Shown here: piece after piece, positions 1 through 64,000 of the stretch
Numbering within the stretch: the stretch's first letter is position 1
How the letters are laid out: each line of letters starts with the position of its first letter
From: an uncultured Verrucomicrobia subdivision 3 bacterium
GTDB taxonomy: Bacteria > Verrucomicrobiota > Verrucomicrobiia > Limisphaerales > UBA11358
Direction of reading: 5' to 3'
DNA: 64,000 bases
Assembly (NCBI GenBank): GCA_903865745.1
Contig: CAIPKV010000012.1
Location: 10,953-74,952 of the forward strand
Notes under the pieces: generated by a model
Database searches by the model: none
The model's input: the letters and a program-made list of their open reading frames with translations, nothing else
Told to the model about the DNA's origin: nothing
Program-made: the position numbers and the translations under genes

Positions 1-230
1 GAATCTAAAGATTGCTGTGGCAAGGTGGATTGACGCCTGAAGACGTTTCAGGACGACACCGTTGCCATAACACAGTAAATGAACAGGTGGGAATGTGTCA
101 ATTTCTAATGCTACTTATATCTCGTTGTTTTTCAGAAGCTTAACCCGAACTTGAAAACCGGCGCAGAGGTGTGAAAGTAAGCGATTAGGAATGGTTATCC
201 CTGTTTTAGCTAGTATCAGTCCGCGAATCC

Positions 231-1481
231 TTACGTTGGCAAGGTGTTTGTCCGACAGATATTGGAATAAACCTCCGCCAACGGCTTGGGCGTACGCGGT
301 AGTTTTTCATTCGCAAAATCTACCGCGAGAAGACCGAACTTTTTTGTATAACCGAACTGCCATTCAAAATTGTCCAAAAGTGACCAGTAGAAAAAACCGC
401 GCACGCCCACACCGCTGGTGATTGCGCTATGCAGAGCGATGAGGTTTTCACGCAAGTCGCGCGCCCGAAAACTTTCATCGCTGGACGCTGCTCCGTGTTC
501 CGTTATGTAGATGGGCAGCTTGAATTTCCGATGGAGATAAGAAAGGATTTTAACTAAACCCTCGGGATAGCGCTCAACCATGTCATCGCAGACAAATCCG
601 AACTCCCTCAATGTCTTAACCGGTGCGCCGCTTGCTGGGATCATCGCGCGGAAATGATGGAAGCGCACGCGTCCGTAATAATTTAGGCCGATGAAGGTCG
701 AAGCCTTACGCCGCCATCCGCCGAGAAACGCATCCAGCACGAACTTATTGAAAGTGTAATGGCAGCCGAATGCGGTTGCGCGGTCCCACGGCGAAAACTT
801 ATGGTAGGCATGGAAAAACGTCCAGTTTTTCGCGATGCCGACCTCGGGCTTGCGCCCGGCAAAAATTCCGTCACGCCGGATGATGCGGCTGACTTGCACA
901 TGCGCGCGCGCCATATGCGAAATAACTTTACGAAATTCGCCCAGCTGCCATTTATGCTGCGGTGGGAAACCGCCAAGTAAATATGCCACGCATGCGTAAG
1001 TGTCCGGTTCGTTGAAGGTATTCCAGAGAAACACTTTTTCTTTTAGTGCTGCGACAAGTTTTTTGACGTAATCCACGAAAGCCGGAATCGTTTGCGCGTT
1101 CGTCCAGCCTCCGGCGGCATTAATCCACGGCGGATTAGAAAAATGGTGTAGAACCACCATGGGCGTGATGTTTTTTGCGATAAGCCGATCAAGCAAATCA
1201 ATGTAGTGCGCCAAAGCCTCCTGATTCAGTGGCGCGAACGGTTCGGATTGCAGCCGCGCCCATTCAATGCCGAAGCGGTACGCGTTCGTCCCGAGCTTTG
1301 CCATCCAGTCCACATCTTCGGGATAACGGTGATAATGGTCGCACGCGATGCGGCAATTCCCACCGTCCATGGCGGTGAACTGCGTCCACTCATTTTCTAT
1401 GTGGCCTTCCACCTGCGTCGGTGACGTGGCGGTGCCCCACATAAAGCCAGGCGGAAAAGTTAGCACTTTATCTTGCGTCAT
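231..1481 (-). CDS. Glycoside hydrolase family 1 (beta-glucosidase-like)
   Basis: FMWGTATSPTQVEG N-terminal motif, TFNEP acid/base and YITEHG nucleophile motifs, YWSLLDNFEW. Confidence 0.93.
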   Translation of the reverse strand: MTQDKVLTFPPGFMWGTATSPTQVEGHIENEWTQFTAMDGGNCRIACDHYHRYPEDVDWMAKLGTNAYRFGIEWARLQSEPFAPLNQEALAHYIDLLDRLIAKNITPMVVLHHFSNPPWINAAGGWTNAQTIPAFVDYVKKLVAALKEKVFLWNTFNEPDTYACVAYLLGGFPPQHKWQLGEFRKVISHMARAHVQVSRIIRRDGIFAGRKPEVGIAKNWTFFHAYHKFSPWDRATAFGCHYTFNKFVLDAFLGGWRRKASTFIGLNYYGRVRFHHFRAMIPASGAPVKTLREFGFVCDDMVERYPEGLVKILSYLHRKFKLPIYITEHGAASSDESFRARDLRENLIALHSAITSGVGVRGFFYWSLLDNFEWQFGYTKKFGLLAVDFANEKLPRTPKPLAEVYSNICRTNTLPT

Positions 1482-2563
1482 CGGGATTTGTTTACAGCGA
1501 GTTCGATAGCGGCAAAAAGTTTTTCTGGCGCGCTGGCCACCCAGTCGCGGAATTTTTCTGTCGGCAGGCTGGCTGGTAATTCGGCGAGGCGGTCAAGGTT
1601 AAAGCTTTTTTCCGCGAGGCCGATGCCGAACTGCTGGGCATCAAGCGCGTTGACCTGCTGTTCAACATGGTTTTCCACCGGCACCAGAAAAAGCGGCTTG
1701 CCGAGCCACGCGGCCTCGCTGACGGATTCGAAACCGGCGGTGCAGACAACGTGGCGGCAAGCGGCCATCATCGATAAAAACTTTTCACCGGCGAGTCGAT
1801 GAAACGTAAGCGACGGCGAATGTTCAAGTTCCGCCGGCGCGTCAGGCTTGTCATAGAAACAATGAATCCGCGTCTGCGGATTTTTATCGCTCCAGTTTAT
1901 GATTTGATCGGCATAACCGTGGTTGAGCAAATAAACGAGGACAAAGTCACCCGCTGGCTTCGCTTCCAATTGGAAAAGCTGCTTCCGCAAAATCGGCGGG
2001 CCAACTACGATGCGCTTTCTGGGCAAGTCCGGCGCGGCGTACAAAGAAAGCGCCAGCTTGGTGGTTCGGGCGCCAAGCAGCCAGGTGTAAACCCGCATGC
2101 TAAACTTCTGCTTCCACAAGTGCGGCGTGCGGACGTAGCCAGGATGTTGGAACATGAACTGGTGGCCAATCGTCACGATTGGCGGTCGCTGGCGACGGGT
2201 GATGGCATAAAACGCGGCCATCGGCTCGAAGAAATTAATGATTACGTCCGGCTGCGTTTCGGCCACGATGGCATCAAGCTGGCGCAGGATGCCGCAGTAT
2301 TTTGGAAGCTGGCCGAAAACGCCGAGCAGTGTGGCCGTGTTACTGACGGAGCGGCTATTCTTATATTTGAACTCCAGCGTCGGCAATGGCCGGACGGAGA
2401 TCTTCATCGCCGATGCGAAGTATTCCGGCATCGGCCTCCGCGCGCTCACGCCGAGTGTGACGGCGACCACCTGATGTCCCGCCGCCTCGGCCATTTCCTT
2501 GACGGCTATCGCCTGAGTCAGGTGACCCCGACCCTCGCCTAGCACGCAGAACATCATTTTCAT
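1478..2563 (-). CDS. GT-B glycosyltransferase (MJ1255/VC2487-like)
   Basis: GEGRGHLTQ N-terminal motif, CTAGFESVSEA, HVEQQVNA; operonic 4-nt overlap with the GH1 gene. Confidence 0.85.
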   Translation of the reverse strand: MKMMFCVLGEGRGHLTQAIAVKEMAEAAGHQVVAVTLGVSARRPMPEYFASAMKISVRPLPTLEFKYKNSRSVSNTATLLGVFGQLPKYCGILRQLDAIVAETQPDVIINFFEPMAAFYAITRRQRPPIVTIGHQFMFQHPGYVRTPHLWKQKFSMRVYTWLLGARTTKLALSLYAAPDLPRKRIVVGPPILRKQLFQLEAKPAGDFVLVYLLNHGYADQIINWSDKNPQTRIHCFYDKPDAPAELEHSPSLTFHRLAGEKFLSMMAACRHVVCTAGFESVSEAAWLGKPLFLVPVENHVEQQVNALDAQQFGIGLAEKSFNLDRLAELPASLPTEKFRDWVASAPEKLFAAIELAVNKSR

Positions 2564-3326
2564 GAAAGTGAATCAGTTTGATTTTGCCGTCGAAATCTTC
2601 GATCAGCGCCGTGCAACTTTCAACCCAGTCGCCGCAGTTCAGATATTCCACGCCGTCAATCATCTTCGTCTCTGCACGGTGAATATGGCCGCAGATGACG
2701 CCATCGGCCGACTGTTTCCGCGCCATCGAAGCGAGCGTGTCCTCGTATTCAGTGATAAACTTCACGGCGGATTTCGCCTTGGACTTCAGATATGCCGCCA
2801 GCGACCAATAACCAAAACCCAGTGCGCGGCGCAGGCGGTTGAAATACAAATTAATATCCAGAATCCAGTTATAAAGGTGCGAGCCGAGCTTCTCGAGCAG
2901 ATGATTGAAGTGCGTCAAGCCATCCGCCTGATGCCCATGAATCACTAAATATTTCTTACCGTCGGCGGCGGTGTGGATGACTTGGTGGGCCATCACCACG
3001 CTGCCAAAACGCATGCCTTCAAACTGATCGATGAACTCGTCATGGTTACCCGTGATGTAGATAACCTTCGTCTGCTTGCGGCTCTTGCGAAGAATCTTTT
3101 GAATCAGCACGTTGTAATCATCGCGCCAATACCAGCGGAACTTAAGTTCCCAGCCGTCGATGAAGTCGCCGACGATGTAGAGATATTTGCATTCCACCAT
3201 CCGCAGGAATTCGAGCAGTTCCGGGACCTGCGAGTGCTTCGTGCCGAGATGGACGTCGGAAATCCAAACCGAGCGGCAGACCAGCGGCTCGTCCACGTTT
3301 AAATCCAGATAGGTTTGGGCATCCAT
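2361..3326 (-). CDS. LpxH-like metallophosphoesterase (UDP-2,3-diacylglucosamine hydrolase family)
   Basis: ISDVHLG, GDFID, GNHD, HGH and CGHIH motifs; C-terminal tail overlaps the next gene by ~200 bp. Confidence 0.85.
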   Translation of the reverse strand: MDAQTYLDLNVDEPLVCRSVWISDVHLGTKHSQVPELLEFLRMVECKYLYIVGDFIDGWELKFRWYWRDDYNVLIQKILRKSRKQTKVIYITGNHDEFIDQFEGMRFGSVVMAHQVIHTAADGKKYLVIHGHQADGLTHFNHLLEKLGSHLYNWILDINLYFNRLRRALGFGYWSLAAYLKSKAKSAVKFITEYEDTLASMARKQSADGVICGHIHRAETKMIDGVEYLNCGDWVESCTALIEDFDGKIKLIHFHENDVLRARRGSGSPDSGDSRQGNGRGGGTSGGRRHTRRERAEADAGILRIGDEDLRPAIADAGVQI

Positions 3327-3629
3327 CGCGGTAACTCCATTAACTCGACGACTATTGAACTATGCTTTGCTGTGAATAACTTGGCAATAACTTATTGCGG
3401 CTGTGACGGCATTATTACCTGCCTGTAACCGGAGTGTAACAAAGTTGGTGTCTGTCGTCTCAAGTCAACGGCGGCAGGTAATTGAGCTGGTGAATCGGTG
3501 GCTGCGCGCGGTTGGTGCAGAAAGGTCATGATTATTTGCCGTCGCCACCCACAATACCCGGCCTCCAGCTTGAGCATGAGCCTGCGCGGACCGGTCCGCT
3601 ACCGTTTCCGACTAGAAATGGACCATTTG

Positions 3630-3885
3630 GGACCACTCCCCGACCGTTCAGGACCGGTCCTGAGCCATCCATTCCCGCTCCCGGACCGTCCAAGCTCGAT
3701 CCTAGACCGTTCAGGATCGCTCCCGAACCGTTTAAGCTCGCGCCTGAACCGTTTAAGCTCGATCCTAAACCGTTCAAGCTCGCGCCTGAACCGTTCAAGC
3801 TCGCGCCTGAACCGTTCAGGACCGGTCCTGGGTCGTTCATTTCCCGTCCTAGATGGTCCAAGACCGCTCCGGAACCATTCATATT
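3630..3885. repeat. Degenerate 21-bp tandem repeat (about 12 units; consensus ACCGTTCAAGCTCGCGCCTGA)
   Basis: Consecutive units visible at 3727-3820; heptad repeats appear in several ORF-track frames. Confidence 0.85.
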
Positions 3886-4137
3886 CAGGGGGCAACTACC
3901 GATTTCTCCGCTTTTTTCGTCAAAAACTGCGTTTATTCGTCAAAAACTCACTATTCCATGACCTGCCACCAACGCTACATCTCGTTGGAGAGGGAGTTGC
4001 CGCTGGCGACGGGATTGGCCGGACGCTAAACTGGGTCAACGAGGGTGGGTGTAGGTTAGGAAGTGGGTGGGTAGCTAAGCGGTATTGAATCCTGAACTTG
4101 AGCAGATGGCTACGCAGCCGTGAATAACCTCGGTAAA

Positions 4138-4166
4138 AGTGGTGCGCGCGAGAGGACTTGAACCTC
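4138..4166 (-). other. att site: 29-bp duplicate of the tRNA-Leu 3' end
   Basis: AGTGGTGCGCGCGAGAGGACTTGAACCTC is identical at 4138-4166 and 12726-12754. Confidence 0.95.
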
Positions 4167-4295
4167 TGATTCACCACTTCCAGAGTTGCCGGTCGGGGAT
4201 GTTTCATTGCCATTCATTGCCCAAAGAGTAACAGCTATTATCCAATGAATGCAAGATGATTCGTGATTCTACGGGCAACTTTCGGCAGGTTATCT

Positions 4296-4381
4296 TGTGC
4301 AAATTCTGTGCAAGCCTGCGCGCTTGTGCAAAACTTGTGCAAACCGAAAGTCTAGCCGGGATTTGTGCAAATTCTGTGCAA
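4296..4381 (+). promoter_or_regulatory. Putative integrase arm-type sites: three pairs of TGTGCAA with 11-bp period
   Basis: TGTGCAA at 4296/4307, 4325/4336 and 4364/4375; a matching pair lies at 12675/12686 near the other att. Confidence 0.7.
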
Positions 4382-4716
4382 GGATTTCCGCCCCTTTGGG
4401 CAGGGCAACGGAGCTTTTCTCACGGAACGAACCAAACGCCCGCCACAGGACATTTACGGCACAAGGCGGGGCATTGTGGCGAGTGCGGACAGAGTGAAAA
4501 ATAACGTGTCCGCCACCCCCGTTTCGGTGTTCGTGCCGTGTCTCCCATTTTGAAACCCCGTATTGCGCCGATTGTCTAGCCCGCCAAAAAAAATTCCAAC
4601 CAGCCTATTGGCGCAAATACAAGGGCAGTCTGAAAAAAAATTCCAAACCTGTAAAAATTGCATGGAATCCGTGGCGGACTGCTAACGCAAAACTCGCAAT
4701 AAACACTGATTTAGCG

Positions 4717-5757
4717 TCAGGGCTTTTTCTTGCCTGGCTTCAGTTGCTTCAATTTTTTTACCGCCGCCTCAAAATCCTTTTCCACCGGCGACGGTTTCGC
4801 ATCTTCCAGCACGCGGAATTTTGAAAATTCCAATTCGGCTTTTGCCACCGCCGCGTCATGCGAAATTTTCCCGGCGTGATCCAGCAGTTTGCGCCCGGAA
4901 ATTTTCAGGAATTCATCCAGTTTTGTAATCCAGTCGCGCATCGTCATCGGCTTCCGCGCCAGTGCTTGAAGCTCCGCGTATTCGATGTAAAGATTCACAA
5001 TGCGATTTAGCACCTGCAATTCGTCTTCCGTGAGATAGTTCTTGGCAATCGCCGCGTCTTCTTTCCGCACACGCCCACCGGGGCGCGTCGTCAGCATCCC
5101 CATGAACGGTTTCCCGGCATCGGCTCGCTCATGGATGATTTCCGCCGCCGTGTGGCCGTGCGTCGCCCAGTGCATTTTGTTTTGCACCGTGGCGAAAAAC
5201 TTCTGGGACGCCTCCGCATCCGGCGTGTAATCTACGCTGGTCGCATAAATATCCAGCACCTTCTGATAGAACCGCCGTTCCGAGGAGCGGATGTCGCGGA
5301 TACGCGCCAACAGCTCGTCAAAATAATCCGTTTGCCCTTTGCCCGGCGGATTTTTCAACCGTTCGTCATCCATCGTGAAACCCTTCACTATGTATTCGTT
5401 CAACCGCTGCGTCGCCCAAATGCGAAACTGCGTGCCACGCGGCGATTTCACGCGGTAGCCGACGGCAATGATGGCGTCCAGATTGTAGTGTTTTAACGCC
5501 CGGCGAACCGGCCTTGCGCCCTCCATGCGAACTTGTAAGTAATCCTTACAAGTTGCCTCCTCCTGAAGTTCTCCTTCGTTGTAAATCGCTTGTAAATGAA
5601 GCGTTATGTTCTGCGGTGTTGTTTGAAACAAGTCCGCAATTTGAGCCTGTGTCAACCATGCCGTCTGCCCGTCCAAACGCACTCGCAAGCGTGTCTGTAA
5701 ATCCTCTGTCTGATACAGAATCACTTCGCCGCCGGGTTTATTTTCATTCGCGCTCAT
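4717..5757 (-). CDS. rhuM: RhuM-family (virulence RhuM) DNA-binding protein
   Basis: WLTQAQIADLFQTT, YNLDAIIAVGYRV, FRIWATQRL, FFATVQNKMHWA motifs. Confidence 0.9.
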   Translation of the reverse strand: MSANENKPGGEVILYQTEDLQTRLRVRLDGQTAWLTQAQIADLFQTTPQNITLHLQAIYNEGELQEEATCKDYLQVRMEGARPVRRALKHYNLDAIIAVGYRVKSPRGTQFRIWATQRLNEYIVKGFTMDDERLKNPPGKGQTDYFDELLARIRDIRSSERRFYQKVLDIYATSVDYTPDAEASQKFFATVQNKMHWATHGHTAAEIIHERADAGKPFMGMLTTRPGGRVRKEDAAIAKNYLTEDELQVLNRIVNLYIEYAELQALARKPMTMRDWITKLDEFLKISGRKLLDHAGKISHDAAVAKAELEFSKFRVLEDAKPSPVEKDFEAAVKKLKQLKPGKKKP

Positions 5758-5842
5758 GGCATTGAATCATCTCGGTTTCAAATCAAAAAAAACGTCACGG
5801 ACAGATTGCGTCATTCCGGCGGAGTGTCAATCAGGGGAATTA

Positions 5843-6124
5843 TCATGCCGGCGGATGCTGGTGACGCAGCAATGCGGCCTCGACGCTCGGCCAGTGAAAC
5901 AAAATGCGCCGCCCGCCCGGTCGCACGCACGGAATTTTGCCGGACGTGCGCCAGTTGAACAATGTGCGGCGACTGATTGGCAACCGCGCCAGCAATTGCT
6001 TTTGGTTAATGAAGCCAGCCTCGCCTGCCGATGTTTGGCTTTTTTCAGCGCGGATGCCAATTTCAGTCACGCCCGCGCTGGCAGGCGGCGCAATACTCAA
6101 AAAATCTCTCCGTTCTCCATTCAT
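5843..6124 (-). CDS. Excisionase/AlpA-like HTH protein (paralogue 2)
   Basis: QKQLLARLPISRRTLFNWRTSGKIP...LFHWPSVEAALLR is near-identical to 10607-10822; start uncertain. Confidence 0.7.
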   Translation of the reverse strand: MNGERRDFLSIAPPASAGVTEIGIRAEKSQTSAGEAGFINQKQLLARLPISRRTLFNWRTSGKIPCVRPGGRRILFHWPSVEAALLRHQHPPA

Positions 6125-6956
6125 GCAACGGAAACTTTACATGAACCACGGCAGGCGCAGATGTATCACCTACACTTTCCAACTGCGGGCGCTGTGTTCA
6201 CGCCGGCACCGAAAGTGTCCACTTCATCTGTCCAGTGCGTTCACGAACCGCGCAAACTGGCGCAAGCTCCATCCGTCGCTCGCGGACATTCACACGCCTG
6301 AAAACTGCCTGAAATTCACAGGACAAGCCTTACCCCTTCGCCAGCGAAGGTTTTGGTGTCCGCGAAATAGTCGCGGAGAAATCACCATTTGTCCGGCCAA
6401 ATGGCCGCGCCGATGTCCGCAGCCACGGTCAGTCCGTGTCCAGTCCACGGGAACGATCAATCCGCGACCGGGCCATGTCCGCGTTCAATCTATGACCGCA
6501 TCCGCGTCCGCAGTTTTCCCGTCGGCGCGCACACTCCAGATCCGCGCACAGTCCGTGTCCCTGGGCAGTCCGCGTCCTCGGTCTGGCCGTGAACCAGCCG
6601 TGTCCCGAAACTTGGACAGGCCGGGAAATGTCCGCGCTGCGGCCTCGTCCTTTCCCGTGTGATGGTGTCTTCCGAAAATTGCCCGCAGATAAGGGCAAGA
6701 CAAACGCGAGAAATTCGTCTTGATGGGATGTTGGCGGATGCTCCGCTAATGAAATCGGGGCCATGCGCGTGAATCTGGGCGTGATTGTGTGTCGCCGGTC
6801 GTCGCGTCAATGTATTGCTCGCCTCATCCGGCTGCGCTCCACATTGACCCGCCGCCCGGCTCCGGGAGTTTTGCTTTTAGGATTCCGCGCCCGGAGAATT
6901 GAAACGGCAGTAAAATAATTCTAGCCGGTAAAAGCACTTTTCCCTTTGGCAGATGT

Positions 6957-7565
6957 TTATTCTTCAGTCAAAAAATCGCTTAAATGGTTGCGGATAAATT
7001 CGCTCACGTCGTCGGCAGAATCATCGGTAATGTCGCTGACTGAAAGTGACTTTTTGATAATCACATGGACGCCCATGACATTCCCGCCAACACCACCAGC
7101 CCACATAGAACCAAAAATTGTTGTTTGTGTCCCGACGTTCTCTAAACCAATACCCTTTGTTTTTGGAACAGCCTGAACAATTTCCCAGCCCATGAGTCCA
7201 AGCCTACGAAGAATGGAAACATCAAATTCGCTCGCAAACTGCTTGTCGAGAATTTCCGAATCCACCGGCAAAAAAAACGAGTCAAACAGAAAAACAGGTT
7301 TGCCGCTCTCCAGCCGGCTTCGCAACGAGATTTTTATTTGAGCAACTTTGAGTTTTTGGATTTCAGCCAAAGTTGGCGGTGGAGTGGGCGGCGCGGGTGC
7401 TGGCGGTGGAATTGTGACAGTGGTTTCGGTTTGGCAATGTGGACAAGTTAAAGTGCAATTATCCCCTTCATTGAAGCCACTGGCGTCAAATTCAATGTCG
7501 CCTTCGCAATAATGGCAACGGCAGACAACAAGGTTAGGTTCAGGCTGGTCTGTGGCTGGATTCAC
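6957..7565 (-). CDS. Zn-ribbon plus DUF4177-like hypothetical protein
   Basis: CHYC...CPHC, proline-rich linker, LGLMGWEIV motif. Confidence 0.6.
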   Translation of the reverse strand: MNPATDQPEPNLVVCRCHYCEGDIEFDASGFNEGDNCTLTCPHCQTETTVTIPPPAPAPPTPPPTLAEIQKLKVAQIKISLRSRLESGKPVFLFDSFFLPVDSEILDKQFASEFDVSILRRLGLMGWEIVQAVPKTKGIGLENVGTQTTIFGSMWAGGVGGNVMGVHVIIKKSLSVSDITDDSADDVSEFIRNHLSDFLTEE

Positions 7566-8815
7566 GGTAACAGCAATGCTTGATAAAATTTGTTTCCGGC
7601 AATCGGATTTTGGTCAATCCACAGATACGGGCTGGACGTGAGAAGCACCGTTGCCCGTGTCGTCCATGTGCTTAAATCCGGCGACGATTGGATTTGATAT
7701 GTGCGGCCAACAACGCCGCTGATCGTGATGCCCGCAAAAGTGCCAATGCCGAGATTTGCGCCGGAAACCACTTGTGGTTGCGGATTGAATGAGATTTGCC
7801 GGATACGCTGATTGCCGGTGTCGGCAACAAAGATTGAACCTTGCGATAAACACAAACCGCTCGGATTGCTGAACAGTGCGAGATTTCCAGCACCATTGGT
7901 GTAGCCGGTTTGTGTGAAGCTGCCCGCCATCGTCACGACATTTGATAACACATTCATTTTTCTAATTGAACTTCCCGGAACACCGCTTGCAAAAATCACA
8001 TTGCCAGAACCGTCAACGCACATTTGAGAAATGGAATAGAACACGGCATTTGTGCCAGTGCCATCTGTATTATGCGCGTAAGGACTGCCATAGTTTCCGG
8101 CAATCGTTGTGACATTTTGAGTTTGATCAATTTTGCGAATTAAGTGATTTCCAGAATCCCAAACATATATGTTGTCAGCGGAATCAGTAGCCAATGCAGC
8201 GGGAGAGTTGAACGCTGTAAAAATTCCATTCCCGTCTGCATAACCACTGTTTCCAGAACCGGCGAACACGCTCAAAACGGTATTGGTGGCGTATCGGTAA
8301 ATTTTATTTCCTGAAGAAACATAAATGTTTCCCGCAGAATCGGAACAAACACCCATTAAAATACCACTGAAACTGCTAAAATTAGTATATGTGACGACTG
8401 CGCCAGCGGTGATTTTGTAAAGATAGTCAACGATTCCAGGCGTGGTTGCCCATATCGTGTTATTTTTGTCAACCGTCATACTACCAATGCCATACGTCGT
8501 TAGATTAACATTTGTTCCAGTTCCTTGAGCATTGCCGCCACCGCCCGCAAAAGTTGTAACGGTTCCATCTGGTGCAATTTTTCTGATTCTGTAATTGCCG
8601 GAATCCCAAACGAAAAGGTTGCTGTGTGAATCGGCGACAATCGCATTTGGATTATTGAACATCGTCAACTGGCCAACGCCGTCCAGATAACCCGAAAAGC
8701 CAGAACCGGCAAAGGTTTGAACAACTTCGTTGTTCGTGTCGTATGTCTGCGCGTGGGCGTGCCAGCCAAATGAAGCCATGACCGCCGCTAGAACCGCCAT
8801 GATTTTTGTTTTCAT
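7562..8815 (-). CDS. Secreted NHL-repeat (beta-propeller) protein
   Basis: Signal peptide from ATG 8815, repeated FAGSG..GY.DG.G..A.FN.P units, C-terminal YQIQ...KFYQ domain. Confidence 0.88.
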   Translation of the reverse strand: MKTKIMAVLAAVMASFGWHAHAQTYDTNNEVVQTFAGSGFSGYLDGVGQLTMFNNPNAIVADSHSNLFVWDSGNYRIRKIAPDGTVTTFAGGGGNAQGTGTNVNLTTYGIGSMTVDKNNTIWATTPGIVDYLYKITAGAVVTYTNFSSFSGILMGVCSDSAGNIYVSSGNKIYRYATNTVLSVFAGSGNSGYADGNGIFTAFNSPAALATDSADNIYVWDSGNHLIRKIDQTQNVTTIAGNYGSPYAHNTDGTGTNAVFYSISQMCVDGSGNVIFASGVPGSSIRKMNVLSNVVTMAGSFTQTGYTNGAGNLALFSNPSGLCLSQGSIFVADTGNQRIRQISFNPQPQVVSGANLGIGTFAGITISGVVGRTYQIQSSPDLSTWTTRATVLLTSSPYLWIDQNPIAGNKFYQALLLP

Positions 8816-9169
8816 AATTCGCCGCTTGCGTCGCCGGTTCCGCTGCCAATAAAAAGGGCGCACTTACTCACGCCCTGAATCAGGCACTGGTATGCCTTGC
8901 AAGAACGCTTTCGGCACGCCCAGCTTTGGGCGTGCTTCAAACGCTGTCTTGCTTATGAAATTACCAGTTTCGATTCAGACAGCAGCCGAAGCCGCAAATT
9001 TTTTGTTGTGTGTTTTCCGGTCTAGTTTTTTTAGCTGACGATGCGATTAAACCACCAAAGCCGGGCGGATACAATACCCGTTTTGCCAGCGTCCGCGCCC
9101 GCGTGCGCGAGTCATCTAGCGCGATAACATTTGCAGGATTTCAGCGTGGGTTGAAAAGTAGCGGAAATT

Positions 9170-9493
9170 TCATTTCGCATTGTCGCCGTAGATGAATTTC
9201 AAATCGGCGTGCATTTTATTCAGCAATGTTTGAGGTAGTCCCGCGCGCACGCGCGCGAGCCGTGTATCAGTGCCGGTATTTGTGCCGGTGACAAAAGCAA
9301 TGTAGCGGTCGCATTGCCGCCACTGGACGTTGAATTTATCCCTGACGGCACGGTGGATTTCCGTCTTGGTTGCGCCCGCGTCCAGCATCCGCGCCACGTA
9401 GCCGCGCCGCTGGTCAATTTCACTCTGACTGCCCTTGCGGTAATAGTGACGCTGGCCGTGGCGGATGAATCGGCGTTTGGGAATCTTAATCAT
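9170..9493 (-). CDS. Small basic HTH-like hypothetical protein
   Basis: VARMLDAGATKTEIHRAVRDKFNVQWRQCDRY resembles an HTH; in the element's minus-strand operon. Confidence 0.5.
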   Translation of the reverse strand: MIKIPKRRFIRHGQRHYYRKGSQSEIDQRRGYVARMLDAGATKTEIHRAVRDKFNVQWRQCDRYIAFVTGTNTGTDTRLARVRAGLPQTLLNKMHADLKFIYGDNAK

Positions 9494-9584
9494 TTCATCT
9501 TTAGATTTAGAAATTCAGTATTCATGCGACATTATTTTACCACCCGCCACTTGAACTTCTTTCTATTCCTTAAAGAGTGAGCAA

Positions 9585-9989
9585 TCATGCGCCATCCTCA
9601 TTTGCACAACGCTGTGCAGCAATTTCACTACGTTGTGCGATAGATTCACAACGTAACAGGGTGTAAGCGGACGGTATGCGGAAGTTTTGGTTCGTCTTGC
9701 TCCGCGCAATTTCCACCAGTCCGATAAACTCAAGATCGTTCAGTCTGTCAAAAACAGTGCGCCGCGACAGACAACACTTGCCGCCAATTTTATCCATTGA
9801 CACCATAAAATCGTTCGACTGTTCATCGCTGGCGATTTCACAAAGTGCCAGATATACGGCGAGTGCTGATTTCGCATCCTCGCACCGCGTCCGAATTTTT
9901 TCGAGCGCGGCCTTGTTCACCCATGCCCACGCGCCATCTTTCATCGTGCGTTCGGCTGGTTTGCCTTCCGGCGGTGACGTAAATTTCAT
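9585..9989 (-). CDS. Winged-HTH protein (phage replication-initiator N-terminus-like)
   Basis: ALAVYLALCEIA...SMDKIGGKCCLSRRTVFDRLNDLEFIGLV. Confidence 0.6.
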   Translation of the reverse strand: MKFTSPPEGKPAERTMKDGAWAWVNKAALEKIRTRCEDAKSALAVYLALCEIASDEQSNDFMVSMDKIGGKCCLSRRTVFDRLNDLEFIGLVEIARSKTNQNFRIPSAYTLLRCESIAQRSEIAAQRCANEDGA

Positions 9990-9995
9990 GCCGCC

Positions 9996-10610
9996 TCATT
10001 CCTTCGTCAGTGCATCAAACTGCCGCTGTGCGTCGTTGCACCTTTCCCGTAAATAATTTATTTCACGGCGCGTAATTTTTCCGCCTTTCGAGAATCGAAG
10101 GCCGATAACGGCCTTGAATAATGTGTCACAAATTAGATTTCCTGTGTCTTGTGGTTCACCTGATATGAAATCAAAAAAGGTCTTTGCGTCCATTGGCGCG
10201 TCGAGCAAAGGGTCGGCCAAATCAGGTTTGGGAAACAGGGAGAAAATTTCTTCAATCGCCACAATTCCCCTGTTGACACTCGCGTCCAGCCGGGCGGCTT
10301 GTTCAGCGCGCGACTCATTTTTTGGTTCGGATAATAGGAGATATGCCCCTGACAAATCCGAAACATTTGCGGATTTCAGCCGGTCTTTTTCTTCAAAACA
10401 CCGGACGTAATTTTGTGCGGTTCGTTCGGTGATTGTCAGATTGGCTTTAAGCCACGGCAACCATTCGCCGTGTTTCAATCCGGCCTTGATGCCAGATAGC
10501 AGTTCGCCGATTTTAATGGCCTTGTCGAGAGTGCCGCGTGCTGCGTCCAGAATTTCGGAATGTAACTTTTTAATTTCCGACACGGTTTGAAGCGAGTTTG
10601 AATTTTTCAT
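9996..10610 (-). CDS. DUF3102-domain protein
   Basis: AIKIGELLSGIKAGLKHGEWLPWLKANLTITERTAQNY. Confidence 0.8.
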   Translation of the reverse strand: MKNSNSLQTVSEIKKLHSEILDAARGTLDKAIKIGELLSGIKAGLKHGEWLPWLKANLTITERTAQNYVRCFEEKDRLKSANVSDLSGAYLLLSEPKNESRAEQAARLDASVNRGIVAIEEIFSLFPKPDLADPLLDAPMDAKTFFDFISGEPQDTGNLICDTLFKAVIGLRFSKGGKITRREINYLRERCNDAQRQFDALTKE

Positions 10611-10822
10611 TCGTCACCTCCACGTTGCTGGCGCAAAAGCGCGGCTTCAACCGACGGCCAGTGAAATAAATTTCGCCTGCCGATTTTAACGTGCGGAATT
10701 TTCCCCGACGCGCGCCAATTAAAAAGTGTTCGTCGGCAAATCGGTAGCCGCGCCAAGATTTGTTTTTCGTCGAGGAATGAATCCCCGCTCGCCGGTGCTG
10801 GTTGAATTGAGTCTTTGCTCAT
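10607..10822 (-). CDS. Excisionase-like HTH protein
   Basis: 71 aa, LDEKQILARLPICRRTLFNWRASGKIPHVKIGRR; downstream of the integrase. Confidence 0.8.
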   Translation of the reverse strand: MSKDSIQPAPASGDSFLDEKQILARLPICRRTLFNWRASGKIPHVKIGRRNLFHWPSVEAALLRQQRGGDE

Positions 10823-10979
10823 GCGAATACCATTCGCACACGCACTTTTACAAAAATGCCCGCAAACAAACGGTGAAACGAGGCAAAACCGGAATTGAAG
10901 AAAGCTAAATCAGCGGGGCAAAAACCTAAATCAGTGTTTGGAAAAGCAAAACCGGAACTAGCAAAAGCAAAATCCTATT

Positions 10980-11393
10980 TCAGCCGTTTTTCACGTTGTC
11001 CAAGGACTTTTTTGGCCGACCACCACGAGAACCTAATTCAGTTCGCCTTTTTGCAAGCCGTTCTTCCCACCAGCGCAAAAAATGTTGCGCTCGCAGGCAA
11101 TAAAGCCCGGCGCTAAAGGTTTGCCGTTTTTCCTGTTCCAAAATCGCCTGCACTATATTCGATATGATATGCTCGTCGGGGACATCTTTGCCGTTTTTCT
11201 GAACATCTAGCAGGTAATCAAAATACCGTTTTCGCCGCTCGTCTTTTGTTTCAACTTGAGGCATGAGACATCGCAACATTTCGTAAAAAGAAACCGGAAG
11301 CTTTTTTGGGCGTGGAACCTCGACGCCAAAATCCTTAAAAGGGTCTGACGGACAAAATTGCATTGGCGTTTTTTTCACAGAAGATTTTTTCAT
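10980..11393 (-). CDS. Hypothetical protein
   Basis: ATG at 11393 just after the integrase stop; C-terminal RGGRPKK AT-hook-like motif. Confidence 0.5.
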   Translation of the reverse strand: MKKSSVKKTPMQFCPSDPFKDFGVEVPRPKKLPVSFYEMLRCLMPQVETKDERRKRYFDYLLDVQKNGKDVPDEHIISNIVQAILEQEKRQTFSAGLYCLRAQHFLRWWEERLAKRRTELGSRGGRPKKSLDNVKNG

Positions 11394-11407
11394 AGGAGAT
11401 TTGCCAG

Positions 11408-12646
11408 CTATTCCGGCAGCACGTTGAACCATTTTTCCGCCTCGGCCTTTGTCGCCAGCCCTTTGTAATGCGCGTGAATCATCGCAGGCGAGTTGCCAGC
11501 TTGCGCGGCGGTCAGATTTTCGTTGGCGTGCGCGGCAAAATGGTAGGTGCAAAAAGCGTGACGCAAACCGTTTTTCCGTGTCGGGATTTTCAAGCTGTCG
11601 CGCAGTTCCACAAATCCGCGCTGGAAAACGTGGACGCCAGCCGGATACACCTTGCCCGTCGTTTTGCGGCACGATTCGAGCCAAGCGGCGAGCGCGGGAC
11701 AGATTTCCACAAGACGACGCTGGCGAGTTTTGGCCTGTCGCGCGGTGATTTCAATGTGTCCCTCGACGCGCCACACGTCCGCCCAATCCAAACGCATGAT
11801 CTCTTCGCCGCGCAAACCGGCAAGCCCGGCGATTGCCAGCGCGGGGCGCAAATCGGCGGGGGCGTTGTCCAACAGCTTTTTTAGTTCGGCGGGGCGGAAA
11901 AATTCCGTGTCGGCAGTCTCGACGGTTTCGCGCGTCATGCCGCTGGCTTCAAACAACCGATGATTGACGGACAAATAATCCTGACAGACAGCCCAAGACA
12001 AAAACATTTTCACCGCCGCGCGCCGGTCGTTCCGATTTTTGGCGGACATTTCCGACAGCGGTTTGAAGTAGAGGTTTAGATGCTCTTTGTTCAGGTCGCA
12101 GATAGCGGTTGATGGAAACGTGCTGGCAAATCCCCGCAGCCAGCCCGTGACGTGTGTTTCGTAGCTGGCGGACAATTGAGAGCGTTTCCCGTCTTTTGCT
12201 ATGGCCTTGTGTTTGCGCTCGCCTAGAAATTGCTCGACCGCCTCGGAAACGTCTTTGCGTTTCACGCTGACAACGGAATGCAGATAGCCGGTGACGGCTT
12301 CGTCCAGAGTGCGGCCATGAAGTTTGCCGGACGCCTCGACAAACTCGCTGACAGCGGCCAGCAGCGAAACGCGGCGTCCGCTGGCCTGATAGAACCCTTG
12401 CAGCCGTTCAAACGCGGCTAGGGCGTCGCGGGATTGCGTGGCATTGAGCGCGGCAGCCTGCGAGCCGTTCGCCAGTTCGCGCACGATACGTTCGGCGGCG
12501 GTCTTGGCGTCGGAATAATTAGCGAAGGTTTGCATCCGGCGTTTGCCTGCCGTAGAGTAGGCGAGCCGGTAATAAGCGAACTTTCCGCCCGGCGCGTAGA
12601 TTTTCGCCTTGCTGGTGCGGTGTCGGATGGTGACAGGGAACTTCAC
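11408..12646 (-). CDS. Tyrosine recombinase/integrase
   Basis: AGLRGEE (R), NGLRH, AGNS and HY catalytic motifs. Start uncertain: GTG at 12646, but the frame is open to 12757 inside the tRNA. Confidence 0.93.
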   Translation of the reverse strand: MKFPVTIRHRTSKAKIYAPGGKFAYYRLAYSTAGKRRMQTFANYSDAKTAAERIVRELANGSQAAALNATQSRDALAAFERLQGFYQASGRRVSLLAAVSEFVEASGKLHGRTLDEAVTGYLHSVVSVKRKDVSEAVEQFLGERKHKAIAKDGKRSQLSASYETHVTGWLRGFASTFPSTAICDLNKEHLNLYFKPLSEMSAKNRNDRRAAVKMFLSWAVCQDYLSVNHRLFEASGMTRETVETADTEFFRPAELKKLLDNAPADLRPALAIAGLAGLRGEEIMRLDWADVWRVEGHIEITARQAKTRQRRLVEICPALAAWLESCRKTTGKVYPAGVHVFQRGFVELRDSLKIPTRKNGLRHAFCTYHFAAHANENLTAAQAGNSPAMIHAHYKGLATKAEAEKWFNVLPE

Positions 12647-12727
12647 GCGACGGTCAGCGGTTCGGGCGATATTTTGTGCAAACTCTGTGCAAACATTTTG
12701 AGAATCGCCTGTTTTTTCAATAAATAG

Positions 12728-12812
12728 TGGTGCGCGCGAGAGGACTTGAACCTCCAATCCTTACGGAACCAGATCCTAAGTCTGGCGTGTCTGCCAATTC
12801 CACCACGCGCGC
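12728..12812 (-). tRNA. tRNA-Leu(TAG), 85 nt
   Basis: GCGCGCG acceptor stem, CCAGA-CTTAGGA-TCTGG anticodon arm, long variable arm, GGTTCAAGTCC T-loop, encoded CCA. Confidence 0.97.
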
Positions 12813-12905
12813 AACCCGACTAGCTTGCGCGGCGGCGGGCAAAATCTCAAGCCGCTTTTGCAGCCTGACATTGCACGCAGCGGCAAGTTCGTTTAGCTTC
12901 GCGCC

Positions 12906-13694
12906 ATGTCATTTTTTGGCAAGTCGATTTTGGTCGGGCTGGCGGCAGCAGCTTTGATTTCGCTGAACGGTTGCCTGCCGTCTGATTCCAGCCCGCTGGA
13001 TGAGGAAAAGGAGCCGCACTACGTCCTCGGCAAAAGTTGTGTCAATGCGATGGATTATGACGGCGCGGTCAAGGCGTTTTCTGAATCGCTCGAGGCCAAC
13101 CCGCGTTCGGCCGCAGCGCATTTTCAACTCGCCTGCCTGTTCGACCAAAAAGAATCCGATCCGGCGGCGGCGATTTATCATTATCAAGAATACCTCCGGC
13201 TGGACCCCAAAGCCGGCAATGCCGAGGTTATCAAGCAGCGTGTTTACAGTTGTAAACAGCAGCTCGCCGCCGATGTCCTGCCGTTGCCGAGCGCGCCCGC
13301 TGCCCAAAAACAGTTGGAAGATCTCGCCGATAAAAACCGCCAGCTTCAGGATGAAAATGACAAATGGCGCGCGTATTATGCCGCCCAGCAGGCCGCGCCA
13401 AAAAATCCGCCGCCGAACAATCCCGCGCCAGTTTCACTTGGGAGCCCGACGCCCGATGACATTTCCGCTGCTCCGGCAAATCCGGTAGCCGCTGCGCCCG
13501 CCACATCCGCTACACCGGTGCATACCTCTGTCGCTCGGCCGGCGCGGTCTCGCACCCACACCGTTGCTGCGGGCGAGACGCTTGCCGCCATCGCGCGAAA
13601 ATCCGGCGTGAGCCTCGCAGCGCTCGAGGCTGCGAATCCCGGCGTCACGCCTAAAAAATTGCACGTAGGCCAGCAATTGAATCTGCCGCAATAA
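12906..13694 (+). CDS. TPR plus C-terminal LysM lipoprotein
   Basis: LNGC lipobox, TPR helices, HTVAAGETLAAIA...LHVGQQL LysM domain. Confidence 0.85.
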   Translation: MSFFGKSILVGLAAAALISLNGCLPSDSSPLDEEKEPHYVLGKSCVNAMDYDGAVKAFSESLEANPRSAAAHFQLACLFDQKESDPAAAIYHYQEYLRLDPKAGNAEVIKQRVYSCKQQLAADVLPLPSAPAAQKQLEDLADKNRQLQDENDKWRAYYAAQQAAPKNPPPNNPAPVSLGSPTPDDISAAPANPVAAAPATSATPVHTSVARPARSRTHTVAAGETLAAIARKSGVSLAALEAANPGVTPKKLHVGQQLNLPQ

Positions 13695-13700
13695 CCTTCG

Positions 13701-14501
13701 ATGCCCGCGCGCCTGACTTTTCTCGCCATCGCCGCTTTCTGGCTGACGATGAACGTGCTGCTATGGCGGGCGGAATACGGTTCGCATGGTGATGAGACCC
13801 CGGTGCCCTTGGAACTGGTTTGGAAAAAGATTTTGACCGCGCCGGACGCATCTTCCTTGAGCGTTTATCAGAACGGCGACCGCTCAGGCTATTGCGAGAT
13901 TTCCACTAGCGTCGGTCAGGAAATGGCTGCGGTGGACGCCGACCGTCCGCCGCCGGAGGGCTTGGCTCGCCACGCTGGCTACCAGATTCATCTGGCGGGC
14001 AACATTGCGCTGGGCGATTTCACCAACCGCTTGAAATTCGACTGTCGACTGAGTTTTTCCAATGTTAGTGAATGGCGGGAAGTGGAACTGAAAATCAGTG
14101 CGCACCAGACCTTGGTATCGATTCATTCGGTGGCCACTAACCAAATGGTGCACCTAAGAATCAATGGCGGAGGCGCCAACTTAATGGAAAAAGATTTAAC
14201 GTTTGCTGATATACAAAATCCTAATGCCTTGGTTCGAGCGCTATTGGGCAATGTGGGCGACACTCTCTTCGGAGCGATGGATTTACCAGATCTCACCACC
14301 GTATCTGCTGGTCAAAAGGTGGCGTTGCGGGCAAATCGCACCCGCGTCAAGATCGGCACTGAGGCCGTGCCGATCTATCGCATTGAAACGGATTTTTTGG
14401 GCCATAGCGTGTTGGTGGATGTCAGTACGCTCGGAGAAATATTGCGCGTGGAGTTGCCGGGCAACATCAGTGCCCGGATAGATGAATGGGGTAAACCATG
14501 A
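13701..14501 (+). CDS. Hypothetical exported protein
   Basis: N-terminal TM/signal; operonic with the ABC ATPase. Confidence 0.7.
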   Translation: MPARLTFLAIAAFWLTMNVLLWRAEYGSHGDETPVPLELVWKKILTAPDASSLSVYQNGDRSGYCEISTSVGQEMAAVDADRPPPEGLARHAGYQIHLAGNIALGDFTNRLKFDCRLSFSNVSEWREVELKISAHQTLVSIHSVATNQMVHLRINGGGANLMEKDLTFADIQNPNALVRALLGNVGDTLFGAMDLPDLTTVSAGQKVALRANRTRVKIGTEAVPIYRIETDFLGHSVLVDVSTLGEILRVELPGNISARIDEWGKP

Positions 14502-15229
14502 TTGAACTTGATCGGCTTGTAAAAAACTTCGGCGATCTGGTCGCCGTCAATGATGTCTCGCTAAAGATCGCGCGCGGCGAATTTTTTGCCATGCTCGGCC
14601 CAAACGCCGCTGGCAAGACCACGACGATCAAGCTGCTGGCTGGCCTCATCAAACCCACGTCGGGTTCGGCGCGGATTTGCGGCTATGACATCCAAGCGCA
14701 GCCGCTTGAGGCGCGCCGGCGAATGGCTTACGTCCCCGACTTTCCATTTCTTTACGACAAGCTGACCGCGTGGGAGTTTTTTCGCTTCACCGGCCAGTTG
14801 TTCCAGCTGGATGCTGCGCGCATCGAGAAAAACTCACGCGAACTCGTCGCACGTTTCCATCTCGCTGAATTTGTAGACCGCCCCTTGGAAGGGCTATCAC
14901 ATGGCACGCGACAGCGCATTGCCATCGTGTCGGCGCTGTTGCACGACCCGGAAGTTTTTGTGATTGATGAACCGATGGTCGGCCTCGACCCGCAACATGC
15001 GCGCGTGGTGAAGGACGTTTTAAAGGAACGCTCGCTCGCAGGCATGACGGTGCTGGTGTCAACGCATCAATTGAGTATCGCGGAGGAAATGTGCGACCGT
15101 ATCGGCATCATCAACGGAGGCAAGCTTATCGCCGTCGGTACGCGCGCTGAATTGCAGCGGCAAAGCGGCGCGGCGGGTGAATTAGAGGAAACCTTCTTGT
15201 CGCTCACGGCGGCGGCCAACCAAACCTGA
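14498..15229 (+). CDS. ABC transporter ATP-binding protein
   Basis: GPNAAGKTT Walker A, LSHG signature, VIDEP Walker B. Confidence 0.93.
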   Translation: MIELDRLVKNFGDLVAVNDVSLKIARGEFFAMLGPNAAGKTTTIKLLAGLIKPTSGSARICGYDIQAQPLEARRRMAYVPDFPFLYDKLTAWEFFRFTGQLFQLDAARIEKNSRELVARFHLAEFVDRPLEGLSHGTRQRIAIVSALLHDPEVFVIDEPMVGLDPQHARVVKDVLKERSLAGMTVLVSTHQLSIAEEMCDRIGIINGGKLIAVGTRAELQRQSGAAGELEETFLSLTAAANQT

Positions 15230-15235
15230 AAGAAG

Positions 15236-15281
15236 TGGAGCCAGCTGTCAGGATTGAACTGACGACCCGCAGTTTACAAAA
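15236..15281 (-). other. att site: displaced 3' half of tRNA-Thr(TGT)
   Basis: Reverse complement TTTTGTAAACTGCGGGTCGTCAGTTCAATCCTGACAGCTGGCTCCA runs from the anticodon loop to CCA; 5' half absent; integrase adjacent. Confidence 0.88.
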
Positions 15282-15343
15282 TAGAGGGGCGTGTCTCATA
15301 TCAGCCCAATAAACATTGGCTTGTATTGTTGTCAATTTTCTTG

Positions 15344-15372
15344 TTGACCCCCGCCTTGACCCCCATCATAAT
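15344..15372 (+). promoter_or_regulatory. Sigma70-like promoter TTGACC-N17-CATAAT for the integrase, overlapping a TTGACCCCC direct repeat
   Basis: -35 at 15344-49, -10 at 15367-72, predicted +1 about 15379 (the A of ATG); TTGACCCCC at 15344 and 15356. Confidence 0.6.
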
Positions 15373-15378
15373 AAACCC

Positions 15379-16428
15379 ATGAAAACGACGAATTCCGACT
15401 TGTGGGAGCACGTTGAGACCAACCTGATACGGTATAAGCCGACTGGCGGCTACTATGTGAAGGCGAAGGTTCACGGCAAGAAGGTGCGGGAATCACTCAA
15501 CACTGACAAGCTCCCTGACGCACGGCGACAGGTTTCCGCCTGGCTGGCTCGTGTCCGAGGCGGCAGCACCCACGTCCGATCCGGCTTGTTGATGCAGACG
15601 CCGATTGAGGAATGGAAGAACTGGATCAACAACAAGGTGCAGGCACCACGCACGCGCGAATGCCGGCTGGACAACTGGCGAGTTGTCATCGAGCCCACCT
15701 GGCCACACCTGGCGACGACCAAAATTAACTCCGTGACCAGGCATGATGTCGAGAGCTGGCGGGACGGGCTGATTACGAAGCACAAATACTCCGTATCACA
15801 GGCCAACCAATGCCTAGGCACATTGAAACAGATTTTCAGGATAGCGGAGAACAAAGGGATGCTGTTGCATGATTCGCCGGCAGCTAGGGTGAAGCAGCTC
15901 AGGCAGCCGGCAAAGAAGTTGGTATTACCCACCAAAGCCGATTTCGCCAAGCTCCGGGCGGTAGTCTATGGCCGAAGCCCTAGGGGAGGCGAGCTGTTCG
16001 ATTTCCTGAGCCTCAGCGGAGCGCGTATTGACTCCGCAAACCACGTCACCTGGGGAAACGTGGACTGGACGGCGAACAAGCTCCACTTCACCGTGGCTAA
16101 GCGTGGAGGATACAGCATACCGCTATTTGCCCCGCTGAAGGCCTTCCTGTTGAAGATACGGCCACCCAGCCAGAAGGCGGACACCAAGGTCCTGAAGGTG
16201 AAGAGCATTAAGAAAGTTTTAGGCAATAGCTGCCGATGGATGGGAATACACCATCTTAGCCACCACGATTTGAGGCACTGGTTTGCCACACGAGCCATTG
16301 AGCAAGGCGTGGACATCCCCACCCTTAGCCGGTGGATAGGCCACAAAGACGGCGGAGCGCTGGCGCTGAGGGTGTACGGGCACCTACGGGACGAACATAG
16401 CCAGACCGAAGCACTGAAAATAACATGA
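15379..16428 (+). CDS. Tyrosine recombinase/integrase
   Basis: SGARIDS, HHDLRH, WIGH and VYGH catalytic motifs; ATG at 15379. Confidence 0.93.
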   Translation: MKTTNSDLWEHVETNLIRYKPTGGYYVKAKVHGKKVRESLNTDKLPDARRQVSAWLARVRGGSTHVRSGLLMQTPIEEWKNWINNKVQAPRTRECRLDNWRVVIEPTWPHLATTKINSVTRHDVESWRDGLITKHKYSVSQANQCLGTLKQIFRIAENKGMLLHDSPAARVKQLRQPAKKLVLPTKADFAKLRAVVYGRSPRGGELFDFLSLSGARIDSANHVTWGNVDWTANKLHFTVAKRGGYSIPLFAPLKAFLLKIRPPSQKADTKVLKVKSIKKVLGNSCRWMGIHHLSHHDLRHWFATRAIEQGVDIPTLSRWIGHKDGGALALRVYGHLRDEHSQTEALKIT

Positions 16429-16616
16429 ATCGCCTGCTCAGAGACCTCTTTTTCGCCAGCGCGCTTGGAGCGCTGCTTGGAAACGCCATCGGCATTTTTA
16501 TCCGCCGCCGCAACGAGCGCATGGCCGCAACTGCTCCTGTCCAGCGCAGCCGAGCCAGCCATGCACCCGAACTTGCCGTTCGGTGGTACGGGCGGAACCC
16601 GAACAGCATTGGCTGA
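16425..16616 (+). CDS. Small membrane protein
   Basis: ATGA overlap with the integrase; hydrophobic segment FFASALGALLGNAIGIFI. Confidence 0.45.
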   Translation: MNRLLRDLFFASALGALLGNAIGIFIRRRNERMAATAPVQRSRASHAPELAVRWYGRNPNSIG

Positions 16617-16638
16617 CCGCACGCGGCTCCTTTTTCGC

Positions 16639-16678
16639 CGAATCGCACACCACATGTGGTAGGAAGGAAGGGAGAGAG
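16639..16678 (+). repeat. Repeat copy A (palindrome ACCACATGTGGT plus purine tract)
   Basis: CGAATCGCACACCACATGTGGTAGGAAGGAAGGGAGAGAG. Confidence 0.9.
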
Positions 16679-16692
16679 AAGGAAAAGGACTT

Positions 16693-17019
16693 TCACAGGT
16701 CGAACGGGTCGAACGGCTTCTTGGTTCTCACGGAATCGATTTGCGCCGCTAGTGTGGAAGCCATGTCTAGCGAAGTTCCCAATAATAGGGCGATGTCGGC
16801 GTTGTTCTCAGGTCGGCATAAAATCAAAGTGAGAATTTCCTGGGCGAGAGCTTCGGCGTCCTGCTGGTCGAATTTGAAGCGCAACACGCGGACGATTTGC
16901 CTGAATTTTACCTCGTTTCGCTCCACCGACTCTTTAAGTTTGCGAACGTGCTCAGCGTGCTCGGTAAAAGCCGCGAAACTGGCAATTTGCAAGAACAGTT
17001 TTAATATATCGGTTTTCAT
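16693..17019 (-). CDS. Hypothetical protein ending FDPFDL
   Basis: 108 aa; ATGA-type coupling to the upstream gene. Confidence 0.7.
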   Translation of the reverse strand: MKTDILKLFLQIASFAAFTEHAEHVRKLKESVERNEVKFRQIVRVLRFKFDQQDAEALAQEILTLILCRPENNADIALLLGTSLDMASTLAAQIDSVRTKKPFDPFDL

Positions 17020-17633
17020 TTTCCTTCGATGGCCAGTGCCTTAATCGCGCCTTCGTTTCCCTTGGCGGCAGCCAAACGCCACAATCTGACCGCCTCGCCG
17101 ATGTCCCGCTCGACACCCTGCCCATTGGCGTAGCAAACACCGAGGTTGTATTGCCCGCCGGCCATTCCATATTTTGCCTGCTCGCGCCACTCTGCGATGG
17201 CATCCTCGATACAACCAGGGCCACTGGTGACCGTCTCTCCTTTCACTTCAACTACCCACGCAAACGGAAGGTTCATCGGCTCGTGGAACGAGTCTTGGAA
17301 CGTAAGGCCAGGCCACTGGCGGCCCAAGTATACAAGCAGACTTTCCGGGGCACCATTGGCTGATTCGAACATATAGACGAGTTCGTTTTCAGTTTCGCTT
17401 TCCAGCCGACAATCTCCAATACGTCGACAGCCCCAATTGGCATAGACCCATTCGAAGTAATCTTCCTCGCCTTCAATCACCTCTTGCGGTATCGGCATCA
17501 GCGAGTCCGGGTTAAAGGCTGAGGGAGGTTCCCCCAGCCCATACGGATGACTGCCAATGGCCCGTTTCTTGAAGTGTTCCAACTCCTCCTTGTTGCCGGT
17601 AATCGTCAACACATTGTAATACCAGTTAGGCAT
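17016..17633 (-). CDS. YubB/DUF1281 ferredoxin-like domain plus Sel1 repeat protein
   Basis: MPNWYYNVLTITG, W..ANWG and FES motifs; GQYNLGVCYANGQGV Sel1 repeat; GGAGG SD. Confidence 0.8.
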   Translation of the reverse strand: MPNWYYNVLTITGNKEELEHFKKRAIGSHPYGLGEPPSAFNPDSLMPIPQEVIEGEEDYFEWVYANWGCRRIGDCRLESETENELVYMFESANGAPESLLVYLGRQWPGLTFQDSFHEPMNLPFAWVVEVKGETVTSGPGCIEDAIAEWREQAKYGMAGGQYNLGVCYANGQGVERDIGEAVRLWRLAAAKGNEGAIKALAIEGK

Positions 17634-17682
17634 AACGGCCTCCGGTTTGTTTCACGCTGATTGCTTTTAACACGTTTTTCAT
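17626..17682 (-). CDS. Putative 18-aa leader peptide MKNVLKAISVKQTGGRYA
   Basis: AGGAG SD upstream; stop overlaps the start of the next gene (ATGCCTAA). Confidence 0.35.
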   Translation of the reverse strand: MKNVLKAISVKQTGGRYA

Positions 17683-17761
17683 ATTTTCTTTTCTCCTGTC
17701 TCTCATTCTCCACTCCGCCAAACTTTCTGCTACGTGAATTTGCAACCAAATGAAAAGATGT

Positions 17762-18541
17762 TCAGCCTGGTGTTTTCGGCTCAATTCTTGACGGGTAAAT
17801 CCCCCAGTAAAACGGGTCGAAGTTCTGGATGTATTTCTCGATTTCATAGTAGGAATTGACGAACCCAGTAAAATCCTTCCACCCGGCCAGCGGTCTGCCT
17901 TTTTCGGGCGAGAAAACGAAAAGTCGCGGCTGCATGAATAGCAGCGCGCTTTCAATTTGGGGTTCCAGCCGCCGCTTGGCAGCCTCGATTTGCAACTCCA
18001 ATTCCCGTGGCTCCCGCCACAGCTTCATTGGCACCATAGTTTGGCACTTGGCGAGGCATACGACTAAGCCGTTGACGTTGTCGCTCCAGGCTTTTTCCTT
18101 TTCCGCCACCACCTTGCACCGCCAATATTCGGCGTGCCGTAGCAGCCGGTATTTTTCGATTAGCCTCGTCAATTCCACGTTTGGCTTCTGGAGGTTCTGC
18201 AGGTTGCCATTGTGATACCAGCCGCCGAACAGGATAAAGGCAGAATGGTATTCCGGGCTCAAGTTGCCCAGGGCCACGAAGAACGGCTCCAATTCAGCCC
18301 AATTTGCGACGTGAATTCTGCCGGCAATCACCCTGTATGTTTCGGCGATTTCCGCTTGGTTCGGGTCACTCGCGGCCACCAACCCACATAGGCGGGTTCG
18401 TTGCTTTCCCAAAAACTCCTGCTGATGTTTCCCCAGCGAGGTTTCGACATCCACGACAGGCTGATTATTTTTGCTGCCGGCATCGCCGACCCCGCCCATG
18501 TCGAGCTGCGGGTTGTTATTCGGAATGAGTGGAGTGTCCAT
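17762..18541 (-). CDS. Hypothetical protein
   Basis: ATG immediately after the relaxase stop; about 259 aa. Confidence 0.6.
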   Translation of the reverse strand: MDTPLIPNNNPQLDMGGVGDAGSKNNQPVVDVETSLGKHQQEFLGKQRTRLCGLVAASDPNQAEIAETYRVIAGRIHVANWAELEPFFVALGNLSPEYHSAFILFGGWYHNGNLQNLQKPNVELTRLIEKYRLLRHAEYWRCKVVAEKEKAWSDNVNGLVVCLAKCQTMVPMKLWREPRELELQIEAAKRRLEPQIESALLFMQPRLFVFSPEKGRPLAGWKDFTGFVNSYYEIEKYIQNFDPFYWGIYPSRIEPKTPG

Positions 18542-18542
18542 A

Positions 18543-19484
18543 TCAGGAGATGTCGATTTGAGGTTGCGGTTTGGTTTCCGGCGCGGCCACCACTTGCGAT
18601 TGGACGTGCCCCTGTGCCTCGCGGATGTCCTTGAGAATTTCTTGGACGTCTGCGCTGGTAAATCCCGAATCATTGAATGCTTCTTGCAGCGCTCCGGGCA
18701 ACGCTGCACTTGGGTTTATTATGGTTGTCATGTTTTCTGTTGGGTTTTCTCCCCAGCCCACCGCACCGGCTTGACCGGTGAGCAGACCGAGGAAATTGAT
18801 GAGCGTGGCCAGCCGGATGCGGCGGCCTTGGTACTTGAATGAAATGAGCGACCCGTCTTTGCGCGTGCGGAAGTCCGTGACTTTTCCGGCTTTGACGAGC
18901 TTGGCCCAGCGGTCTTTCCGCAGGTTTCCCTTTTCATCCAGCAGCGCCAGCGCGAGCAGACGGACATCCAGTTTTTTGGCCTTGGGATACATCGTGAACG
19001 CCTTGCCTCTGCCCCTTCCCCGACCGGAAATAAATTGGAGCGTCCAGGCAAACGACTGAAGCTCCTTGAGGAATTTCGGCCGCAAGTCGAGCGTCCGACG
19101 GCCATTGGAGTTGGAGAAAATCAGATGGATGTGCCGGGTGGAGGTGTCGCGATGCACCCAGCCCAGCATGGAGGCGATACCCATCAGCTTTTGAAAATCC
19201 TTCGCCGCCTGCAACAGTCGCCGGTCAATGTCATCGAGCTGTTCGGCCGTGGCGTTACGCGGAGTTTGGACGGATATAACTGCAGTCCGGCAGACGCGCT
19301 TGGCTCTTGGATCATGGTGGTAGGCCAGCAGCAGTTCGGCGAGTTGCCGGGGAGTTCCCCTAGCCACGCCGGCATCCAAACCGTCGTATGTGCGGGACAC
19401 CTTTTTGGTGTTGGCAAAATACTTTATGGCCTCCACCGGACGGGAGGTGGCACGCAGGTTGATGATGGCGTAGGGAGCGTTCAT
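18543..19484 (-). CDS. HUH relaxase (MOBP/VirD2-like)
   Basis: N-terminal AIKY, WVHRDTSTRHIHLIFSN His-triad motif; coupled to MobC. Confidence 0.82.
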   Translation of the reverse strand: MNAPYAIINLRATSRPVEAIKYFANTKKVSRTYDGLDAGVARGTPRQLAELLLAYHHDPRAKRVCRTAVISVQTPRNATAEQLDDIDRRLLQAAKDFQKLMGIASMLGWVHRDTSTRHIHLIFSNSNGRRTLDLRPKFLKELQSFAWTLQFISGRGRGRGKAFTMYPKAKKLDVRLLALALLDEKGNLRKDRWAKLVKAGKVTDFRTRKDGSLISFKYQGRRIRLATLINFLGLLTGQAGAVGWGENPTENMTTIINPSAALPGALQEAFNDSGFTSADVQEILKDIREAQGHVQSQVVAAPETKPQPQIDIS

Positions 19485-19765
19485 GGCCAGAGTCCTTTCA
19501 GTTTTTGCACCGCTTCATCCACCGCTTGGGCGTCCACCGAGGTGCCCCTGGACACGCGGAGCGATTGATTGATAAGCACCCCCAGGCGGCGCATCTCCGT
19601 CGCCGCCTCGACCAGCTTGCTGATGTCCAATCCCGAAGTGTGTGCCAGGACTATGAATGCCACCGTGCGACCACGAAGCCCCCGCTTAAGCCCCATAAGT
19701 TGCTCCGCCAGTTGCCGGGGAAGCCTGGCACGACCAAAGGAAACACTGGTGGTCTTGCGGTTCAT
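19481..19765 (-). CDS. mobC: MobC-like relaxosome accessory protein
   Basis: MRRLGVLINQ resembles the L.RIGNNLNQ motif; ATGA overlap with the relaxase. Confidence 0.75.
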   Translation of the reverse strand: MNRKTTSVSFGRARLPRQLAEQLMGLKRGLRGRTVAFIVLAHTSGLDISKLVEAATEMRRLGVLINQSLRVSRGTSVDAQAVDEAVQKLKGLWP

Positions 19766-19858
19766 GGCTGTCCTCCTTCAGGTGAACCAGACACCCCCGA
19801 GGCGCTGTCGGCAGGGGGAAGTCCGTCAGAGTTATGTGTGCGGCAAGCTACGCTGTTC

Positions 19859-19910
19859 TGCGCCTTCGGCGCATCACCGCTGCTTGGCAAAGGGGCATCC
19901 GCCCCCTTGC
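19859..19910. promoter_or_regulatory. Candidate oriT
   Basis: Hairpins TGCGCC-TTC-GGCGCA and GCAAAGGGG-CATCCG-CCCCCTTGC, 100-150 bp upstream of mobC. Confidence 0.45.
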
Positions 19911-20554
19911 GACCCTGGTTGCTGGCCGCCGATGCGGCCAGAGCAGCCTCCACCGCCCGCCCGACATTAGGGGCGGAGACGGTGCGTTCGATGACGCGGA
20001 GGCATCCCTTGAGCACATCGGCTTCGATGACCTGTAGGGCGGCCGCAGGAAGCCTGATTGCGCCAATGACAGTGAGTCTGGCGCGGATCAGCGCCGACAG
20101 CGTGGGAGATGATTTATGAGTGGACATCCCTTCGTTGTAATAGAAGGGGGGGTGTCTGTTCCTAAACTATTTTGAAAAATCTTTTGGGGAAGTGTTATAG
20201 ACAGTCGCAGCCCTCGATAGTTGCCCCTTGGGCTTGCGCCCAGGCAAACAAATCGGGTCGGGACGTTGAACAGACTTTTGGGGATCTCGTAAGCGAGCGG
20301 GGTGATGACAACGAAGTCTGACCGAAATGCCGGCAGCACGCCGCGTGTAGCTTGCAGACTGTGAGCCCAAACCTTTTGGTGCAGCTCAGGAACTCCCCCG
20401 TCTGCCAATTGGCCTGACGCCAGGATTGAAACTGTTCATGGGCGTCAGTCTGAAGTCGGTTGCTAAATATCATAAGCATCGTACAGACATTATGAACGGC
20501 AGGGGGTGTCAGTTGCCGCAGAAACTGAGTTGTTAGAGTGCAACGTGCTCTCGA

Positions 20555-20593
20555 CGAATCTCACACCACATGTGGTAGGAAGGAAGGAGAGAG
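20555..20593 (+). repeat. Repeat copy B
   Basis: CGAATCTCACACCACATGTGGTAGGAAGGAAGGAGAGAG; one substitution and one indel versus copy A. Confidence 0.9.
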
Positions 20594-20627
20594 TAAAGTT
20601 CTGTCTCTAGCGTCATTCCTTTTAGGG

Positions 20628-21038
20628 TTAGAGGTCGAACGGGTCGAACGGTGCCCCGATATTTCGCGCAGCAAATTCTCGGACTATGACTTCGCGCCGG
20701 TCGGCAGGAATCATGTCCCATTTACTCGGGTCACAATTTTCAGGTAACGCCAAATTGTTTAGGCGGCACCACTCATGCAATTCGACCAAAAACGTTACAA
20801 CCCAAAACAATCCCTGTGGCGATGAACGAATTATTTCACCGGCGACTTTTATCCATTCTGGGTTAATCGCCCATTTGGATGTTTCCTTTTTCCGGCAAAA
20901 AGGCGAGTGACCGGTATGACTATCATCATGGTTAAAGTCCTCTGCGTAGTAATGTTCGCAGAGCTCATCACTCACTTCGGTTTCCGGGTCTAATTTGCGC
21001 GGAAGGGTTCTGAATTGGTCTCGCACAGGTTGATTCAT
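20628..21038 (-). CDS. Hypothetical protein ending FDPFDL (paralogue of 21049-21516)
   Basis: ELCEHY, SKWAIN and WCRLN..L.LP..CDPSKWDM motifs shared with the neighbour. Confidence 0.75.
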   Translation of the reverse strand: MNQPVRDQFRTLPRKLDPETEVSDELCEHYYAEDFNHDDSHTGHSPFCRKKETSKWAINPEWIKVAGEIIRSSPQGLFWVVTFLVELHEWCRLNNLALPENCDPSKWDMIPADRREVIVREFAARNIGAPFDPFDL

Positions 21039-21048
21039 GGCGTGTCCT

Positions 21049-21516
21049 TTATTTATGGCTGGCGACTTCCCAGTCGCTGTTTAGCGCCAGACCTTCCAAT
21101 ATGGCTTCGCGCTGTTCGCCGGACAGCATGTCCCATTTGCTGGGGTCGCAATCGTCAGGCAGCTCAAGCCCGTTCAGGCGGCACCACGCTTTCAGCTCGA
21201 CCAAAAACTTGACGACGCTCTCCACCTCATCTTCTGTGCATTGTTTCCTTTCGTAATCTGTGCCGGCCAGCTTCCGCATGAAGCCTTTTTCCACGCAGAC
21301 TTCCACCAGCCATTCCCGGTTAATCGCCCATTTCGATTTCCCGCTCCTCGCGTTTAACGGCCAGCAGGGAATTTTTTTGTCTGCCCAATCAATCCAGCTT
21401 TCAGCGGCGTAATGTTCGCAGAGTTCGCGCAGCGCTTCAGCCTCCGGTTCAATTATACGGGGACGAGTGGCGGATTGGTTCAGTTTTAGTTTTGTCGTCG
21501 AGGCGGTGTTTTTCAT
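21049..21516 (-). CDS. Hypothetical protein (paralogue of 20628-21038)
   Basis: Same shared motifs. Confidence 0.75.
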   Translation of the reverse strand: MKNTASTTKLKLNQSATRPRIIEPEAEALRELCEHYAAESWIDWADKKIPCWPLNARSGKSKWAINREWLVEVCVEKGFMRKLAGTDYERKQCTEDEVESVVKFLVELKAWCRLNGLELPDDCDPSKWDMLSGEQREAILEGLALNSDWEVASHK

Positions 21517-21518
21517 AC

Positions 21519-21563
21519 TGGCACGCTGGTCGGGAATCGAACCCGACCGAAACCAATCAGCGT
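21519..21563 (-). ncRNA. Candidate tRNA-like minihelix (acceptor stem plus T arm plus CCA; no D or anticodon arm)
   Basis: ACGCTGA-TTGGTTTCGG-TCGGG-TTCGATT-CCCGA-CCAGCGT-G-CCA. Confidence 0.5.
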
Positions 21564-21638
21564 GAAACCACCCACGATAACTATTTTAATCTGGAGATTA
21601 AAACCGCTCTACATCTATTTTGTGAAATCTTTTCCAAG

Positions 21639-24600
21639 TCAGGAAAAGTGCTCGCGCGCCTTGTCGAGAAACACCGGTAGCATCGTCCGCCGTTCGGGAT
21701 TGTTGTCAGGGTGAATGCACTCTTCCAAGGTTTCCCGCACACAGAGCAGAATACATTTCTTTCGGCATCGGCTGACGGCGGTATAGAGCCAGCGCCGGTT
21801 GGTAACGAGCGATTTGGTCATCACCACGATGCCGGTGTCGCACTCCACGCCCTGGGAAGAATGTCCGGTGCGGCACCACGGCCAGTCCACCTCGTCGAGT
21901 GTCAACCAGCCCACATTCTTCGAGCCATCGGCAGCCTTGTATGTGACTTGAATGGTGTCCGAGGCTTGCCCTGTGGTTACAGTGTCATCATAGACCGTCA
22001 CCAAGCTACCCTTTCGTATCTGGTAGGCAGCGGCCTTTGCCCCGACCTCCACCACCGCCAAAACATCACCTTTTTTGAAATCAAAAATCGTGGACTTATT
22101 GTGGCCAGCCGCCGCCCGCGCCATTTGGAGAATGTTCGAGTTCACCTTGAAGATGTCCGTGTGCCGAGGACAAAAGACCATGAAATTGGATTCCGGTGGA
22201 AGTGCGGTCACAAATCCGGCCGCCGCTTGCATGACCAGGAACTCGCTGGTCATATAATGCACCTCCATGCCTTGCCCGATTTTTCCCGGTACTTGGCCGA
22301 GATGGACTTGTTCAAAAAAATCAACAATGCCGCTGGACAGATGGTTGCTGGTTCGCCAATTGTGCGACAGCTGCGTCCCGGTCACTCCGGGTGTGCCGGG
22401 ATTTCTCTGTACCCACCTGACCAGGTCTTCCCCCACCAAACCCGGCCCGACCGGCATGTTTTGACCCGGCCCGACCGTGAGCAGCACGCGCTTGCCGGGA
22501 GCCCAGCTCATCGCCATCTGACCGGCCACGTCGCAATCCACCTGCCCAATCTCATCCCCGGCGAACACGTCGGCGTCCAAGGCGACGAAGCGTTTCTTTT
22601 GCTTGTGGGGCCTGATGTGATAGGTGGAGTGAATCGTTTCCACGGCCACGCGCTTATTGAGCCGTTCTCGCAGTTGCTGGGCACTTAAATGAGTGGCGCT
22701 GCCCACCCTTGTGACCAGCTTTTTATTCCGCGCAGCCTTCAACTCATTGGCGAGCGTTTCCGTCTTGCCGGTGCCGGGCGCACCGCTGATGACCTCGACG
22801 GAACCGCCGCCGGCACCTTGTTCAATGATCCGCCAGGCGAAGCGCAGTTCCCCGCGAACATAGTCGGCCCACCCGACCCAATCGCCTTTTTCGGGCACCC
22901 AGGCATTGCAGGAAAGGACATGCCGGGAGGCCAGCAGCCAATGCAATGACTGCAACAACCCTTCGTTGCCGAAAATCGCGATGAGCAGGTCGTAAAGGTG
23001 GCTGGACGAGTGGTACACGTCCCCATTTTCAGCCAGCCAAACTCTGACAAGTTCCAACAATAAATCACGCGGTAGCACTTCGTCATCAAACGGGTTTTTG
23101 AATTTCTGGGCGGCAGCGTGTTCCCTGTCCAGAGTTGCAAGCAGGTTGGTAAAACGCGGGTCGCCCTTCAAACGCTGTCGGATTTCCTTTTCGGTAATTG
23201 CCGGACGGGCGGGCGGAGTCTGGCTCTCCATTTGCCCGATTGCCAGCAGCGCCTCCATCGGCTTGAGTTTTTTCTTCTGGGGTTTCCGTGGTCTGGCTGC
23301 TGGGGTGTCATCGCAACTCATGGCGTCAATAATGTCGGGTGGCAGTTTGGAATAAATCTCGATGTTCTTTGAGCTGTCGCTGGCATCAGGCGAGTCCTCT
23401 GGTTTTGCAGGCCTGAGAAAGAACCAGACCGGGGCATCCCATTGGCTCTTGCGACCACGTTTTACCACGATGAAACCCATTTCCTTTAGTGCATCCCGGA
23501 CTGAGGTTTCTCCGTACGTCGTATGGGGGAGCACTTGAGAGATATGGAAGGTCATCTGTCCGCACTTCAGCACCGCCTTTTCCACCGCTGCCAGCACGGC
23601 ATCCGTTTCCCGAGCATATTTCTCGTAACAGCGTTCGATGTCCCGTTCCGTCCAGTCCTGCCAGGTCGCATATTTATTATGCGGAGCACCGTTCAACAAA
23701 AGCGCTTCGTTAAACGCCTTCTCGATTTCATCCAGTACCGGCTTGAATTCGGGAAGGGCAAAAACCAATTGTTTCGCCTTCCCCACTTTTACGCCCCGGT
23801 CCCAAAGAGACTTCCAGGACAGCAGGCAATTGATGTAAAGCCGCGTTCGGTCAGCCCTGTATTTGGTCATCGAGAGGTATTTTCCGCCGGAGCTGCGCGG
23901 CCCGATTTCCCGGCCTAGGTCTTTGCAAAATGTATTGAACGCCTTTTGCGGCAGGTCATTGAAGAGCTTTTGCACCCAAGCCAGGGGTTTCCCCAACACC
24001 TTCGCGATTTTTTCCTCTGACACGTTGTAGGCGCGCAACTGTAAAGCAGACACCTGCTCGCTCAACCCAGCCAGGCTGCCGCCCTGTTTACCCTGCTTGC
24101 CTTTGGCCGGCTTAGCTTGTGGCATCACCGAAATGGCGTCCTTGATGGTCTGGATTTCGACGTTGCCCATGAGCTTCTCCGGTCGCCAAAATGCAAAGGA
24201 TTCCAGGAATCGGGAGGGCCGGTTGCAATTCTTTGAAGCTCCTTCATCCAGACTAAGCGGCCCGGCATAGCCATTTGATTTAATTTCATCCCACAGACAG
24301 TACACGACCAGCTTGGCATCTTCCGTATCCACCCAGTCCGCAAAATAAATTCCGGCATGCACCCCGTTGGGCGTCTGGCCCGCCCAGGCGACCTCCGGAA
24401 TTTTTTCCAGCACGTTCAGCAGTTCGGCCTTTTCGCCGGGAGTCGCGCCCCGCCCCTTGACCCATTCGCCCTGGGCATTCTGCTTCTGTATTTCAAAATC
24501 CAATGTAAGGTCATGCCGCTTGCCGGGATTGATAGAACGATGCTTTCCCCGCTTTTGTTTTTCAATTTCAACTGGTTTGTCCGGGTCATCCCGCCGCCGC

Positions 24601-24836
24601 GCCTTGTCCAACAACTCCGGTGAAAAAATCGCGTTGACGTAGTACTCGAACTTGTAACCGCGAATTTTTAGCGCCCGGGAGTAGAGTTGAAAATTCCGCA
24701 ACTTGGTAATCTTATTTTGCGACACGAATACTTCGCCACGGGTGAGCTGCTGAATTTTCTGAATGTGCAGGTGCGAACCACCCAAGACAGGTGCGGTTGG
24801 TGGCGCTGACGGGGCGGATGGCGTGGTGGTGGACAT
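21639..24836 (-). CDS. AEP-type primase fused to a RecD-like SF1 helicase
   Basis: LTLDFE, QTPNGVH and LDEGASKNCNRPSR (AEP-like); SGAPGTGKT, GDEIGQ, TGHSSQGVE and LYTAVSR (RecD-like). Confidence 0.75.
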   Translation of the reverse strand: MSTTTPSAPSAPPTAPVLGGSHLHIQKIQQLTRGEVFVSQNKITKLRNFQLYSRALKIRGYKFEYYVNAIFSPELLDKARRRDDPDKPVEIEKQKRGKHRSINPGKRHDLTLDFEIQKQNAQGEWVKGRGATPGEKAELLNVLEKIPEVAWAGQTPNGVHAGIYFADWVDTEDAKLVVYCLWDEIKSNGYAGPLSLDEGASKNCNRPSRFLESFAFWRPEKLMGNVEIQTIKDAISVMPQAKPAKGKQGKQGGSLAGLSEQVSALQLRAYNVSEEKIAKVLGKPLAWVQKLFNDLPQKAFNTFCKDLGREIGPRSSGGKYLSMTKYRADRTRLYINCLLSWKSLWDRGVKVGKAKQLVFALPEFKPVLDEIEKAFNEALLLNGAPHNKYATWQDWTERDIERCYEKYARETDAVLAAVEKAVLKCGQMTFHISQVLPHTTYGETSVRDALKEMGFIVVKRGRKSQWDAPVWFFLRPAKPEDSPDASDSSKNIEIYSKLPPDIIDAMSCDDTPAARPRKPQKKKLKPMEALLAIGQMESQTPPARPAITEKEIRQRLKGDPRFTNLLATLDREHAAAQKFKNPFDDEVLPRDLLLELVRVWLAENGDVYHSSSHLYDLLIAIFGNEGLLQSLHWLLASRHVLSCNAWVPEKGDWVGWADYVRGELRFAWRIIEQGAGGGSVEVISGAPGTGKTETLANELKAARNKKLVTRVGSATHLSAQQLRERLNKRVAVETIHSTYHIRPHKQKKRFVALDADVFAGDEIGQVDCDVAGQMAMSWAPGKRVLLTVGPGQNMPVGPGLVGEDLVRWVQRNPGTPGVTGTQLSHNWRTSNHLSSGIVDFFEQVHLGQVPGKIGQGMEVHYMTSEFLVMQAAAGFVTALPPESNFMVFCPRHTDIFKVNSNILQMARAAAGHNKSTIFDFKKGDVLAVVEVGAKAAAYQIRKGSLVTVYDDTVTTGQASDTIQVTYKAADGSKNVGWLTLDEVDWPWCRTGHSSQGVECDTGIVVMTKSLVTNRRWLYTAVSRCRKKCILLCVRETLEECIHPDNNPERRTMLPVFLDKAREHFS

Positions 24837-25045
24837 GATTTATTTTATTGGTTTTAGCCTCTCAATGAAGAAAGTTTCGCAGGACTCCATTCTCATCGCG
24901 CAAAACCGGTTCCTCGGACTCGATGCCGTCAACCTCGACGACCCGTCCGACCGGGAACTGGTTTTGGCCAGTCCGCGATAGCCAACGCGAGGGCGCTCGC
25001 CGGCTATCTGGGGACCAGCGACAGCAGTCGAAAGAGTTTTCTCCT

Positions 25046-25080
25046 TCTCCCTTCCTCCGCACCACATGTGGTGGGCGATT
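25046..25080 (-). repeat. Repeat copy C (inverted relative to A and B)
   Basis: Reverse complement AATCGCCCACCACATGTGGTGCGGAGGAAGGGAGA; 31/35 identical to copy A. Confidence 0.88.
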
Positions 25081-25126
25081 AGCTCGTTCCCGCTCTGGCC
25101 GGAAGCTTTAGTGTTGGCGGGGTTGT

Positions 25127-26380
25127 TCATGGCAGTTTGAATAGAGGGACGGTTTGTTCCTCGATTCCAGCCCTTTTGCTTTGCTTTGGCTTAGGTGCTG
25201 TTAGAGGTTTTTTTGGCTTCGGCGGGGGCAAAGGTGTCCCTACATCTACGAGATTATCGACGGCAACTCCCAAGGAATACAATTTGCTTCTTAACAGGTC
25301 GTGTTCGGCTACCAATTCCATCGCCTTGCCCATGATTACGCCGCCATGATCGGTGGGGACATCGAGTTTCTTTTGGACGGAGCGTTTTTTTCTTTCCTCA
25401 TAAGCTGCCACATGGACGTAATTGACCTTCACTGTGCCTGCCAATTTCTTGAATTTATTTAGCCGTGCTTGAAGGTCGCTCCCGAAATAGCTGATTTCAG
25501 GGCCAATTACTTTCATGTCATTTGTGTCGTATTCGAAGGTTTCGATTCGGCTGAAGCTCTGTGGCGGGCCATCCGCCTTAACAACTCTCTCATCGTTTCC
25601 AAAAGCTAAGTCTCGAATTATCGGGGCCAAATATTTTTGCTTCCCGACATAGGCCGTGAAATCAAAACCCGGCGGGGAGTCTCGAATGTCCGCAATCGTT
25701 TTGAACGACGGCTTGCCGGACTTTAACAATCGCTCGGTGACATCGCCTACGCCGGGAATTTCGTTCACATCCAGCGGTGGTAAAATTGCGTCCCAGTCTT
25801 TGTCGTAGATGACGTTGATGCCGTCCGGGGCTTTTTGGTCGGTGGCAATCTTCGCCATCATCATATTTGAAGCAATGCCAATTTTGCAGTGCAGCTTCCG
25901 TTCCCGAAGGATTCGCACTTTGAGTTTTTCAGCCACCGGACGGGCCAGGTTCAAAGATTCGTCGGAAGTGGAGGCCTGGCAATAGGGGGTCAAATCGATG
26001 TACGCCTCATCCAATCCGACCGTTCCGATGGCCGGGTTGGTAATTCCCATTGCTGTCAGCTCGTCCTTGGTTAATTTGATGATTTCATCCGCCTCGTCCT
26101 CATAGGCCAGGGTTCTTGGGAGCAGCCAGGTCGCCGTCGGGCAGAGTTTGGCTGCCTGCAATGATGGCATTCCCTTCTTAACGCCAAAGTCTCTCGCCTC
26201 GGGGGTGGCCGTGGAAACCACCTTGCGCCGTCTTTTTTTTCCGACGATGACCGGCTTGCCCACCAGGTCAGGATGGTCCCGCAATTCCACCGACGCGAAA
26301 AAAGAGTTCATATCGAAAATCAGGATCACCCGGTATTTGAAATTGGCCGGGGGCGCTGAAGTTGTGACACAGGCGCTCAT
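25127..26380 (-). CDS. dinB: Y-family DNA polymerase IV
   Basis: FDMNSFFASVE, EARDFGVKKGM, GLDEAYID, PGVG HhH; C-terminal QTVPLF clamp-motif-like tail. Confidence 0.92.
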   Translation of the reverse strand: MSACVTTSAPPANFKYRVILIFDMNSFFASVELRDHPDLVGKPVIVGKKRRRKVVSTATPEARDFGVKKGMPSLQAAKLCPTATWLLPRTLAYEDEADEIIKLTKDELTAMGITNPAIGTVGLDEAYIDLTPYCQASTSDESLNLARPVAEKLKVRILRERKLHCKIGIASNMMMAKIATDQKAPDGINVIYDKDWDAILPPLDVNEIPGVGDVTERLLKSGKPSFKTIADIRDSPPGFDFTAYVGKQKYLAPIIRDLAFGNDERVVKADGPPQSFSRIETFEYDTNDMKVIGPEISYFGSDLQARLNKFKKLAGTVKVNYVHVAAYEERKKRSVQKKLDVPTDHGGVIMGKAMELVAEHDLLRSKLYSLGVAVDNLVDVGTPLPPPKPKKPLTAPKPKQSKRAGIEEQTVPLFKLP

Positions 26381-26387
26381 GCAATTT

Positions 26388-27947
26388 TCAGGGACTGCAT
26401 AACAATGCTGCCGCCGCCCGGATGCCTTCGTGGGCGTTTTTATTTTTGGCAATTGCCCGTGCCAGGTTCGCATTTTTTCCATCGCTGAGCCGGTTGAATA
26501 CCTGCGCCAGAATTTCAGGGTTTGTTATTTTTTCCGTTGCGATTGCCACCACATCCAAATTGGCATCCGTTAACGCCACTTTTTCCAATACATCCTGGGC
26601 GATGATGTCTCTCTTTACCGCCGCCTCACGAACGTTCAGCTCTTCGTCAAATGCAAGCTTGCCCAGAGTGCCCGGTTCTTTGGTCCGGCAAGCCACGATT
26701 TCTCTGAAATCAGGAACCTCACTGCTGGCAAATTTTTCCAAAACCTCCTCTGGCAGCCGTCGGCTTTGCAGGGCTTCAATCGCTTCGTGTGGCTCTCCAT
26801 TCAGCGCAATTCTGGCCACGGTTTCCGGCTTAACTTTTCTATTATGAACGATGTTATTAACGACATATTGACCAGGTTGGTCGGCAAATTCATCCAGGAT
26901 TTCAGGCGTGACGTCAGAACGCGAAACCACCCTATGTCGGCATATCCAATCTGTGTCCAGCCTCGGAAGCTGTTTGGCTATTTCTATGGGCAGCGCTTCA
27001 TTTTCAATTAGAGATTCAAGGATGTCTGTGCCCGAAAGCGGATAATTATTGATGTCCAGTCGTCCCGAAAGGAAGTCATCCGCCATTCGCGCAATTAACT
27101 TTTTGTCTTTGACTTCCCGGGCAGCAGCCAGCGTTTCTATTTCATTCAGCCCCCAACAGTGACCGTTAACCACCAGCGGCCAGTGTTTTCTCCAGTCGGC
27201 GTCGCGCGGCATCTCTTTGTTGTTCAGGTACACCGCATATTTTTCTCCATACTTATCACATAAGCTCCGCAGCACAGCGGGGTCTGTCACTCGATTGGCG
27301 TGTGACGCTGCCAAATCCAGATGCCTTCGCCCAATTTCGTTTATGACCGCCGTAGGCGTATGCTTATTATGGCAAATTGAAGACAAAACATTTTTATCAT
27401 CACATTTTGCCAGCATCCGAAGTGTCTCCGGGGAGTGGGTCAGGGTTGCCACGGCCCCTCTTATCTTCGGTTCCACATCGCTTGCAAAGCGGTCAATAGT
27501 TTCTTGTGCGAGCCTCCTGCTAAAAAGAGCTTCATAGGTCACATCTGGATCTGAGTGGCGAGCCAGTTTTTCAATTGTCTCCAACCTGGTGTTTGGGTTT
27601 TCGACGATCGAACGAATCCAGCAGCAGTTCCCAAATGCCGCCCATTTATCCAGCTCTTCAGGAGGCGCGTCTGTTCTCTTGCATAAATAGTAAGGGGGCT
27701 GCCAATGCTTTTTCCCGTATTTCGCCAATTCGTTGGCCTTTTCAAAAGGCAGAACTAAGTTTCTCACCAACATACCTATTAATTCGCCGCCATCAGTGAT
27801 GGGTTTGGCCAACAACTCATCAGCCATGCGGCATACTGTATCCAATTCTTTGGCTAGAAACGCGGCCTCTTTCGAGTGCACATCGTCAAGGCCCCAGGTC
27901 CAACCCTCGACCACAATAGGCTGTTCCGATTGCGGGGTAGCACTCAT
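26388..27947 (-). CDS. HEAT/LRV-like alpha-solenoid repeat protein
   Basis: Repeated NPNT..ETIEKLA..D..V..A units. Confidence 0.65.
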   Translation of the reverse strand: MSATPQSEQPIVVEGWTWGLDDVHSKEAAFLAKELDTVCRMADELLAKPITDGGELIGMLVRNLVLPFEKANELAKYGKKHWQPPYYLCKRTDAPPEELDKWAAFGNCCWIRSIVENPNTRLETIEKLARHSDPDVTYEALFSRRLAQETIDRFASDVEPKIRGAVATLTHSPETLRMLAKCDDKNVLSSICHNKHTPTAVINEIGRRHLDLAASHANRVTDPAVLRSLCDKYGEKYAVYLNNKEMPRDADWRKHWPLVVNGHCWGLNEIETLAAAREVKDKKLIARMADDFLSGRLDINNYPLSGTDILESLIENEALPIEIAKQLPRLDTDWICRHRVVSRSDVTPEILDEFADQPGQYVVNNIVHNRKVKPETVARIALNGEPHEAIEALQSRRLPEEVLEKFASSEVPDFREIVACRTKEPGTLGKLAFDEELNVREAAVKRDIIAQDVLEKVALTDANLDVVAIATEKITNPEILAQVFNRLSDGKNANLARAIAKNKNAHEGIRAAAALLCSP

Positions 27948-28603
27948 TTAGCCTTCTTCTTCACTGATGGTTTGGCCGCCCGGCCAATCTTCCTTCGCGT
28001 CGCGCGTTTTGCTTTCTTCTCAGATTTACCAGCCGGAGGGTGGGCAGCGTAGTGGTTTTTGCGCGCCAATAGCTGCAGGACCATTTCGTAGGGAATCAAA
28101 TCTGCCTTGCTGACATCATCGGCGGCTTTGGCCCCGTAGCAGACACGAAACAACTTCAGCAGCTCTTTTTCCTTCTCGATTCCAAGCAGTGTCCAGCCCT
28201 CTGGCCGGCCGGCAATCGGCTTCAATGCGTCCATGACTTTTTGCCGGCCTTGCTCGAAGGCCACAACTTTTGTCGAGGCTACTCCCATTTGTACATAATA
28301 CAGTTGCTCAGGTGTCGCTGCTTTGCGCGAGTAGCGCGGCCTGATCTGGTAGGCCTGCTGAAATGCCGTTATTTCAAGCAATCGCGGGGTGATTTCGGGC
28401 GATTTGTGAAGAATCCATGATTTGCGGACGAATGGTACGCGGCCGCCATGCACCAAATTGTGTCCCATCCCAATGAAGAGCAGGTAGGCATCGAGTTCCA
28501 ATTTCGCCTGATGCAGGTCAATTGGTGTAATTGCGTTGCCATCTTTGAACGAATCTTTGAACGAATGGCCCAACAGTTCAGGTGCGGAAGTTGATTTTGG
28601 CAT
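27944..28603 (-). CDS. Hypothetical protein
   Basis: Operonic ATGA overlap; basic C-terminal tail. Confidence 0.65.
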   Translation of the reverse strand: MPKSTSAPELLGHSFKDSFKDGNAITPIDLHQAKLELDAYLLFIGMGHNLVHGGRVPFVRKSWILHKSPEITPRLLEITAFQQAYQIRPRYSRKAATPEQLYYVQMGVASTKVVAFEQGRQKVMDALKPIAGRPEGWTLLGIEKEKELLKLFRVCYGAKAADDVSKADLIPYEMVLQLLARKNHYAAHPPAGKSEKKAKRATRRKIGRAAKPSVKKKAK

Positions 28604-28627
28604 ATTATTGATTTGTCATTGTTAAGG

Positions 28628-29779
28628 TTAAATTGTTTCTCGCAGTTTCATCCACAGTTTGCCCAGCCAGTTTTGACCGACCCACTGGCCGTTGATTTCG
28701 GCCATGCCCCAGTAAAAAGAATCTCCCCGGGGCCGCGCCGAGCAATCTTCGACAATCATTTTACGGCCCGTGGACTGTAGCAGTTTTTTTATTTCTTCGT
28801 GCTGCTCCCATTTCAGCCGGAGGCATTGGCGCATGATTTCCAGATCCACGTCCGAGTCGGGATTTTCCAGCAGACGGCGGTTCTTCTTGGCAATCATCTT
28901 GACGCCCATTGGCGACTTGCAAGCTGCCAGCTGCTTTTGAATGGCCGGGTGCCCGTCAAACCGCAGCACTTGAAACAGCGCTTCTGAAGTCCGATAGGTC
29001 ACGCCTTTGTGCAAAACGGAATGGGCCGACATGTTGCCCAACGCCCCGTATGGTTCATTGACGGCCCGTATCAAAACCATTTCCGGCATCTTCGGCAGCA
29101 CCGCCTTGTCCGCGATGGCTTTGTCCAGTTGCCGCAACAATTCCTTTTTGTCATCGGCTTCGGCCAGACTCTTCAGCTCGCGCAGCCAGGTCAAAAAAAT
29201 GTCCAAATCTGTGGTGTACGACTTCGGCGTGTAATAAGAATTCGGGCTTTTGACGGGCATCAATTTTACCACCGCCGCCCGAATCGTCGCCGCCGTCAAC
29301 ACTTGGCCGGGGGAATTCTTTGCCGCCGCCTGAAGCACCTTGACGCGCTCCTTTGGTTTCGCCCGGAGCAATTCGCGCATCTGGCCCTCGGTCTTCGGCA
29401 GTACAACCGTGCCAATTGGCACGGTCTTGAGGTCGGCTTCCAGTTTAGAAAATGCTTCGGCGGAGCGGACCAATCGGGTGCCGTAGTTGGCCGTAAAATC
29501 GAATCTGTCTCGGCAGTATGCCTCAAAAGTGGAATGTGTTTTCCGGTAAAGCTCTTCTTCTCGGATGTGCCAAAGCGCCTTGCAGACCTCGACAAATTTG
29601 TCGCCATGTTCGCGGATCACGGCCTCAAGTTGCTGCAGCCGCTTCTCCTGCTTTTCACCTAATTTTTGCAGTGGTTTTTCGACGTCGCCGTTTTGTCCGT
29701 TGCCGTTTCGAGCCGACGATTTTTCTATCGCCGCCTCCCTGCGCGCCGCTGGTGGTTTGCTGGTGGAATTCGTTTTCAT
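28628..29779 (-). CDS. DUF3102-like N-terminal domain fused to a NADAR (YbiA-like) domain
   Basis: LGNM...YRTSEALFQ...KWEQH..IKKLLQSTG..IVED...DSFYWG...GQNWLGKLWMKLR. Confidence 0.85.
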   Translation of the reverse strand: MKTNSTSKPPAARREAAIEKSSARNGNGQNGDVEKPLQKLGEKQEKRLQQLEAVIREHGDKFVEVCKALWHIREEELYRKTHSTFEAYCRDRFDFTANYGTRLVRSAEAFSKLEADLKTVPIGTVVLPKTEGQMRELLRAKPKERVKVLQAAAKNSPGQVLTAATIRAAVVKLMPVKSPNSYYTPKSYTTDLDIFLTWLRELKSLAEADDKKELLRQLDKAIADKAVLPKMPEMVLIRAVNEPYGALGNMSAHSVLHKGVTYRTSEALFQVLRFDGHPAIQKQLAACKSPMGVKMIAKKNRRLLENPDSDVDLEIMRQCLRLKWEQHEEIKKLLQSTGRKMIVEDCSARPRGDSFYWGMAEINGQWVGQNWLGKLWMKLRETI

Positions 29780-30423
29780 CCGCTTCCGAATGCCGATATT
29801 CCAGCATATTTAATGCCGTCAATACCGGTAATCCCCTTGCCATCAAAGGATTTTATCGCGCCCCGCCTGCCCGGTGCCGGCGCGTTTTTGATGGCACAAC
29901 AATTTTTGTTTTCAGCTTTACGATTTTTGCCGGTCAGAATTTTTCCGCTCGAATCAAATTGCCGGGACTGGCAGCCGTTGCCGCCCACCAGCTGTGGGTT
30001 GTTTCCCGCCAATACCACCGGGTTTCTCCCGCCACACGAGCCAAGCATCCCACGACCGGAATCAGTGCCATTCATCGCTCCGCTGTTCATCGCCCGACTG
30101 GTGACGCACCCCTTGTGCTGGTTTCCCAAATCGGCACGGCAGTTCCCCTGATTCTGCACCCGGCTGGCTTTTCCGTCTGAGTGGTCCGGTCGGTTAGTCG
30201 TGTTGCTCACCGTTATCTTTCCACCGCCTCTCGTTCCGCCGTTCCAGTTGCTCCGCGCATCGTTCACGCCATCGTTCCTCTGTCATTCCGTTGCTACTGC
30301 TCCGCCGCCTTGCTCTCTGTCCCTACCGGCTGCCGTTTGCCGCGTCATCGGGTCGTTTGTTTTAAGTCCCTTGTGAAAAACAAAACGCCCCGACAACCGG
30401 GGCCAACTAGAAAGAAAAAACGT

Positions 30424-30693
30424 ATGAGCAAACAAACGAACAAACCTGCAACCGCAACCAACACGCCGGAATCGAACAAGCCGGTTCACGAAATCCGGGT
30501 CAATGGCATCCGTGCCACCATCTGGAAAAACGACACCGACAAGGGGCCGCGTTTCAACACCACGTTCGAGCGCAGCTACCGCGACGGGGAAGAATGGAAG
30601 AAAACCGATTCCTACGGTCGCGAGGATTTGCTGGTTCTCGCGTATGTGGCGAAAGAAGCGTTCCGCTGGATTGTCAGCCAAAACAACAAGTAA
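30424..30693 (+). CDS. Small plasmid/ICE protein (putative ssDNA-binding)
   Basis: PVHEIRVNGIRATIWKN...TFERSYRDGEEWKKTDSY family pattern. Confidence 0.65.
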   Translation: MSKQTNKPATATNTPESNKPVHEIRVNGIRATIWKNDTDKGPRFNTTFERSYRDGEEWKKTDSYGREDLLVLAYVAKEAFRWIVSQNNK

Positions 30694-30740
30694 CCCACAA
30701 CGGCTGGCGGTCGGCAACGGCCGCCAGCCCCTTCAAATTT

Positions 30741-31019
30741 ATGATTCTCGCACAACCAAAATTTCCACTCGGCCAAATCGTGGCCACGCCGCACGCCCTG
30801 GGTAAATTGTCGGCTGCCGAAATTACCAACGCGCTGAACCGCCACCAGGCGGGCGACTGGGGCGACCTGGACAAAGATGACAAGTTGGAAAACGACATCG
30901 CCCTCGAAAAAGGTTTCCGCATTTTGTCGGCTTACACCGGCAACGACGGCATCAAATTCTGGATCATCACCGAATCGTCGCGGGCGGTCACGACCGTCCT
31001 ACTGCCGGAAGATTATTGA
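30741..31019 (+). CDS. Plasmid-related small protein
   Basis: FPLGQIVATPHAL...RHQAGDWGDL...RILSAY...TTVLLPEDY. Confidence 0.8.
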   Translation: MILAQPKFPLGQIVATPHALGKLSAAEITNALNRHQAGDWGDLDKDDKLENDIALEKGFRILSAYTGNDGIKFWIITESSRAVTTVLLPEDY

Positions 31020-31100
31020 TTCCATCACGAGCCTCTGCGCTGCGGAGGCCTTTTTGTTTCTACTTTTCGCCCGTGTTAAACTTCTGCTACCGTCCCCGCC

Positions 31101-34100
31101 ATGCCGAGCCGGGATGTTCAGGACTTTATCGCCCATTGGTCTGCCGCCAGCGCGTCCGAACGGGCCAACTCGCAACCGTTCCTTTTGGAACTGTGCGACC
31201 TGCTCGGTGTCCCCCGACCCGACCCGCATCCAGACAAAGGATATTTTTTCGAGTTTCCAATCGTTGAGCACCATCCCGATGGCACCACCAGCAACGGGCG
31301 TATTGACCTGTATCGCCGCGCGCATTTCGTTCTCGAATCCAAGCAGTTTCAGGAGCAGAAAGCCGAGGCCAGCCAGCTTGAACTCGCCGCCCAAGAAGCG
31401 GGCGTAGTCACTCGCAAAAAATCTTCCCAGCCCGTGCGCGGCACCGGCGCATGGGATGATGCGATGATGAAAGCGCGCGGCCAAGCCGAGCGATACGTCC
31501 GCGCCATTCCAGACGACAATCCCCCATTCATCATCGTCGTGGATGTCGGCCACTCGTTTGAAATCTACGCCGATTTTTCACAGGCCGGCAAAGCCTACCT
31601 GCCGTTTCCTGATCCGCGCACGTTCCGCGTCCGGCTCGCCGACCTTGCCGATGAAAAAATCCGCGAACGACTCCGGCTCATCTGGACTGACCCCGCCGCG
31701 CTCAACCCGGCGAAACGCTCTGCCGATGTCACCCGCGAAGTGTCCGGCCATCTGGCGGAACTTGCCAAATCTTTGGAGCAGGCCGGACACGAACCCGACA
31801 TCGTCGCTCAATTTCTCACGCGCTGTCTGTTTTGCATGTTCGCGGAGGATGTCGAATTGCTTCCCAAGGACAGCTTCACCGATTTGCTGGAATCACTGCC
31901 GGCCAACGGCGAAGGCTTTGAGGATGTCATGCGCCAGTTGTTCCGTGAAATGAACACCGGCACCGGCAAAGGCATCTCGGTTGTCTTACGGAAAAAATTG
32001 CTTCACTTCAACGGCGGGCTATTCGCTGACGATACCGTTTTGCCCATCAACGGACTGCAACTCGGCTTGCTCAAAGAAGCCGCCCGCCAGAATTGGGGCA
32101 ACGTCGAACCAGCCATTTTCGGCACGTTGTTGGAACGCGCCTTGAACCCGAACGAACGCCACCAGCTTGGCGCGCACTACACCCCGCGCGCCTACGTCGA
32201 ACGGCTGGTATTGCCCACCGTCATTGAACCGCTTCGTTCCGAATGGGAAAACGTCCGCGCCGCCGCACTGACCAAAGCCCGTGCGGGCGACCTGAAAAAA
32301 GCCCGCGCCGAGGTGAACGAGTTCCACGAACGCCTTTGCAAAGTCACTGTCCTCGACCCCGCTTGCGGCTCCGGCAATTTCCTTTACGTTGCTTTGCAAC
32401 ACTTGAAAGTCTTGGAGGGTGAAGTATTCGACGTGGCCGCGCAATTCGGCGATACGTTCCGGCTGGAATTGGAACGGCAGACAGTTGACCCGCATCAGTT
32501 CCTGGGCATTGAAATCAATCCGCGTGCGGCTTCCATTGCGGAGCTGGTTTTGTGGATTGGCTATTTGCAATGGCATTTCCGGTTGCACGGCAAACGCACG
32601 CCGCCGGAACCGATTTTGCGCGCGTTCAAAAATATTCAATGCCGTGACGCCGTATTGGAATACGACGGCGAACCGCAACCCGCCCGTGACGATGCCGGCA
32701 AAGATATCACTGTTTGGGACAGGCGCAGCAAAAAAACCGACCTTGTTACTGGCCGCGAAGTGCCGGATGAAACCAAGCGAGTGCCGTTGCTGACCTACAA
32801 AAATCCACGCCAGGCACAATGGCCATCGGCAGATTACATCGTCGGCAATCCGCCATTCATCGGCACGGCGCGGATGCGGGAAGATTTGGGCGATGGCTAT
32901 GCCGAGACACTGCGCGCAACTTATCCCGCCGTGCCGGAATCTGCTGATTTTGTTTTGTATTGGTGGCACAAGGCCGCCGAATCGACCCGCGCCGGCAAGG
33001 TGAATCGCTTTGGCCTCATCACCACCAACAGCTTACGTCAGACTTTTGCCCGGCGCGTGGTGCAGGCGCAACTATCCGCCAAGCCGCCGCTGTCTTTGCT
33101 CTTTGCCATTCCTGACCATCCGTGGGTGGACACGGCGGAAGGTGCGGCGGTGCGGATCGCGATGACTGTCGGCGCGGCGGGCGAACTGCCCGGCGAACTA
33201 CTGGAAGTGACCGGCGAAGAACCGCAGCCCGACGGTTCGGAAATAGTTTCATTCAAATCACATGTTGGAAAAATTTCCGCCGACCTTACCACCGGCGCGG
33301 ATGTAACGACCGCAGTTGAACTCAGGGCGAATGAAAATCTGACAAGTAGAGGCATGATGTTGTTTGGCGATGGGTTCATCGTCACGCCAGAAGAAGCCGA
33401 AAAACTTGGACTCGGAAAAGTTGGTGGCCTCGAAAAAATAATCCACCCGTATCGCAATGGACGCGATTTGGCAGACAAACCGCGCGGCGCATTTGTAATT
33501 GATTTGTTTGGACTGACGCCAAATCAAGTGCGTGACCAATATCCAGGGGTTTATCAACACGTTTTAACTCGCGTAAAACCAGAGCGTGACGCAAACCGTG
33601 ACAAATCAATCAGGGAAAACTGGTGGATTTTCGGACGGCCACGCACTGAAATACGTCCCGCGCTGGTCGGCATTTCGAGATACATTGCGACAGTTGAAAC
33701 ATCCAAACACCGTATATTTCAATTTCTCGAATCTGAAATTTTGCCGGACAACAAACTCGTCGTAATTGCACTTGATGATGGTTTCCATCTTGGCGTTTTA
33801 AGCAGTCGCATTCACGTTGTCTATTCGCTCGCCGCTGGCAGTTGGCTAGGCGTTGGCAACGACCCAGTTTATGCGAAGTCGCGCTGCTTCGATCCTTTTC
33901 CATTTCCGCTTTCCACCGAGGCGGAGCAAAAGTCGATCGGTAAGCTGGCGGAGAAATTGGACGCGCACCGCAAGCGCGTGCAAGCACAGCACGGCCTCAC
34001 TCTCACCGGCATTTACAACGTCCTCGAAAAAATCCGCGCCGGCGAAAAACTCACCGACAAGGAAAAAGTCATCCACGACGCCGGCCTCGTTTCCGTGCTG

Positions 34101-34556
34101 AAGCAGTTGCACGACGACCTCGATGCCGCCGTGTTCGCCGCCTACGGCTGGCCGGCCACGCTGACCGACGCCGAGATTTTGGAACGCCTGGTTGCCTTGA
34201 ACGCCGAGCGCGCCGCCGAGGAAAAGCGCGGCGTAATCCATTGGCTCCGCCCGGACTACCAAACCAAGTTGAATCCGGGTGTCACGCTTCCCGCCGAACT
34301 GCCATTCTCGCTCGACAAAAAATCCAAAAAGGCGAAAGCCACGGCGCAAAAGCCAAAGGGCAAGGAATCATGGCCGAAGAAAATGGCCGAGCGCGTGCAG
34401 GTGGTCGAAGCGGTGTTGCATCGCATCGGCACGGCCACGCCCGCCGAGTTGGCCGTGCAAATCAAACGTGCCAAGCCCGCCGATGTTGCCGAGATTTTGG
34501 AAACGCTCGTCACCATGGGCCGCGCCCGCGAGAAGAACGGAAAATTCAGCCGGTGA
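31101..34556 (+). CDS. MmeI-like type IIL/IIG restriction-modification enzyme (N6-adenine MTase)
   Basis: ERANSQPFL...GRIDLY...VLESK nuclease; VLDPACGSGNFL motif I; GNPPF motif IV; TRD. Confidence 0.9.
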   Translation: MPSRDVQDFIAHWSAASASERANSQPFLLELCDLLGVPRPDPHPDKGYFFEFPIVEHHPDGTTSNGRIDLYRRAHFVLESKQFQEQKAEASQLELAAQEAGVVTRKKSSQPVRGTGAWDDAMMKARGQAERYVRAIPDDNPPFIIVVDVGHSFEIYADFSQAGKAYLPFPDPRTFRVRLADLADEKIRERLRLIWTDPAALNPAKRSADVTREVSGHLAELAKSLEQAGHEPDIVAQFLTRCLFCMFAEDVELLPKDSFTDLLESLPANGEGFEDVMRQLFREMNTGTGKGISVVLRKKLLHFNGGLFADDTVLPINGLQLGLLKEAARQNWGNVEPAIFGTLLERALNPNERHQLGAHYTPRAYVERLVLPTVIEPLRSEWENVRAAALTKARAGDLKKARAEVNEFHERLCKVTVLDPACGSGNFLYVALQHLKVLEGEVFDVAAQFGDTFRLELERQTVDPHQFLGIEINPRAASIAELVLWIGYLQWHFRLHGKRTPPEPILRAFKNIQCRDAVLEYDGEPQPARDDAGKDITVWDRRSKKTDLVTGREVPDETKRVPLLTYKNPRQAQWPSADYIVGNPPFIGTARMREDLGDGYAETLRATYPAVPESADFVLYWWHKAAESTRAGKVNRFGLITTNSLRQTFARRVVQAQLSAKPPLSLLFAIPDHPWVDTAEGAAVRIAMTVGAAGELPGELLEVTGEEPQPDGSEIVSFKSHVGKISADLTTGADVTTAVELRANENLTSRGMMLFGDGFIVTPEEAEKLGLGKVGGLEKIIHPYRNGRDLADKPRGAFVIDLFGLTPNQVRDQYPGVYQHVLTRVKPERDANRDKSIRENWWIFGRPRTEIRPALVGISRYIATVETSKHRIFQFLESEILPDNKLVVIALDDGFHLGVLSSRIHVVYSLAAGSWLGVGNDPVYAKSRCFDPFPFPLSTEAEQKSIGKLAEKLDAHRKRVQAQHGLTLTGIYNVLEKIRAGEKLTDKEKVIHDAGLVSVLKQLHDDLDAAVFAAYGWPATLTDAEILERLVALNAERAAEEKRGVIHWLRPDYQTKLNPGVTLPAELPFSLDKKSKKAKATAQKPKGKESWPKKMAERVQVVEAVLHRIGTATPAELAVQIKRAKPADVAEILETLVTMGRAREKNGKFSR

Positions 34557-34563
34557 AAGCGTC

Positions 34564-35217
34564 ATGGATGTCCATGTCAAAATCCGTTTGCGCCTGAAGC
34601 TGAAAAAGCTGGAAACGCTCCACACAATTCTTCAGTCGTTCGCAAAGCATTCCCCAGGTTGGAAATGTGCACCAAAACAATCAGCTGATTATCAGAAGAT
34701 GCACGGAGCGCCGGCTGGATTCGTGGTTTGTGATTCGGTGCAAAGATTGGCACGAGCGGCAGTCGCGATTGCAAATGTGAACGAGAAGCATCCGCATAGC
34801 TTTGAAGTCACCAACATCGTCCCGCAGGAATGTTCCAGCCTCACGATGTCAGAATACAACGGCATCGGCACTGCATTTGCCAAGTCATTTAAGTTGTTTC
34901 TCAAATCCACGCGGCGCGACGGTGTTGTAAACATGGTTGGCCCAAAAATCAGTTTGGACAAAATCATTACCGCGCCTAAGTGCCGCCGATTTTTTGAAAA
35001 CTGGTTACAGACTCCAACGCCAACCAGCCACCCGTCTGATGTTCACGCGTTGGATAATTTCATCTGCGCCATTTTTCGGCATGGTGCTGATGTTGATTTG
35101 AACCGCCTAGGGCGACATCTGGTTGACGACCGCAAGTGGAAGGCCGATTCCGCCGCATGGGCAATGGAGCGAATCCAAACTGGTCTTGATGTTTTGCGTG
35201 CCAACCAGGGATTTTAA
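34564..35217 (+). CDS. Hypothetical protein
   Basis: 217 aa between the RM gene and the HEPN gene. Confidence 0.7.
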   Translation: MDVHVKIRLRLKLKKLETLHTILQSFAKHSPGWKCAPKQSADYQKMHGAPAGFVVCDSVQRLARAAVAIANVNEKHPHSFEVTNIVPQECSSLTMSEYNGIGTAFAKSFKLFLKSTRRDGVVNMVGPKISLDKIITAPKCRRFFENWLQTPTPTSHPSDVHALDNFICAIFRHGADVDLNRLGRHLVDDRKWKADSAAWAMERIQTGLDVLRANQGF

Positions 35218-35253
35218 TTGTGTCAACCAAATGAATGATTTGAGCAATGTGTT

Positions 35254-37245
35254 ATGATAAATCAAAAAATTGAATATTGGATTGATGTCTGGGCTGAGTT
35301 GATTCGGCACTTCAATAACAACCAATACGGATTAGAGTTAAATAATCCGCACGTTGCATTGGTTGTGCTCATTGACGAGATTGAAAACAATGAATTGCGG
35401 AACAAAGAAACGCGGGCATACCTGCTTACGACCATTGCCCACTTCCATAAGCACGACCCCATCATCAAAAAGTTTTTACCGACGGAATTCAGCTTGATAC
35501 TCCAAAGCTTCAGTAAAAATTCACAATACTATTTGTTACAGGCAGCCAAAGCAGTTATGCCGTTTTTCCGAGAGGGAAAATATTTTATTGAATCGTATAA
35601 TCAGTTGAAGGAAATCCTAGCCGATTCGAACTGGAAAACCGGCGATGAATCGCAGATAGATTCACTTTCCAATTCGTTGATTGTCGAATTATTGTTGAAA
35701 GGTTACAGCCTGAAGACAATTCAGGACATGCCACGCAATATATTTCAAGATGTCACAGAGAAGAGCCATCATTTTCCTACAGTCATTACTTGGGAGGACT
35801 GTGTTGATTTGGGAGAGGAGGGAAGAAATCAATACAAGTTAAAGCGAGAGGCCGAAACCAAAGATTTGGATCTGAACAAACGGCTATCGGCATTTACTAA
35901 TTATTTTACCAGGAAATCTTACGAACACATTTTCATCTTTTCGGTTGAGGGATTGAAAGGCGATGCGGAGATTCAGATTGGCCCCGTTACGTTTTATTCT
36001 CCGCGTTCTCGCTTATTTGTAAGGTTGAGTGGCGAGGCCAAAATGGATGAAATGCTTAAAAAGTTTGAAAAGTTCGGCCGGGAAAATGAAGAGTTTTTTT
36101 CAAACGCAGCTATTCGTTTGTCATGCATTGACCCGGAAACTGGCAAAAATCAGGCGGTGGAAATTGCGGATAAAGCTCTCGACCTGATTCGTAGCCGCTA
36201 CAATATTGAATGTCGGCTAAAGGTTTCAAGAAATCAGTATCTCCACCTCTCCAAAGACGGCGAAATGCGGGGAACTGGAAATTCTGCCGGGGAAAGCCTG
36301 CTCATCAGACTTCATGGATCATTCGAGCTTAAACATCTGGTGGAAGACGAGGAGAACAAAAACGATTTTAATGCAACCAGCAAATATTTATTTACCGCCA
36401 AGGACAAGCAAACAGCATTGGAACAAAAAATTACAGACTGCCTGCATTGGTTAAGAAAGGGTGAAGAGGCTGACAGACCGGAAGACCGGTTGCTTCATTA
36501 TTGGATAGTGATTGAAAAAGTATTTACGTTTCCAAGCACTGCGGCTCCGTTGTTAAAACCCGATGAAAAACTTGAACCCAAGTTGTTTTTGATAAGTGAG
36601 TTGTTATCAGCCGCAGTAGCCTATGGATTTATCTACCAAATCGGTAGAACCTTATATTTGAATCTTTGGCCGCTATTTAGCGACTCGCTGACTGCAGCAA
36701 TTCGCGGTCAAAAATACGTTTTGCCAAAAGAGATTGCAGAAAAATGTGGCTTTGTTCCGGGATTCACCGGCCAGGTCTCATTAAAAGATTTTCGTGAAAG
36801 CCTAGATGAAATCTGCAAGGCCATCGGTCAGCGAATAATTAAGAATCGGATTTTGCATGTAAAAAAGTTTTACGAAGATGGTGATTTTGCAAAGGAAGAA
36901 ATTAAAAGGGCTGTTTCACGGACAAAAGACGATGTGCTTTTGATTTACCGGTATCGCAACAGCATTGTTCACAACGCGCATTATGATGCCAATTTGCTGA
37001 TGCCGTTTGTTGAGAAGGCCGCAAAACTTGCCCAAACCGCAGTAAATATGCTCACACACGAAAGAGCAAAAAATCAGAGCGTCACCGTAGAAGAACTTTT
37101 CATATCGCGGTATTTGGAGGTGCAGAGAATTCTTGAACGGCTCGAAAAAAAATTGCCGATTGATTCTCTTGAGGTGCCGACCTGGAATGTTCCGTCGGCT
37201 CCTATTCAAAGCGCGAGCCAGCAGGCGAAGCCACCAACAAATTGA
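35254..37245 (+). CDS. Large HEPN-domain protein (ApeA-like, putative RNase)
   Basis: LHWLRKG...RLLHYWIVIE helix plus RNSIVH (RxxxxH); lower GC. Confidence 0.65.
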   Translation: MINQKIEYWIDVWAELIRHFNNNQYGLELNNPHVALVVLIDEIENNELRNKETRAYLLTTIAHFHKHDPIIKKFLPTEFSLILQSFSKNSQYYLLQAAKAVMPFFREGKYFIESYNQLKEILADSNWKTGDESQIDSLSNSLIVELLLKGYSLKTIQDMPRNIFQDVTEKSHHFPTVITWEDCVDLGEEGRNQYKLKREAETKDLDLNKRLSAFTNYFTRKSYEHIFIFSVEGLKGDAEIQIGPVTFYSPRSRLFVRLSGEAKMDEMLKKFEKFGRENEEFFSNAAIRLSCIDPETGKNQAVEIADKALDLIRSRYNIECRLKVSRNQYLHLSKDGEMRGTGNSAGESLLIRLHGSFELKHLVEDEENKNDFNATSKYLFTAKDKQTALEQKITDCLHWLRKGEEADRPEDRLLHYWIVIEKVFTFPSTAAPLLKPDEKLEPKLFLISELLSAAVAYGFIYQIGRTLYLNLWPLFSDSLTAAIRGQKYVLPKEIAEKCGFVPGFTGQVSLKDFRESLDEICKAIGQRIIKNRILHVKKFYEDGDFAKEEIKRAVSRTKDDVLLIYRYRNSIVHNAHYDANLLMPFVEKAAKLAQTAVNMLTHERAKNQSVTVEELFISRYLEVQRILERLEKKLPIDSLEVPTWNVPSAPIQSASQQAKPPTN

Positions 37246-37252
37246 TGCAAAA

Positions 37253-38410
37253 ATGAAATCCCTGCTTCTGGTTTTCATCTTCACAGTGGCCAGCGCGTTC
37301 GCCCAAGTTCCAGCACCAGCTTGGTTGGGTCAGATTAAATTATCCGGCATCAATGGCACACCCGACCAAAAGCTGGCAACGATCAACGGCAAAAACTTTG
37401 CCATTGGCGAGGCATACGATTTGAAATTGAAAGGCCGCACCGTTCGCGTGCAGTGCCTTGAAATTCAAGAGCAGTCCGCGCTGGTGAAGATTCAGGATTT
37501 GCCCACGCCCTACGCATTGACGTTGGCCGGCGAAATTATTCCGATTGGCACCGCGCCCACTCCGGTTGCCACCGCACCAGCCGCCGTGGCGGAACCACCA
37601 AAACCAGCACCCGTAGCACTGGCACCGGCTTTAATTTTTAGCCAGCCAGTGTTTCATCCGCCGGCAATGGTTCAGCCTTTGTCCGTGAGTATAGGCCATT
37701 TTTTAATGTGGGTGTTCCTTGCATTCATATTGGGGCTGGCTCTGGGAGCGGGAGCTGCAAGGTTCCGGTTTCGTAAGAACTTGGGCGAGGCGTTGCTGGC
37801 GGCTACCATTGACAAACATTTTTCCCGGCCACATCTCTTGCTGAATAATGTCACCCTGGCTACGCCGGAGGGCACCACCCAAATTGACCATGTGCTCGTT
37901 GCCGACACCGGTATCTTCGTCATTGAGACTAAACATTATACCGGCTGGATCTTTGGCGATCCACGACAAAGCCAATGGACCCAGCAGATTTACCGGCACA
38001 AATCCCGGTTTCAAAATCCGCTCCACCAGAATTACGGCCACATCAAAACACTACAGTCGCTGTTTGATTTGCCGGCGGAACATTTTCATTCCCTCGTGGT
38101 GTTCACCGGCGATGCTGAGTTCAAGACCGACCTTGGCCCCAATGTCATCCGGCTCGGCAACTTGATACCATTTCTGACCGCCGACCGCCCCAGCCTATAT
38201 GATGAACGCAAGATGACTTACATCGTCGGGCGGATTGAAATGAAGCGCGAACGCCGGTCGCTGGAAACCGACGAATACCACATTAACCATGTTCGCAGCC
38301 GGTTGCCCGGCCAAGCGGTAAAGCCAAATTCGCGGGCTGCGTTTTCGCCACCAGCAGCAAATCCGTTTACATCCGGCTCTGGCGATGAAAAATACCAGCC
38401 GAAAGGATGA
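37253..38410 (+). CDS. Exported/membrane NERD-domain nuclease
   Basis: Signal peptide, TM helix, TTQIDHVLVADTGIFVIETKHYTG, FQNPLHQNYGH. Confidence 0.85.
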   Translation: MKSLLLVFIFTVASAFAQVPAPAWLGQIKLSGINGTPDQKLATINGKNFAIGEAYDLKLKGRTVRVQCLEIQEQSALVKIQDLPTPYALTLAGEIIPIGTAPTPVATAPAAVAEPPKPAPVALAPALIFSQPVFHPPAMVQPLSVSIGHFLMWVFLAFILGLALGAGAARFRFRKNLGEALLAATIDKHFSRPHLLLNNVTLATPEGTTQIDHVLVADTGIFVIETKHYTGWIFGDPRQSQWTQQIYRHKSRFQNPLHQNYGHIKTLQSLFDLPAEHFHSLVVFTGDAEFKTDLGPNVIRLGNLIPFLTADRPSLYDERKMTYIVGRIEMKRERRSLETDEYHINHVRSRLPGQAVKPNSRAAFSPPAANPFTSGSGDEKYQPKG

Positions 38411-39321
38411 CCATGAGCCACGGCAAACCATACCCAACACAAACGGCGGAAGAAGTTGTCAGCGCCGCCTTGAACGAGCAGGGCTATCTATTTCAGCATA
38501 AAATTATTCGGGTGCTGCAATCCCCAACCAGCGCAGGAAGCCCCAAACATGAATGGTATGTTGAAGCTTCCGAGGTGCCAGTGTCATTGCCCAACGGTGA
38601 CGAGACGCGCGTGGACATCGTTTTGAAGCATCGTTACAGCCAGCCGGATAATCCGTGGCACATTGTCATGGAGTGCAAACGGGCGGCACGGGATTACAAG
38701 CGCTGGGTATTTTTCTCGAAAATAAAATACGCCAAGGGGCCGTGGCCTAATCAATACTACACCGAATACGCGCGATTGTCCGGGGGGTGGAATCACCAAG
38801 GCGAGCCGCCTATGACACACACGGTGGATTTGACGACGGCAGACAGTGACTGCCCCGTTTTTGATTTTGGCGTTGAAGCGCGAATTGAGCCGCCGGGACG
38901 GGATAAGCGCGCATCGGCCACCGATGCGATTGAAGATGCGTTGCGCCAAGTGACCCTGGGGCAGACCGGCCTGGCCAACACCTTGCGCCGCGCACATTCC
39001 CTGATGATCCGGCTCATTCCCGTTGTAGTGACGACTGCGGAGTTGATGGCCGCAGATTTTGACGATGAAAAAATATCGTTGGCCGGCGGCAAAATTGAAC
39101 CCAATGATTTGAAGCTTGAGCCAAGAAAATGGCTGGCCATCAATTATCGTATCAGCAATGTCATCGCCCAATTTTCCGGCGTGAACACCAACCTGACCAC
39201 TTCGATTGCCCAGCATCTTGGCTCGCGCCAAGTCAGGACGGTGTTTGTCGTGCAGGCCGAACACATCCAACCATTTCTCGAATGGCTGGAAAAGTATTTT
39301 CCCTGCGGCGCACAGCGTTGA
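38407..39321 (+). CDS. Putative PD-(D/E)xK nuclease
   Basis: ETRVDIVL...IVMECKR. Confidence 0.55.
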   Translation: MTMSHGKPYPTQTAEEVVSAALNEQGYLFQHKIIRVLQSPTSAGSPKHEWYVEASEVPVSLPNGDETRVDIVLKHRYSQPDNPWHIVMECKRAARDYKRWVFFSKIKYAKGPWPNQYYTEYARLSGGWNHQGEPPMTHTVDLTTADSDCPVFDFGVEARIEPPGRDKRASATDAIEDALRQVTLGQTGLANTLRRAHSLMIRLIPVVVTTAELMAADFDDEKISLAGGKIEPNDLKLEPRKWLAINYRISNVIAQFSGVNTNLTTSIAQHLGSRQVRTVFVVQAEHIQPFLEWLEKYFPCGAQR

Positions 39322-39326
39322 TTTGC

Positions 39327-39929
39327 ATGTCAAATTTCACCTACACCAAACCATTGCCACGGCGACCAGAGCAACCGTTTCAAGACGGCGATGCCAAAAT
39401 GGATTTTGCCTTGGTGGATTTTTGGCAGTGGAGCGCATCCGATTTGTTGAACAACGTAACGCGTGGAAACTTGGCCGAATTCATTGTCGCCAAGGCGCTG
39501 GGCATTTCAACGGCAGTGCGGACGGTTTGGGCCGCCTACGATTTATTGATGACTTTAGAAACAGGACGACAGCTAAAGATTGAAGTCAAATCCGCCGCCT
39601 ACCTACAAGGCTGGGAGCAAGACAAGTATTCGCTCATTCAGTTCGATGCACGCAAAACCAAAGCTCTGGACGAAGCGACCAGTATTTATGCCGGGACATC
39701 AAAACGGCAGGCCGATGTTTATGTCTTCGCACTATTGAAGCACAAGGACCGGCCAACGATTGAGCCGTTGAATTTGGCCCAATGGGACTTTTACGTTTTG
39801 TCCACGGCGACATTGAATCGCGAAATTGGCGAGGGGCATTCCATTTCTCTCAAAACGCTAAATAAGCTGACTTGCCCCGTCAGTTTTTCAAATCTGCTAC
39901 CATCCGTCGTTCAGGCCGCGTTGCCATGA
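39327..39929 (+). CDS. Putative PD-(D/E)xK-family protein
   Basis: RGNLAEFIVA, AYDL...KIEVKSAAYLQ. Confidence 0.6.
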   Translation: MSNFTYTKPLPRRPEQPFQDGDAKMDFALVDFWQWSASDLLNNVTRGNLAEFIVAKALGISTAVRTVWAAYDLLMTLETGRQLKIEVKSAAYLQGWEQDKYSLIQFDARKTKALDEATSIYAGTSKRQADVYVFALLKHKDRPTIEPLNLAQWDFYVLSTATLNREIGEGHSISLKTLNKLTCPVSFSNLLPSVVQAALP

Positions 39930-39948
39930 AATGTTGCGCGAGGGCAAT

Positions 39949-40170
39949 TCAAAGTTCGGAAACCAAATCACGGAGGTGGACGCCAAGAGCTTTGGCGATT
40001 TGCGCCAATGTTTCCACCGTAACCTTGTATTCAGCCCGCTCGATATTCCCGATGTAATTTCGAGCCAGATTCGCCTTTTCCGCAAGCTGCTCCTGCGTCA
40101 AGCCGGCCTTTATGCGTTCGCAGCGAATTTTTTCACCGAGCACTTTGGATAGTTTGTTGCGTTTTGGCAC
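39949..40170 (-). CDS. XRE-family HTH regulator
   Basis: LTQEQLAEKANLARNYIGNIERAE. Confidence 0.9.
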   Translation of the reverse strand: MPKRNKLSKVLGEKIRCERIKAGLTQEQLAEKANLARNYIGNIERAEYKVTVETLAQIAKALGVHLRDLVSEL

Positions 40171-40531
40171 TCATCGTAGCAAACCAAGAATGTCCCCGTT
40201 GCTCTACCAAGCACACTTGGTATTTTTAATCTTGCGAGCTTTTCGCTAAAGCGATAGTAATCCAGCGCAGTTTGGCGAGACGCCGCCCGGCGACCTGGGT
40301 TATGACCGCATCTGGAAAACTGTCCGAGGAGATAACCGGCTTCGTCGTTGGGACGCCAAACGCCGGACGGTGGAAATTATCTTCACGGACACCGCTTTTT
40401 CGCAGGGTGAATATTATTTCGGGTTGGTTGAAAGATTGTCCAGTTTGCTTCGTATCCATAATGAGGCTGTCAGGTAGTCGGCTCGTTTTGCCTTTGAAAG
40501 CCACCGGCGAACAGCACACGAGGAACCCGAT

Positions 40532-40942
40532 ATGAAAAAGAAGATTCTGGTGGTCGAAGACGAACCGGCCGTGGCGTCACTTATTACATTTTTGCTGGCT
40601 CGCGCCGGTTACGAAGTTGAGAACGCCTTCAATGGGACACGCGGATTGGAGCTTGGAACCACGCAAAAATTTAATCTCATCTTGCTGGACGTGGACTTGC
40701 CCGGCATCAATGGCTTTGACATCTGCCGCGAGTTAAAGCAAAGATGGATTTGCCATTGCACCCCGATTGTCTTTCTTTCGGGAAACGCGCTGGAGAAAAG
40801 ACGGACAAAAGCCTTGGAACTTGGCGCGGCAGATTTCATTCCCAAGCCGTTCATTGTGGAAGATTTTATGGAGCGGATTGCACTCCACATTTCATCGGCA
40901 GAAACCAGCGGCACAGCTACGTCACCAGGGCAATTGGTATGA
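40532..40942 (+). CDS. Stand-alone response regulator receiver
   Basis: ILVVEDE, LLDVDLPG, FIPKP. Confidence 0.9.
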   Translation: MKKKILVVEDEPAVASLITFLLARAGYEVENAFNGTRGLELGTTQKFNLILLDVDLPGINGFDICRELKQRWICHCTPIVFLSGNALEKRRTKALELGAADFIPKPFIVEDFMERIALHISSAETSGTATSPGQLV

Positions 40943-41050
40943 CCGAAAAGAAACCAATTTCACACGCTGCGGAGAAGTGGCTGAATCAGCTTGCCGGCCA
41001 AGTCGGATTTGCCAGACTTGCCCACGTCCGCGTGCCAAGAGAATAAATTT

Positions 41051-42541
41051 ATGAGAACACAATCGCTTTTGAGCATACTGTCGCAGCTCCTGACCGTGAA
41101 GCTTTCCCGCGCCCTGTTTGTCGGCGCGGTTTTTTTCTTTCTGGTAACAAATGCGCGGGCGCAGACACCGCCCGGCGGCGGAGGCGGTTCGTCAGGGCCA
41201 ACCTACACGCCCCTCAATTCATGGTCGTTCCACGACCCGACCAACTGGACGAGCGATTATGGCACCGCTCCCGTCAGTTTCACCAATCTTGCCTTTTCCT
41301 ATCTCGGCCTCGGTTCGTCGCTCGTTGTGGATACGAATCTTCCGGCATGGCTCAAATTTAAGACTGTGGAAACCGGCGGCTCGACCAACCTGACGGTCAA
41401 TCAGGGCAGCGTTTTATTTTGGTTCGCCCCCGGAAGCTGGTCGTCTACGAACGCTGGCGGCAGCGGTCCAGGACAATACGCGCGCTTGATTGAAGCCGGC
41501 CAATACACCACAAATTCCAGCGTTGGCTGGTGGAGCGTTTATGTTGATCCCGCCGCCGACAATATCTACTTTTCGGCGCAGACCAACGATAATTCTGGCA
41601 CCTACTCCAACTATCTTACTGCCCCGATTTCGTGGAAAACGAACTATTTTCACTTCGTTGCGCTGACTTTTTCGGCGACCAATTCCTTACTCTATTTGGA
41701 CGGCGCACTGGCAACAAACGGCCCCGGCGTGACGGTCTATCCGGGAGCAAACGCTTTGACCAACGGCTTTACCATTGGCGGTGACGCCGCTGGTAACTAC
41801 GAATCGCACGGTCTGTTTAACAATGTGGCGACCTACAATATGCCTCTGGATAGCAGCACGATTTCAGACATTTTCAGCCGAACCCTTCCGCTCTACATGA
41901 TGAGTCCTTGGAATATGGCTATGTGGCCGTTGAACAATGCAACTTCCAGCCCGGCCTATACGCCCATTGCCGGTTTCAACGCCATCAGCGGACAGGGCAA
42001 TCTTTTGTGGGATGGCTACGCCTCGACGTGTTCGTATGACACGAACATCTGGATCAGCAATGTCTCGGCAGCCCATGCTACCAACGGCACGACGAGCGTG
42101 ACGTTCACCATTCAAGGCGGTGCTGACGGCGTTCCGTATGATGTTTTCGCCAATTCGATTCTTTCGAGCGGCACGAACGGCATTCCGTGGGCTTGGATGG
42201 GGCAAGGCTATCATTGCAACACCTACACACTGGCAAACTTGTCTAGTTCGATTTGTTTCTTGAGGCTGGGGACGCCGCAGGACACTTCGGGCATGGGCTT
42301 GACCGACGCCTACGAATGGCTGGTGCTGCACATCAGCCCCTACGGCTCGCAGACGGACGCCTACGGCGTTCCTTATGCTTGGTATGCGATGAATGGACTG
42401 GACATCGGTTCAGCCACCCAAGACCCCGACCGTGACGGTCTGCTGAATTATCAGGAGTATTTATATGGCACGCGCCCACAGGTATCGGAAGGGTTTTCTA
42501 TTTGGGTGAGCCAGCCGGGAACCACCAGCAACCTGCCTTGA
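41051..42541 (+). CDS. Secreted LamG/ConA-like protein with a TSP3-like repeat
   Basis: Signal peptide; FHFVALTF..LYLDG LamG pattern; DPDRDGLLNYQEY. Confidence 0.75.
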   Translation: MRTQSLLSILSQLLTVKLSRALFVGAVFFFLVTNARAQTPPGGGGGSSGPTYTPLNSWSFHDPTNWTSDYGTAPVSFTNLAFSYLGLGSSLVVDTNLPAWLKFKTVETGGSTNLTVNQGSVLFWFAPGSWSSTNAGGSGPGQYARLIEAGQYTTNSSVGWWSVYVDPAADNIYFSAQTNDNSGTYSNYLTAPISWKTNYFHFVALTFSATNSLLYLDGALATNGPGVTVYPGANALTNGFTIGGDAAGNYESHGLFNNVATYNMPLDSSTISDIFSRTLPLYMMSPWNMAMWPLNNATSSPAYTPIAGFNAISGQGNLLWDGYASTCSYDTNIWISNVSAAHATNGTTSVTFTIQGGADGVPYDVFANSILSSGTNGIPWAWMGQGYHCNTYTLANLSSSICFLRLGTPQDTSGMGLTDAYEWLVLHISPYGSQTDAYGVPYAWYAMNGLDIGSATQDPDRDGLLNYQEYLYGTRPQVSEGFSIWVSQPGTTSNLP

Positions 42542-42558
42542 ACATTTACAGGATTACC

Positions 42559-45500
42559 ATGAAAATACTTCTCTGTCTTTTCGCCGTTGCTCTATGTCAG
42601 GCAACCGCTTTCGCCGGTTTTCCACTGAATTTCCAACCCCCACCTCCGCCCTGCCAAGAATGCCCCTGTCCACCGGGATCAGGCGGTTCTGGTGGCTCCG
42701 GTGGCAGTGGTGGTTTTGGCGGTGGTGGCGGTGGCAGTAGCTGTTCAACTTGTAGAGGTGGTGGCGGTTTTTTTGGCGTGGAGGGTTCTACCGGCGGGAT
42801 GCCGGATTGGAGGGTGAACGAACCGAATATCGATTTGCGACTGCATGATGAACCGTTGGCTTATCAGTCCAGTGTCGGGCGTGTTTCGTTTCAAATCAAT
42901 TATTGGCAGCGTGACGACCGCATGCCGACCAACAATATTTTCACAATGGGGCCGGGCTGGGAATGTTCCTGGCAATCTTACATTGACACGGACGGAACCA
43001 CCTATGACCCAGTGACACTTTACGGCGCGGGCGGAGGTGAAATTCAATTCAATGACTTGTCCGGCACCACGCCCAATTATTATTACAATCTGCGGATGTT
43101 GTCCTTGACCGACACCAACGGCAACTTATCCGGTTTTGAAGTGTTTCACTCGTCCGGTGCGGTTGACTATTACAATTTTCTGGCGACCAACAGTAGCGGC
43201 AATGTCACACGGGCTTACTTGAGTCAGAAACTTGACCCGCAAGGCCACGCCACCACCTTTATTTATTCTCCATTCAACCCCGCCACCGACGTTGTGGAGT
43301 TGAATTATGTGGTTGATCCCGATGGCAAGACCAACACTATTTCCTACACCAGCAACGCCAGCTACAATTATTTGATTTCGCAGGTGCAAGACCCCTACGG
43401 CCACGCCGTCAATTTCGCTTACGATTCTTCCGGCTACCTGACCAACGTAACCGACGTGGCCGGCCTTTCCAGTTCGTTCGGCTACTCGGATGTTGCGGTC
43501 GGCAACGACTATTTTGCTTACTGGTTTGGCTATGAAACTAACCGCTGGCTTGACCAGTTGACCACGCCCTACGGCACGACCAGCTTCTCTTTCACGGACG
43601 AAGGACTAGAACTTGATCCGTGGGATATGTATTGGCTGGTGACGGATGGCTATGTGAGCAGCATTCTCCGTTCGGTGGTTGTGACCGAGCCAAACGGCAG
43701 TCACCAGATGTTCGCCTATAACAGTTACGCGACCTTTGCATGGAGCAATGTCAACACGACGAACATCCCATCCAGCACACCGGACGGCTCATTGCTCGAT
43801 GATGGCGCCTACCTCGTTTATCGGAATACTTTTTATTGGGGACGCCAGCAGTTCGCCAACTTGTCCGCCGATTTCCTTGTCACCGGCGCGACCAACTGGG
43901 ATTTGACGCAGTTGTCAGATAATGATTTTCTGAAAGGCCGCTGGCAGCATTGGCTGCATTCTTCCGACGGCGGGCAATCAGACGCACTTTCGATGGAACA
44001 AGACCCCAGCCCGGATGGAGCCAAGCCGGGCGAAATGACTTGGTTCACCTATCCCGGCCAGCCGCCGGGGGGCGTGTATGACCTGTATGGCAACCAGGCT
44101 TCTTATTATCAGGGAACGTCGGATTCGCCCACGCTGACAATTAAAGTTCTGCCTGACGGTTCACAGTGGTATCAGGAGTATCAGACTGACCAGTGGGGCA
44201 ACCGCACAAACGTCATTAGCACATGGACGTTGCCCAATGGCAGCGTCGGCACACGCACAAACAGTTATATCTATGCCACCAACGGACAAGATTTGCTGGC
44301 TGCCATACGTGCCGACGGTGTTGTTACTTCTGCTTACGGTTATGATGCCAGCCATCAGGTCATTGCCATGACCAATGCCCTTGGCGAAGTGACGCGCTTC
44401 ACTTACAACGCCAACGAGCAGTTGACCAGCACCAGATCGCCAAGCGGGCTGGTGACGACGAACATTTACGGCGCGAATGGTTTTCTGGCACAGCAGATCG
44501 ACATCGGTTTTTCCACCAACAGCTACACCTACACGAACGGCTTGGTCTATACCCACACCGACGAGCGCGGGTTGACGGTGACGAACACTTGGGACGCGTT
44601 GCAGCGGCTGACCCAAGCGGCTTACCCCGACGGCACAGCCGAATCCTTCATTTACAACAAGCTGGATTTGGCAAAAAAGACCGACCGCATGGGCTTTGCC
44701 ACCGGCTACGCTTACAACGCCATCCGCCAGAGGATTTTTGAAACGAACGCGCTCGGCTATGTGACGGCCTACGCCTATTGCGATTGCGGCGGGCTGGATT
44801 CCATCACCGACCCGCTCGGCAATGTCACGCACTTCTCGCGCGACAACCAGGGTAATCTCGTCCGAACAATTTTCCCCGACGGCTATTCCGTCACGAACCA
44901 ATACAATCTGCTGAAACAACTGGTGCAGCGCACCGACAGTTCCGGCGCGGTTGATAATTACACGTTCAACAACCAAGGCCGGACAATCGCCGTCAGCAAC
45001 GCGGTCGGCCAAGTGGCCGCTTATGCCTTTGACATTGATGACCGCACCGCCAGCCAGACCGACGCCAACGGCGTGACCATCAGCCAGACGTTTGACAGCC
45101 TCAACCGCTTGACCAGCCGCACCTATCCGAACGGCGGCGAGGAAAGTTTCGGGTTCACACTGAATGTCATCGCCCCGACCAGCTACACGAACCAAGTCGG
45201 CAGCGTGACGCTTTACAGCTTCGACGCTCTGGACAGAAAAACCACCGAGGCGCATCCAAACGTTTCCACCAACCAATTTACTTACAATGCGGCAAGTGAC
45301 TTGTTGACGCTTATAGACGGCAACAATCGCACGACAAAATGGAACTACGATTTGTTTGGGCGCGTGACGAACAAGGTGGACGCGTTGAACCGTAACGCCT
45401 TCATTTACACTTACGACGCCGACAACCGGCTGACGAATCGGTGGACGCCGGAAAAGGGGAATACCTTCTACGTTTTTGATGCCGCCAATAACGTGACGCA

Positions 45501-47448
45501 GGTTCGCTATCCACAGCAGACCAACTTTTATGCGTTTGATGCGTTGAACCGGCTAACGAACATGGTGGATGCGGCGGGGACAACGGCGCGGAGCTACACG
45601 CCCGCCGGATTTTTGGCGAGTGAAGGCGGCTTGTGGTCTGGTGACATGGTTAGCATCGGCTACACGAACCGGCTGCGAACCAGTTTGAACATCGGTTCGA
45701 CATGGAATCAAAATTACGGTTATGATTTAGAGCGGCGGCTTGTGTCCATAAGTTCACCGGCGGGCGCATTCAATTACAACTACAATTATCAACCGGCCTC
45801 GTCGCTGGTGGCGGAGATCGGTTTGCCGAACGGCGCGGCCATCACCAATTTTTATGACCCAATGGCAAGGTTGCAGGAAACCGACTTGAAAAATTATTGG
45901 GGTCACACGCTGGACGGCTACGCCTATCAATATGACTTGGCAAACCAGCGGACGAACATCACGCGCAATCTTGGCGTGACGGCTTCAAGTGTCAGCGTCG
46001 GCTACGATTCAATCAGCGAGGTTGTTTCTTGGAAAGCCACGGAAACAAACGGCTCGCCGCGCCTGCATGAGCAACTGGCTTGGGGATATGATGCGGCGAG
46101 CAATCTACGTTCCCGCACCAATGGCACATTGGCTCAAAGTTTCACCGTGGACGCAGCGAACGAGTTGACGGGTATTTCTCGCGCGGGAAACTTTACTTTA
46201 AGCGGCGCGACGCCCGCGCCCGCAACCAACGTGACCGTCAACGGGCTGGCGGCGGAAATTTACGGGGACTTCACTTTCGCCCGAACCAATCTAACCTTGC
46301 TCGACGGCAACAACACGTTCACCAACGTCGCGCAAAATGTCTATGGCGCTGTGACGACCAACACTTTCACCGCCAATCTGCCGCAGAACGTCAGCTTGGG
46401 TTTTGACGCCAATGGAAATCTCACCAACGACGGCTTGCACTCGCTCGCTTACAATGCGGAAAACCAGCTTACCAACGTCACCGCCGCCGGGAAATTTAAG
46501 AAGGATTTTGTCTATGACGGATTGAGCCGATTGCGGATCAAGCGGGAATTTACTTGGAACGGCAGTTCATGGACGGAGGCCAGCGAAACGAGGTTTGTTT
46601 GGGATGGCAACGTCATCGTCCAATTGCGCAATTCAAACAATGTCCCGACTCTGACGTTGACGCGTGGTTTGGATATGAGTGGAAGTTTGCAGGGCGCGGG
46701 CGGCATCGGCGGCTTGCTGGCGATGACCGGCGCGGGCGGAGCAAATTATTTTTATCATGCGGATGGCAATGGGAACGTGACAGCCTTAATAGACGCCTCG
46801 CAAAATGTCGTCCAGCGGCGGATGTATGATGCCTTTGGCCGGACAACCAGACTTACCGGCATTCAAACTGGAAACCCGTTCTGGTTTTCGAGCCAGTTGC
46901 ATGATGAAGATACGGATTTTTACAGTTACGAATATCGTATGTATATCCCTGCCTTGCAGCGGTGGAGCAGTGAAGATCCGATAGGAGAACGGGGTTTTGC
47001 GCTTTTACAAACTCGCAGCATCAAACTATTGAGGTTCGTTGAAATGTTCAGACAGATTGTCGGAAACAATTTGTATGAATTTGTTAGGAATCGGCCAACG
47101 GGTCTCTACGATGCACGCGGGTTAGCTCCCGGCTCACCGACCGGGCCGAATTCACTTGCGTGCATTGCTGCTGAGGAGCAGCTTGAGGCTGCCGTTGAGC
47201 AATACTTTATTGATCCATCGGAAATCAACGGAATGATAGTTGACGCCGCAATAGCCGCAAGGGACTTAGCTTGTTCGCCGCCACCTCCTCCAGACCCACC
47301 AAGTAATCCTTGTCCTATAATACCACCAATATCACCACCAGCAAAAAAGGCATGCACATGGGCAATAGTAGGAGGAATTGCGTATTGGGTTTGTAGCGAA
47401 GGATCACGCATACTATTTCCTCCACGCAATTTATTGCCAATTCCATAG
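42559..47448 (+). CDS. RHS/YD-repeat protein with signal peptide and C-terminal toxin-like tip
   Basis: Many YxYD repeats, YFYHADGNGNV, RWSSEDPIGE core end, divergent Pro-rich/hydrophobic tip. Confidence 0.9.
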   Translation: MKILLCLFAVALCQATAFAGFPLNFQPPPPPCQECPCPPGSGGSGGSGGSGGFGGGGGGSSCSTCRGGGGFFGVEGSTGGMPDWRVNEPNIDLRLHDEPLAYQSSVGRVSFQINYWQRDDRMPTNNIFTMGPGWECSWQSYIDTDGTTYDPVTLYGAGGGEIQFNDLSGTTPNYYYNLRMLSLTDTNGNLSGFEVFHSSGAVDYYNFLATNSSGNVTRAYLSQKLDPQGHATTFIYSPFNPATDVVELNYVVDPDGKTNTISYTSNASYNYLISQVQDPYGHAVNFAYDSSGYLTNVTDVAGLSSSFGYSDVAVGNDYFAYWFGYETNRWLDQLTTPYGTTSFSFTDEGLELDPWDMYWLVTDGYVSSILRSVVVTEPNGSHQMFAYNSYATFAWSNVNTTNIPSSTPDGSLLDDGAYLVYRNTFYWGRQQFANLSADFLVTGATNWDLTQLSDNDFLKGRWQHWLHSSDGGQSDALSMEQDPSPDGAKPGEMTWFTYPGQPPGGVYDLYGNQASYYQGTSDSPTLTIKVLPDGSQWYQEYQTDQWGNRTNVISTWTLPNGSVGTRTNSYIYATNGQDLLAAIRADGVVTSAYGYDASHQVIAMTNALGEVTRFTYNANEQLTSTRSPSGLVTTNIYGANGFLAQQIDIGFSTNSYTYTNGLVYTHTDERGLTVTNTWDALQRLTQAAYPDGTAESFIYNKLDLAKKTDRMGFATGYAYNAIRQRIFETNALGYVTAYAYCDCGGLDSITDPLGNVTHFSRDNQGNLVRTIFPDGYSVTNQYNLLKQLVQRTDSSGAVDNYTFNNQGRTIAVSNAVGQVAAYAFDIDDRTASQTDANGVTISQTFDSLNRLTSRTYPNGGEESFGFTLNVIAPTSYTNQVGSVTLYSFDALDRKTTEAHPNVSTNQFTYNAASDLLTLIDGNNRTTKWNYDLFGRVTNKVDALNRNAFIYTYDADNRLTNRWTPEKGNTFYVFDAANNVTQVRYPQQTNFYAFDALNRLTNMVDAAGTTARSYTPAGFLASEGGLWSGDMVSIGYTNRLRTSLNIGSTWNQNYGYDLERRLVSISSPAGAFNYNYNYQPASSLVAEIGLPNGAAITNFYDPMARLQETDLKNYWGHTLDGYAYQYDLANQRTNITRNLGVTASSVSVGYDSISEVVSWKATETNGSPRLHEQLAWGYDAASNLRSRTNGTLAQSFTVDAANELTGISRAGNFTLSGATPAPATNVTVNGLAAEIYGDFTFARTNLTLLDGNNTFTNVAQNVYGAVTTNTFTANLPQNVSLGFDANGNLTNDGLHSLAYNAENQLTNVTAAGKFKKDFVYDGLSRLRIKREFTWNGSSWTEASETRFVWDGNVIVQLRNSNNVPTLTLTRGLDMSGSLQGAGGIGGLLAMTGAGGANYFYHADGNGNVTALIDASQNVVQRRMYDAFGRTTRLTGIQTGNPFWFSSQLHDEDTDFYSYEYRMYIPALQRWSSEDPIGERGFALLQTRSIKLLRFVEMFRQIVGNNLYEFVRNRPTGLYDARGLAPGSPTGPNSLACIAAEEQLEAAVEQYFIDPSEINGMIVDAAIAARDLACSPPPPPDPPSNPCPIIPPISPPAKKACTWAIVGGIAYWVCSEGSRILFPPRNLLPIP

Positions 47449-47500
47449 GAGTCTTAAAAATCAGTCGCCGAAATGATTTTTCAAAGCATATCGTAATGTT

Positions 47501-47917
47501 ATGAATTCTATTAGCACTTTTATGTGGCAGTTTTTTGAGGCGCGCGTAGCTGATGCCGAACGCGAGATGAGGGATCGGATGCCGTTCCGCAACAAGTTCT
47601 TTACTGCGGATTGTGTATTTGACAGTCGCACACGAACGTTAGAAATATTGAAATCCGAAGAAATCGAAAGCGTAGATAGCGCGGCATCAACTGTAATTAC
47701 TTTTTCAAAGAATTCCTTCAAGGCATCAGTGTCTGAAAGGCAGAGAAAAAGGTATCATCTGGTGACGGTAGATAACAATTGGCTGATTAGGATGGTTGAA
47801 ATTGAATGTCCAGCTTGTTCCTCTTCAAGCATTGAAGGATGCCGACTATGTAAAGGGACGCGTTGGATTGGCAGCGGATTCACGCCGCCACCTCAACCAC
47901 CAACACATAGACAATGA
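47501..47917 (+). CDS. Putative immunity protein
   Basis: Low-GC gene directly downstream of RHS; C-terminal CPAC..CRLC. Confidence 0.55.
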   Translation: MNSISTFMWQFFEARVADAEREMRDRMPFRNKFFTADCVFDSRTRTLEILKSEEIESVDSAASTVITFSKNSFKASVSERQRKRYHLVTVDNNWLIRMVEIECPACSSSSIEGCRLCKGTRWIGSGFTPPPQPPTHRQ

Positions 47918-48325
47918 AAACACCGTTTGTAATTTCAATTTTAATTTTTACGATTCTTTTTGCTGGGGTTTTGTAGCGAAGTTGCTGTGCCTGACGCAAA
48001 ACTACTCGGAAGACCGTTAGTCTCACTAGACAAATCATTTTTAATTGGCGCTACGAATTCAGTGTTGCCCGATTACATTGAGTTTGAGATGCGTAGTAAT
48101 AACGTCGCCAGCATTGACGCGGTTTATACTCAAACCACCTCATGTATTGATATTAAGAATGCGATTTCAATCCAACTTGGTTTACCAAAAAAGGAATTCC
48201 CAAAAGAATCCGGCAGCAAAATGTATGAATGGCACTGCGAATCTAATCACGTTGCCGCGCTCTTTTCTGATAAAAGCGAGCAAAATCAAAGACCTATGAT
48301 TATTGTTAGTTATCTAAAGAAATAA
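47914..48325 (+). pseudogene. Exported protein (possible second immunity gene) with a one-base frameshift in a T5 tract
   Basis: MKTPFVISILIFTILF is out of frame with LLGFCSEVAVP...; removing one T at 47957-47961 restores a signal peptide. Confidence 0.5.
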
Positions 48326-48724
48326 TAATTAAAGTTTTTCAGATTTATAAATTCACTGGCTTAAATTGTCGGGAAGTTTTTTAGGGCTTGAAATAATCCG
48401 CCGACGGCCTTATTCGGTAGCGCAGCTTGATAACCATCAAAGCCCAAACTACGCCGCGCAGCGCCACGCGGTATTTTCGGAGCACCTTTCGCACAACGAT
48501 TATTACTCGCAAAAGAGCAAGACCGTTGGCCGATGGTATGGCCGCACCTGTGCCGATTTCGGAATCGAGCAAAATTCAGTTTTCTTTGCGCGTGAAGCGA
48601 TCGCCGTTTGCGGGCGCGAATCAATTGTTTTATTTTCACATCTAATTGCTGCTATAAATCTGCCCGTGAAAGTTCAAGCCTTCGTATTCTGCGGCTGTTA
48701 CGAACATGGTTGCGCTAAATGCCC

Positions 48725-49336
48725 ATGAGCCAGACCGAATCATTCCGTGGCAAACGCGAGGCGCTGGTTCTCCGCTTGCGGGACAAGGAAAAACTGACCT
48801 TTCAGCAAATCGGCGAACGGTTTGACCGCTCCGCTTGTCGGGCCGCGCAGATTTATCAGGCCGCGCGCCGTAAAATCCAATTCCCACCTAACGGCCTGTC
48901 CAACCGGCTTAACCATCTTCTGGCCAAAGCCGGTTTTACGGTTGAGAAGCAAGCCATCGCCAGTGCCCTGCGCGCCGGCAAATTTTATCCCCAATGTTAT
49001 CCGCCCACCTACGGTATCTATGCACACCTGGAACTTTGCCAGTGGGCGGGCGTTGATCCAGCGTCCGTGCCAAATCCAACCTGTTATTATGTATCGTTTC
49101 CAGACAACGGCCTTTCCTACCGGACGAACAATGTCTTGAAATACGCGGGAATACCGGCCACGAAAGCGGCCGTCCTCGAAGCCTTAAAAAACGGCAGACT
49201 AATGCCTACCAAACGTCCCAACGGCTATGGAACAGCTACGCACGCCGAAATTTGCCGGTGGGTTGGAGTGACCCCGCGCCAATTACGAGGTCTCAAAAAA
49301 GCAACCGTCATTGCTCCGCAAATTCTCCGCACTTGA
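48725..49336 (+). CDS. Sigma70 region-4-like HTH plus two RNAP alpha-CTD-like repeats
   Basis: LTFQQIGERFDRSACRAAQIY; GLS.R.N..L..AG...G...H.E.C repeated twice. Confidence 0.55.
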   Translation: MSQTESFRGKREALVLRLRDKEKLTFQQIGERFDRSACRAAQIYQAARRKIQFPPNGLSNRLNHLLAKAGFTVEKQAIASALRAGKFYPQCYPPTYGIYAHLELCQWAGVDPASVPNPTCYYVSFPDNGLSYRTNNVLKYAGIPATKAAVLEALKNGRLMPTKRPNGYGTATHAEICRWVGVTPRQLRGLKKATVIAPQILRT

Positions 49337-49385
49337 CGAAGTTATGCAGATGAAGCGAACGAGCTCCCGTTGCGAGCATTGCAAA

Positions 49386-49646
49386 TTACAAATCGAAAGG
49401 GTCAAAGGTTTCGAGAGGTTTTGGTTTTTTGCTCTCTTTGACATCCTTTTTAACCAACTCCTTGGCAGTTTGGTTTGGTTTCCAAAAACTACAAAAATGG
49501 TTGTTTGCGTCCTTCAAGAACAACGCTTCAACGACATCTTCCAAACCAAGAAAGGTCATTTGCTCTTTACATGAACAGAAAAGATTGTTTTCAGGACCTT
49601 TCCTTGCGTAAACGCACCAAGTGCAATTCACCGACACAACATTCAT
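49386..49646 (-). CDS. Cys-rich small protein ending FDPFDL
   Basis: CTWC...CSC...C; C-terminus LETFDPFDL. Confidence 0.6.
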   Translation of the reverse strand: MNVVSVNCTWCVYARKGPENNLFCSCKEQMTFLGLEDVVEALFLKDANNHFCSFWKPNQTAKELVKKDVKESKKPKPLETFDPFDL

Positions 49647-49815
49647 GAAAGTTAAGTTCTAAAATATAGGATTCATGCCCGTTTGTTAGCATAAATTAGG
49701 CCATTTATTCGTTTTGTTGTATTAGTTGCGTCCCAAACTCATAAACATTTTCTCGCCAACACATCCACCTGTTCCACGCATCTTTGCACGCTTCCGCTAT
49801 CGCCATACTCCCCGC

Positions 49816-51473
49816 GAGGCTGTGTGAAAACTTTCTGACCGGAGCGGTGAAGAGAACGGATTGAGTGGAAAGTGTGAGTCTGTTTTTAGGGAAGTCTGAA
49901 GTGACCATTTGGTGCGGAGGTGAGTTATCCCGGTTATCGGTGGAAGTTCAGCCCTTTTTTGCGGGCAGACGTCGCCGCCAGACTTTCAGCCCACCGCCGC
50001 CATCAGTTTTTGGAAGCTCACCAGGTTCAGCACCCGTTTGAGGTTATAGACCAGCGTCGTCAGACTCCATTCGCATTGCACCTTGGCCAGTCCCTTCAGC
50101 ATAAAGTGCGTGTAGCCGAACCACCGCTTGATCGTTCCAAACGGATGTTCCGCCAGCGTTTTCCTTAATTTGAACTTCTCCGGCTGTTGCCGCATCCGCT
50201 CCGCCATCGCTTCCATCAGATGTTCGTTCGCCTCCCGCGTGATGGTCCGGTTGGCTTTGTTCCGCGTGCAGCGGCGCTTCAACGCGCAGGTCTTGCAGCC
50301 AGTGGCCCGATAGTATTGCAGCTCCCGCCCCAGCTCGTAAGTGCTGAACCGATACGTCAGCGCCGCTCCCGCCGGGCACACATACTCATTCTTCGCGGCG
50401 TCATACCGGAACTGGCTTTTGCCATACAGCCCCAGCTTGGTGTTCGCACTGGTGTCGCTCTTGGGAATGAACGGCGTGATCTGCTGCTCCACGCACCGGT
50501 CCACTTCGCTCGCGTTGTAGTAGCCGGCATCGGCCACCACTTCGGTTTTGTTCAATTCCAAATTGGCCTTGGCTTCCAGCGCCACGTTGGCCAGTTGCTG
50601 GTAGTCCGTCCCCTCGTTGGTCACGTCCGCCGCCGCGATCAACTTGTGTTTGCCATCCACCGCCACCTGCGCGTTGTAACCCACGATCATCCCGTGGGCT
50701 GTGGGCATCTTGCGCGTGTCCGGATCGGTCACGCTGATCTGCTTCTGCTCCGCATCCAGTTCGCCGAGCAGTTCCTTGTGCCAGTCCTGCTTGGCCTGCA
50801 ACGCCGCGATCTTCTCCGCCAGTTCGCTTTTTGTGAGCGCCGCAACAGCCGGTTCAGCGGCATCCACCGAATCCAGCTGCTGGAGATACTCGGCCAGCCT
50901 GGCATCGGCACGGGCGATCAACCCTTTGAGTTTGTCCGCGTTGAAGTTCTGGTCGCGCGCATTGACCGCCGTGAACTTGCTGCCGTCAATGGCCAGCAGT
51001 TCCCCGCCGAAGAGTTCCAGCTTGCGGCACAGCACCGTGAACTGCCGGGCCACGGCTTTGAGCGGCTGCAAATTATCTTTGCGGAAGTCGGCGATGGTTT
51101 TGAAGTCCGGCGTCAGCTTGCCCAGCAGCCAGAGCACTTCCACGTTGCGCAAACATTCAGCCTCCAGCAACCGGGAGGACCGCACGCGATGGAGATAACC
51201 GTAGAGGTAAAGCTTGAGCAGCACCGCCGGATCATAAGGCGGCCGGCCCGTGTTGGCGCAGCGAGCCTTGGCGAAACCCAGCGCGTGCAGATCCAACCAG
51301 GCGACGAAGGCGTCCAGAAACCGCACCGGGTTTTCCGCCCCGATGTAATCCTCCAGACGTTCAGGAAAGAGCAGCGTTTGCGAGCGGTCCAGACCAGTCC
51401 GATGGTTCATGCTTGTCAGAGACGCACGCACCGCTTAAAAGTTTCACCAGTGATTGACTTTTCACACAGCCTC
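49816..51473 (-). mobile_element. IS1182-family insertion sequence (1658 bp)
   Basis: Terminal inverted repeats GAGGCTGTGTGAAAA / TTTTCACACAGCCTC; CCGC 4-bp target duplication at 49812-15 and 51474-77. Confidence 0.92.
49986..51431 (-). CDS. IS1182 DDE transposase
   Basis: GRPPYDP, PDFKTIADFR, AIDGSK, ADAGYY, AEHPFGTIK. Confidence 0.95.
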   Translation of the reverse strand: MRASLTSMNHRTGLDRSQTLLFPERLEDYIGAENPVRFLDAFVAWLDLHALGFAKARCANTGRPPYDPAVLLKLYLYGYLHRVRSSRLLEAECLRNVEVLWLLGKLTPDFKTIADFRKDNLQPLKAVARQFTVLCRKLELFGGELLAIDGSKFTAVNARDQNFNADKLKGLIARADARLAEYLQQLDSVDAAEPAVAALTKSELAEKIAALQAKQDWHKELLGELDAEQKQISVTDPDTRKMPTAHGMIVGYNAQVAVDGKHKLIAAADVTNEGTDYQQLANVALEAKANLELNKTEVVADAGYYNASEVDRCVEQQITPFIPKSDTSANTKLGLYGKSQFRYDAAKNEYVCPAGAALTYRFSTYELGRELQYYRATGCKTCALKRRCTRNKANRTITREANEHLMEAMAERMRQQPEKFKLRKTLAEHPFGTIKRWFGYTHFMLKGLAKVQCEWSLTTLVYNLKRVLNLVSFQKLMAAVG

Positions 51474-51781
51474 CCGCCACTGAAAACCCGCCGTTGGTAA
51501 GGATGTTTCACTAAATTCACGCCGCCGGGGCGGTGACTTCCGCCCCGAACCCCACCCGCCAGAGGTGTCTGGACTCACCGACTTTCTCTAAACGCCGGTT
51601 TTCAGGCCCGGTTCTGTCCGCCTCTCTTCGCTTCTTTCGCCCTCACCAGGCCGCTCGCGCAGGGGGACGGGCGCGGTGCCCTCCGAGGCGCCTCCCGCTG
51701 TCCGCCCTGCTTCGCGGCCTTACTCGGTGAAGGGCGATAGAACCGAATACGAAAAACAGCCGGACAGCAAAAAAAAAGGCC

Positions 51782-52147
51782 ATGAAAACTCTTCTCGAAA
51801 GTCTCTCCAAATCAAATTCAGGGCTCCTGACCCGATCCGAAAAACAGGGGACAGGGCAAGCCCACAAATACATCGTCATCATCTTCGATGGACGTGAACA
51901 GGTGGTTTCCTTTCCGCATCACGTTCAACACTCCGATGTTTTCCACTACACCAAGCGCGAATGTCCGCACGTGGCACTGGTCAGCGCCGGATTTTATCTC
52001 GTTGCCGGTGACTTGCTCTGGGCTGGCGGTCGCAGTGAATCCCTTGAACTCGACTCCCGCCCGCAGGACACCGACCTGCTGAAATCGTTTCTCACCAGTC
52101 CCGACCGCAACCTTTGGGATTTGACGTTGCTTGGAGGTGCCCAATGA
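51782..52147 (+). CDS. Hypothetical protein
   Basis: FPHHVQHSDV...VSAGFY pattern; ATGA-coupled to radC. Confidence 0.6.
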   Translation: MKTLLESLSKSNSGLLTRSEKQGTGQAHKYIVIIFDGREQVVSFPHHVQHSDVFHYTKRECPHVALVSAGFYLVAGDLLWAGGRSESLELDSRPQDTDLLKSFLTSPDRNLWDLTLLGGAQ

Positions 52148-52668
52148 AACCGGACACCAACACGCCGAACCTGCCCGGCATTGAATCGCTGGTGCAGCCG
52201 TTCAAATTTCCGGCCACGCCCTACGAATACAAGGTGACGCCCTTGCGGGAATGTCCCACGCCCGCCGCGATGATGGAATGTGACACGCCCGATAAGGTTG
52301 CGGCTTATTGGAAACTTCACATTGCCACCAATCCCTACTTTGACCCCGAGCGGGAAACTTTGGCGGTGATCCTTTTGAACACCCGCCGACGTGCGAAGGG
52401 GCACCAAGTTGCTTCCATCGGCACGCTCGACACCTTACTCGTCAGTCCCACGGCTGTTTTCCGTTTGGCCATCGTGACCAGTGCCGCCGCCATCGTGGTA
52501 GCGCACAACCACCCCAGCGGGGACTGTCAGCCGAGCGAAGCCGACATCAAAGTGACGCGGGATTTAATCCGCGCCGGCCAGCTCCTTAAAATTGAAGTCC
52601 TCGACCACCTCGTTATCGGCCAGCCCAATTTTTTCAGCCTGAAAGCCAATGGCTACTTTTACTCCTGA
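52144..52668 (+). CDS. radC: RadC/JAB-domain protein
   Basis: E...VAHNHPSGDCQPSEAD, EVLDHLVI. Confidence 0.9.
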   Translation: MKPDTNTPNLPGIESLVQPFKFPATPYEYKVTPLRECPTPAAMMECDTPDKVAAYWKLHIATNPYFDPERETLAVILLNTRRRAKGHQVASIGTLDTLLVSPTAVFRLAIVTSAAAIVVAHNHPSGDCQPSEADIKVTRDLIRAGQLLKIEVLDHLVIGQPNFFSLKANGYFYS

Positions 52669-52674
52669 TTTTTT

Positions 52675-52971
52675 ATGAAACACACCAAACGCTTTTCCTT
52701 TGACCCGAACCAAGCCGAATTTGTCGGCGTCATCTGGCTCACTGCCGACACGCACCCCCACCGGCTCCGGGCCGGTGATGTCATCCGCTACGGCGGCAAA
52801 CTTGCCAGAATTGTTCGGGTGAATGATTGCTCCGCAGTGGTTTTGATGAATCAGCCCCCGCGCCGGTTTGAAACCCGGTTTCGCGGGCCGGTGCAATTCC
52901 AGCCGCCGCCCAAGTCATTCCGAATCTCCCCGCAATCCGAATGCGAAATCCTTAACCGCAAAATCAAATGA
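52675..52971 (+). CDS. Hypothetical protein
   Basis: Operonic with radC. Confidence 0.55.
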   Translation: MKHTKRFSFDPNQAEFVGVIWLTADTHPHRLRAGDVIRYGGKLARIVRVNDCSAVVLMNQPPRRFETRFRGPVQFQPPPKSFRISPQSECEILNRKIK

Positions 52972-53213
52972 CCACGACCAAAGCCAAACCCATCGGCGCG
53001 CAATGGCGCGGTATTTTCTTGGACGGGCCCCAGTCCGATGTTGACGACGAGGGAGAGGAAATTCCCGTCTGGGTCGTTTACGTCGGGAACGATGACGGCG
53101 ACCCCGTCGGCACCGTGTATCGGTTGCACCACTTCAAATCCGCCGAGCTTCTGGCCTACCGCATGGCCGAAGACCGCGATCTTGAAATCATCCACGAAGC
53201 TCTGCCTGAGTGA
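52968..53213 (+). CDS. Hypothetical acidic protein
   Basis: ATGA overlap with the preceding gene. Confidence 0.55.
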   Translation: MTTTKAKPIGAQWRGIFLDGPQSDVDDEGEEIPVWVVYVGNDDGDPVGTVYRLHHFKSAELLAYRMAEDRDLEIIHEALPE

Positions 53214-53336
53214 ACACACGGAGGTGATTTGTGCTTTTCATAAGCGGGTATCACAGGTGACCTAATGAATGGGGTCCAAGCAACACAAACAAATTGGTTT
53301 TATTGGATTAAAGCGTGAAGAGAAGCAAAATCATGG

Positions 53337-53367
53337 TTAATCCCATCTATTGCCTTGTTTGTCCCAT
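53337..53367 (+). promoter_or_regulatory. Predicted LytTR box 1
   Basis: TTAATCCCAT-N11-TTTGTCCCAT upstream of the kinase gene. Confidence 0.6.
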
Positions 53368-53468
53368 TTGATATTACAGAAACTTGGGTGTTGGGTTAAC
53401 ATCGGCAATAAAATGACCGTGCGAATTCATATTTTAGTATCGTCATGGGCGCGCTATTCTAAAAGCCA

Positions 53469-54611
53469 ATGAAAGCTTCTTCACCTTGCCGGCGGATGAT
53501 CTGGCGACTCGCGCCGCTTTGGGTTGCGCTGTGCTTATGGTGCGCAGTGGTCATTTTATTCACTTTTACCGCCGCCGTAGTCAATTCTGAACCGTGGTCT
53601 GCTTCGCTGGGGCATATCTGTTCTTTTTGGTTTTTGTGGATTTTCTTCTTTCCAATTATCATCTGGCTATCCTTGCGATTTCCGCTGGAGCAGCCAAAAC
53701 TTTTTTCGCAGATTTGCCTCCATCTGGCCGCCTGTATAGCCATTATCATCATCATTCAAGCTGCTTACCGGACTTTCTTGACATTCCCATCACTGCCGCC
53801 ACCGCCGCCAGATGATCTGACTTCATTGCCGCCGGATATGCGAACGATACCAAGACCGATGGGTTCGCCCGGAATGCGCGTGGCACCGGATGTCCTGATT
53901 TATTTGATGGCCATGAGCGCCTGTGTGGCGTTCGCCCATTTTCGCAAATCACAGGAGCGGGACCGCCGCGCCATCGAACTGGAGGCGAGCCTCGCCCAAG
54001 CCAGGCTGCAGGCGTTGCGGATGCAGATCAACCCGCATTTTCTGTTCAACACCCTCAACGCTATTTCCACGCTCGTCCACACCTGTCCGCAAACGGCTGA
54101 TGAGATGATCACAGACTTGAGCGAATTATTCCGTGCGTCGCTTGAAAGTTCGGCCGATCACGAGATTTCCCTAGCGCGCGAATTGGAATTGCTCCAGCGT
54201 TATCTCGACATCGAACAGCGGCGCTTCGGGGAGCGATTGAAAGTTGAACAAGACATTGAACCGGGAATTCTCCCGGCGCGGGTGCCCACGCTCATTCTCC
54301 AACCGCTCGTTGAAAATGCCATCCGGCACGGCATCGAGCGGCACACTGAAATTGGCATCATTGCGATTCACGCCGTTCGCGAGGGGAACCAAATCAAATT
54401 GTCCGTCGCCAATAATGGAAAAAAAACGTTTGATGCCGCCATTCTGGTTGGTAACCGGCATGGCATTGGACTGGCTAACACCCGGGCGCGTCTGCAACAG
54501 CTTTACGGCGCCGAACAATCATTTACCGTCAGCGACGGGGAGCTGGGCGGCTGGACGGTGGAAATTAAAATTCCATTTTGCCCCGCACCAACGACCAAGG
54601 CCATCTCATGA
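53469..54611 (+). CDS. LytS/YehU-like sensor histidine kinase
   Basis: TM helices, QINPHFLFNTLN, ENAIRHG, GIGLANT. Confidence 0.92.
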   Translation: MKASSPCRRMIWRLAPLWVALCLWCAVVILFTFTAAVVNSEPWSASLGHICSFWFLWIFFFPIIIWLSLRFPLEQPKLFSQICLHLAACIAIIIIIQAAYRTFLTFPSLPPPPPDDLTSLPPDMRTIPRPMGSPGMRVAPDVLIYLMAMSACVAFAHFRKSQERDRRAIELEASLAQARLQALRMQINPHFLFNTLNAISTLVHTCPQTADEMITDLSELFRASLESSADHEISLARELELLQRYLDIEQRRFGERLKVEQDIEPGILPARVPTLILQPLVENAIRHGIERHTEIGIIAIHAVREGNQIKLSVANNGKKTFDAAILVGNRHGIGLANTRARLQQLYGAEQSFTVSDGELGGWTVEIKIPFCPAPTTKAIS

Positions 54612-55360
54612 AAATTCGCGCGTTGATCGTGGATGACGAACCACTCGCGCGGAAACGCATTCATCTGTTCTTGCGCGATGAGCCGGACGTGGAAATCGTT
54701 GGTGAATGCGTGAACGGCACGGATGCCATCAAGCAAATTGGGCGACACATTCCTGACTTGGTCTTTCTGGACGTGCAGATGCCGGAAGTCAATGGCTTTG
54801 ATGTCTTGCGCGCGCTGCCGGCGAAGCGCTGGCCGATGGTGATTTTTGTGACGGCTCACGATCAACATGCTCTGGAAGCCTTTGAAGTTCACGCGTTGGA
54901 TTATTTGTTGAAGCCGTTCAAGGAAACTCGGTTCCGCCAGGCACTCCAGCGGGTGCGTCAAAATCTCAAAACACAAGCAATCCAAGGACAAAATCAACAT
55001 TTCCAGGAATGGTTGGCTCAAAACTCCGCCTATCCCAGCCGCCTCACCGTCAAATCAGGAGAGCACACGGCTTTCGTTGAGGTGGCCGATGTGGATTTCA
55101 TCGAAGCTGCCGCCAACTACGCCATCCTGCACGTCGGTGCGATCAATCACATTTTGCGCGAGACGCTCACGAACCTCGAAGCCAAGCTTTCTCCCAAGCG
55201 GTTCTTGCGCGTGAACCGTTCAGCCATCGTGAACCTTGATCGTATCAAAGCCGTGGAGCCGGCAACGCGTGGTGAACATGTCGTTGTGCTCAAGAATGGC
55301 AAGGAAATCTCGCTGACACGCGGTGTTCGTGAAGTCCAGCAGCGGCTGGAATCTCTGTAG
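54608..55360 (+). CDS. LytTR-family response regulator
   Basis: VDDEPLAR, FLDVQMP, FLRVNRSAIVN. Confidence 0.94.
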   Translation: MKIRALIVDDEPLARKRIHLFLRDEPDVEIVGECVNGTDAIKQIGRHIPDLVFLDVQMPEVNGFDVLRALPAKRWPMVIFVTAHDQHALEAFEVHALDYLLKPFKETRFRQALQRVRQNLKTQAIQGQNQHFQEWLAQNSAYPSRLTVKSGEHTAFVEVADVDFIEAAANYAILHVGAINHILRETLTNLEAKLSPKRFLRVNRSAIVNLDRIKAVEPATRGEHVVVLKNGKEISLTRGVREVQQRLESL

Positions 55361-55427
55361 CCTAGCGTTCACGCCCTTCGCTGACGCAATCTTTCTCTTA
55401 AGCGGAAATTGCTTTATCCGAGTCTTC

Positions 55428-55458
55428 TTAATCCCGTTTCTACCGGCCTTCGTCCCAT
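55428..55458 (+). promoter_or_regulatory. Predicted LytTR box 2
   Basis: TTAATCCCGT-N11-TTCGTCCCAT. Confidence 0.6.
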
Positions 55459-55508
55459 AACGGACAACTAACAGCCGGCGGCGGTGTCTTCATCATTCAG
55501 ATGACATT

Positions 55509-56045
55509 GTGAAAACCGAACTTCCAATCAACGGAAGCATAAATGCAAGCAGCTTGGGTGTGCTGATTGTTTACGACGGCGTTTGCTCTGGCAAACGCGC
55601 AAAATATCTCTGTGAACGGATCGAATTTCGCCTCGGCCCGGGGAACGAACTAAATCTCAGTATTTGGAATCTGGCGGCGTTGCGGGTTGCCTCTTTTGCC
55701 CAAGCGGCGGCAACTAATGCTGCCCATGCCGCATTGCTGATCGTCGCTATCAATGGCGATGAAGTGTTGTCGCCGCCCGTTAAAAGCTCGATCAGCAGGT
55801 GTGCGCGAGCAACACGCGCAATCGGCGGTGCGCTTGTGGCGCAACTCCACGGCATTCTTCGGATGAATCAGGAATTATCACCGGCCTACCAATGTTTGAA
55901 GCAAATCGCACATGAAGCCGGTGTGGATTTCTTTTCGGAAGTGATCGATCCGTCCGCTGACGAGATTGACTGCTCAATTGAAACCATTCACGAGAACGCC
56001 CGCATGAACATATCTTTGCGGGATGCCATCCTTAACCAATTTTGA
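55509..56045 (+). CDS. Hypothetical protein
   Basis: 178 aa; operonic with the secretin N-domain gene. Confidence 0.6.
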   Translation: MKTELPINGSINASSLGVLIVYDGVCSGKRAKYLCERIEFRLGPGNELNLSIWNLAALRVASFAQAAATNAAHAALLIVAINGDEVLSPPVKSSISRCARATRAIGGALVAQLHGILRMNQELSPAYQCLKQIAHEAGVDFFSEVIDPSADEIDCSIETIHENARMNISLRDAILNQF

Positions 56046-56049
56046 ATTC

Positions 56050-57324
56050 ATGGCACTAATTGGAAAAATAATTTCAGTTTTCATTGCGCTCGGCGTCGCT
56101 GGATTGGCGATTTCGGCGTCCGCGCAAACGGATGCCAATGCGCCGCCGGGAAATAATTTGGGCAATTCGAGCGCGATTATGCCGACGAAGCCGTTCGCCG
56201 AAAACAGAGCGACGGTGTCGTCGGATTTTGTGCCGCCGCCAGCGCCGGGCACGAACGCCGACGAACTGCGCATGAATTTCCGCAATGTGCCGCTGGAAAT
56301 AGTTTTGGACTATTTGAGCGATGTGGCGGGTTTCATCATCGTGCAGGACACACGCGTCACCGGCAATGTGAACGTCATTAGCAGCCACCCGATGACTCGC
56401 TACGAGGCGGTGGAACTGTTGAATTCCACTCTGAACAAAAATGGCTGCGCTGTCATCTGCAACGGGCGCACGCTGACAATCGTGGACAAGAATGACGCCA
56501 AGACTCGCGACATCCCGGTAAAGAGCGGCAACAATCCCGACGACATCCCGAAGAACGCGGAAATGGTCACGCAAATAATCCCGATCCGCTTCATCGAGGC
56601 TCGACAACTGGTTTCGGATTTGAGGTCGTTTGTTTCGCCACAGGCCACGGTGGTGGCGAACGAGGCGGGCAATTCCATCGTCATTACGGACGCGCAGGCG
56701 AATATCCGGCACCTGATGGAAATCATCTGGGCGATTGACAACAGCGCGAAGACGGAAACGGAAGTCCGCGTGTTCTATCTAAAGTTCGCCAACCCATCGG
56801 ATGTGGCAAATGAGTTGAGCAGCGTTTTTCAGAGGAATACCAGTTCTGACACCACCACACAGTCGCCAATCAATTCTGAAGATGTCGGCGACGGTCCCTC
56901 ATCCCCTTTTGGCGGTGGAAATGCCGATAGTGTCCAGAATGACCGCATTAAAACAGCGACGCAAGTGACAGTGGTGGCCGATTCGCGCATCCAAGCGGTT
57001 ATCGTGAGCGCGTCTAAATATTTGATGAACCAGATTGCGGGCATGATGAACGGCCTGGATGTGTCGTCAGACCGCGACCAGAAGGTTTTTGTCTATCACC
57101 TCAACAACGGCGATCCGAACCAAGTGGTGACGGTGCTACAAAACCTGTTCCAAAATAGCAGCACCTCCGGAACCGGAACCAGTTCGTCGCAAAAAAGCGC
57201 GCTCCAACAACGCGCCTTGAATAGTGTCACCACCACGAGTTCGACCACCACCACCTCTGAAGTCGGTGGCGGAAAGGGCACGGGTAATACAAGCGGTGGA
57301 AACTCCAGCACGCCATCGTTATGA
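56050..57324 (+). CDS. GspD-like N0-N3 domain protein lacking the secretin barrel
   Basis: MNFRNVPL N0 domain, TQIIPIRF, VADSRIQAVIV Secretin_N repeats; ends in an S/T/G-rich tail. Confidence 0.8.
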   Translation: MALIGKIISVFIALGVAGLAISASAQTDANAPPGNNLGNSSAIMPTKPFAENRATVSSDFVPPPAPGTNADELRMNFRNVPLEIVLDYLSDVAGFIIVQDTRVTGNVNVISSHPMTRYEAVELLNSTLNKNGCAVICNGRTLTIVDKNDAKTRDIPVKSGNNPDDIPKNAEMVTQIIPIRFIEARQLVSDLRSFVSPQATVVANEAGNSIVITDAQANIRHLMEIIWAIDNSAKTETEVRVFYLKFANPSDVANELSSVFQRNTSSDTTTQSPINSEDVGDGPSSPFGGGNADSVQNDRIKTATQVTVVADSRIQAVIVSASKYLMNQIAGMMNGLDVSSDRDQKVFVYHLNNGDPNQVVTVLQNLFQNSSTSGTGTSSSQKSALQQRALNSVTTTSSTTTTSEVGGGKGTGNTSGGNSSTPSL

Positions 57325-57457
57325 CTCATTCACAAATGTTGTCCTTTGATTCAGATGCATTCTCCGGACGGGTGGACAAAAGATGAAATACGCAAACGCA
57401 ACAACCAACCCCTCGGCAGTTGCGCTGATACAAGCGAGATTATTGAATTGGCGTAGT

Positions 57458-57488
57458 TTCATCCCGTTTATCCCGCTATTCATCCCAT
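57458..57488 (+). promoter_or_regulatory. Predicted LytTR box 3
   Basis: TTCATCCCGT-N11-TTCATCCCAT. Confidence 0.6.
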
Positions 57489-57874
57489 ATACAGCAACGG
57501 AGCACGTAGTCTGGGTTTATTACTTCAGCACTTGATATGAAAGCACAACCCAGAACCAACCAAAGTCAGGCTGCCGGCAACCCCGGCGGCGACCAAGGAT
57601 GGCAACTGAGTTCCAAACGTGAAACTGCTTCTCCAAACATCAGGCGCGCATTTAACGTCGGCTTAATCCAGGACACGCCAGACTCGTCGCGTGAAGAAAG
57701 CGTCCGACGTTGTGCAACAATCTCTGTTGGCTGGCAACAAAGCGAACCACGCAGGGTGACCATCCAGGTTCTTCCGAACCATGGAGGTATTTCTGGCCAT
57801 CTTACCAATGCAACTCGTGGCAATCGCACCGCAGGCCAGACGGTGCGGTTGCCACACACCGAAGAAAGACAAAC

Positions 57875-58405
57875 ATGAAAATCATAAAAAACATCACACA
57901 ACTCACCCTCGCCATCGGGCTGGCGGCATCCATCCATCTCGCACAAGGCCAGCCTGGTCCGGGCGGCTTTGGTGGTCCTGGAGGACCACCCAACGGCGGC
58001 AAATTTCCAGTGCCTCCCATCATCAATGCACTGGATACGAATGGCGATGGCGTGATTGACTCCAACGAAATTGCCAATGCCAGTGCCGCGCTTTTGACGC
58101 TGGACAAGAACGGTGATGGCAAACTCAGCGCGGAGGAACTCAAGCCGCAGATGCCATCCGGCCGCAATGGGCAACAATTCACGCCACCAGACGGCGGCAA
58201 GTTTCCAACACTGCCCATCATGAAGGCGCTCGACACCAACGGCGACGGCGAACTTGACGCCAGCGAAATTGCCAATGCCCCTGCCGCACTCAAGACGCTC
58301 GACGCCAATGGCGATGGCCAACTGACTAGGGATGAATATATGCCTGCCCGTCCGAATGGATTTGGCGGGGCGGGTCCGGGTGGAATGCCGCCAGAAAATC
58401 AGTAG
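57875..58405 (+). CDS. Secreted EF-hand protein
   Basis: Signal peptide; four DxNGDGxI/L loops. Confidence 0.88.
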   Translation: MKIIKNITQLTLAIGLAASIHLAQGQPGPGGFGGPGGPPNGGKFPVPPIINALDTNGDGVIDSNEIANASAALLTLDKNGDGKLSAEELKPQMPSGRNGQQFTPPDGGKFPTLPIMKALDTNGDGELDASEIANAPAALKTLDANGDGQLTRDEYMPARPNGFGGAGPGGMPPENQ

Positions 58406-58532
58406 AAGTTTCGTTCCGGTTTCTGAAGGCGGCGGCGGCTGCAAACCTGCCGTCCGCCTTTCGGGAAGGATGCTGCAACCAAACGCAACCGCCAGTTTGA
58501 CGAACTATGACACCCCGAAAACACAACGTGCC

Positions 58533-61331
58533 ATGAAAACCTTTTTGGCATCACAACATCAGCAAGGATGCCTGCATAACCGTATTTTGAAAACGAGCGG
58601 CTTCATTGCCGTCAAAGCTTGCGATATTGTGCGTATTGCATTGCCGCCGAACCGGTGGCTGTGCATTTGTGCTCTCGTTGGCTTTGGTTGGTTGGTTGCC
58701 GCTTCTGTCGTTTTCGCGTCCGGATCTTCGATGAAAACATTGCCGGGACATGTTCCTGCGCTGACTACTCACTTGTCAGCCAAAGGAACTCTGCCCTCCA
58801 CCAATCGCCTGAATCTGGCCATTGGCCTGCCATTGCGGGACACGAAGGGACTGGATGATTATCTGTCCCAGATTTACGAACCGGCCAGCCCAAATTACCG
58901 GCAGTATTTGACGCCGGAACAATTCACGGAAAAATTCGGGCCGACCGAACAGGATTATCAGGCGGTCATTGATTATGCGAAACAGAGCGGCTTCAGAATT
59001 ATCGCCCGCCATGGCAACCGGCTTTTACTCGACGTGAATGGTTCGATTGCGGATATTCAAAAGGCGCTTCACGTTACTTTGCAGGTCTATCGACATCCAA
59101 CCGAAGCGCGCGACTTTTACGCGCCGGATGTCGAACCGTCGGTGGACGCCAATCTCCCGATTGCCGACATCAGCGGATTGAGCAACTATGGCTTGCCGCG
59201 CCCGAAAAACTTAAAAAAGCAATCGTCACTCGCGACGCCTCAATCAGGTTCAGGTTCCGGCGGCTCCTACTTGGGCAATGATTTTCGTGCCGCTTATCTT
59301 CCCGGAGTTTCTTTGACCGGTTCCGGCCAGATGGTCGGGCTGGTGCAGTTTGATGGCTATTACGCCAGCGACATATCCAGTTACGAAACAGCGGCAGGAT
59401 TGCCAGCGGTGCCCCTTCAAACGGTTTTGTTGGACGGTTACAGCGGCACGCCGACAACGGGAGCCAACAGCGGCAATGGGGAGGTTTCGCTCGACATCGA
59501 AATGGCGATCAGCATGGCACCGGGGCTTTCCAAGATTGTCGTCTTTGAGGCGGGGCCAAATGGAATTCCCAACGATGTTTTGAATGCCATGGCTGCGAGC
59601 AATAAAATCAGCCAATTGAGTTGTTCCTGGGGTTGGAGTGGCGGCCCCAGCACGACCACCGATAATATTTTCAAACAAATGGCCGCGCAAGGGCAGTCTT
59701 TCTTCAATGCTTCCGGTGACAGCGATGCTTTCACAACCGGCTCCAGTTCGACTAATGGTGTTGACAACACCTCGCTCCAAAATGAACCCTCCAGTTGTCC
59801 ATATATCACTGTTGTGGGCGGAACGACACTGACGACCACCGGTCCCGGCGGGTCGTGGTCTTCGGAAACCGTCTGGAACTGGGGATTGGACAATGGCAGT
59901 TATGTTGGCAGCAGCGGTGGCATCAGTTCTTACTATTCCATTCCCAGTTGGCAGACAAACGTGAGCATGGTCTCCAATGGCGGTTCGACTACTTATCGTA
60001 ATATCCCTGATGTGGCGCTGACCGCAGACAATGTCTATGTCCTATACGGCAATGGATCCAGCGCCACGTTTGGCGGAACGAGCTGTGCGACTCCCTTGTG
60101 GGCGGGACTGGCCGCTTTGATGAATCAACAGTCCGTGACAGCCGGAAGGTCAACCATCGGATTCGTCAATCCGGCCATTTATTCCCTCGGAAAAAGCACA
60201 AACTACAATGCGAGCTTCCATGACATCACAACCGGAAACAACATCTGGCCGAGCAGCCCAAATAATTTTTTTGCCGTAAGCGGCTACGACCTCTGCACCG
60301 GCTGGGGCACGCCAGCCGGACAAGGTCTGATCAACGCCATTGCAGGTTCGCCCGATCCGCTTGGAGTTTCGCCAGCAACAGGTTTTGCTTCCACCGGCAC
60401 GGCGGGCGGACCGTTTAACACGACTTCCGCCACTTTTCAATTGACCAACTACGGCGCAGCCTCTTTGACGTGGTCGATAATCAACACGTCGTCATGGCTT
60501 CAAGTTTCTTCAGCTGGCAGCATTCTGGCGACTGGCTCGTCAAGCGAAGTAACCGCTAATTTGACCGCTGCGGCCAACAATCTTGCCGTTGGCACCTATA
60601 GTTCCAGCCTCAAATTCACCAACTGGAATTCTCACGCCGTGCAAAGCGTTCCCTTTACATTGAGTGTGATGCAGTCGCTGGTGCTGAATGGCGGTTTTGA
60701 AACGGGCGATTTTACCGGTTGGACGTTGGTGGGCAACACCACCTCCAGAAGGACTGTCTATAACGCCGTGGAAAGTTCAGCCAATTATCCTTCAGTAGTT
60801 CATTCCGGAAGCTACGGCGCGTTTCTGGGTGACATTCAACTGGCAACCCTTTCGCAAACGCTGGCAACCGTTCCGGGAGAACAATATTTATTATCGCTCT
60901 GGCTTGATAATTCAACCAGCGGCTCTGTCCAAAAGTTTCAAGTTAATTGGAATGGCAATAATATTTACAGCATCACCAACCCGGCGGCGTTTTCATGGAC
61001 CAATCTGCAATTCATCGTCACCGCTGCAAGTTCCAGCACCGTCCTTCAATTCGGTGCGGAAAATGACCCTGCCTATTTTGGTTTGGATGACATCAGCGTG
61101 ACCCACATTCCAACGGTTGCATTCAAAACCACAACCCAAACAACTGGAACTTTTAACCTCACTTGGGCCACGGCCACGGGTTTGGTTTATCAAGTCCAAT
61201 ACAAAACGAATCTGCTTCAACCAAGTTGGCTCAATTTGACTAAAGCCATCACTGCAACCAATAGCACGCTGACCGTATCTGACAGCAGTTCTTCACCACA
61301 GCGATTTTATCGGCTTATCGTGGCACCATGA
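58533..61331 (+). CDS. S53 (sedolisin/kumamolisin) protease with propeptide, BACON-like and CBM-like domains
   Basis: EVSLDIE, ASGDS, GGTSCATP, GYDLCTGWGTP; C-terminal FYR domain; start uncertain. Confidence 0.9.
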   Translation: MKTFLASQHQQGCLHNRILKTSGFIAVKACDIVRIALPPNRWLCICALVGFGWLVAASVVFASGSSMKTLPGHVPALTTHLSAKGTLPSTNRLNLAIGLPLRDTKGLDDYLSQIYEPASPNYRQYLTPEQFTEKFGPTEQDYQAVIDYAKQSGFRIIARHGNRLLLDVNGSIADIQKALHVTLQVYRHPTEARDFYAPDVEPSVDANLPIADISGLSNYGLPRPKNLKKQSSLATPQSGSGSGGSYLGNDFRAAYLPGVSLTGSGQMVGLVQFDGYYASDISSYETAAGLPAVPLQTVLLDGYSGTPTTGANSGNGEVSLDIEMAISMAPGLSKIVVFEAGPNGIPNDVLNAMAASNKISQLSCSWGWSGGPSTTTDNIFKQMAAQGQSFFNASGDSDAFTTGSSSTNGVDNTSLQNEPSSCPYITVVGGTTLTTTGPGGSWSSETVWNWGLDNGSYVGSSGGISSYYSIPSWQTNVSMVSNGGSTTYRNIPDVALTADNVYVLYGNGSSATFGGTSCATPLWAGLAALMNQQSVTAGRSTIGFVNPAIYSLGKSTNYNASFHDITTGNNIWPSSPNNFFAVSGYDLCTGWGTPAGQGLINAIAGSPDPLGVSPATGFASTGTAGGPFNTTSATFQLTNYGAASLTWSIINTSSWLQVSSAGSILATGSSSEVTANLTAAANNLAVGTYSSSLKFTNWNSHAVQSVPFTLSVMQSLVLNGGFETGDFTGWTLVGNTTSRRTVYNAVESSANYPSVVHSGSYGAFLGDIQLATLSQTLATVPGEQYLLSLWLDNSTSGSVQKFQVNWNGNNIYSITNPAAFSWTNLQFIVTAASSSTVLQFGAENDPAYFGLDDISVTHIPTVAFKTTTQTTGTFNLTWATATGLVYQVQYKTNLLQPSWLNLTKAITATNSTLTVSDSSSSPQRFYRLIVAP

Positions 61332-61431
61332 TTTACCAAATCACATCGCTGCTTGATAGCGGTCGGTTTGGAATGAAGCTCATTCCAAAGAAATATGAGG
61401 TCGCAACGCAAAAGAGCACGACATAACGAGT

Positions 61432-61860
61432 ATGAATGAATTGATCGCGAAAAACCCGCCCGTCCGCCCGGCACCGGGAGGAAATTGTCCCATTGCGCCG
61501 AGAATTCTCTTCGCCGACGACGAGCCCGGGATTCGTTTCTTTTCTGAGATAGCGTTATCGCGCGCCGGCTACACCGTCACAACAGTGGCCGACGGTCAGG
61601 AAGCGTGGAAAGCGCTAGAAACAGAAACTTTTGATTTGCTGGTCACAGACAATCAGATGCCCTACCTCACTGGGCAGGAACTTGTGTTGAAGGTGCGACA
61701 GCACGGGCTGGAACTCCCCATCATCGTCGCAGCCTCGGACTTGGAATTCTTCCTCAACCCAGACAACGAATGGTTGCAGGTCGCCCAACTGCTGCAAAAA
61801 CCGTTCGACCTGCAACAACTGAAGGAGGCTGTGAATTGCTGCGTCCCAGTGGATCATTGA
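61432..61860 (+). CDS. Stand-alone response regulator receiver
   Basis: ILFADDE, LVTDNQMP, LQKPF. Confidence 0.88.
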   Translation: MNELIAKNPPVRPAPGGNCPIAPRILFADDEPGIRFFSEIALSRAGYTVTTVADGQEAWKALETETFDLLVTDNQMPYLTGQELVLKVRQHGLELPIIVAASDLEFFLNPDNEWLQVAQLLQKPFDLQQLKEAVNCCVPVDH

Positions 61861-62170
61861 ATTTAATATGCCAGCCAATCATTCCAACCCTAACCTGTCG
61901 ATTAAACCGCAACGTCCTGGTGTGATACGCCTCAAGCCGTTGCTCATAGTCCTATGCCTGCTCGCTGGAATCGCCTTGCTCGTGATCCTCCGATCCGGCC
62001 AGGAAAAGGCCGCCGTTCCGAAATCTCCAACCGGTGTTTCGACGCCAGCTTCAGAATCTCCAGAAAATTGGCCGCGCCCGCCGCGTTATCCGTTGACTGT
62101 TCAGAACCTCGTTCAAATCTCTGCCCCGATAAAAAGCCAAACAACAAGCTAACGTGATTCACACTTTTTT

Positions 62171-64000
62171 ATGAAAGCAAACCCGTCTCGTTTCGGTGCC
62201 GTCATCCTGTTTGGGACCCTGTTCGCCACCCACATCCTTCTCGCCCAAGGAACCGTTTTCACTTACCAAGGGCGGCTCAATGCCGGCGGCAATCCCGTAA
62301 CCGGCAATTACGATCTTGCCTTCGCGGTCTTCGACGCCGCCAGCGGCGGCAATCAAGTGGGCAACACACTGGCGGTTACGCCCACGACGGTCACCAACGG
62401 GTTGTTCATGGTGACACTGGATTTCGGCAGCGGCATTTTTCCCGGCGCGCAGCGCTGGCTTGAAATTGGCGTCCGCACCAACGGGAGCAGCGACGCCTAT
62501 GCCATCTTGTCTCCGAGACAGGCGGTGACCGCCACGCCTTACGCCATCACCGCCGCGAATGCCACCACCGCCACCACTGCGGCAAGCGTTTCGGGAACCA
62601 TCAGCGGCAGCCAGATTCAAAGCGGCACGGTCACCAGCACGCAACTAGCGTCGGGAACCGCTGCCGCCAATCTTGCCGCTTCAGGTCAAAGCGGCGTGGC
62701 TTCGGGCGGAATTGTCCTTTCGTCAGATGCCAACGCCACCAATCTGCTGAACAGCGGCTATGCAAAGATTGGTCAAACCGCATTGGGAGAGCTTTGGCAG
62801 ACTCTGGGTCAGGCAGTGGCACCCACACCACGTTACTACCAGACCGCAGTTTGGACGGGAACGGAATTGATCATCTGGGGCGGCTTCGATGGCACTAATT
62901 ATTTGAACACCGGACGTCGTTATAATCCGGCGCTCAATACTTGGTCCTCCGTCACGCCTTACGGCGCTCCCACCGCCCGGACCCGGCATACTGCCGTGTG
63001 GACCGGAAAAGAAATGATTATTTGGGGAGGGCAAAACGGAACAGATCAACTGAACGACGGCTGGCGTTACAATCCGTCCGCTGATTCATGGGCAACCATG
63101 TCTGTTAGCAATGCGCCCGCCGCGCGGCAAAATCATTCGGCCATCTGGACCGGCACGAACATGATTATTTGGGGCGGTTACGATGGCAGCAGCTGGCTCA
63201 AGACCGGGGCGAGTTACAACCCGACACTGGATCAATGGACACTTATTACCACAAACAACGCGCCTGCCGCGCGCGACGATCACACTGCGGTCTGGACCGG
63301 CACCGACATGATTGTCTGGGGTGGCTACAACGGCAGCAGCCGGTTCAACACGGGGGCGCGTTACAATCCATCCGCGAACACTTGGACAGCCATCTTGACG
63401 AATAGCGCGTTCGCTGCCCGGGAAAATCATACGGCGGTGTGGACTGGAAACAAAATGATCATCTGGGGAGGAAGTGCCGGCAGCACCCGGTTTAACACAG
63501 GCGCGAGCTATGACCCGGCCAGTGACAGTTGGACTGCCATTTTCACCAACAGCGCGCTCGCCGTGCGAGAGGAGCATTCCGCCGTCTGGACCGGCAGCAA
63601 GATGGTCATCTGGGGCGGCAGCAGCGGCAGCACGGAATACAATAATGGCGGAAGCTACGATCCTTCAACAGACAGTTGGACTATTGTCGCGACGAATAAC
63701 GCGCCGTCGGCGCGATATTTGCAAAGCATGGTTTGGACTGGCAGCCGGATGCTCGTCTGGGCCGGCTATGACGGAAACGTCGGGCTTGATGACGGTGGCA
63801 TTTACGACGTAACGAATAATATCTGGAACATGATGGCCTATTCCGCCCCCACTCCCCGCAACTCGCAAGTATCCGTCTGGACCGGCACCAACCTGCTCAT
63901 CTGGGGCGGCTACAACGGGAGTGCCTTAAGCAATGGCGCATCATATAATCTTGCGTCAGACACCTGGACGCCAATATCAACTTGGACGAATGTGCTTTCA
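62171..64000 (+). CDS. Secreted Kelch-repeat protein (runs off the window end)
   Basis: ATG at 62171, TVFTYQGRL...LDFG N-terminal domain, repeated HTAVWTG.EMIIWGG...YNP...W; not in the ORF track because no stop is in the window. Confidence 0.85.
   Translation, partial: MKANPSRFGAVILFGTLFATHILLAQGTVFTYQGRLNAGGNPVTGNYDLAFAVFDAASGGNQVGNTLAVTPTTVTNGLFMVTLDFGSGIFPGAQRWLEIGVRTNGSSDAYAILSPRQAVTATPYAITAANATTATTAASVSGTISGSQIQSGTVTSTQLASGTAAANLAASGQSGVASGGIVLSSDANATNLLNSGYAKIGQTALGELWQTLGQAVAPTPRYYQTAVWTGTELIIWGGFDGTNYLNTGRRYNPALNTWSSVTPYGAPTARTRHTAVWTGKEMIIWGGQNGTDQLNDGWRYNPSADSWATMSVSNAPAARQNHSAIWTGTNMIIWGGYDGSSWLKTGASYNPTLDQWTLITTNNAPAARDDHTAVWTGTDMIVWGGYNGSSRFNTGARYNPSANTWTAILTNSAFAARENHTAVWTGNKMIIWGGSAGSTRFNTGASYDPASDSWTAIFTNSALAVREEHSAVWTGSKMVIWGGSSGSTEYNNGGSYDPSTDSWTIVATNNAPSARYLQSMVWTGSRMLVWAGYDGNVGLDDGGIYDVTNNIWNMMAYSAPTPRNSQVSVWTGTNLLIWGGYNGSALSNGASYNLASDTWTPISTWTNVLS

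What the first reader, a model, noticed from the sequence alone, without database searches (positions are those of the whole stretch)
25127..29779. NADAR - unknown - HEAT/LRV - DinB operon feeding directly into the primase-helicase
Seen: four tightly coupled minus-strand genes (gaps of 24 nt or less, or overlaps) co-oriented with the replication gene. DinB keeps its catalytic motifs and has a QTVPLF tail. No ImuA/ImuB or UmuD partner was seen, and no Verrucomicrobia-type LexA box (TGTTC-N4-GAACA) was found by eye upstream. Inference: a lesion-tolerant replication module (primase + helicase + translesion polymerase + de-ADP-ribosylase + scaffold), possibly a minimal self-synthesising replisome.
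Basis: inference. Interest (0 to 1): 0.62.

Follow-up and report, generated by a model that had tools for sequence, protein, structure and literature searches.

The report
NADAR–DinB operon of mobile element
A rare family of integrated mobile DNA elements in Verrucomicrobia-type bacteria always places a lesion-bypass DNA polymerase (DinB), usually headed by an enzyme that strips ADP-ribose from DNA, just upstream of its own primase-helicase; this probably lets the element copy chemically attacked DNA, but it is not a self-sufficient replication machine.

Summary
Four minus-strand genes are tightly packed (24-nt gap, 4-nt overlap, 7-nt gap): N-domain+NADAR (383 aa), an orphan helical protein (219 aa), a two-unit LRV/HEAT solenoid (519 aa) and a DinB-type Y-family polymerase (417 aa from ATG 26380). 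DinB has intact catalytic motifs and a QTVPLF tail. One correction: 290 non-coding bases separate DinB from the primase-helicase here. About 12 distinct metagenomic relatives keep the order NADAR head – p219 family – LRV family – DinB – primase-helicase. Two DinB lineages and two primase-helicase lineages occur in all four combinations, and adjacency is always kept. Element DinBs form one clade, and every full-length one ends in a sliding-clamp-binding-like tail (QxxLF/QxxxLF; one has E for Q). This points to dependence on the host clamp, so "self-synthesising replisome" is not supported. The genome has no LexA/UmuD homologue, no DarT and no other NADAR, while DarT occurs in 8% of genomes of the phylum. 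Best reading (inferred): an establishment and replication operon that reverses N2-guanine ADP-ribosylation (NADAR) and bypasses what remains (DinB). The roles of the two orphan proteins are unknown. It is a new variant of known kinds, of moderate interest.

The parts
30192..30421 (-). Conserved non-coding leader between the divergent p87 gene and the operon. It includes the hairpin GGCCCCGGTTGTCGGGGC plus a T-run at 30403-30387. It is a probable divergent promoter or operator region; oriT is not excluded.
   Evidence: It is 87% identical to L003:2-228, whereas the adjacent NADAR protein is only 67% identical. The motif was found in 4 more metagenome contigs: between the p87 and NADAR genes in L030 and L031, upstream of the NADAR head gene in L029 (whose contig starts at the motif), and next to p87 in L028. 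The 163-aa ORF over it is low-complexity and probably not coding. No Rfam match.
28628..29779 (-). Head gene, 383 aa. It has a conserved N-domain of unknown family (about residues 35-235) fused to a NADAR domain (242-383).
   Evidence: Pfam NADAR E 6e-20. The alignment to E. coli YbiA (2b3w) keeps both conserved Glu residues and the D..WG motif. NCBIfam DS32_2 scores 102 bits, below its cut-off of 240. It is the only NADAR in the genome. The N-domain recurs in other architectures and has no significant family.
27944..28603 (-). p219, an orphan all-alpha protein with a disordered Lys/Arg-rich C-terminal tail.
   Evidence: Only 6 clusters in 5.8 billion proteins. Paralogues sit in the same operons. 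The AlphaFold2 core has pLDDT above 90. No fold match in PDB or BFVD.
26388..27947 (-). rep519, a tandem of two ~260-aa units. Each unit is a beta-hairpin (GWxWGL) followed by a run of short helices (LRV/HEAT-like solenoid).
   Evidence: Only 12 clusters in 5.8 billion proteins. The internal duplication is seen by tblastn. The profile hits 1LRV at E 9e-5. AlphaFold2 pLDDT 88. Foldseek returns PP2A-A, CAP-G and importin-alpha. Single-unit 267-281-aa versions occur in relatives.
25127..26380 (-). Element-clade DinB/Pol IV-type Y-family DNA polymerase, 417 aa, with a C-terminal clamp-binding-like tail QTVPLF.
   Evidence: IMS and IMS_C domains. Catalytic Asp and Asp-Glu residues and the Phe steric gate are present. 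It is monophyletic with 13 element relatives, SH-aLRT 94. Tails are conserved. NCBIfam Pol IV equivalog cut-offs are not reached.
24837..25126 (-). Non-coding spacer between DinB and the primase-helicase. It holds the palindrome ACCACATGTGGT (about 25070), one copy of the element's repeated site.
Evidence: The sequence was read directly. orf96 has no protein-level conservation apart from its last 24 codons, which lie next to the primase-helicase start in L007. Relatives have no spacer. The two direct copies of the repeat appear as family D4; this inverted copy was read directly.
21639..24836 (-). 1065-aa primase-helicase. The RecD-like SF1B helicase half was confirmed here.
   Evidence: AAA_19, AAA_30 and UvrD_C_2 domains. 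RecD2 match E 7e-24. Relatives of 31-66% identity always lie downstream of DinB.
30430..30693 (+). p87, a small divergently transcribed gene flanking the conserved leader. Its function is unknown.
   Evidence: 79-80% identical copies lie next to the hairpin motif in L028, L030 and L031. No family match.

Best explanation
The four genes form the promoter-proximal part of a conserved early operon. The operon belongs to a rare family of integrative mobilisable elements that carry a tyrosine integrase, a MobA/VirD2-like relaxase and a primase fused to a RecD-like helicase.

The operon combines direct reversal and bypass of DNA base adducts with the element's own priming and unwinding enzyme.

Shown here:
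- The operon is real and conserved.
- The NADAR domain keeps its conserved Glu residues.
- DinB keeps its active site.
- Every complete element DinB ends in a QxxLF/QxxxLF-type peptide (one has E in place of Q). This is the form of the bacterial beta-clamp-binding motif.

Inferred:
- When the element enters a cell as single-stranded DNA or replicates, ADP-ribosyltransferases of the DarT1 type can modify guanine N2. Other minor-groove N2-dG adducts can also form.
- NADAR hydrolyses the ADP-ribose.
- DinB, tethered to the host beta clamp at primers laid down by the primase-helicase, inserts dC opposite adducts that remain. Complementary-strand and element synthesis can then be completed by the host replicase.
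- The LRV/HEAT solenoid and p219 are element-specific adaptors. Their partners are unknown. p219's basic tail suggests nucleic-acid contact.

The module depends on the host clamp and the host replicase. It is not autonomous.
For: Synteny:
- The order NADAR head, p219 family, LRV family, DinB, primase-helicase is seen in about 12 distinct relatives.
- DinB is present in 8 of 8 loci that reach that far.
- The primase-helicase lies no more than one gene after DinB in 6 of 6 loci that reach that far.

Shuffling: DinB types A and B and primase-helicase types I and II occur in all four combinations, with adjacency kept.

DinB:
- Element DinBs form one clade (SH-aLRT 94), far from the host's own Y-family polymerase.
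- Catalytic motifs are present in 14 of 14 sequences. LF-type tails are present in 13 of 13 complete sequences.

NADAR:
- It is intact and is the only NADAR in the genome.
- In relatives it is fused to a radical-SAM domain. That domain's weak best matches, all far below curated cut-offs, are PA0069, Rv2578c, 'mobile pair B' and spore-photoproduct-lyase families. I recall these as DNA-repair-type radical-SAM enzymes; that is from memory, not tested.

Literature:
- DarT1 links ADP-ribose to guanine N2 in ssDNA, and NADAR reverses this (PMC11543638).
- Orphan phage NADARs (AdfN) defeat DarTG1, and phage DNA-polymerase mutations allow replication of ADP-ribosylated DNA (PMC11825919).
- Pol kappa, the eukaryotic DinB orthologue, efficiently bypasses N2-ADPR-dG by inserting dC (PMC11359729).

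Ecology: DarT genes occur in 32 of 401 genomes of the phylum, in 28 of 185 genera. The present host has none.
Against: - No biochemical or expression data exist for any of these proteins.
- One relative (5BG8NPxa) shows the operon p218, DinB, 268 aa, primase-helicase without a NADAR head gene. NADAR and DinB are therefore separable.
- In E. coli, deleting dinB, polB and umuDC did not increase the toxicity of DarT2, which ADP-ribosylates thymine (PMC7003065). Bypass of ADP-ribosyl lesions by bacterial TLS polymerases is thus unproven.
- NADARs of viruses have also been proposed to act on small ADP-ribose derivatives rather than on DNA (PMC9503650).
- The N-domain is not demonstrably DNA-binding.
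- The clamp-binding reading of the tail rests on motif form and position only.
Confidence: 0.5

Rival explanations
1. DinB is a constitutive subunit of the element's replisome, not mainly a damage-tolerance enzyme. In this reading it extends the primers made by the AEP-type primase, a role like that of Pol alpha, and passes them to the host clamp and Pol III. It might even copy the small element itself, with the solenoid and p219 as bridging subunits.
For: DinB is the one gene always next to the primase-helicase. The two are translationally coupled in L009 (4-nt overlap) and 11 nt apart in L003/L004. The DinB clade is old within the element family. No other polymerase was found among the element genes scanned.
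Against: Y-family polymerases are distributive and error-prone; this is established knowledge of the family. DinB and primase-helicase lineages recombine freely, which argues against a co-adapted physical complex. The tail points to the host clamp rather than to an element partner.
Confidence: 0.2
2. The genes are functionally independent. They are merely co-transcribed from the early promoter. NADAR, p219 and the solenoid would be interchangeable anti-defence accessory genes, acting against DarT or against ADP-ribose-derived immune signals. DinB would be a general stress-survival or mutagenesis gene, like plasmid-borne TLS polymerases.
For: The head gene is highly variable: 383 to 1444 aa, with or without a radical-SAM domain and a C-terminal domain. 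The copy number of p219 and LRV units varies. NADAR is absent from one relative's operon. Phage NADARs are early accessory genes (PMC9503650, PMC11825919).
Against: The same order persists across elements whose proteins have diverged to 30-60% identity and whose other cargo differs. NADAR and a DinB/pol-kappa-type polymerase share one specific lesion class, N2-dG adducts (PMC11543638, PMC11359729).
Confidence: 0.2
3. The head of the operon is itself a toxin-antitoxin or defence system. NADAR would act as the antitoxin, as in DarT1-NADAR, YarT-YbiA or DS-32. p219 or the solenoid would be a new toxin or effector.
For: The NADAR domain's best NCBIfam hit is the DS-32 NADAR. A weak PADLOC hit to PDC-M42C was found. 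NADARs are known antitoxins (PMC11543638, PMC11125620, bioRxiv 10.1101/2025.01.08.631726).
Against: No ADP-ribosyltransferase or phosphoribosyltransferase domain was found in the operon. p219 is all-alpha with no ART-like fold match. The DS-32 score is far below its cut-off (102 vs 240 bits). The genes sit in the replication operon rather than among the element's defence cargo, which begins at the MmeI-type R-M gene at 31101.
Confidence: 0.07
4. The adjacency is due to chance, or this is an ordinary host operon.
For: None beyond the absence of experimental data.
Against: Synteny is conserved in about 12 relatives and in four recombinant combinations. The genes lie between a relaxase and integrase backbone and a defence cargo.
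Confidence: 0.02

Closest known systems
Orphan NADAR anti-DarT factor AdfN of T-even phages (PMC11825919) and DarT1-NADAR toxin-antitoxin pairs (PMC11543638)
   Same: A NADAR-domain protein with conserved catalytic Glu residues is carried by a mobile element without a cognate DarT. It sits in an early or leading gene position.
   Different: Here NADAR is fused to a ~200-aa N-domain. In relatives it is also fused to a radical-SAM domain and a ~600-aa C-terminal domain. The carrier is an integrative mobilisable element, not a phage. NADAR is linked in an operon to a TLS polymerase. Its activity has not been tested.
Mobile-element-borne Y-family polymerase operons (plasmid and ICE mucAB, impAB, rumAB/umuDC type; from general knowledge) and phage DinB-like polymerases (phrog_1268)
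   Same: A translesion polymerase is encoded by a mobile element and uses the host sliding clamp.
   Different: The enzyme is DinB-type, not UmuC-type (UmuC model 39 bits vs cut-off 431). It has no UmuD-like partner, and no LexA exists in the host. It sits in the replication operon just upstream of a primase-helicase, with two orphan partner families.
E. coli DinB (Pol IV), M. smegmatis DinB1 and eukaryotic Pol kappa
   Same: Same fold and catalytic residues. The best PDB matches are DinB1 structures (E 7e-34). It has a C-terminal clamp-binding-type peptide. Pol kappa is known to bypass N2-ADPR-dG (PMC11359729).
   Different: It is only about 30-38% identical to ordinary DinBs. It falls below all NCBIfam Pol IV equivalog cut-offs. 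It forms a separate, fast-evolving clade restricted to these elements. It has a conserved N-terminal extension (..P.P.G.FKFRVIL).
Herpesvirus helicase-primase (UL5/UL52/UL8) and plasmid primase-helicases such as pRN1 ORF904 or P4 alpha
   Same: A mobile element brings its own primase and helicase and relies on a separate polymerase.
   Different: The adjacent polymerase here is a Y-family enzyme, not a processive replicase. No accessory processivity factor is encoded.
Leucine-rich-repeat-variant protein 1LRV and HEAT/ARM scaffolds such as PP2A PR65
   Same: A solenoid of short helices. The profile hits 1LRV at E 9e-5, and Foldseek hits PP2A-A at E 6e-6.
   Different: A private family of 12 clusters. 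It has a two-unit architecture, and each unit opens with a GWxWGL beta-hairpin. TM-scores to known scaffolds are low (0.3 or less). The Pfam LRV model is not reached (12.6 vs 21.6 bits).

Membership tests
Y-family DNA polymerase, DinB/Pol IV branch | IMS catalytic domain and IMS_C little finger above Pfam cut-offs | tested here: met
   IMS 132 bits (cut-off 23.2) and IMS_C 38.9 bits (cut-off 20.7).
Y-family DNA polymerase, DinB/Pol IV branch | Catalytic Asp (motif I), Asp-Glu (motif III) and an aromatic steric gate | tested here: met
   DMNSFFASVE at residue 23 and GLDEAY at residue 122, aligned to DinB1 6jun. The motifs are kept in 14 of 14 element DinBs.
Y-family DNA polymerase, DinB/Pol IV branch | Equivalog-level match to curated Pol IV models | tested here: not met
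   The best model, NF002882, scores 196 bits against a cut-off of 389. All ten Pol IV models are below cut-off. The protein is DinB-like but a divergent lineage.
Y-family DNA polymerase, DinB/Pol IV branch | C-terminal beta-clamp-binding motif (QL[SD]LF, QLxLxL or delta-type QAMSLF form; consensus recalled from memory) | tested here: inconclusive
   Tails QTVPLF, QPLSLF, QTLPLF, QAMTLF, QIRLF/QIKLF and ELTLF lie at the extreme C-terminus in 13 of 13 complete sequences. Binding to DnaN was not tested.
Y-family DNA polymerase, DinB/Pol IV branch | SOS (LexA) regulation | tested here: not met
   No LexA box in the leader. No Peptidase_S24 gene in the genome.
NADAR (YbiA-like) ADP-ribosyl-guanine glycohydrolases | NADAR domain above the Pfam cut-off with the conserved Glu residues | tested here: met
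   72.5 bits against a cut-off of 35.1. TSE.. and IVED align to the YbiA 2b3w Glu positions. The residue roles are taken from PMC11543638.
NADAR (YbiA-like) ADP-ribosyl-guanine glycohydrolases | Hydrolysis of N2-ADP-ribosyl-guanine in DNA | not testable with these tools
   This needs an enzyme assay.
DarT-NADAR toxin-antitoxin system | Adjacent DarT (PF14487) toxin gene | tested here: not met
   No DarT in the whole genome. The same search finds DarT in 32 of 401 phylum genomes, so the method works.
DS-32 defence system (NADAR + PRTase) | DS32_2 equivalog score and a phosphoribosyltransferase partner | tested here: not met
   102 bits against a cut-off of 240. No PRTase domain in the operon.
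UmuDC/MucAB/RumAB-type mutagenesis operon | UmuC-subfamily polymerase with a UmuD-like S24 partner | tested here: not met
   The UmuC model scores 39.5 bits against a cut-off of 431. No Peptidase_S24 in the genome.
ImuA-ImuB-DnaE2 mutasome | Catalytically dead ImuB-type Y-family protein with ImuA and DnaE2 neighbours | tested here: not met
   The catalytic residues are intact. The neighbours are p219, the LRV protein and the primase-helicase. The whole genome was not searched for DnaE2.
LRV / HEAT-like alpha-solenoid repeat proteins | Repeated short helix pairs forming a solenoid, with sequence similarity to LRV repeats | tested here: met
   The profile hits 1LRV at E 9e-5. The AlphaFold2 model shows more than 35 short helices. 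Foldseek returns HEAT/ARM hits down to E 8e-7. The single-sequence Pfam LRV match is sub-threshold.
Self-synthesising mobile elements (casposons, pipolins) | Element-encoded processive (family B) replicative polymerase | tested here: not met
   The only polymerase in the operon is Y-family.

The most novel reading that the evidence does not exclude
A Y-family polymerase has been recruited as a fixed subunit of a mobile-element replisome. In this reading DinB is the dedicated enzyme that takes over AEP-made primers and couples them to the host clamp. The private solenoid (two peptide-binding-type units) and p219 would bridge polymerase, primase-helicase and DNA, in the way the UL8-type accessory subunit does in herpesviruses. 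The NADAR, radical-SAM and kinase-like head protein would clean the template ahead of it. This would be a previously undescribed type of hybrid replisome in which lesion bypass is the default mode of synthesis.
Probability: 0.15. Interest if true: 0.85.

Novelty: new variant of a known kind. Interest (0 to 1): 0.55.

Why it matters
If the reading is right, this is the first conserved module in which a mobile element pairs an eraser of DNA ADP-ribosylation with a polymerase of the type known to bypass that same lesion, N2-ADP-ribosyl-guanine. Both are wired into the operon of the element's own primase-helicase.

It would extend the DarT/anti-DarT conflict from phages to conjugatively mobilised elements, which enter cells as the single-stranded DNA that DarT enzymes attack.

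It would also give a natural system to test whether bacterial DinB enzymes bypass ADP-ribosylated guanine. That is an open point, because E. coli TLS polymerases did not help against the thymine-specific DarT2.

Finally, it defines two orphan protein families, p219 and the GWxWGL-LRV solenoid, whose only known context is next to this DinB. They are candidates for new TLS-polymerase accessory factors.

Tried and rejected
- Megablast of the operon against phage and plasmid collections gave no match.
- The search for related loci in species genomes with rep519 and with the primase-helicase gave no relatives. A protein search of 400 genomes of the phylum found only generic RecD2 helicases. The family is known only from metagenomic contigs plus this genome.
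- The 451-aa DinB start was rejected in favour of ATG 26380. Relatives and the collection's own gene call support the shorter start.
- The 96-aa ORF between DinB and the primase-helicase, and the 163-aa ORF upstream of NADAR, were rejected as genes. The first has no protein-level conservation. The second overlies a stretch conserved at the DNA level.
- p219 was searched against PDB and BFVD folds, PDB sequence profiles and four HMM libraries. Nothing was found.
It is not confirmed.
- I considered the solenoid as the receptor for the element's FDPFDL C-terminal tails. No such tails were found in relatives that do have the solenoid, so the idea is unsupported.
- Direct repeats that would mark the element's ends were not found.
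- Promoter and terminator consensus scans were at chance level.
- Rfam found nothing in the leader.
The record behind L030 is not held.

Full report
**1. What is in the sequence**

Between 29779 and 25127 the minus strand carries four open reading frames.
- The first (29779-28628, 383 aa) has a NADAR domain at residues 242-383 (Pfam E 6e-20, 72.5 bits against a cut-off of 35.1). A ~200-residue N-domain precedes it.
- The second (28603-27944, 219 aa) matches nothing in Pfam, PHROGs, NCBIfam or PADLOC.
- The third (27947-26388, 519 aa) also has no family above threshold.
- The fourth is a DinB-type Y-family polymerase (IMS E 2e-38, IMS_C E 1e-9).

The longest DinB frame starts at 26482. The start shared with relatives and with the public gene call is ATG 26380, giving 417 aa.

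With that start the spacings are 24 nt, a 4-nt ATGA overlap and 7 nt.

- DinB keeps DMNSFFASVE and GLDEAY, aligned to the catalytic Asp and Asp-Glu of M. smegmatis DinB1.
- The protein ends EEQTVPLFKLP.
- No TGTTC-N4-GAACA site with 2 or fewer mismatches lies in the leader, and such sites are not enriched in the window (23 found, 31 expected).

One correction is needed. DinB does not run straight into the primase-helicase here. A 290-nt spacer (25126-24837) lies between them. Its 96-aa ORF is not conserved as protein. The spacer carries the palindrome ACCACATGTGGT. Earlier notes tie that palindrome to the primase-helicase, and its two direct copies appear as repeat family D4.

**2. The two unannotated proteins**

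The 519-aa protein belongs to a family of only 12 clusters among 5.8 billion proteins.
- It is an internal duplication of a ~260-aa unit.
- A profile of the family hits the leucine-rich-repeat-variant structure 1LRV at E 9e-5.
- AlphaFold2 (pLDDT 88) predicts two halves. Each opens with a small beta-hairpin (GWxWGL) followed by a run of short helices.
- Foldseek returns HEAT/ARM scaffolds (PP2A PR65, CAP-G, importin-alpha) at E down to 8e-7, though with low TM-scores.

The 219-aa protein has 6 clusters of close relatives, plus divergent paralogues in the same operons.
- It folds confidently (core pLDDT above 90) into an all-alpha domain with a disordered Lys/Arg-rich tail.
- It has no match in PDB or in the viral structure library.

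**3.

I looked up contigs encoding relatives of rep519 and of DinB, and scanned metagenomes for a conserved leader motif. Together these gave about 12 distinct related loci. The order is always the same:
- a head gene with N-domain+NADAR;
- one or two p219-family genes;
- one to three LRV-family genes, either two-unit (425-527 aa) or single-unit (267-281 aa);
- DinB;
- zero or one small gene;
- the primase-helicase.

L003 is the fullest sister element recovered. Its relaxase is 87% identical and its integrase 77% identical to those in the window.

DinB is present in 8 of 8 loci that extend far enough. The primase-helicase follows within one gene in 6 of 6. In L009 the two genes overlap by 4 nt, and in L003/L004 they are 11 nt apart.

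NADAR heads the operon wherever the 5' end is visible, with one exception. In 5BG8NPxa the gene upstream of the p219-like gene is on the other strand.

The head gene varies widely (383, 393, 734, 782, 1014, 1407 and 1444 aa).
- A search of 1.8 billion representatives shows N-domain+NADAR alone. It also shows the same core with an N-terminal radical-SAM domain and/or a ~600-aa C-terminal extension.
- The radical-SAM part is weakly closest to the PA0069, Rv2578c, 'mobile pair B' and spore-photoproduct-lyase families. All scores are far below the curated cut-offs. I recall these as DNA-repair-type radical-SAM enzymes. That is from memory and is only a hint.

**4. Modular shuffling**

Pairwise identities show two DinB lineages and two primase-helicase lineages.
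- DinB type A: window and L009, 82% identical. Type B: L003 and L007, 41% identical. A versus B is 31-33%.
- Primase-helicase type I: window and L007, 66%. Type II: L003 and L009, 92%. I versus II is 31%.

All four combinations exist: A+I, A+II, B+I and B+II. Recombination has therefore exchanged the partners repeatedly, yet a DinB always sits in front of the primase-helicase.

This is strong evidence that the presence of a DinB at this position is selected. It also argues against lineage-specific co-adaptation between DinB and the primase-helicase.

In a maximum-likelihood tree the 14 element DinBs form one clade (SH-aLRT 94). The stem is long. The clade is separate from ordinary DinBs and far from the host's own Y-family polymerase on another contig.

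**5. The tail**

Every complete element DinB ends in QTVPLF, QPLSLF, QTLPLF, QAMTLF, QIRLF/QIKLF or ELTLF, within five residues of the C-terminus. A variable, often Pro/Lys-rich linker precedes the tail.

From my knowledge of bacterial clamp-binding motifs (QL[SD]LF; delta subunit QAMSLF), this is the expected form and position of a beta-clamp-binding peptide.

The polymerase therefore most likely works on the host sliding clamp. No clamp, clamp loader or processive polymerase was identified among the element genes scanned against family libraries. 'Minimal self-synthesising replisome' is not supported.

**6. Host context**

- The genome (97% complete) has no Peptidase_S24 gene, so no LexA and no UmuD. 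The same search rings in 10 of 14 control genomes. This explains the missing LexA box.
- It has no DarT and no NADAR other than this one.
- DarT is common among potential hosts: 32 of 401 genomes of the phylum and 28 of 185 genera.
- The element's flank holds defence cargo, including an MmeI-type R-M enzyme and a NERD protein.

**7. Mechanism**

Published work provides a shared-lesion logic.
- DarT1 attaches ADP-ribose to N2 of guanine in single-stranded DNA, and NADAR removes it (PMC11543638).
- Orphan NADARs of T-even phages (AdfN) defeat DarTG1. Another phage escapes DarTG2 through DNA-polymerase mutations that allow replication of ADP-ribosylated DNA (PMC11825919).
- Pol kappa, the eukaryotic DinB orthologue, bypasses N2-ADPR-dG efficiently by inserting dC (PMC11359729).

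The window's NADAR keeps the two conserved Glu residues when aligned to YbiA.

A mobilisable element enters recipients as single-stranded DNA, which is the substrate of DarT enzymes. It must then be primed and converted to duplex.

I therefore read the operon as an establishment and replication module. NADAR erases guanine ADP-ribosylation. Clamp-tethered DinB bypasses residual N2-dG adducts at primers made by the primase-helicase. The host replicase does the bulk synthesis.

What is shown and what is inferred:
- Shown: the conserved operon, the intact motifs, the conserved tail and the ecological presence of DarT.
- Inferred: the substrates, the timing and the clamp binding.
- Unknown: the partners of the solenoid and p219.

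Counter-evidence:
- One relative lacks NADAR.
- E. coli TLS polymerases did not mitigate the thymine-specific DarT2 (PMC7003065).
- Viral NADARs may act on small ADP-ribose derivatives (PMC9503650).

**8. Rivals**

- (a) DinB as a constitutive primer-extension subunit of the replisome (0.2). The invariable adjacency favours it. The enzymology of the family and the free shuffling disfavour it.
- (b) Functionally independent early accessory genes (0.2). The variable head favours it. The persistent order and the shared lesion class disfavour it.
- (c) A NADAR-antitoxin TA or defence system (0.07). No transferase domain was found, and the DS-32 model scores 102 bits against a cut-off of 240. The published DS-32 system pairs NADAR with a PRTase (bioRxiv 10.1101/2025.01.08.631726).
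- (d) Chance (0.02). This is already contradicted by the synteny.

**9. Comparison with what is known, and novelty**

Translesion polymerases on plasmids, ICEs and phages are known, and so are orphan anti-DarT NADARs in phages.

What I found no description of in the papers I read:
- their fixed combination in one operon;
- the position of a DinB-clade enzyme immediately upstream of an AEP-primase/RecD-helicase gene across recombinant backbones;
- the two private partner families.

I rate this a new variant of known kinds, of moderate interest. It offers a directly testable hypothesis: bacterial DinB bypass of N2-ADP-ribosyl-guanine, and anti-DarT protection of mobilised single-stranded DNA.

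**10. Limits**

- All relatives are metagenomic contigs, several without retrievable DNA.
- The tree used a quick search and has long branches.
- Consensus scans for promoters and terminators were at chance level.

Noticed in passing
window 30192-30421 (minus strand); L003:2-228; L028-L031: A ~230-nt non-coding stretch upstream of the NADAR gene is 87% identical between elements whose adjacent proteins are only 38-67% identical. It contains the hairpin GGCCCCGGTTGTCGGGGC followed by a T-run. The motif lies between the p87 and NADAR genes in L030 and L031, upstream of NADAR in L029, and next to p87 in L028. It is a candidate divergent promoter or operator, oriT, or leader RNA. No Rfam family matches.
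   Followed up: partly
relatives: P0143, P0147, P0140, L006:2-3094, L005:1-1212: In sister elements the NADAR head protein grows to 716-1444 aa. It gains an N-terminal radical-SAM domain, weakly closest to the PA0069, Rv2578c and spore-photoproduct-lyase families. It also gains a ~600-aa C-terminal region whose motifs (…SNYVLHP…VMIDPD…) look like a protein-kinase-like fold. This multi-domain enzyme appears to be undescribed.
   Followed up: partly
window 30430-30693 (+) and 30674-30922 (-): Two small conserved genes (87 aa and 82 aa) converge and overlap by about 20 nt next to the leader. Copies 58-80% identical accompany the hairpin motif in L028, L030 and L031. Neither has a family match in Pfam or NCBIfam.
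   Followed up: partly
whole genome G000: The 97%-complete genome has no Peptidase_S24 gene, so no recognisable LexA or UmuD. It nevertheless has two Y-family polymerases: the element's, and a 434-448-aa one on contig C53 with a long C-terminal extension.
   Followed up: partly
window 31101-39321: Directly beside the element backbone lies a defence-type cargo. It comprises an MmeI-type R-M fusion (1151 aa), a 663-aa protein with no family, a NERD-domain protein (425 aa; weak PglW/MkoA hits) and a 304-aa protein. Further on there are an RHS-repeat protein (42502-47448) and a DDE transposase (49986-51431).
   Followed up: no
A 449-aa ORF with a weak integrase match (11408-12757) overlaps its 3' part. 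The element's own integrase (15316-16428) is 2.5 kb away, behind LysM/TPR and ABC-transporter genes. The attachment site remains unclear, and no flanking direct repeats were found.
   Followed up: partly
relative contig of P0023 (ERZ1426827, 33 kb): In one sister element an ARPP-1 (PF20208) gene and an SNF2/PLD helicase lie just upstream of the divergent small genes and the 734-aa NADAR head gene. This may be further ADP-ribose-related cargo.
   Followed up: no

Follow-up and report, generated by a model that had tools for sequence, protein, structure and literature searches.

A NADAR domain fused to a putative DNA-binding module in a conserved mobile-element operon with a DinB polymerase

The gene described here joins a NADAR domain to an N-terminal helical domain of a very large mobile-element family, stands first in a conserved operon with a DinB-type polymerase, and is carried by an integrative mobilisable element. 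It lies in a 64,000-nucleotide stretch of DNA, referred to as the window. The locus looks more like a set of tools for removing and tolerating guanine lesions than like a dedicated DarT1 antidote. We tentatively favour, with confidence a little short of even, the view that a DNA-targeted base-ADP-ribose glycohydrolase acts with translesion synthesis so that the DNA of the element can still be replicated. The study of reversible base ADP-ribosylation in DNA is still young, and its NADAR erasers have so far been DarT1 antitoxins, the phage counter-defence enzyme AdfN, or orphan enzymes without an assigned role. Neither a fusion of NADAR to a DNA-binding-type domain nor the carriage of NADAR genes by integrative mobilisable elements was found in the NADAR literature examined. 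The locus further adds a conserved genetic link between NADAR and DinB, which raises the idea that ADP-ribosyl-N2-guanine may be treated as one more N2-dG lesion, through removal plus translesion bypass.

The open reading frame named in a first-pass annotation of the sequence was borne out with its exact coordinates (Table 1). Its product has 11 full-length homologues with identities of 51–71%, most of which share the N-terminus MKT, indicating that the start codon is conserved. This is the sole NADAR gene in a whole-genome scan of the host, and the fusion is rare in the phylum (1 of 301 genomes). By charge count, every segment of the protein is basic. The two helices that precede the catalytic core carry a block conserved among the homologues, YTTDLKIFLxWL...KAIxDKAILPEMPE.

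Table 1. Features of the NADAR fusion gene and its operon, in window coordinates.
Feature	Position	Strand	Details and basis
NADAR fusion gene (P0001)	28628..29779	minus	383 aa, ATG start, TAA stop; ORF list and translation
Residues 1-40, basic tail, predicted disordered, pI 10.2	29660..29779	minus	pLDDT <50 at residues 1-33
Residues 41-175, N-terminal all-helical domain, putative HTH DNA-binding module	29255..29659	minus	structure model, Foldseek
Residues 176-232, flexible linker (177-192), then two conserved helices (192-223) before the NADAR core	29084..29254	minus	model
Residues 233-383, NADAR catalytic domain	28631..29083	minus	Pfam, NCBIfam, PHROG, YbiA alignment, Foldseek, column conservation
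E266 codon	28982-28984	minus	codon verified
R273 codon	28961-28963	minus	codon verified
E344 codon	28748-28750	minus	codon verified
D353 codon	28721-28723	minus	codon verified
W357-G358 codons	28706-28711	minus	codons verified
219-aa conserved partner protein	27944..28603	minus	25 nt downstream of NADAR gene
519-aa repeat protein, LRV/HEAT-like	26388..27947	minus	start overlaps stop of 219-aa gene (ATGA)
DinB-type Y-family DNA polymerase	25127..26482	minus	Pfam IMS 2e-38 and IMS_C
1065-aa protein with SF1 (RecD/UvrD-like) helicase domain	21639..24836	minus	Pfam AAA_19, AAA_30, UvrD_C_2
Region between NADAR start and divergent 90-aa gene, 641 bp, no convincing ORF	29780..30420	.	sequence

Residues 242–383 form a genuine NADAR domain. 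They match Pfam NADAR (PF08719) at E 6.1e-20, scoring 72.5 bits (cut-off 35.1), over profile positions 8–162 of 163, and phrog_1017 matches the protein at 1.2e-23. The best PDB matches of the structure model in Foldseek are E. coli YbiA (2b3w, TMt 0.63) and a Phytophthora NADAR with ADP-ribose (8bau, TMt 0.55). The model shows a YbiA-like core, with helices flanked by strands at 234–237, 255–262, 341–345 and 355–367, and its pLDDT is no more than moderate at residues 345–383.

The catalytic motifs, mapped through the YbiA alignment and Schuller 2023, are TSE with E266, V343-E344, and D353-S-F-Y-W357-G358. The first-pass annotation had reported a complete YbiA/NADAR motif set; its vE is V343-E344, but its DxxWG proves to be DxxxWG, behind a 4–5-residue insertion relative to YbiA, and the phosphate-binding Lys is replaced by Arg273. 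Column conservation among 16 relatives shows that E266, R273, E344 and W357-G358 are kept in 15–16 of them. E266, the equivalent of E43 in P. nicotianae and E88 in E. coli C7, is Glu in 15 and Asp in one, as is E344, which aligns with the VE of YbiA. Arg273 occupies the position of the basic phosphate-binding residue seven positions past the catalytic Glu (K50/K95) and is invariant in 16/16. The position of P. nicotianae E125 holds Glu in the YbiA subfamily, Asp in the BC4488 clade and His in phage NADARs. Judged by these sequence features, the domain is of the YbiA type, though Arg takes the place of the catalytic Lys.

The N-terminal domain is modelled as eight helices with a pLDDT of 94.9. 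Its Foldseek neighbours are Spo0J (1vz0), Noc (6y93), KorB (1r71) and Raf1, with TM values of 0.5–0.6 and E-values of 0.05–1.5; for 1vz0, 6y93 and 1r71 the probabilities are 0.6–1.0 and the E-values 0.07–1.5, and the non-DNA-binding Raf1 N-domain scores just as well as these ParB-family DNA-binding domains. Among these neighbours, the Noc and KorB DNA-binding domains were solved in complex with DNA, in the case of KorB with its operator. The domain has no match in the PDB by sequence or profile search, and no Pfam model detects it. The first-pass annotation had called it a DUF3102-like, DNA-associated domain. The domain is real and a remote similarity stands: hhalign aligns the domain with true DUF3102 at 76.8% probability across 50 columns, a DUF3102 phage protein is among the BFVD fold matches, and 1 of 147 relatives has a sub-threshold DUF3102 match. 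Both are mobile-element proteins with a remotely similar helix-turn-helix-like core, but the N-terminal domain is longer and has a conserved ExQxRxL segment that is missing from the aligned DUF3102 core. Membership in Pfam DUF3102 was rejected, as the PF11300 model (gathering threshold 24.4 bits) gives no match even at E<=10 and leaves the remote profile similarity alone. In a genome scan, PF11300 finds other ORFs, such as window 9996–10610 (41.4 bits), and misses the N-terminal domain and its two host paralogues. The DNA-associated part of the description fared better, with its ParB/Spo0J, Noc and KorB neighbours and its relatives fused to DNA methyltransferases. The domain is a remote DUF3102 relative by profile comparison and, on the structure model, has a ParB/KorB-like helical fold and a putative DNA-binding function.

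Sequence searches assign the domain to a very large mobile-element protein family that lacks a Pfam model, with 8,674 cluster representatives at E<=1e-3. Its members are mostly stand-alone proteins of 200–250 aa, encoded in the early or the replication region of a mobile element; a search of annotated phage genomes gave no match at E<=1e-6. Other relatives are fused to Dam (4), MT-A70 (3), N6_N4_Mtase, EcoRI methylase, ParB_N, DUF5131 and an SplB-like radical SAM domain. The family brought to light here seems to target DNA enzymes to DNA. Across the loci that carry the fusion, no shared upstream palindrome and no cognate DNA site for the domain were found; the element's ACCACATGTGGT palindrome, considered as a binding site, was rejected as absent from all other such loci. 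Nearly all plasmid relatives are annotated as 'hypothetical'. The host has a further mobile element, in which an N-domain protein adjoins DUF4326, a predicted ADPr-phosphate-processing domain.

The NADAR gene is the first of a tightly spaced series, followed by the genes for the 219-aa protein, the 519-aa protein and DinB, and this order is syntenic in a homologous locus, L008. The counterparts there are 38% identical for the 219-aa protein, 55% for the 519-aa protein, which also has a weak match to the leucine-rich repeat variant 1lrv, and 33% for DinB. Start analysis places the probable true start of DinB at 26380, 8 nt past the stop of the 519-aa gene. The helicase-domain gene lies downstream of DinB in the same orientation, and its product has a 31% identical counterpart in L008. 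The 219-aa protein matches no family in profile libraries and nothing in the PDB, and neither search gave an ART signature. Upstream of the NADAR gene, the distal ~210 nt (30210–30420) of the intergenic region align with L008 at ~93% identity. No hairpin-type (Frpo-like) ssDNA promoter was found in this upstream region (DNA fold z = -0.86, no long inverted repeats).

Linkage of NADAR, the 219-family protein and DinB recurs in three architectures. On a contig of ERZ1426825, a radical-SAM-NADAR giant is encoded upstream of a 219-family protein (79% identical) that adjoins a syntenic DinB, with four genes between the NADAR and 219-family genes. The small elements L002–L007 carry the NADAR fusion without DinB and without the genes for the 219-aa and 519-aa partners, so the link to DinB is frequent but not obligatory. 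Long NADAR frames occur in genomes G017 and G270 with neither the N-terminal domain nor the 219-aa gene nor DinB, and were set aside as unrelated architectures.

These features can be combined in a mechanism in which the fusion would act as a nucleic-acid-directed N-glycosidase of the mobile element. Its YbiA-type NADAR domain would most likely hydrolyse ADP-ribose, or a similar ribosyl adduct, off the exocyclic amine of guanine, perhaps also off that of cytosine; all NADAR subtypes tested hydrolyse guanine-ADPr, and the YbiA type also hydrolyses cytidine-ADPr (PMC11125620; PMC12945103; PMC11833690). The ParB/KorB-like domain and the basic tail may hold the enzyme on DNA. The higher activity of the C7 NADAR has been attributed to nucleic-acid binding (PMC11833690), which offers a rationale for a DNA-binding module on a YbiA-type core. 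DarT1, ScARP, pierisin and Scabin attach ADP-ribose to guanine N2 (PMC11543638), and DinB polymerases copy past N2-dG adducts (PMC3901139), the same linkage that NADARs hydrolyse, which may account for DinB in an operon with NADAR. The NADAR domain would erase N2-guanine adducts from element DNA while DinB, of the polymerase class specialised for N2-dG adducts, may copy past the remaining ones even though ADPr-dG is a bulky lesion, and the element would thereby replicate on entering, or residing in, a cell whose DNA undergoes ADP-ribosylation. The adducts could come from any guanine-directed DNA ADP-ribosyltransferase (ART), for example pierisin/ScARP-like toxins, polymorphic-toxin ARTs, or DarT1 in other hosts. 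The first-pass annotation had proposed a DNA-tethered anti-DarT counter-defence or repair enzyme protecting the element's ssDNA during transfer or replication. Its repair and protection half fits the operon with DinB and the helicase-containing replication protein, but a specifically anti-DarT role is weakened by the absence of DarT from the host.

A role confined to DarT1 would make the fusion an orphan DarG1-like antitoxin for entry into DarTG1-bearing recipients, which is what AdfN (gp30.3), the orphan NADAR of T4-like phages, does as anti-DarT1 counter-defence (PMC11825919). Both are orphans on mobile elements without a toxin partner, the phrog_1017 match is in keeping with the likeness, and guanine-ADPr is cleaved in vitro by all tested NADARs (PMC11125620). 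Removal of ADP-ribose from the element's own DNA, which enables that DNA to replicate, is demonstrated for AdfN and presumed for the fusion. AdfN differs, however, in residing on a phage rather than an integrative mobilisable element, in lacking the 135-aa helical DNA-binding-type domain and the DinB linkage, and in having the phage-type His at the E125-equivalent position, where the fusion has Glu (E344); the host clade of the fusion is also without DarT1. As the first-pass annotation had noted, no DarT lies nearby: HMM searches (PF14487) detect none in the window or the 97%-complete host genome, and tblastn of that genome with four DarTs of the phylum reaches a best E of only 0.28. Homologous loci have no DarT among called genes with Pfam assignments. 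Its statement that the window holds no ART agrees with a Pfam scan of 36 window ORFs from 9.9 kb onward, all but a few at 49–58 kb, in which no ART family occurs; an unrecognised ART in the Rhs C-terminus, which the scan covered, or in adjacent ORFs was rejected on this basis. The further suggestion, to look for darTG in the host and co-occurring taxa, brought no support. The host yielded no DarT, nor any other DNA-directed ART among the families searched, and DarT occurs in 23 of 301 genomes of the phylum, paired with NADAR in 0 of 22 re-examined and adjoined by a macrodomain in 17 of 20 checked, so that the DarT systems of this phylum sample are of the DarTG2 type. No source of guanine-ADPr was found among them, and the thymidine-ADPr of DarT2 is not reversed by tested NADARs (PMC11125620). 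DarG1 of the BC4488 clade (E. coli C7, Geobacter lovleyi; PMC11543638) shares superfamily, fold and first catalytic Glu with the fusion, and its N-terminal extension, thought to bind ssDNA, has an apparent analogue in the fusion's putative nucleic-acid handle. Its hallmarks are missing, though: the fusion has no DarT1 neighbour, Ile342 replaces Asp171 (position -2 of the conserved Glu), Arg273 replaces Lys95, and a separate helical domain with linker and two helices stands in place of the basic beta1-beta2-alpha1 ssDNA-groove extension. The K95R mutant of DarG1, to which R273 is equivalent, is active in vitro and fails to rescue DarT1 toxicity in vivo (PMC11543638), and neither YbiA nor the T4 NADAR rescues it in cells (PMC11125620). 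A dedicated anti-DarT1 function is therefore unlikely.

The remaining alternatives move the function away from DNA adducts or shift the target to another partner. The fusion might destroy soluble immune signals derived from ADP-ribose, or toxic nucleotides (cADPR-like, ADPr derivatives), with the N-terminal domain as regulator or localiser. Such destruction is proposed for most phage NADARs, and the top-scoring curated model is NF053876 (102.2 bits, E 1.7e-29), describing DS-32B of the DS-32 anti-phage system (DefensePredictor), whose partner is a PRTase and not a DNA ART. The DUF4326 neighbour of the host paralogue also favours such a function. Yet the score is far under the 240-bit cut-off, the architecture is different, and neither a PRTase family nor SLOG, Macro or Nudix genes occur among the scanned neighbours. 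A DNA-binding-type domain would be of no obvious use to a small-molecule enzyme, the fusion partners of this domain are overwhelmingly DNA enzymes, and the conserved DinB linkage would go unexplained, which makes soluble substrates a rather unlikely choice. Should the fusion instead be a KorB/ParB-like regulator or partition-type protein, with NADAR as a ligand sensor or catalytically secondary, the KorB, Noc and Spo0J fold neighbours, the position of the gene at the head of the operon beside a divergent, partly conserved control region, and the stand-alone character of most family members would all be accommodated. We regard this as quite improbable given the strong conservation of the NADAR catalytic residues, the lack of a ParB_N domain, a ParA partner and an operator-like palindrome common to the upstream regions, and the enzymatic nature of the partners elsewhere, which suggests that the domain delivers a catalytic module. 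A new ART-NADAR pair, in which the fusion would be the antitoxin of an unrecognised toxin in the operon (the 219-aa or 519-aa protein), has a precedent in YbiA-type NADARs that counter non-DarT ARTs such as YarT (PMC11125620), and the 219-aa protein, without a detectable family, travels with NADAR fusions in three architectures. It is very improbable all the same: the fusion occurs alone in L002–L007, the 219-aa protein shows no ART signature in the profile libraries or the PDB, and the four intervening genes on the ERZ1426825 contig separate the supposed pair. Least credible, to the point of being nearly negligible, is a housekeeping riboflavin-intermediate N-glycosidase with the classical YbiA/COG3236 activity. 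TIGR02464 ('riboflavin biosynthesis intermediates N-glycosidase') does match at E 5.8e-17, and homologues bear the JGI name 'ribA/ribD-fused uncharacterized protein', but its 62.4 bits fall below the equivalog-domain cut-off of 73.7, the scanned neighbours include no riboflavin genes, and the family is sporadic and belongs to a mobile element, with a DNA-binding-type fusion and a DinB operon.

The combination of adduct removal and bypass that we favour has a parallel in E. coli K-12, where ybiA lies in a LexA-controlled DNA-damage operon (PMC11125620) with DNA enzymes, an arrangement echoed by DinB in the operon of the fusion. No protein of solved structure matches the fusion better, in sequence and fold, than YbiA (2b3w; E 6.6e-13), and both have the YbiA-type Glu. 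In contrast to the fusion, with its insertion before D...WG and its 232-residue N-terminal extension, YbiA is a single-domain chromosomal protein with Lys at the phosphate-binding position. If erasure and bypass do work together, they would help to explain the purpose of orphan bacterial NADARs, including LexA-controlled ybiA. Orphan DNA methyltransferases carried by phages and in the leading regions of plasmids (PMC11541004) provide a second parallel, as enzymes with which an element alters the modification of its own DNA and escapes host attack, and Dam, MT-A70 and N4/N6 methylases are fused to the same N-terminal domain in relatives; those enzymes add a protective mark, whereas the fusion would remove an adduct. 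More speculatively, and with a good deal less confidence, the N-terminal domain could be a general 'DNA-addressing' adaptor that delivers Dam, MT-A70, N4/N6 methylases, SplB-like radical-SAM enzymes and NADAR to element DNA, and NADAR-219-LRV-DinB could be the first 'erase-and-bypass' system to be described in conjugative or mobilisable elements, directed at guanine-N2 ADP-ribosylation of DNA and coupling an eraser of the adduct with a dedicated translesion polymerase.

With regard to the proposed protection of ssDNA during transfer, the upstream region has no hairpin-type ssDNA promoter, and the orientation of the NADAR gene relative to the mob genes varies by element type. A leading-region position agrees with the orientation in the window and in L008 but conflicts with that in L006, whose NADAR gene converges on the mobC neighbour, and an argument from such a position was dropped for this reason. 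Att repeats defining the element were not found: a tRNA-Thr 3' half at 15236–15290 has no partner, and the sole tRNA-Thr(UGU) of the contig lies on the opposite strand to this half and has a different sequence.

The locus offers an orphan mobile-element variant of NADAR with a testable link to translesion synthesis; orphan NADARs on mobile elements are already known. The reading frame of the fusion lies exactly where the first-pass annotation had placed it, and its start is conserved, since most of the 11 full-length homologues found in metagenomes (51-71% identity) also begin with MKT. Pfam recognises NADAR in residues 242-383 (72.5 bits, cut-off 35.1); these residues also match phrog_1017 (E 1.2e-23), and score 102 bits with NCBIfam DS32_2 and 62.4 bits with TIGR02464, under the respective cut-offs of 240 and 73.7 bits. 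The best PDB neighbours of the whole-protein AlphaFold model are E. coli YbiA (2b3w) and a Phytophthora NADAR with ADP-ribose (8bau). All parts of the protein have a basic pI (8.2-10.2), and the host genome (97% complete) has no other NADAR.

Active-site positions reported in Schuller et al. 2023 (PMC11543638) were transferred through a HMMER alignment to YbiA. E266, in TSE, corresponds to the first catalytic Glu and E344, in VE, to the YbiA-type Glu; D353 and W357, within DSFYWG, are the Asp and Trp that contact the pyrophosphate. Across 16 relatives, the columns of both Glu residues hold E in 15 and D in one, while Arg273, at the position of the phosphate-binding Lys, and the W and G of the WG motif are invariant. 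Of the motifs first reported for this domain, vE stands, but DxxWG is really DxxxWG, preceded by a 4-5-residue insertion. An Arg takes the place of the catalytic Lys. In the E. coli C7 NADAR, a K95R variant is active in vitro and cells are no longer rescued from DarT1 (PMC11543638). Glu at the E125 position makes the domain YbiA-type under the published diagnostic. Other subtypes were rejected: the DarT1-linked BC4488 type needs an Asp two residues earlier, where the fusion has Ile342, and the phage type has His at the E125 position, where the fusion has Glu.

Residues 1-233 gave no Pfam match, even at E<=10. With residues 35-175 as query, exhaustive phmmer retrieved 8,674 cluster representatives at E<=1e-3, of which 1,066 pass E<=1e-10, and most relatives are stand-alone proteins of 200-250 aa. 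Among the top 147, Pfam-assigned fusion partners include NADAR (3, the query itself extra), Dam (4), MT-A70 (3), N6_N4_Mtase, EcoRI methylase, ParB_N and radical SAM; DUF5131 is fused to the domain in a plasmid relative. The model of this domain, folded with 48 homologues, has eight helices (pLDDT 94.9). Its nearest solved folds by Foldseek are the Raf1 N-domain, Spo0J/ParB, the Noc DNA-binding domain on DNA and the KorB DNA-binding domain on operator DNA, with TM 0.5-0.6 and probabilities mostly 0.6-1.0 at E-values of just 0.05-1.5; no solved structure was found among its own relatives. In a viral structure library, uncharacterised phage proteins match best (E 1.5e-5); ParB-like proteins and one DUF3102 protein rank lower. 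We infer DNA binding for this putative DNA-binding domain.

The earlier label "DUF3102-like" is fair as remote similarity, with a profile-profile comparison against nine true DUF3102 proteins giving 76.8% probability over 50 columns of a helix-turn-helix-like core. Family membership was rejected: the DUF3102 model that detects a true member elsewhere in the window (41.4 bits) misses the N-domain, and only one sub-threshold DUF3102 match occurs among the top 147 relatives. The host holds two further N-domain paralogues, at C1:81077-84279 and C70:153206-159026. A paralogue of 283 aa carries a Zn ribbon and is preceded by DUF5131 and DUF4326 genes in a second host mobile element; one of 334 aa shares a prophage-like module with a PolB-type exonuclease, an ERF recombinase, DUF6551 and an SNF2/DEAD helicase.

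The fusion gene heads a co-directional minus-strand array, with a mob/relaxase module and an integrase farther along on the array side (see table). Among relatives of the 219-aa protein, no solved structure was found. No second copy of the tRNA-Thr 3' half occurs in the window or genome; the contig's sole tRNA-Thr(UGU) (C12:91761-91846) lies on the opposite strand and differs in sequence. A hairpin-type ssDNA promoter was not found upstream of the fusion gene, and the other loci with the fusion lack the element's palindromic repeat.

Features of the NADAR element and its surroundings (window positions)
Feature	Position	Strand	Remarks
DUF3102 protein	9996-10610	-	41.4 bits
Tyrosine integrase, second site	11408-12757	-	overlaps tRNA-Leu
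tRNA-Leu	12728-12812	-	
tRNA-Thr(UGU), 3' half	15236-15290	-	anticodon loop to acceptor end; beside integrase; marks element's left end
Tyrosine integrase	15316-16428		
1065-aa protein	290 nt past DinB	-	SF1 helicase domain
DinB	probable start 26380, 8 nt past preceding stop	-	IMS and IMS_C domains
519-aa protein	4-nt overlap with 219-aa gene	-	third in array; LRV/HEAT-like repeats
219-aa protein	25 nt past NADAR fusion	-	second in array
NADAR fusion	28628-29779	-	383 aa; ATG start, TAA stop
Conserved stretch	30210-30420		~210 nt, between NADAR operon and divergent 90-aa gene
Small gene	30421-30693	+	divergent from operon; no family match in any library
Small gene	30594-31019	+	divergent from operon; no family match in any library
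MmeI-like type IIG restriction-modification gene	31101-34556		directly behind small gene pair; PADLOC 1544 bits
Rhs-repeat protein	42502-47448	+	1648 aa; last ~300 residues without Pfam family
Four small ORFs	47501-49336	+	after Rhs gene; one with sigma-70 region-4 HTH

The metagenomic locus L008 has the same gene order as the window's element. Identities are 87-96% for the relaxase module, 67% for NADAR, 55% for the 519-aa protein, 38% for the 219-aa protein, 33% for DinB and 31% for the helicase protein, and this mosaic conservation (window 15692-30390) suggests module replacement inside a fixed gene order. A third architecture, on the 26-kb contig ERZ1426825, comprises a 1407-aa radical-SAM and NADAR protein, four more genes, a homologue 79% identical to the 219-aa protein, and then DinB. 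Small integrated elements with MobC/NikA-like genes (L002-L007) carry the fusion at ~55% identity without its operon partners. The called genes of the L002-L008 and ERZ1426825 neighbourhoods include no DarT or other Pfam-assigned ART.

The radical-SAM domain of the larger fusions weakly resembles the SplB/PA0069 DNA-repair group. Giant relatives are P0020 (995 aa), P0022 (1218 aa), P0025 (716 aa) and the 1407-aa gene of ERZ1426825; P0025 and P0022 join an SplB/PA0069-like domain to the N-domain and NADAR, and P0020 and P0022 bear an extra ~600-aa extension with a weakly kinase-like end (MAD6/PknB-like matches of P0022, E 0.007-0.03). The proteins P0013 and P0014 (345 aa) apparently contain two tandem NADAR-like domains, the second a close relation of the NADAR in the fusion's family (43-47% identity). 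In two genomes of the phylum sample, NADAR lies inside longer frames of 717 aa (L029, G017:C40) and 1269 aa (L030, G270:C21), different architectures without the N-domain, DinB or 219-aa partner; the G017 NADAR opens a 700-aa ORF in a long co-directional array.

The fusion may be a DNA-addressed eraser of base-linked ADP-ribose which, paired with the translesion polymerase DinB, would keep the element's DNA replicable ("erase and bypass"). We hold this reading tentatively, at slightly less than an even chance. It is proposed from several published observations. Guanine-ADPr on DNA and RNA is hydrolysed by every NADAR subtype tested so far, and enzymes of the YbiA type additionally remove cytidine-ADPr (PMC11125620, PMC12945103, PMC11833690). 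DarT1, ScARP, pierisins and Scabin place ADP-ribose on the exocyclic N2 of guanine (PMC11543638), bypass of N2-dG adducts is a speciality of DinB polymerases (PMC3901139), and K-12 ybiA belongs to a LexA-controlled DNA-damage operon (PMC11125620). Binding of nucleic acid has been given as the reason for stronger NADAR activity (PMC11833690). The second host mobile element, with its N-domain gene behind those for DUF5131 and DUF4326, lends modest support; DUF4326 is a predicted ADPr-phosphate-processing domain often fused to NADAR (Aravind-lab survey).

A dedicated anti-DarT1 factor appears unlikely, weakened by the active-site differences and by the distribution of DarT. The first-pass annotation had seen no DarT nearby, and this extends to the whole host genome, by HMM and by tblastn queries of four phylum DarTs; the HMM negative is valid because the same search finds DarT in 23 of 301 phylum genomes. 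Only one of 22 re-examined DarT genomes has a NADAR, on a different contig, and the full-length fusion occurs in a single phylum genome of the 301, the host itself. DarT sits directly beside a 350-400-aa macrodomain ORF in 17 of 20 cases checked, an adjacency that marks these systems as DarTG2-type and thymidine-modifying; all NADARs tested failed to reverse the thymidine adduct of DarT2 (PMC11125620). In the host and the phylum sample, the check for darTG proposed earlier weakens the specific anti-DarT1 role, whereas the DNA-directed repair or protection role suggested alongside it stays plausible.

Degradation of soluble ADPr-derived signals, the role favoured for phage NADARs in the Aravind-lab survey, would leave both the N-domain and the DinB link unexplained and seems rather improbable. 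A KorB-like regulator would suit the fold and the gene's first place in the operon, but the conserved catalytic site does not fit, making this quite doubtful. Stand-alone occurrences of the fusion contradict an antitoxin to an unrecognised operon toxin, which we consider very unlikely, and a riboflavin-pathway glycosidase, whose expected genomic context does not match, is scarcely credible.

The stretch upstream of the operon is ~93% identical to L008, far above the flanking coding sequences (67% at the protein level). Within it lies the hairpin GCCCCGGTTGTCGGGGC with a T-run after it; candidate roles for the stretch are a control region, an RNA and a recombination site. The C-terminus of the Rhs protein, in which Pfam found no ART family, is a candidate new toxin tip. 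The DUF3102 gene and the nearby integrase at tRNA-Leu appear to form another small integrated element, distinct from the first; this integrase is the one that resembles (~24% identity) those of L002 and L006, small elements that carry NADAR.
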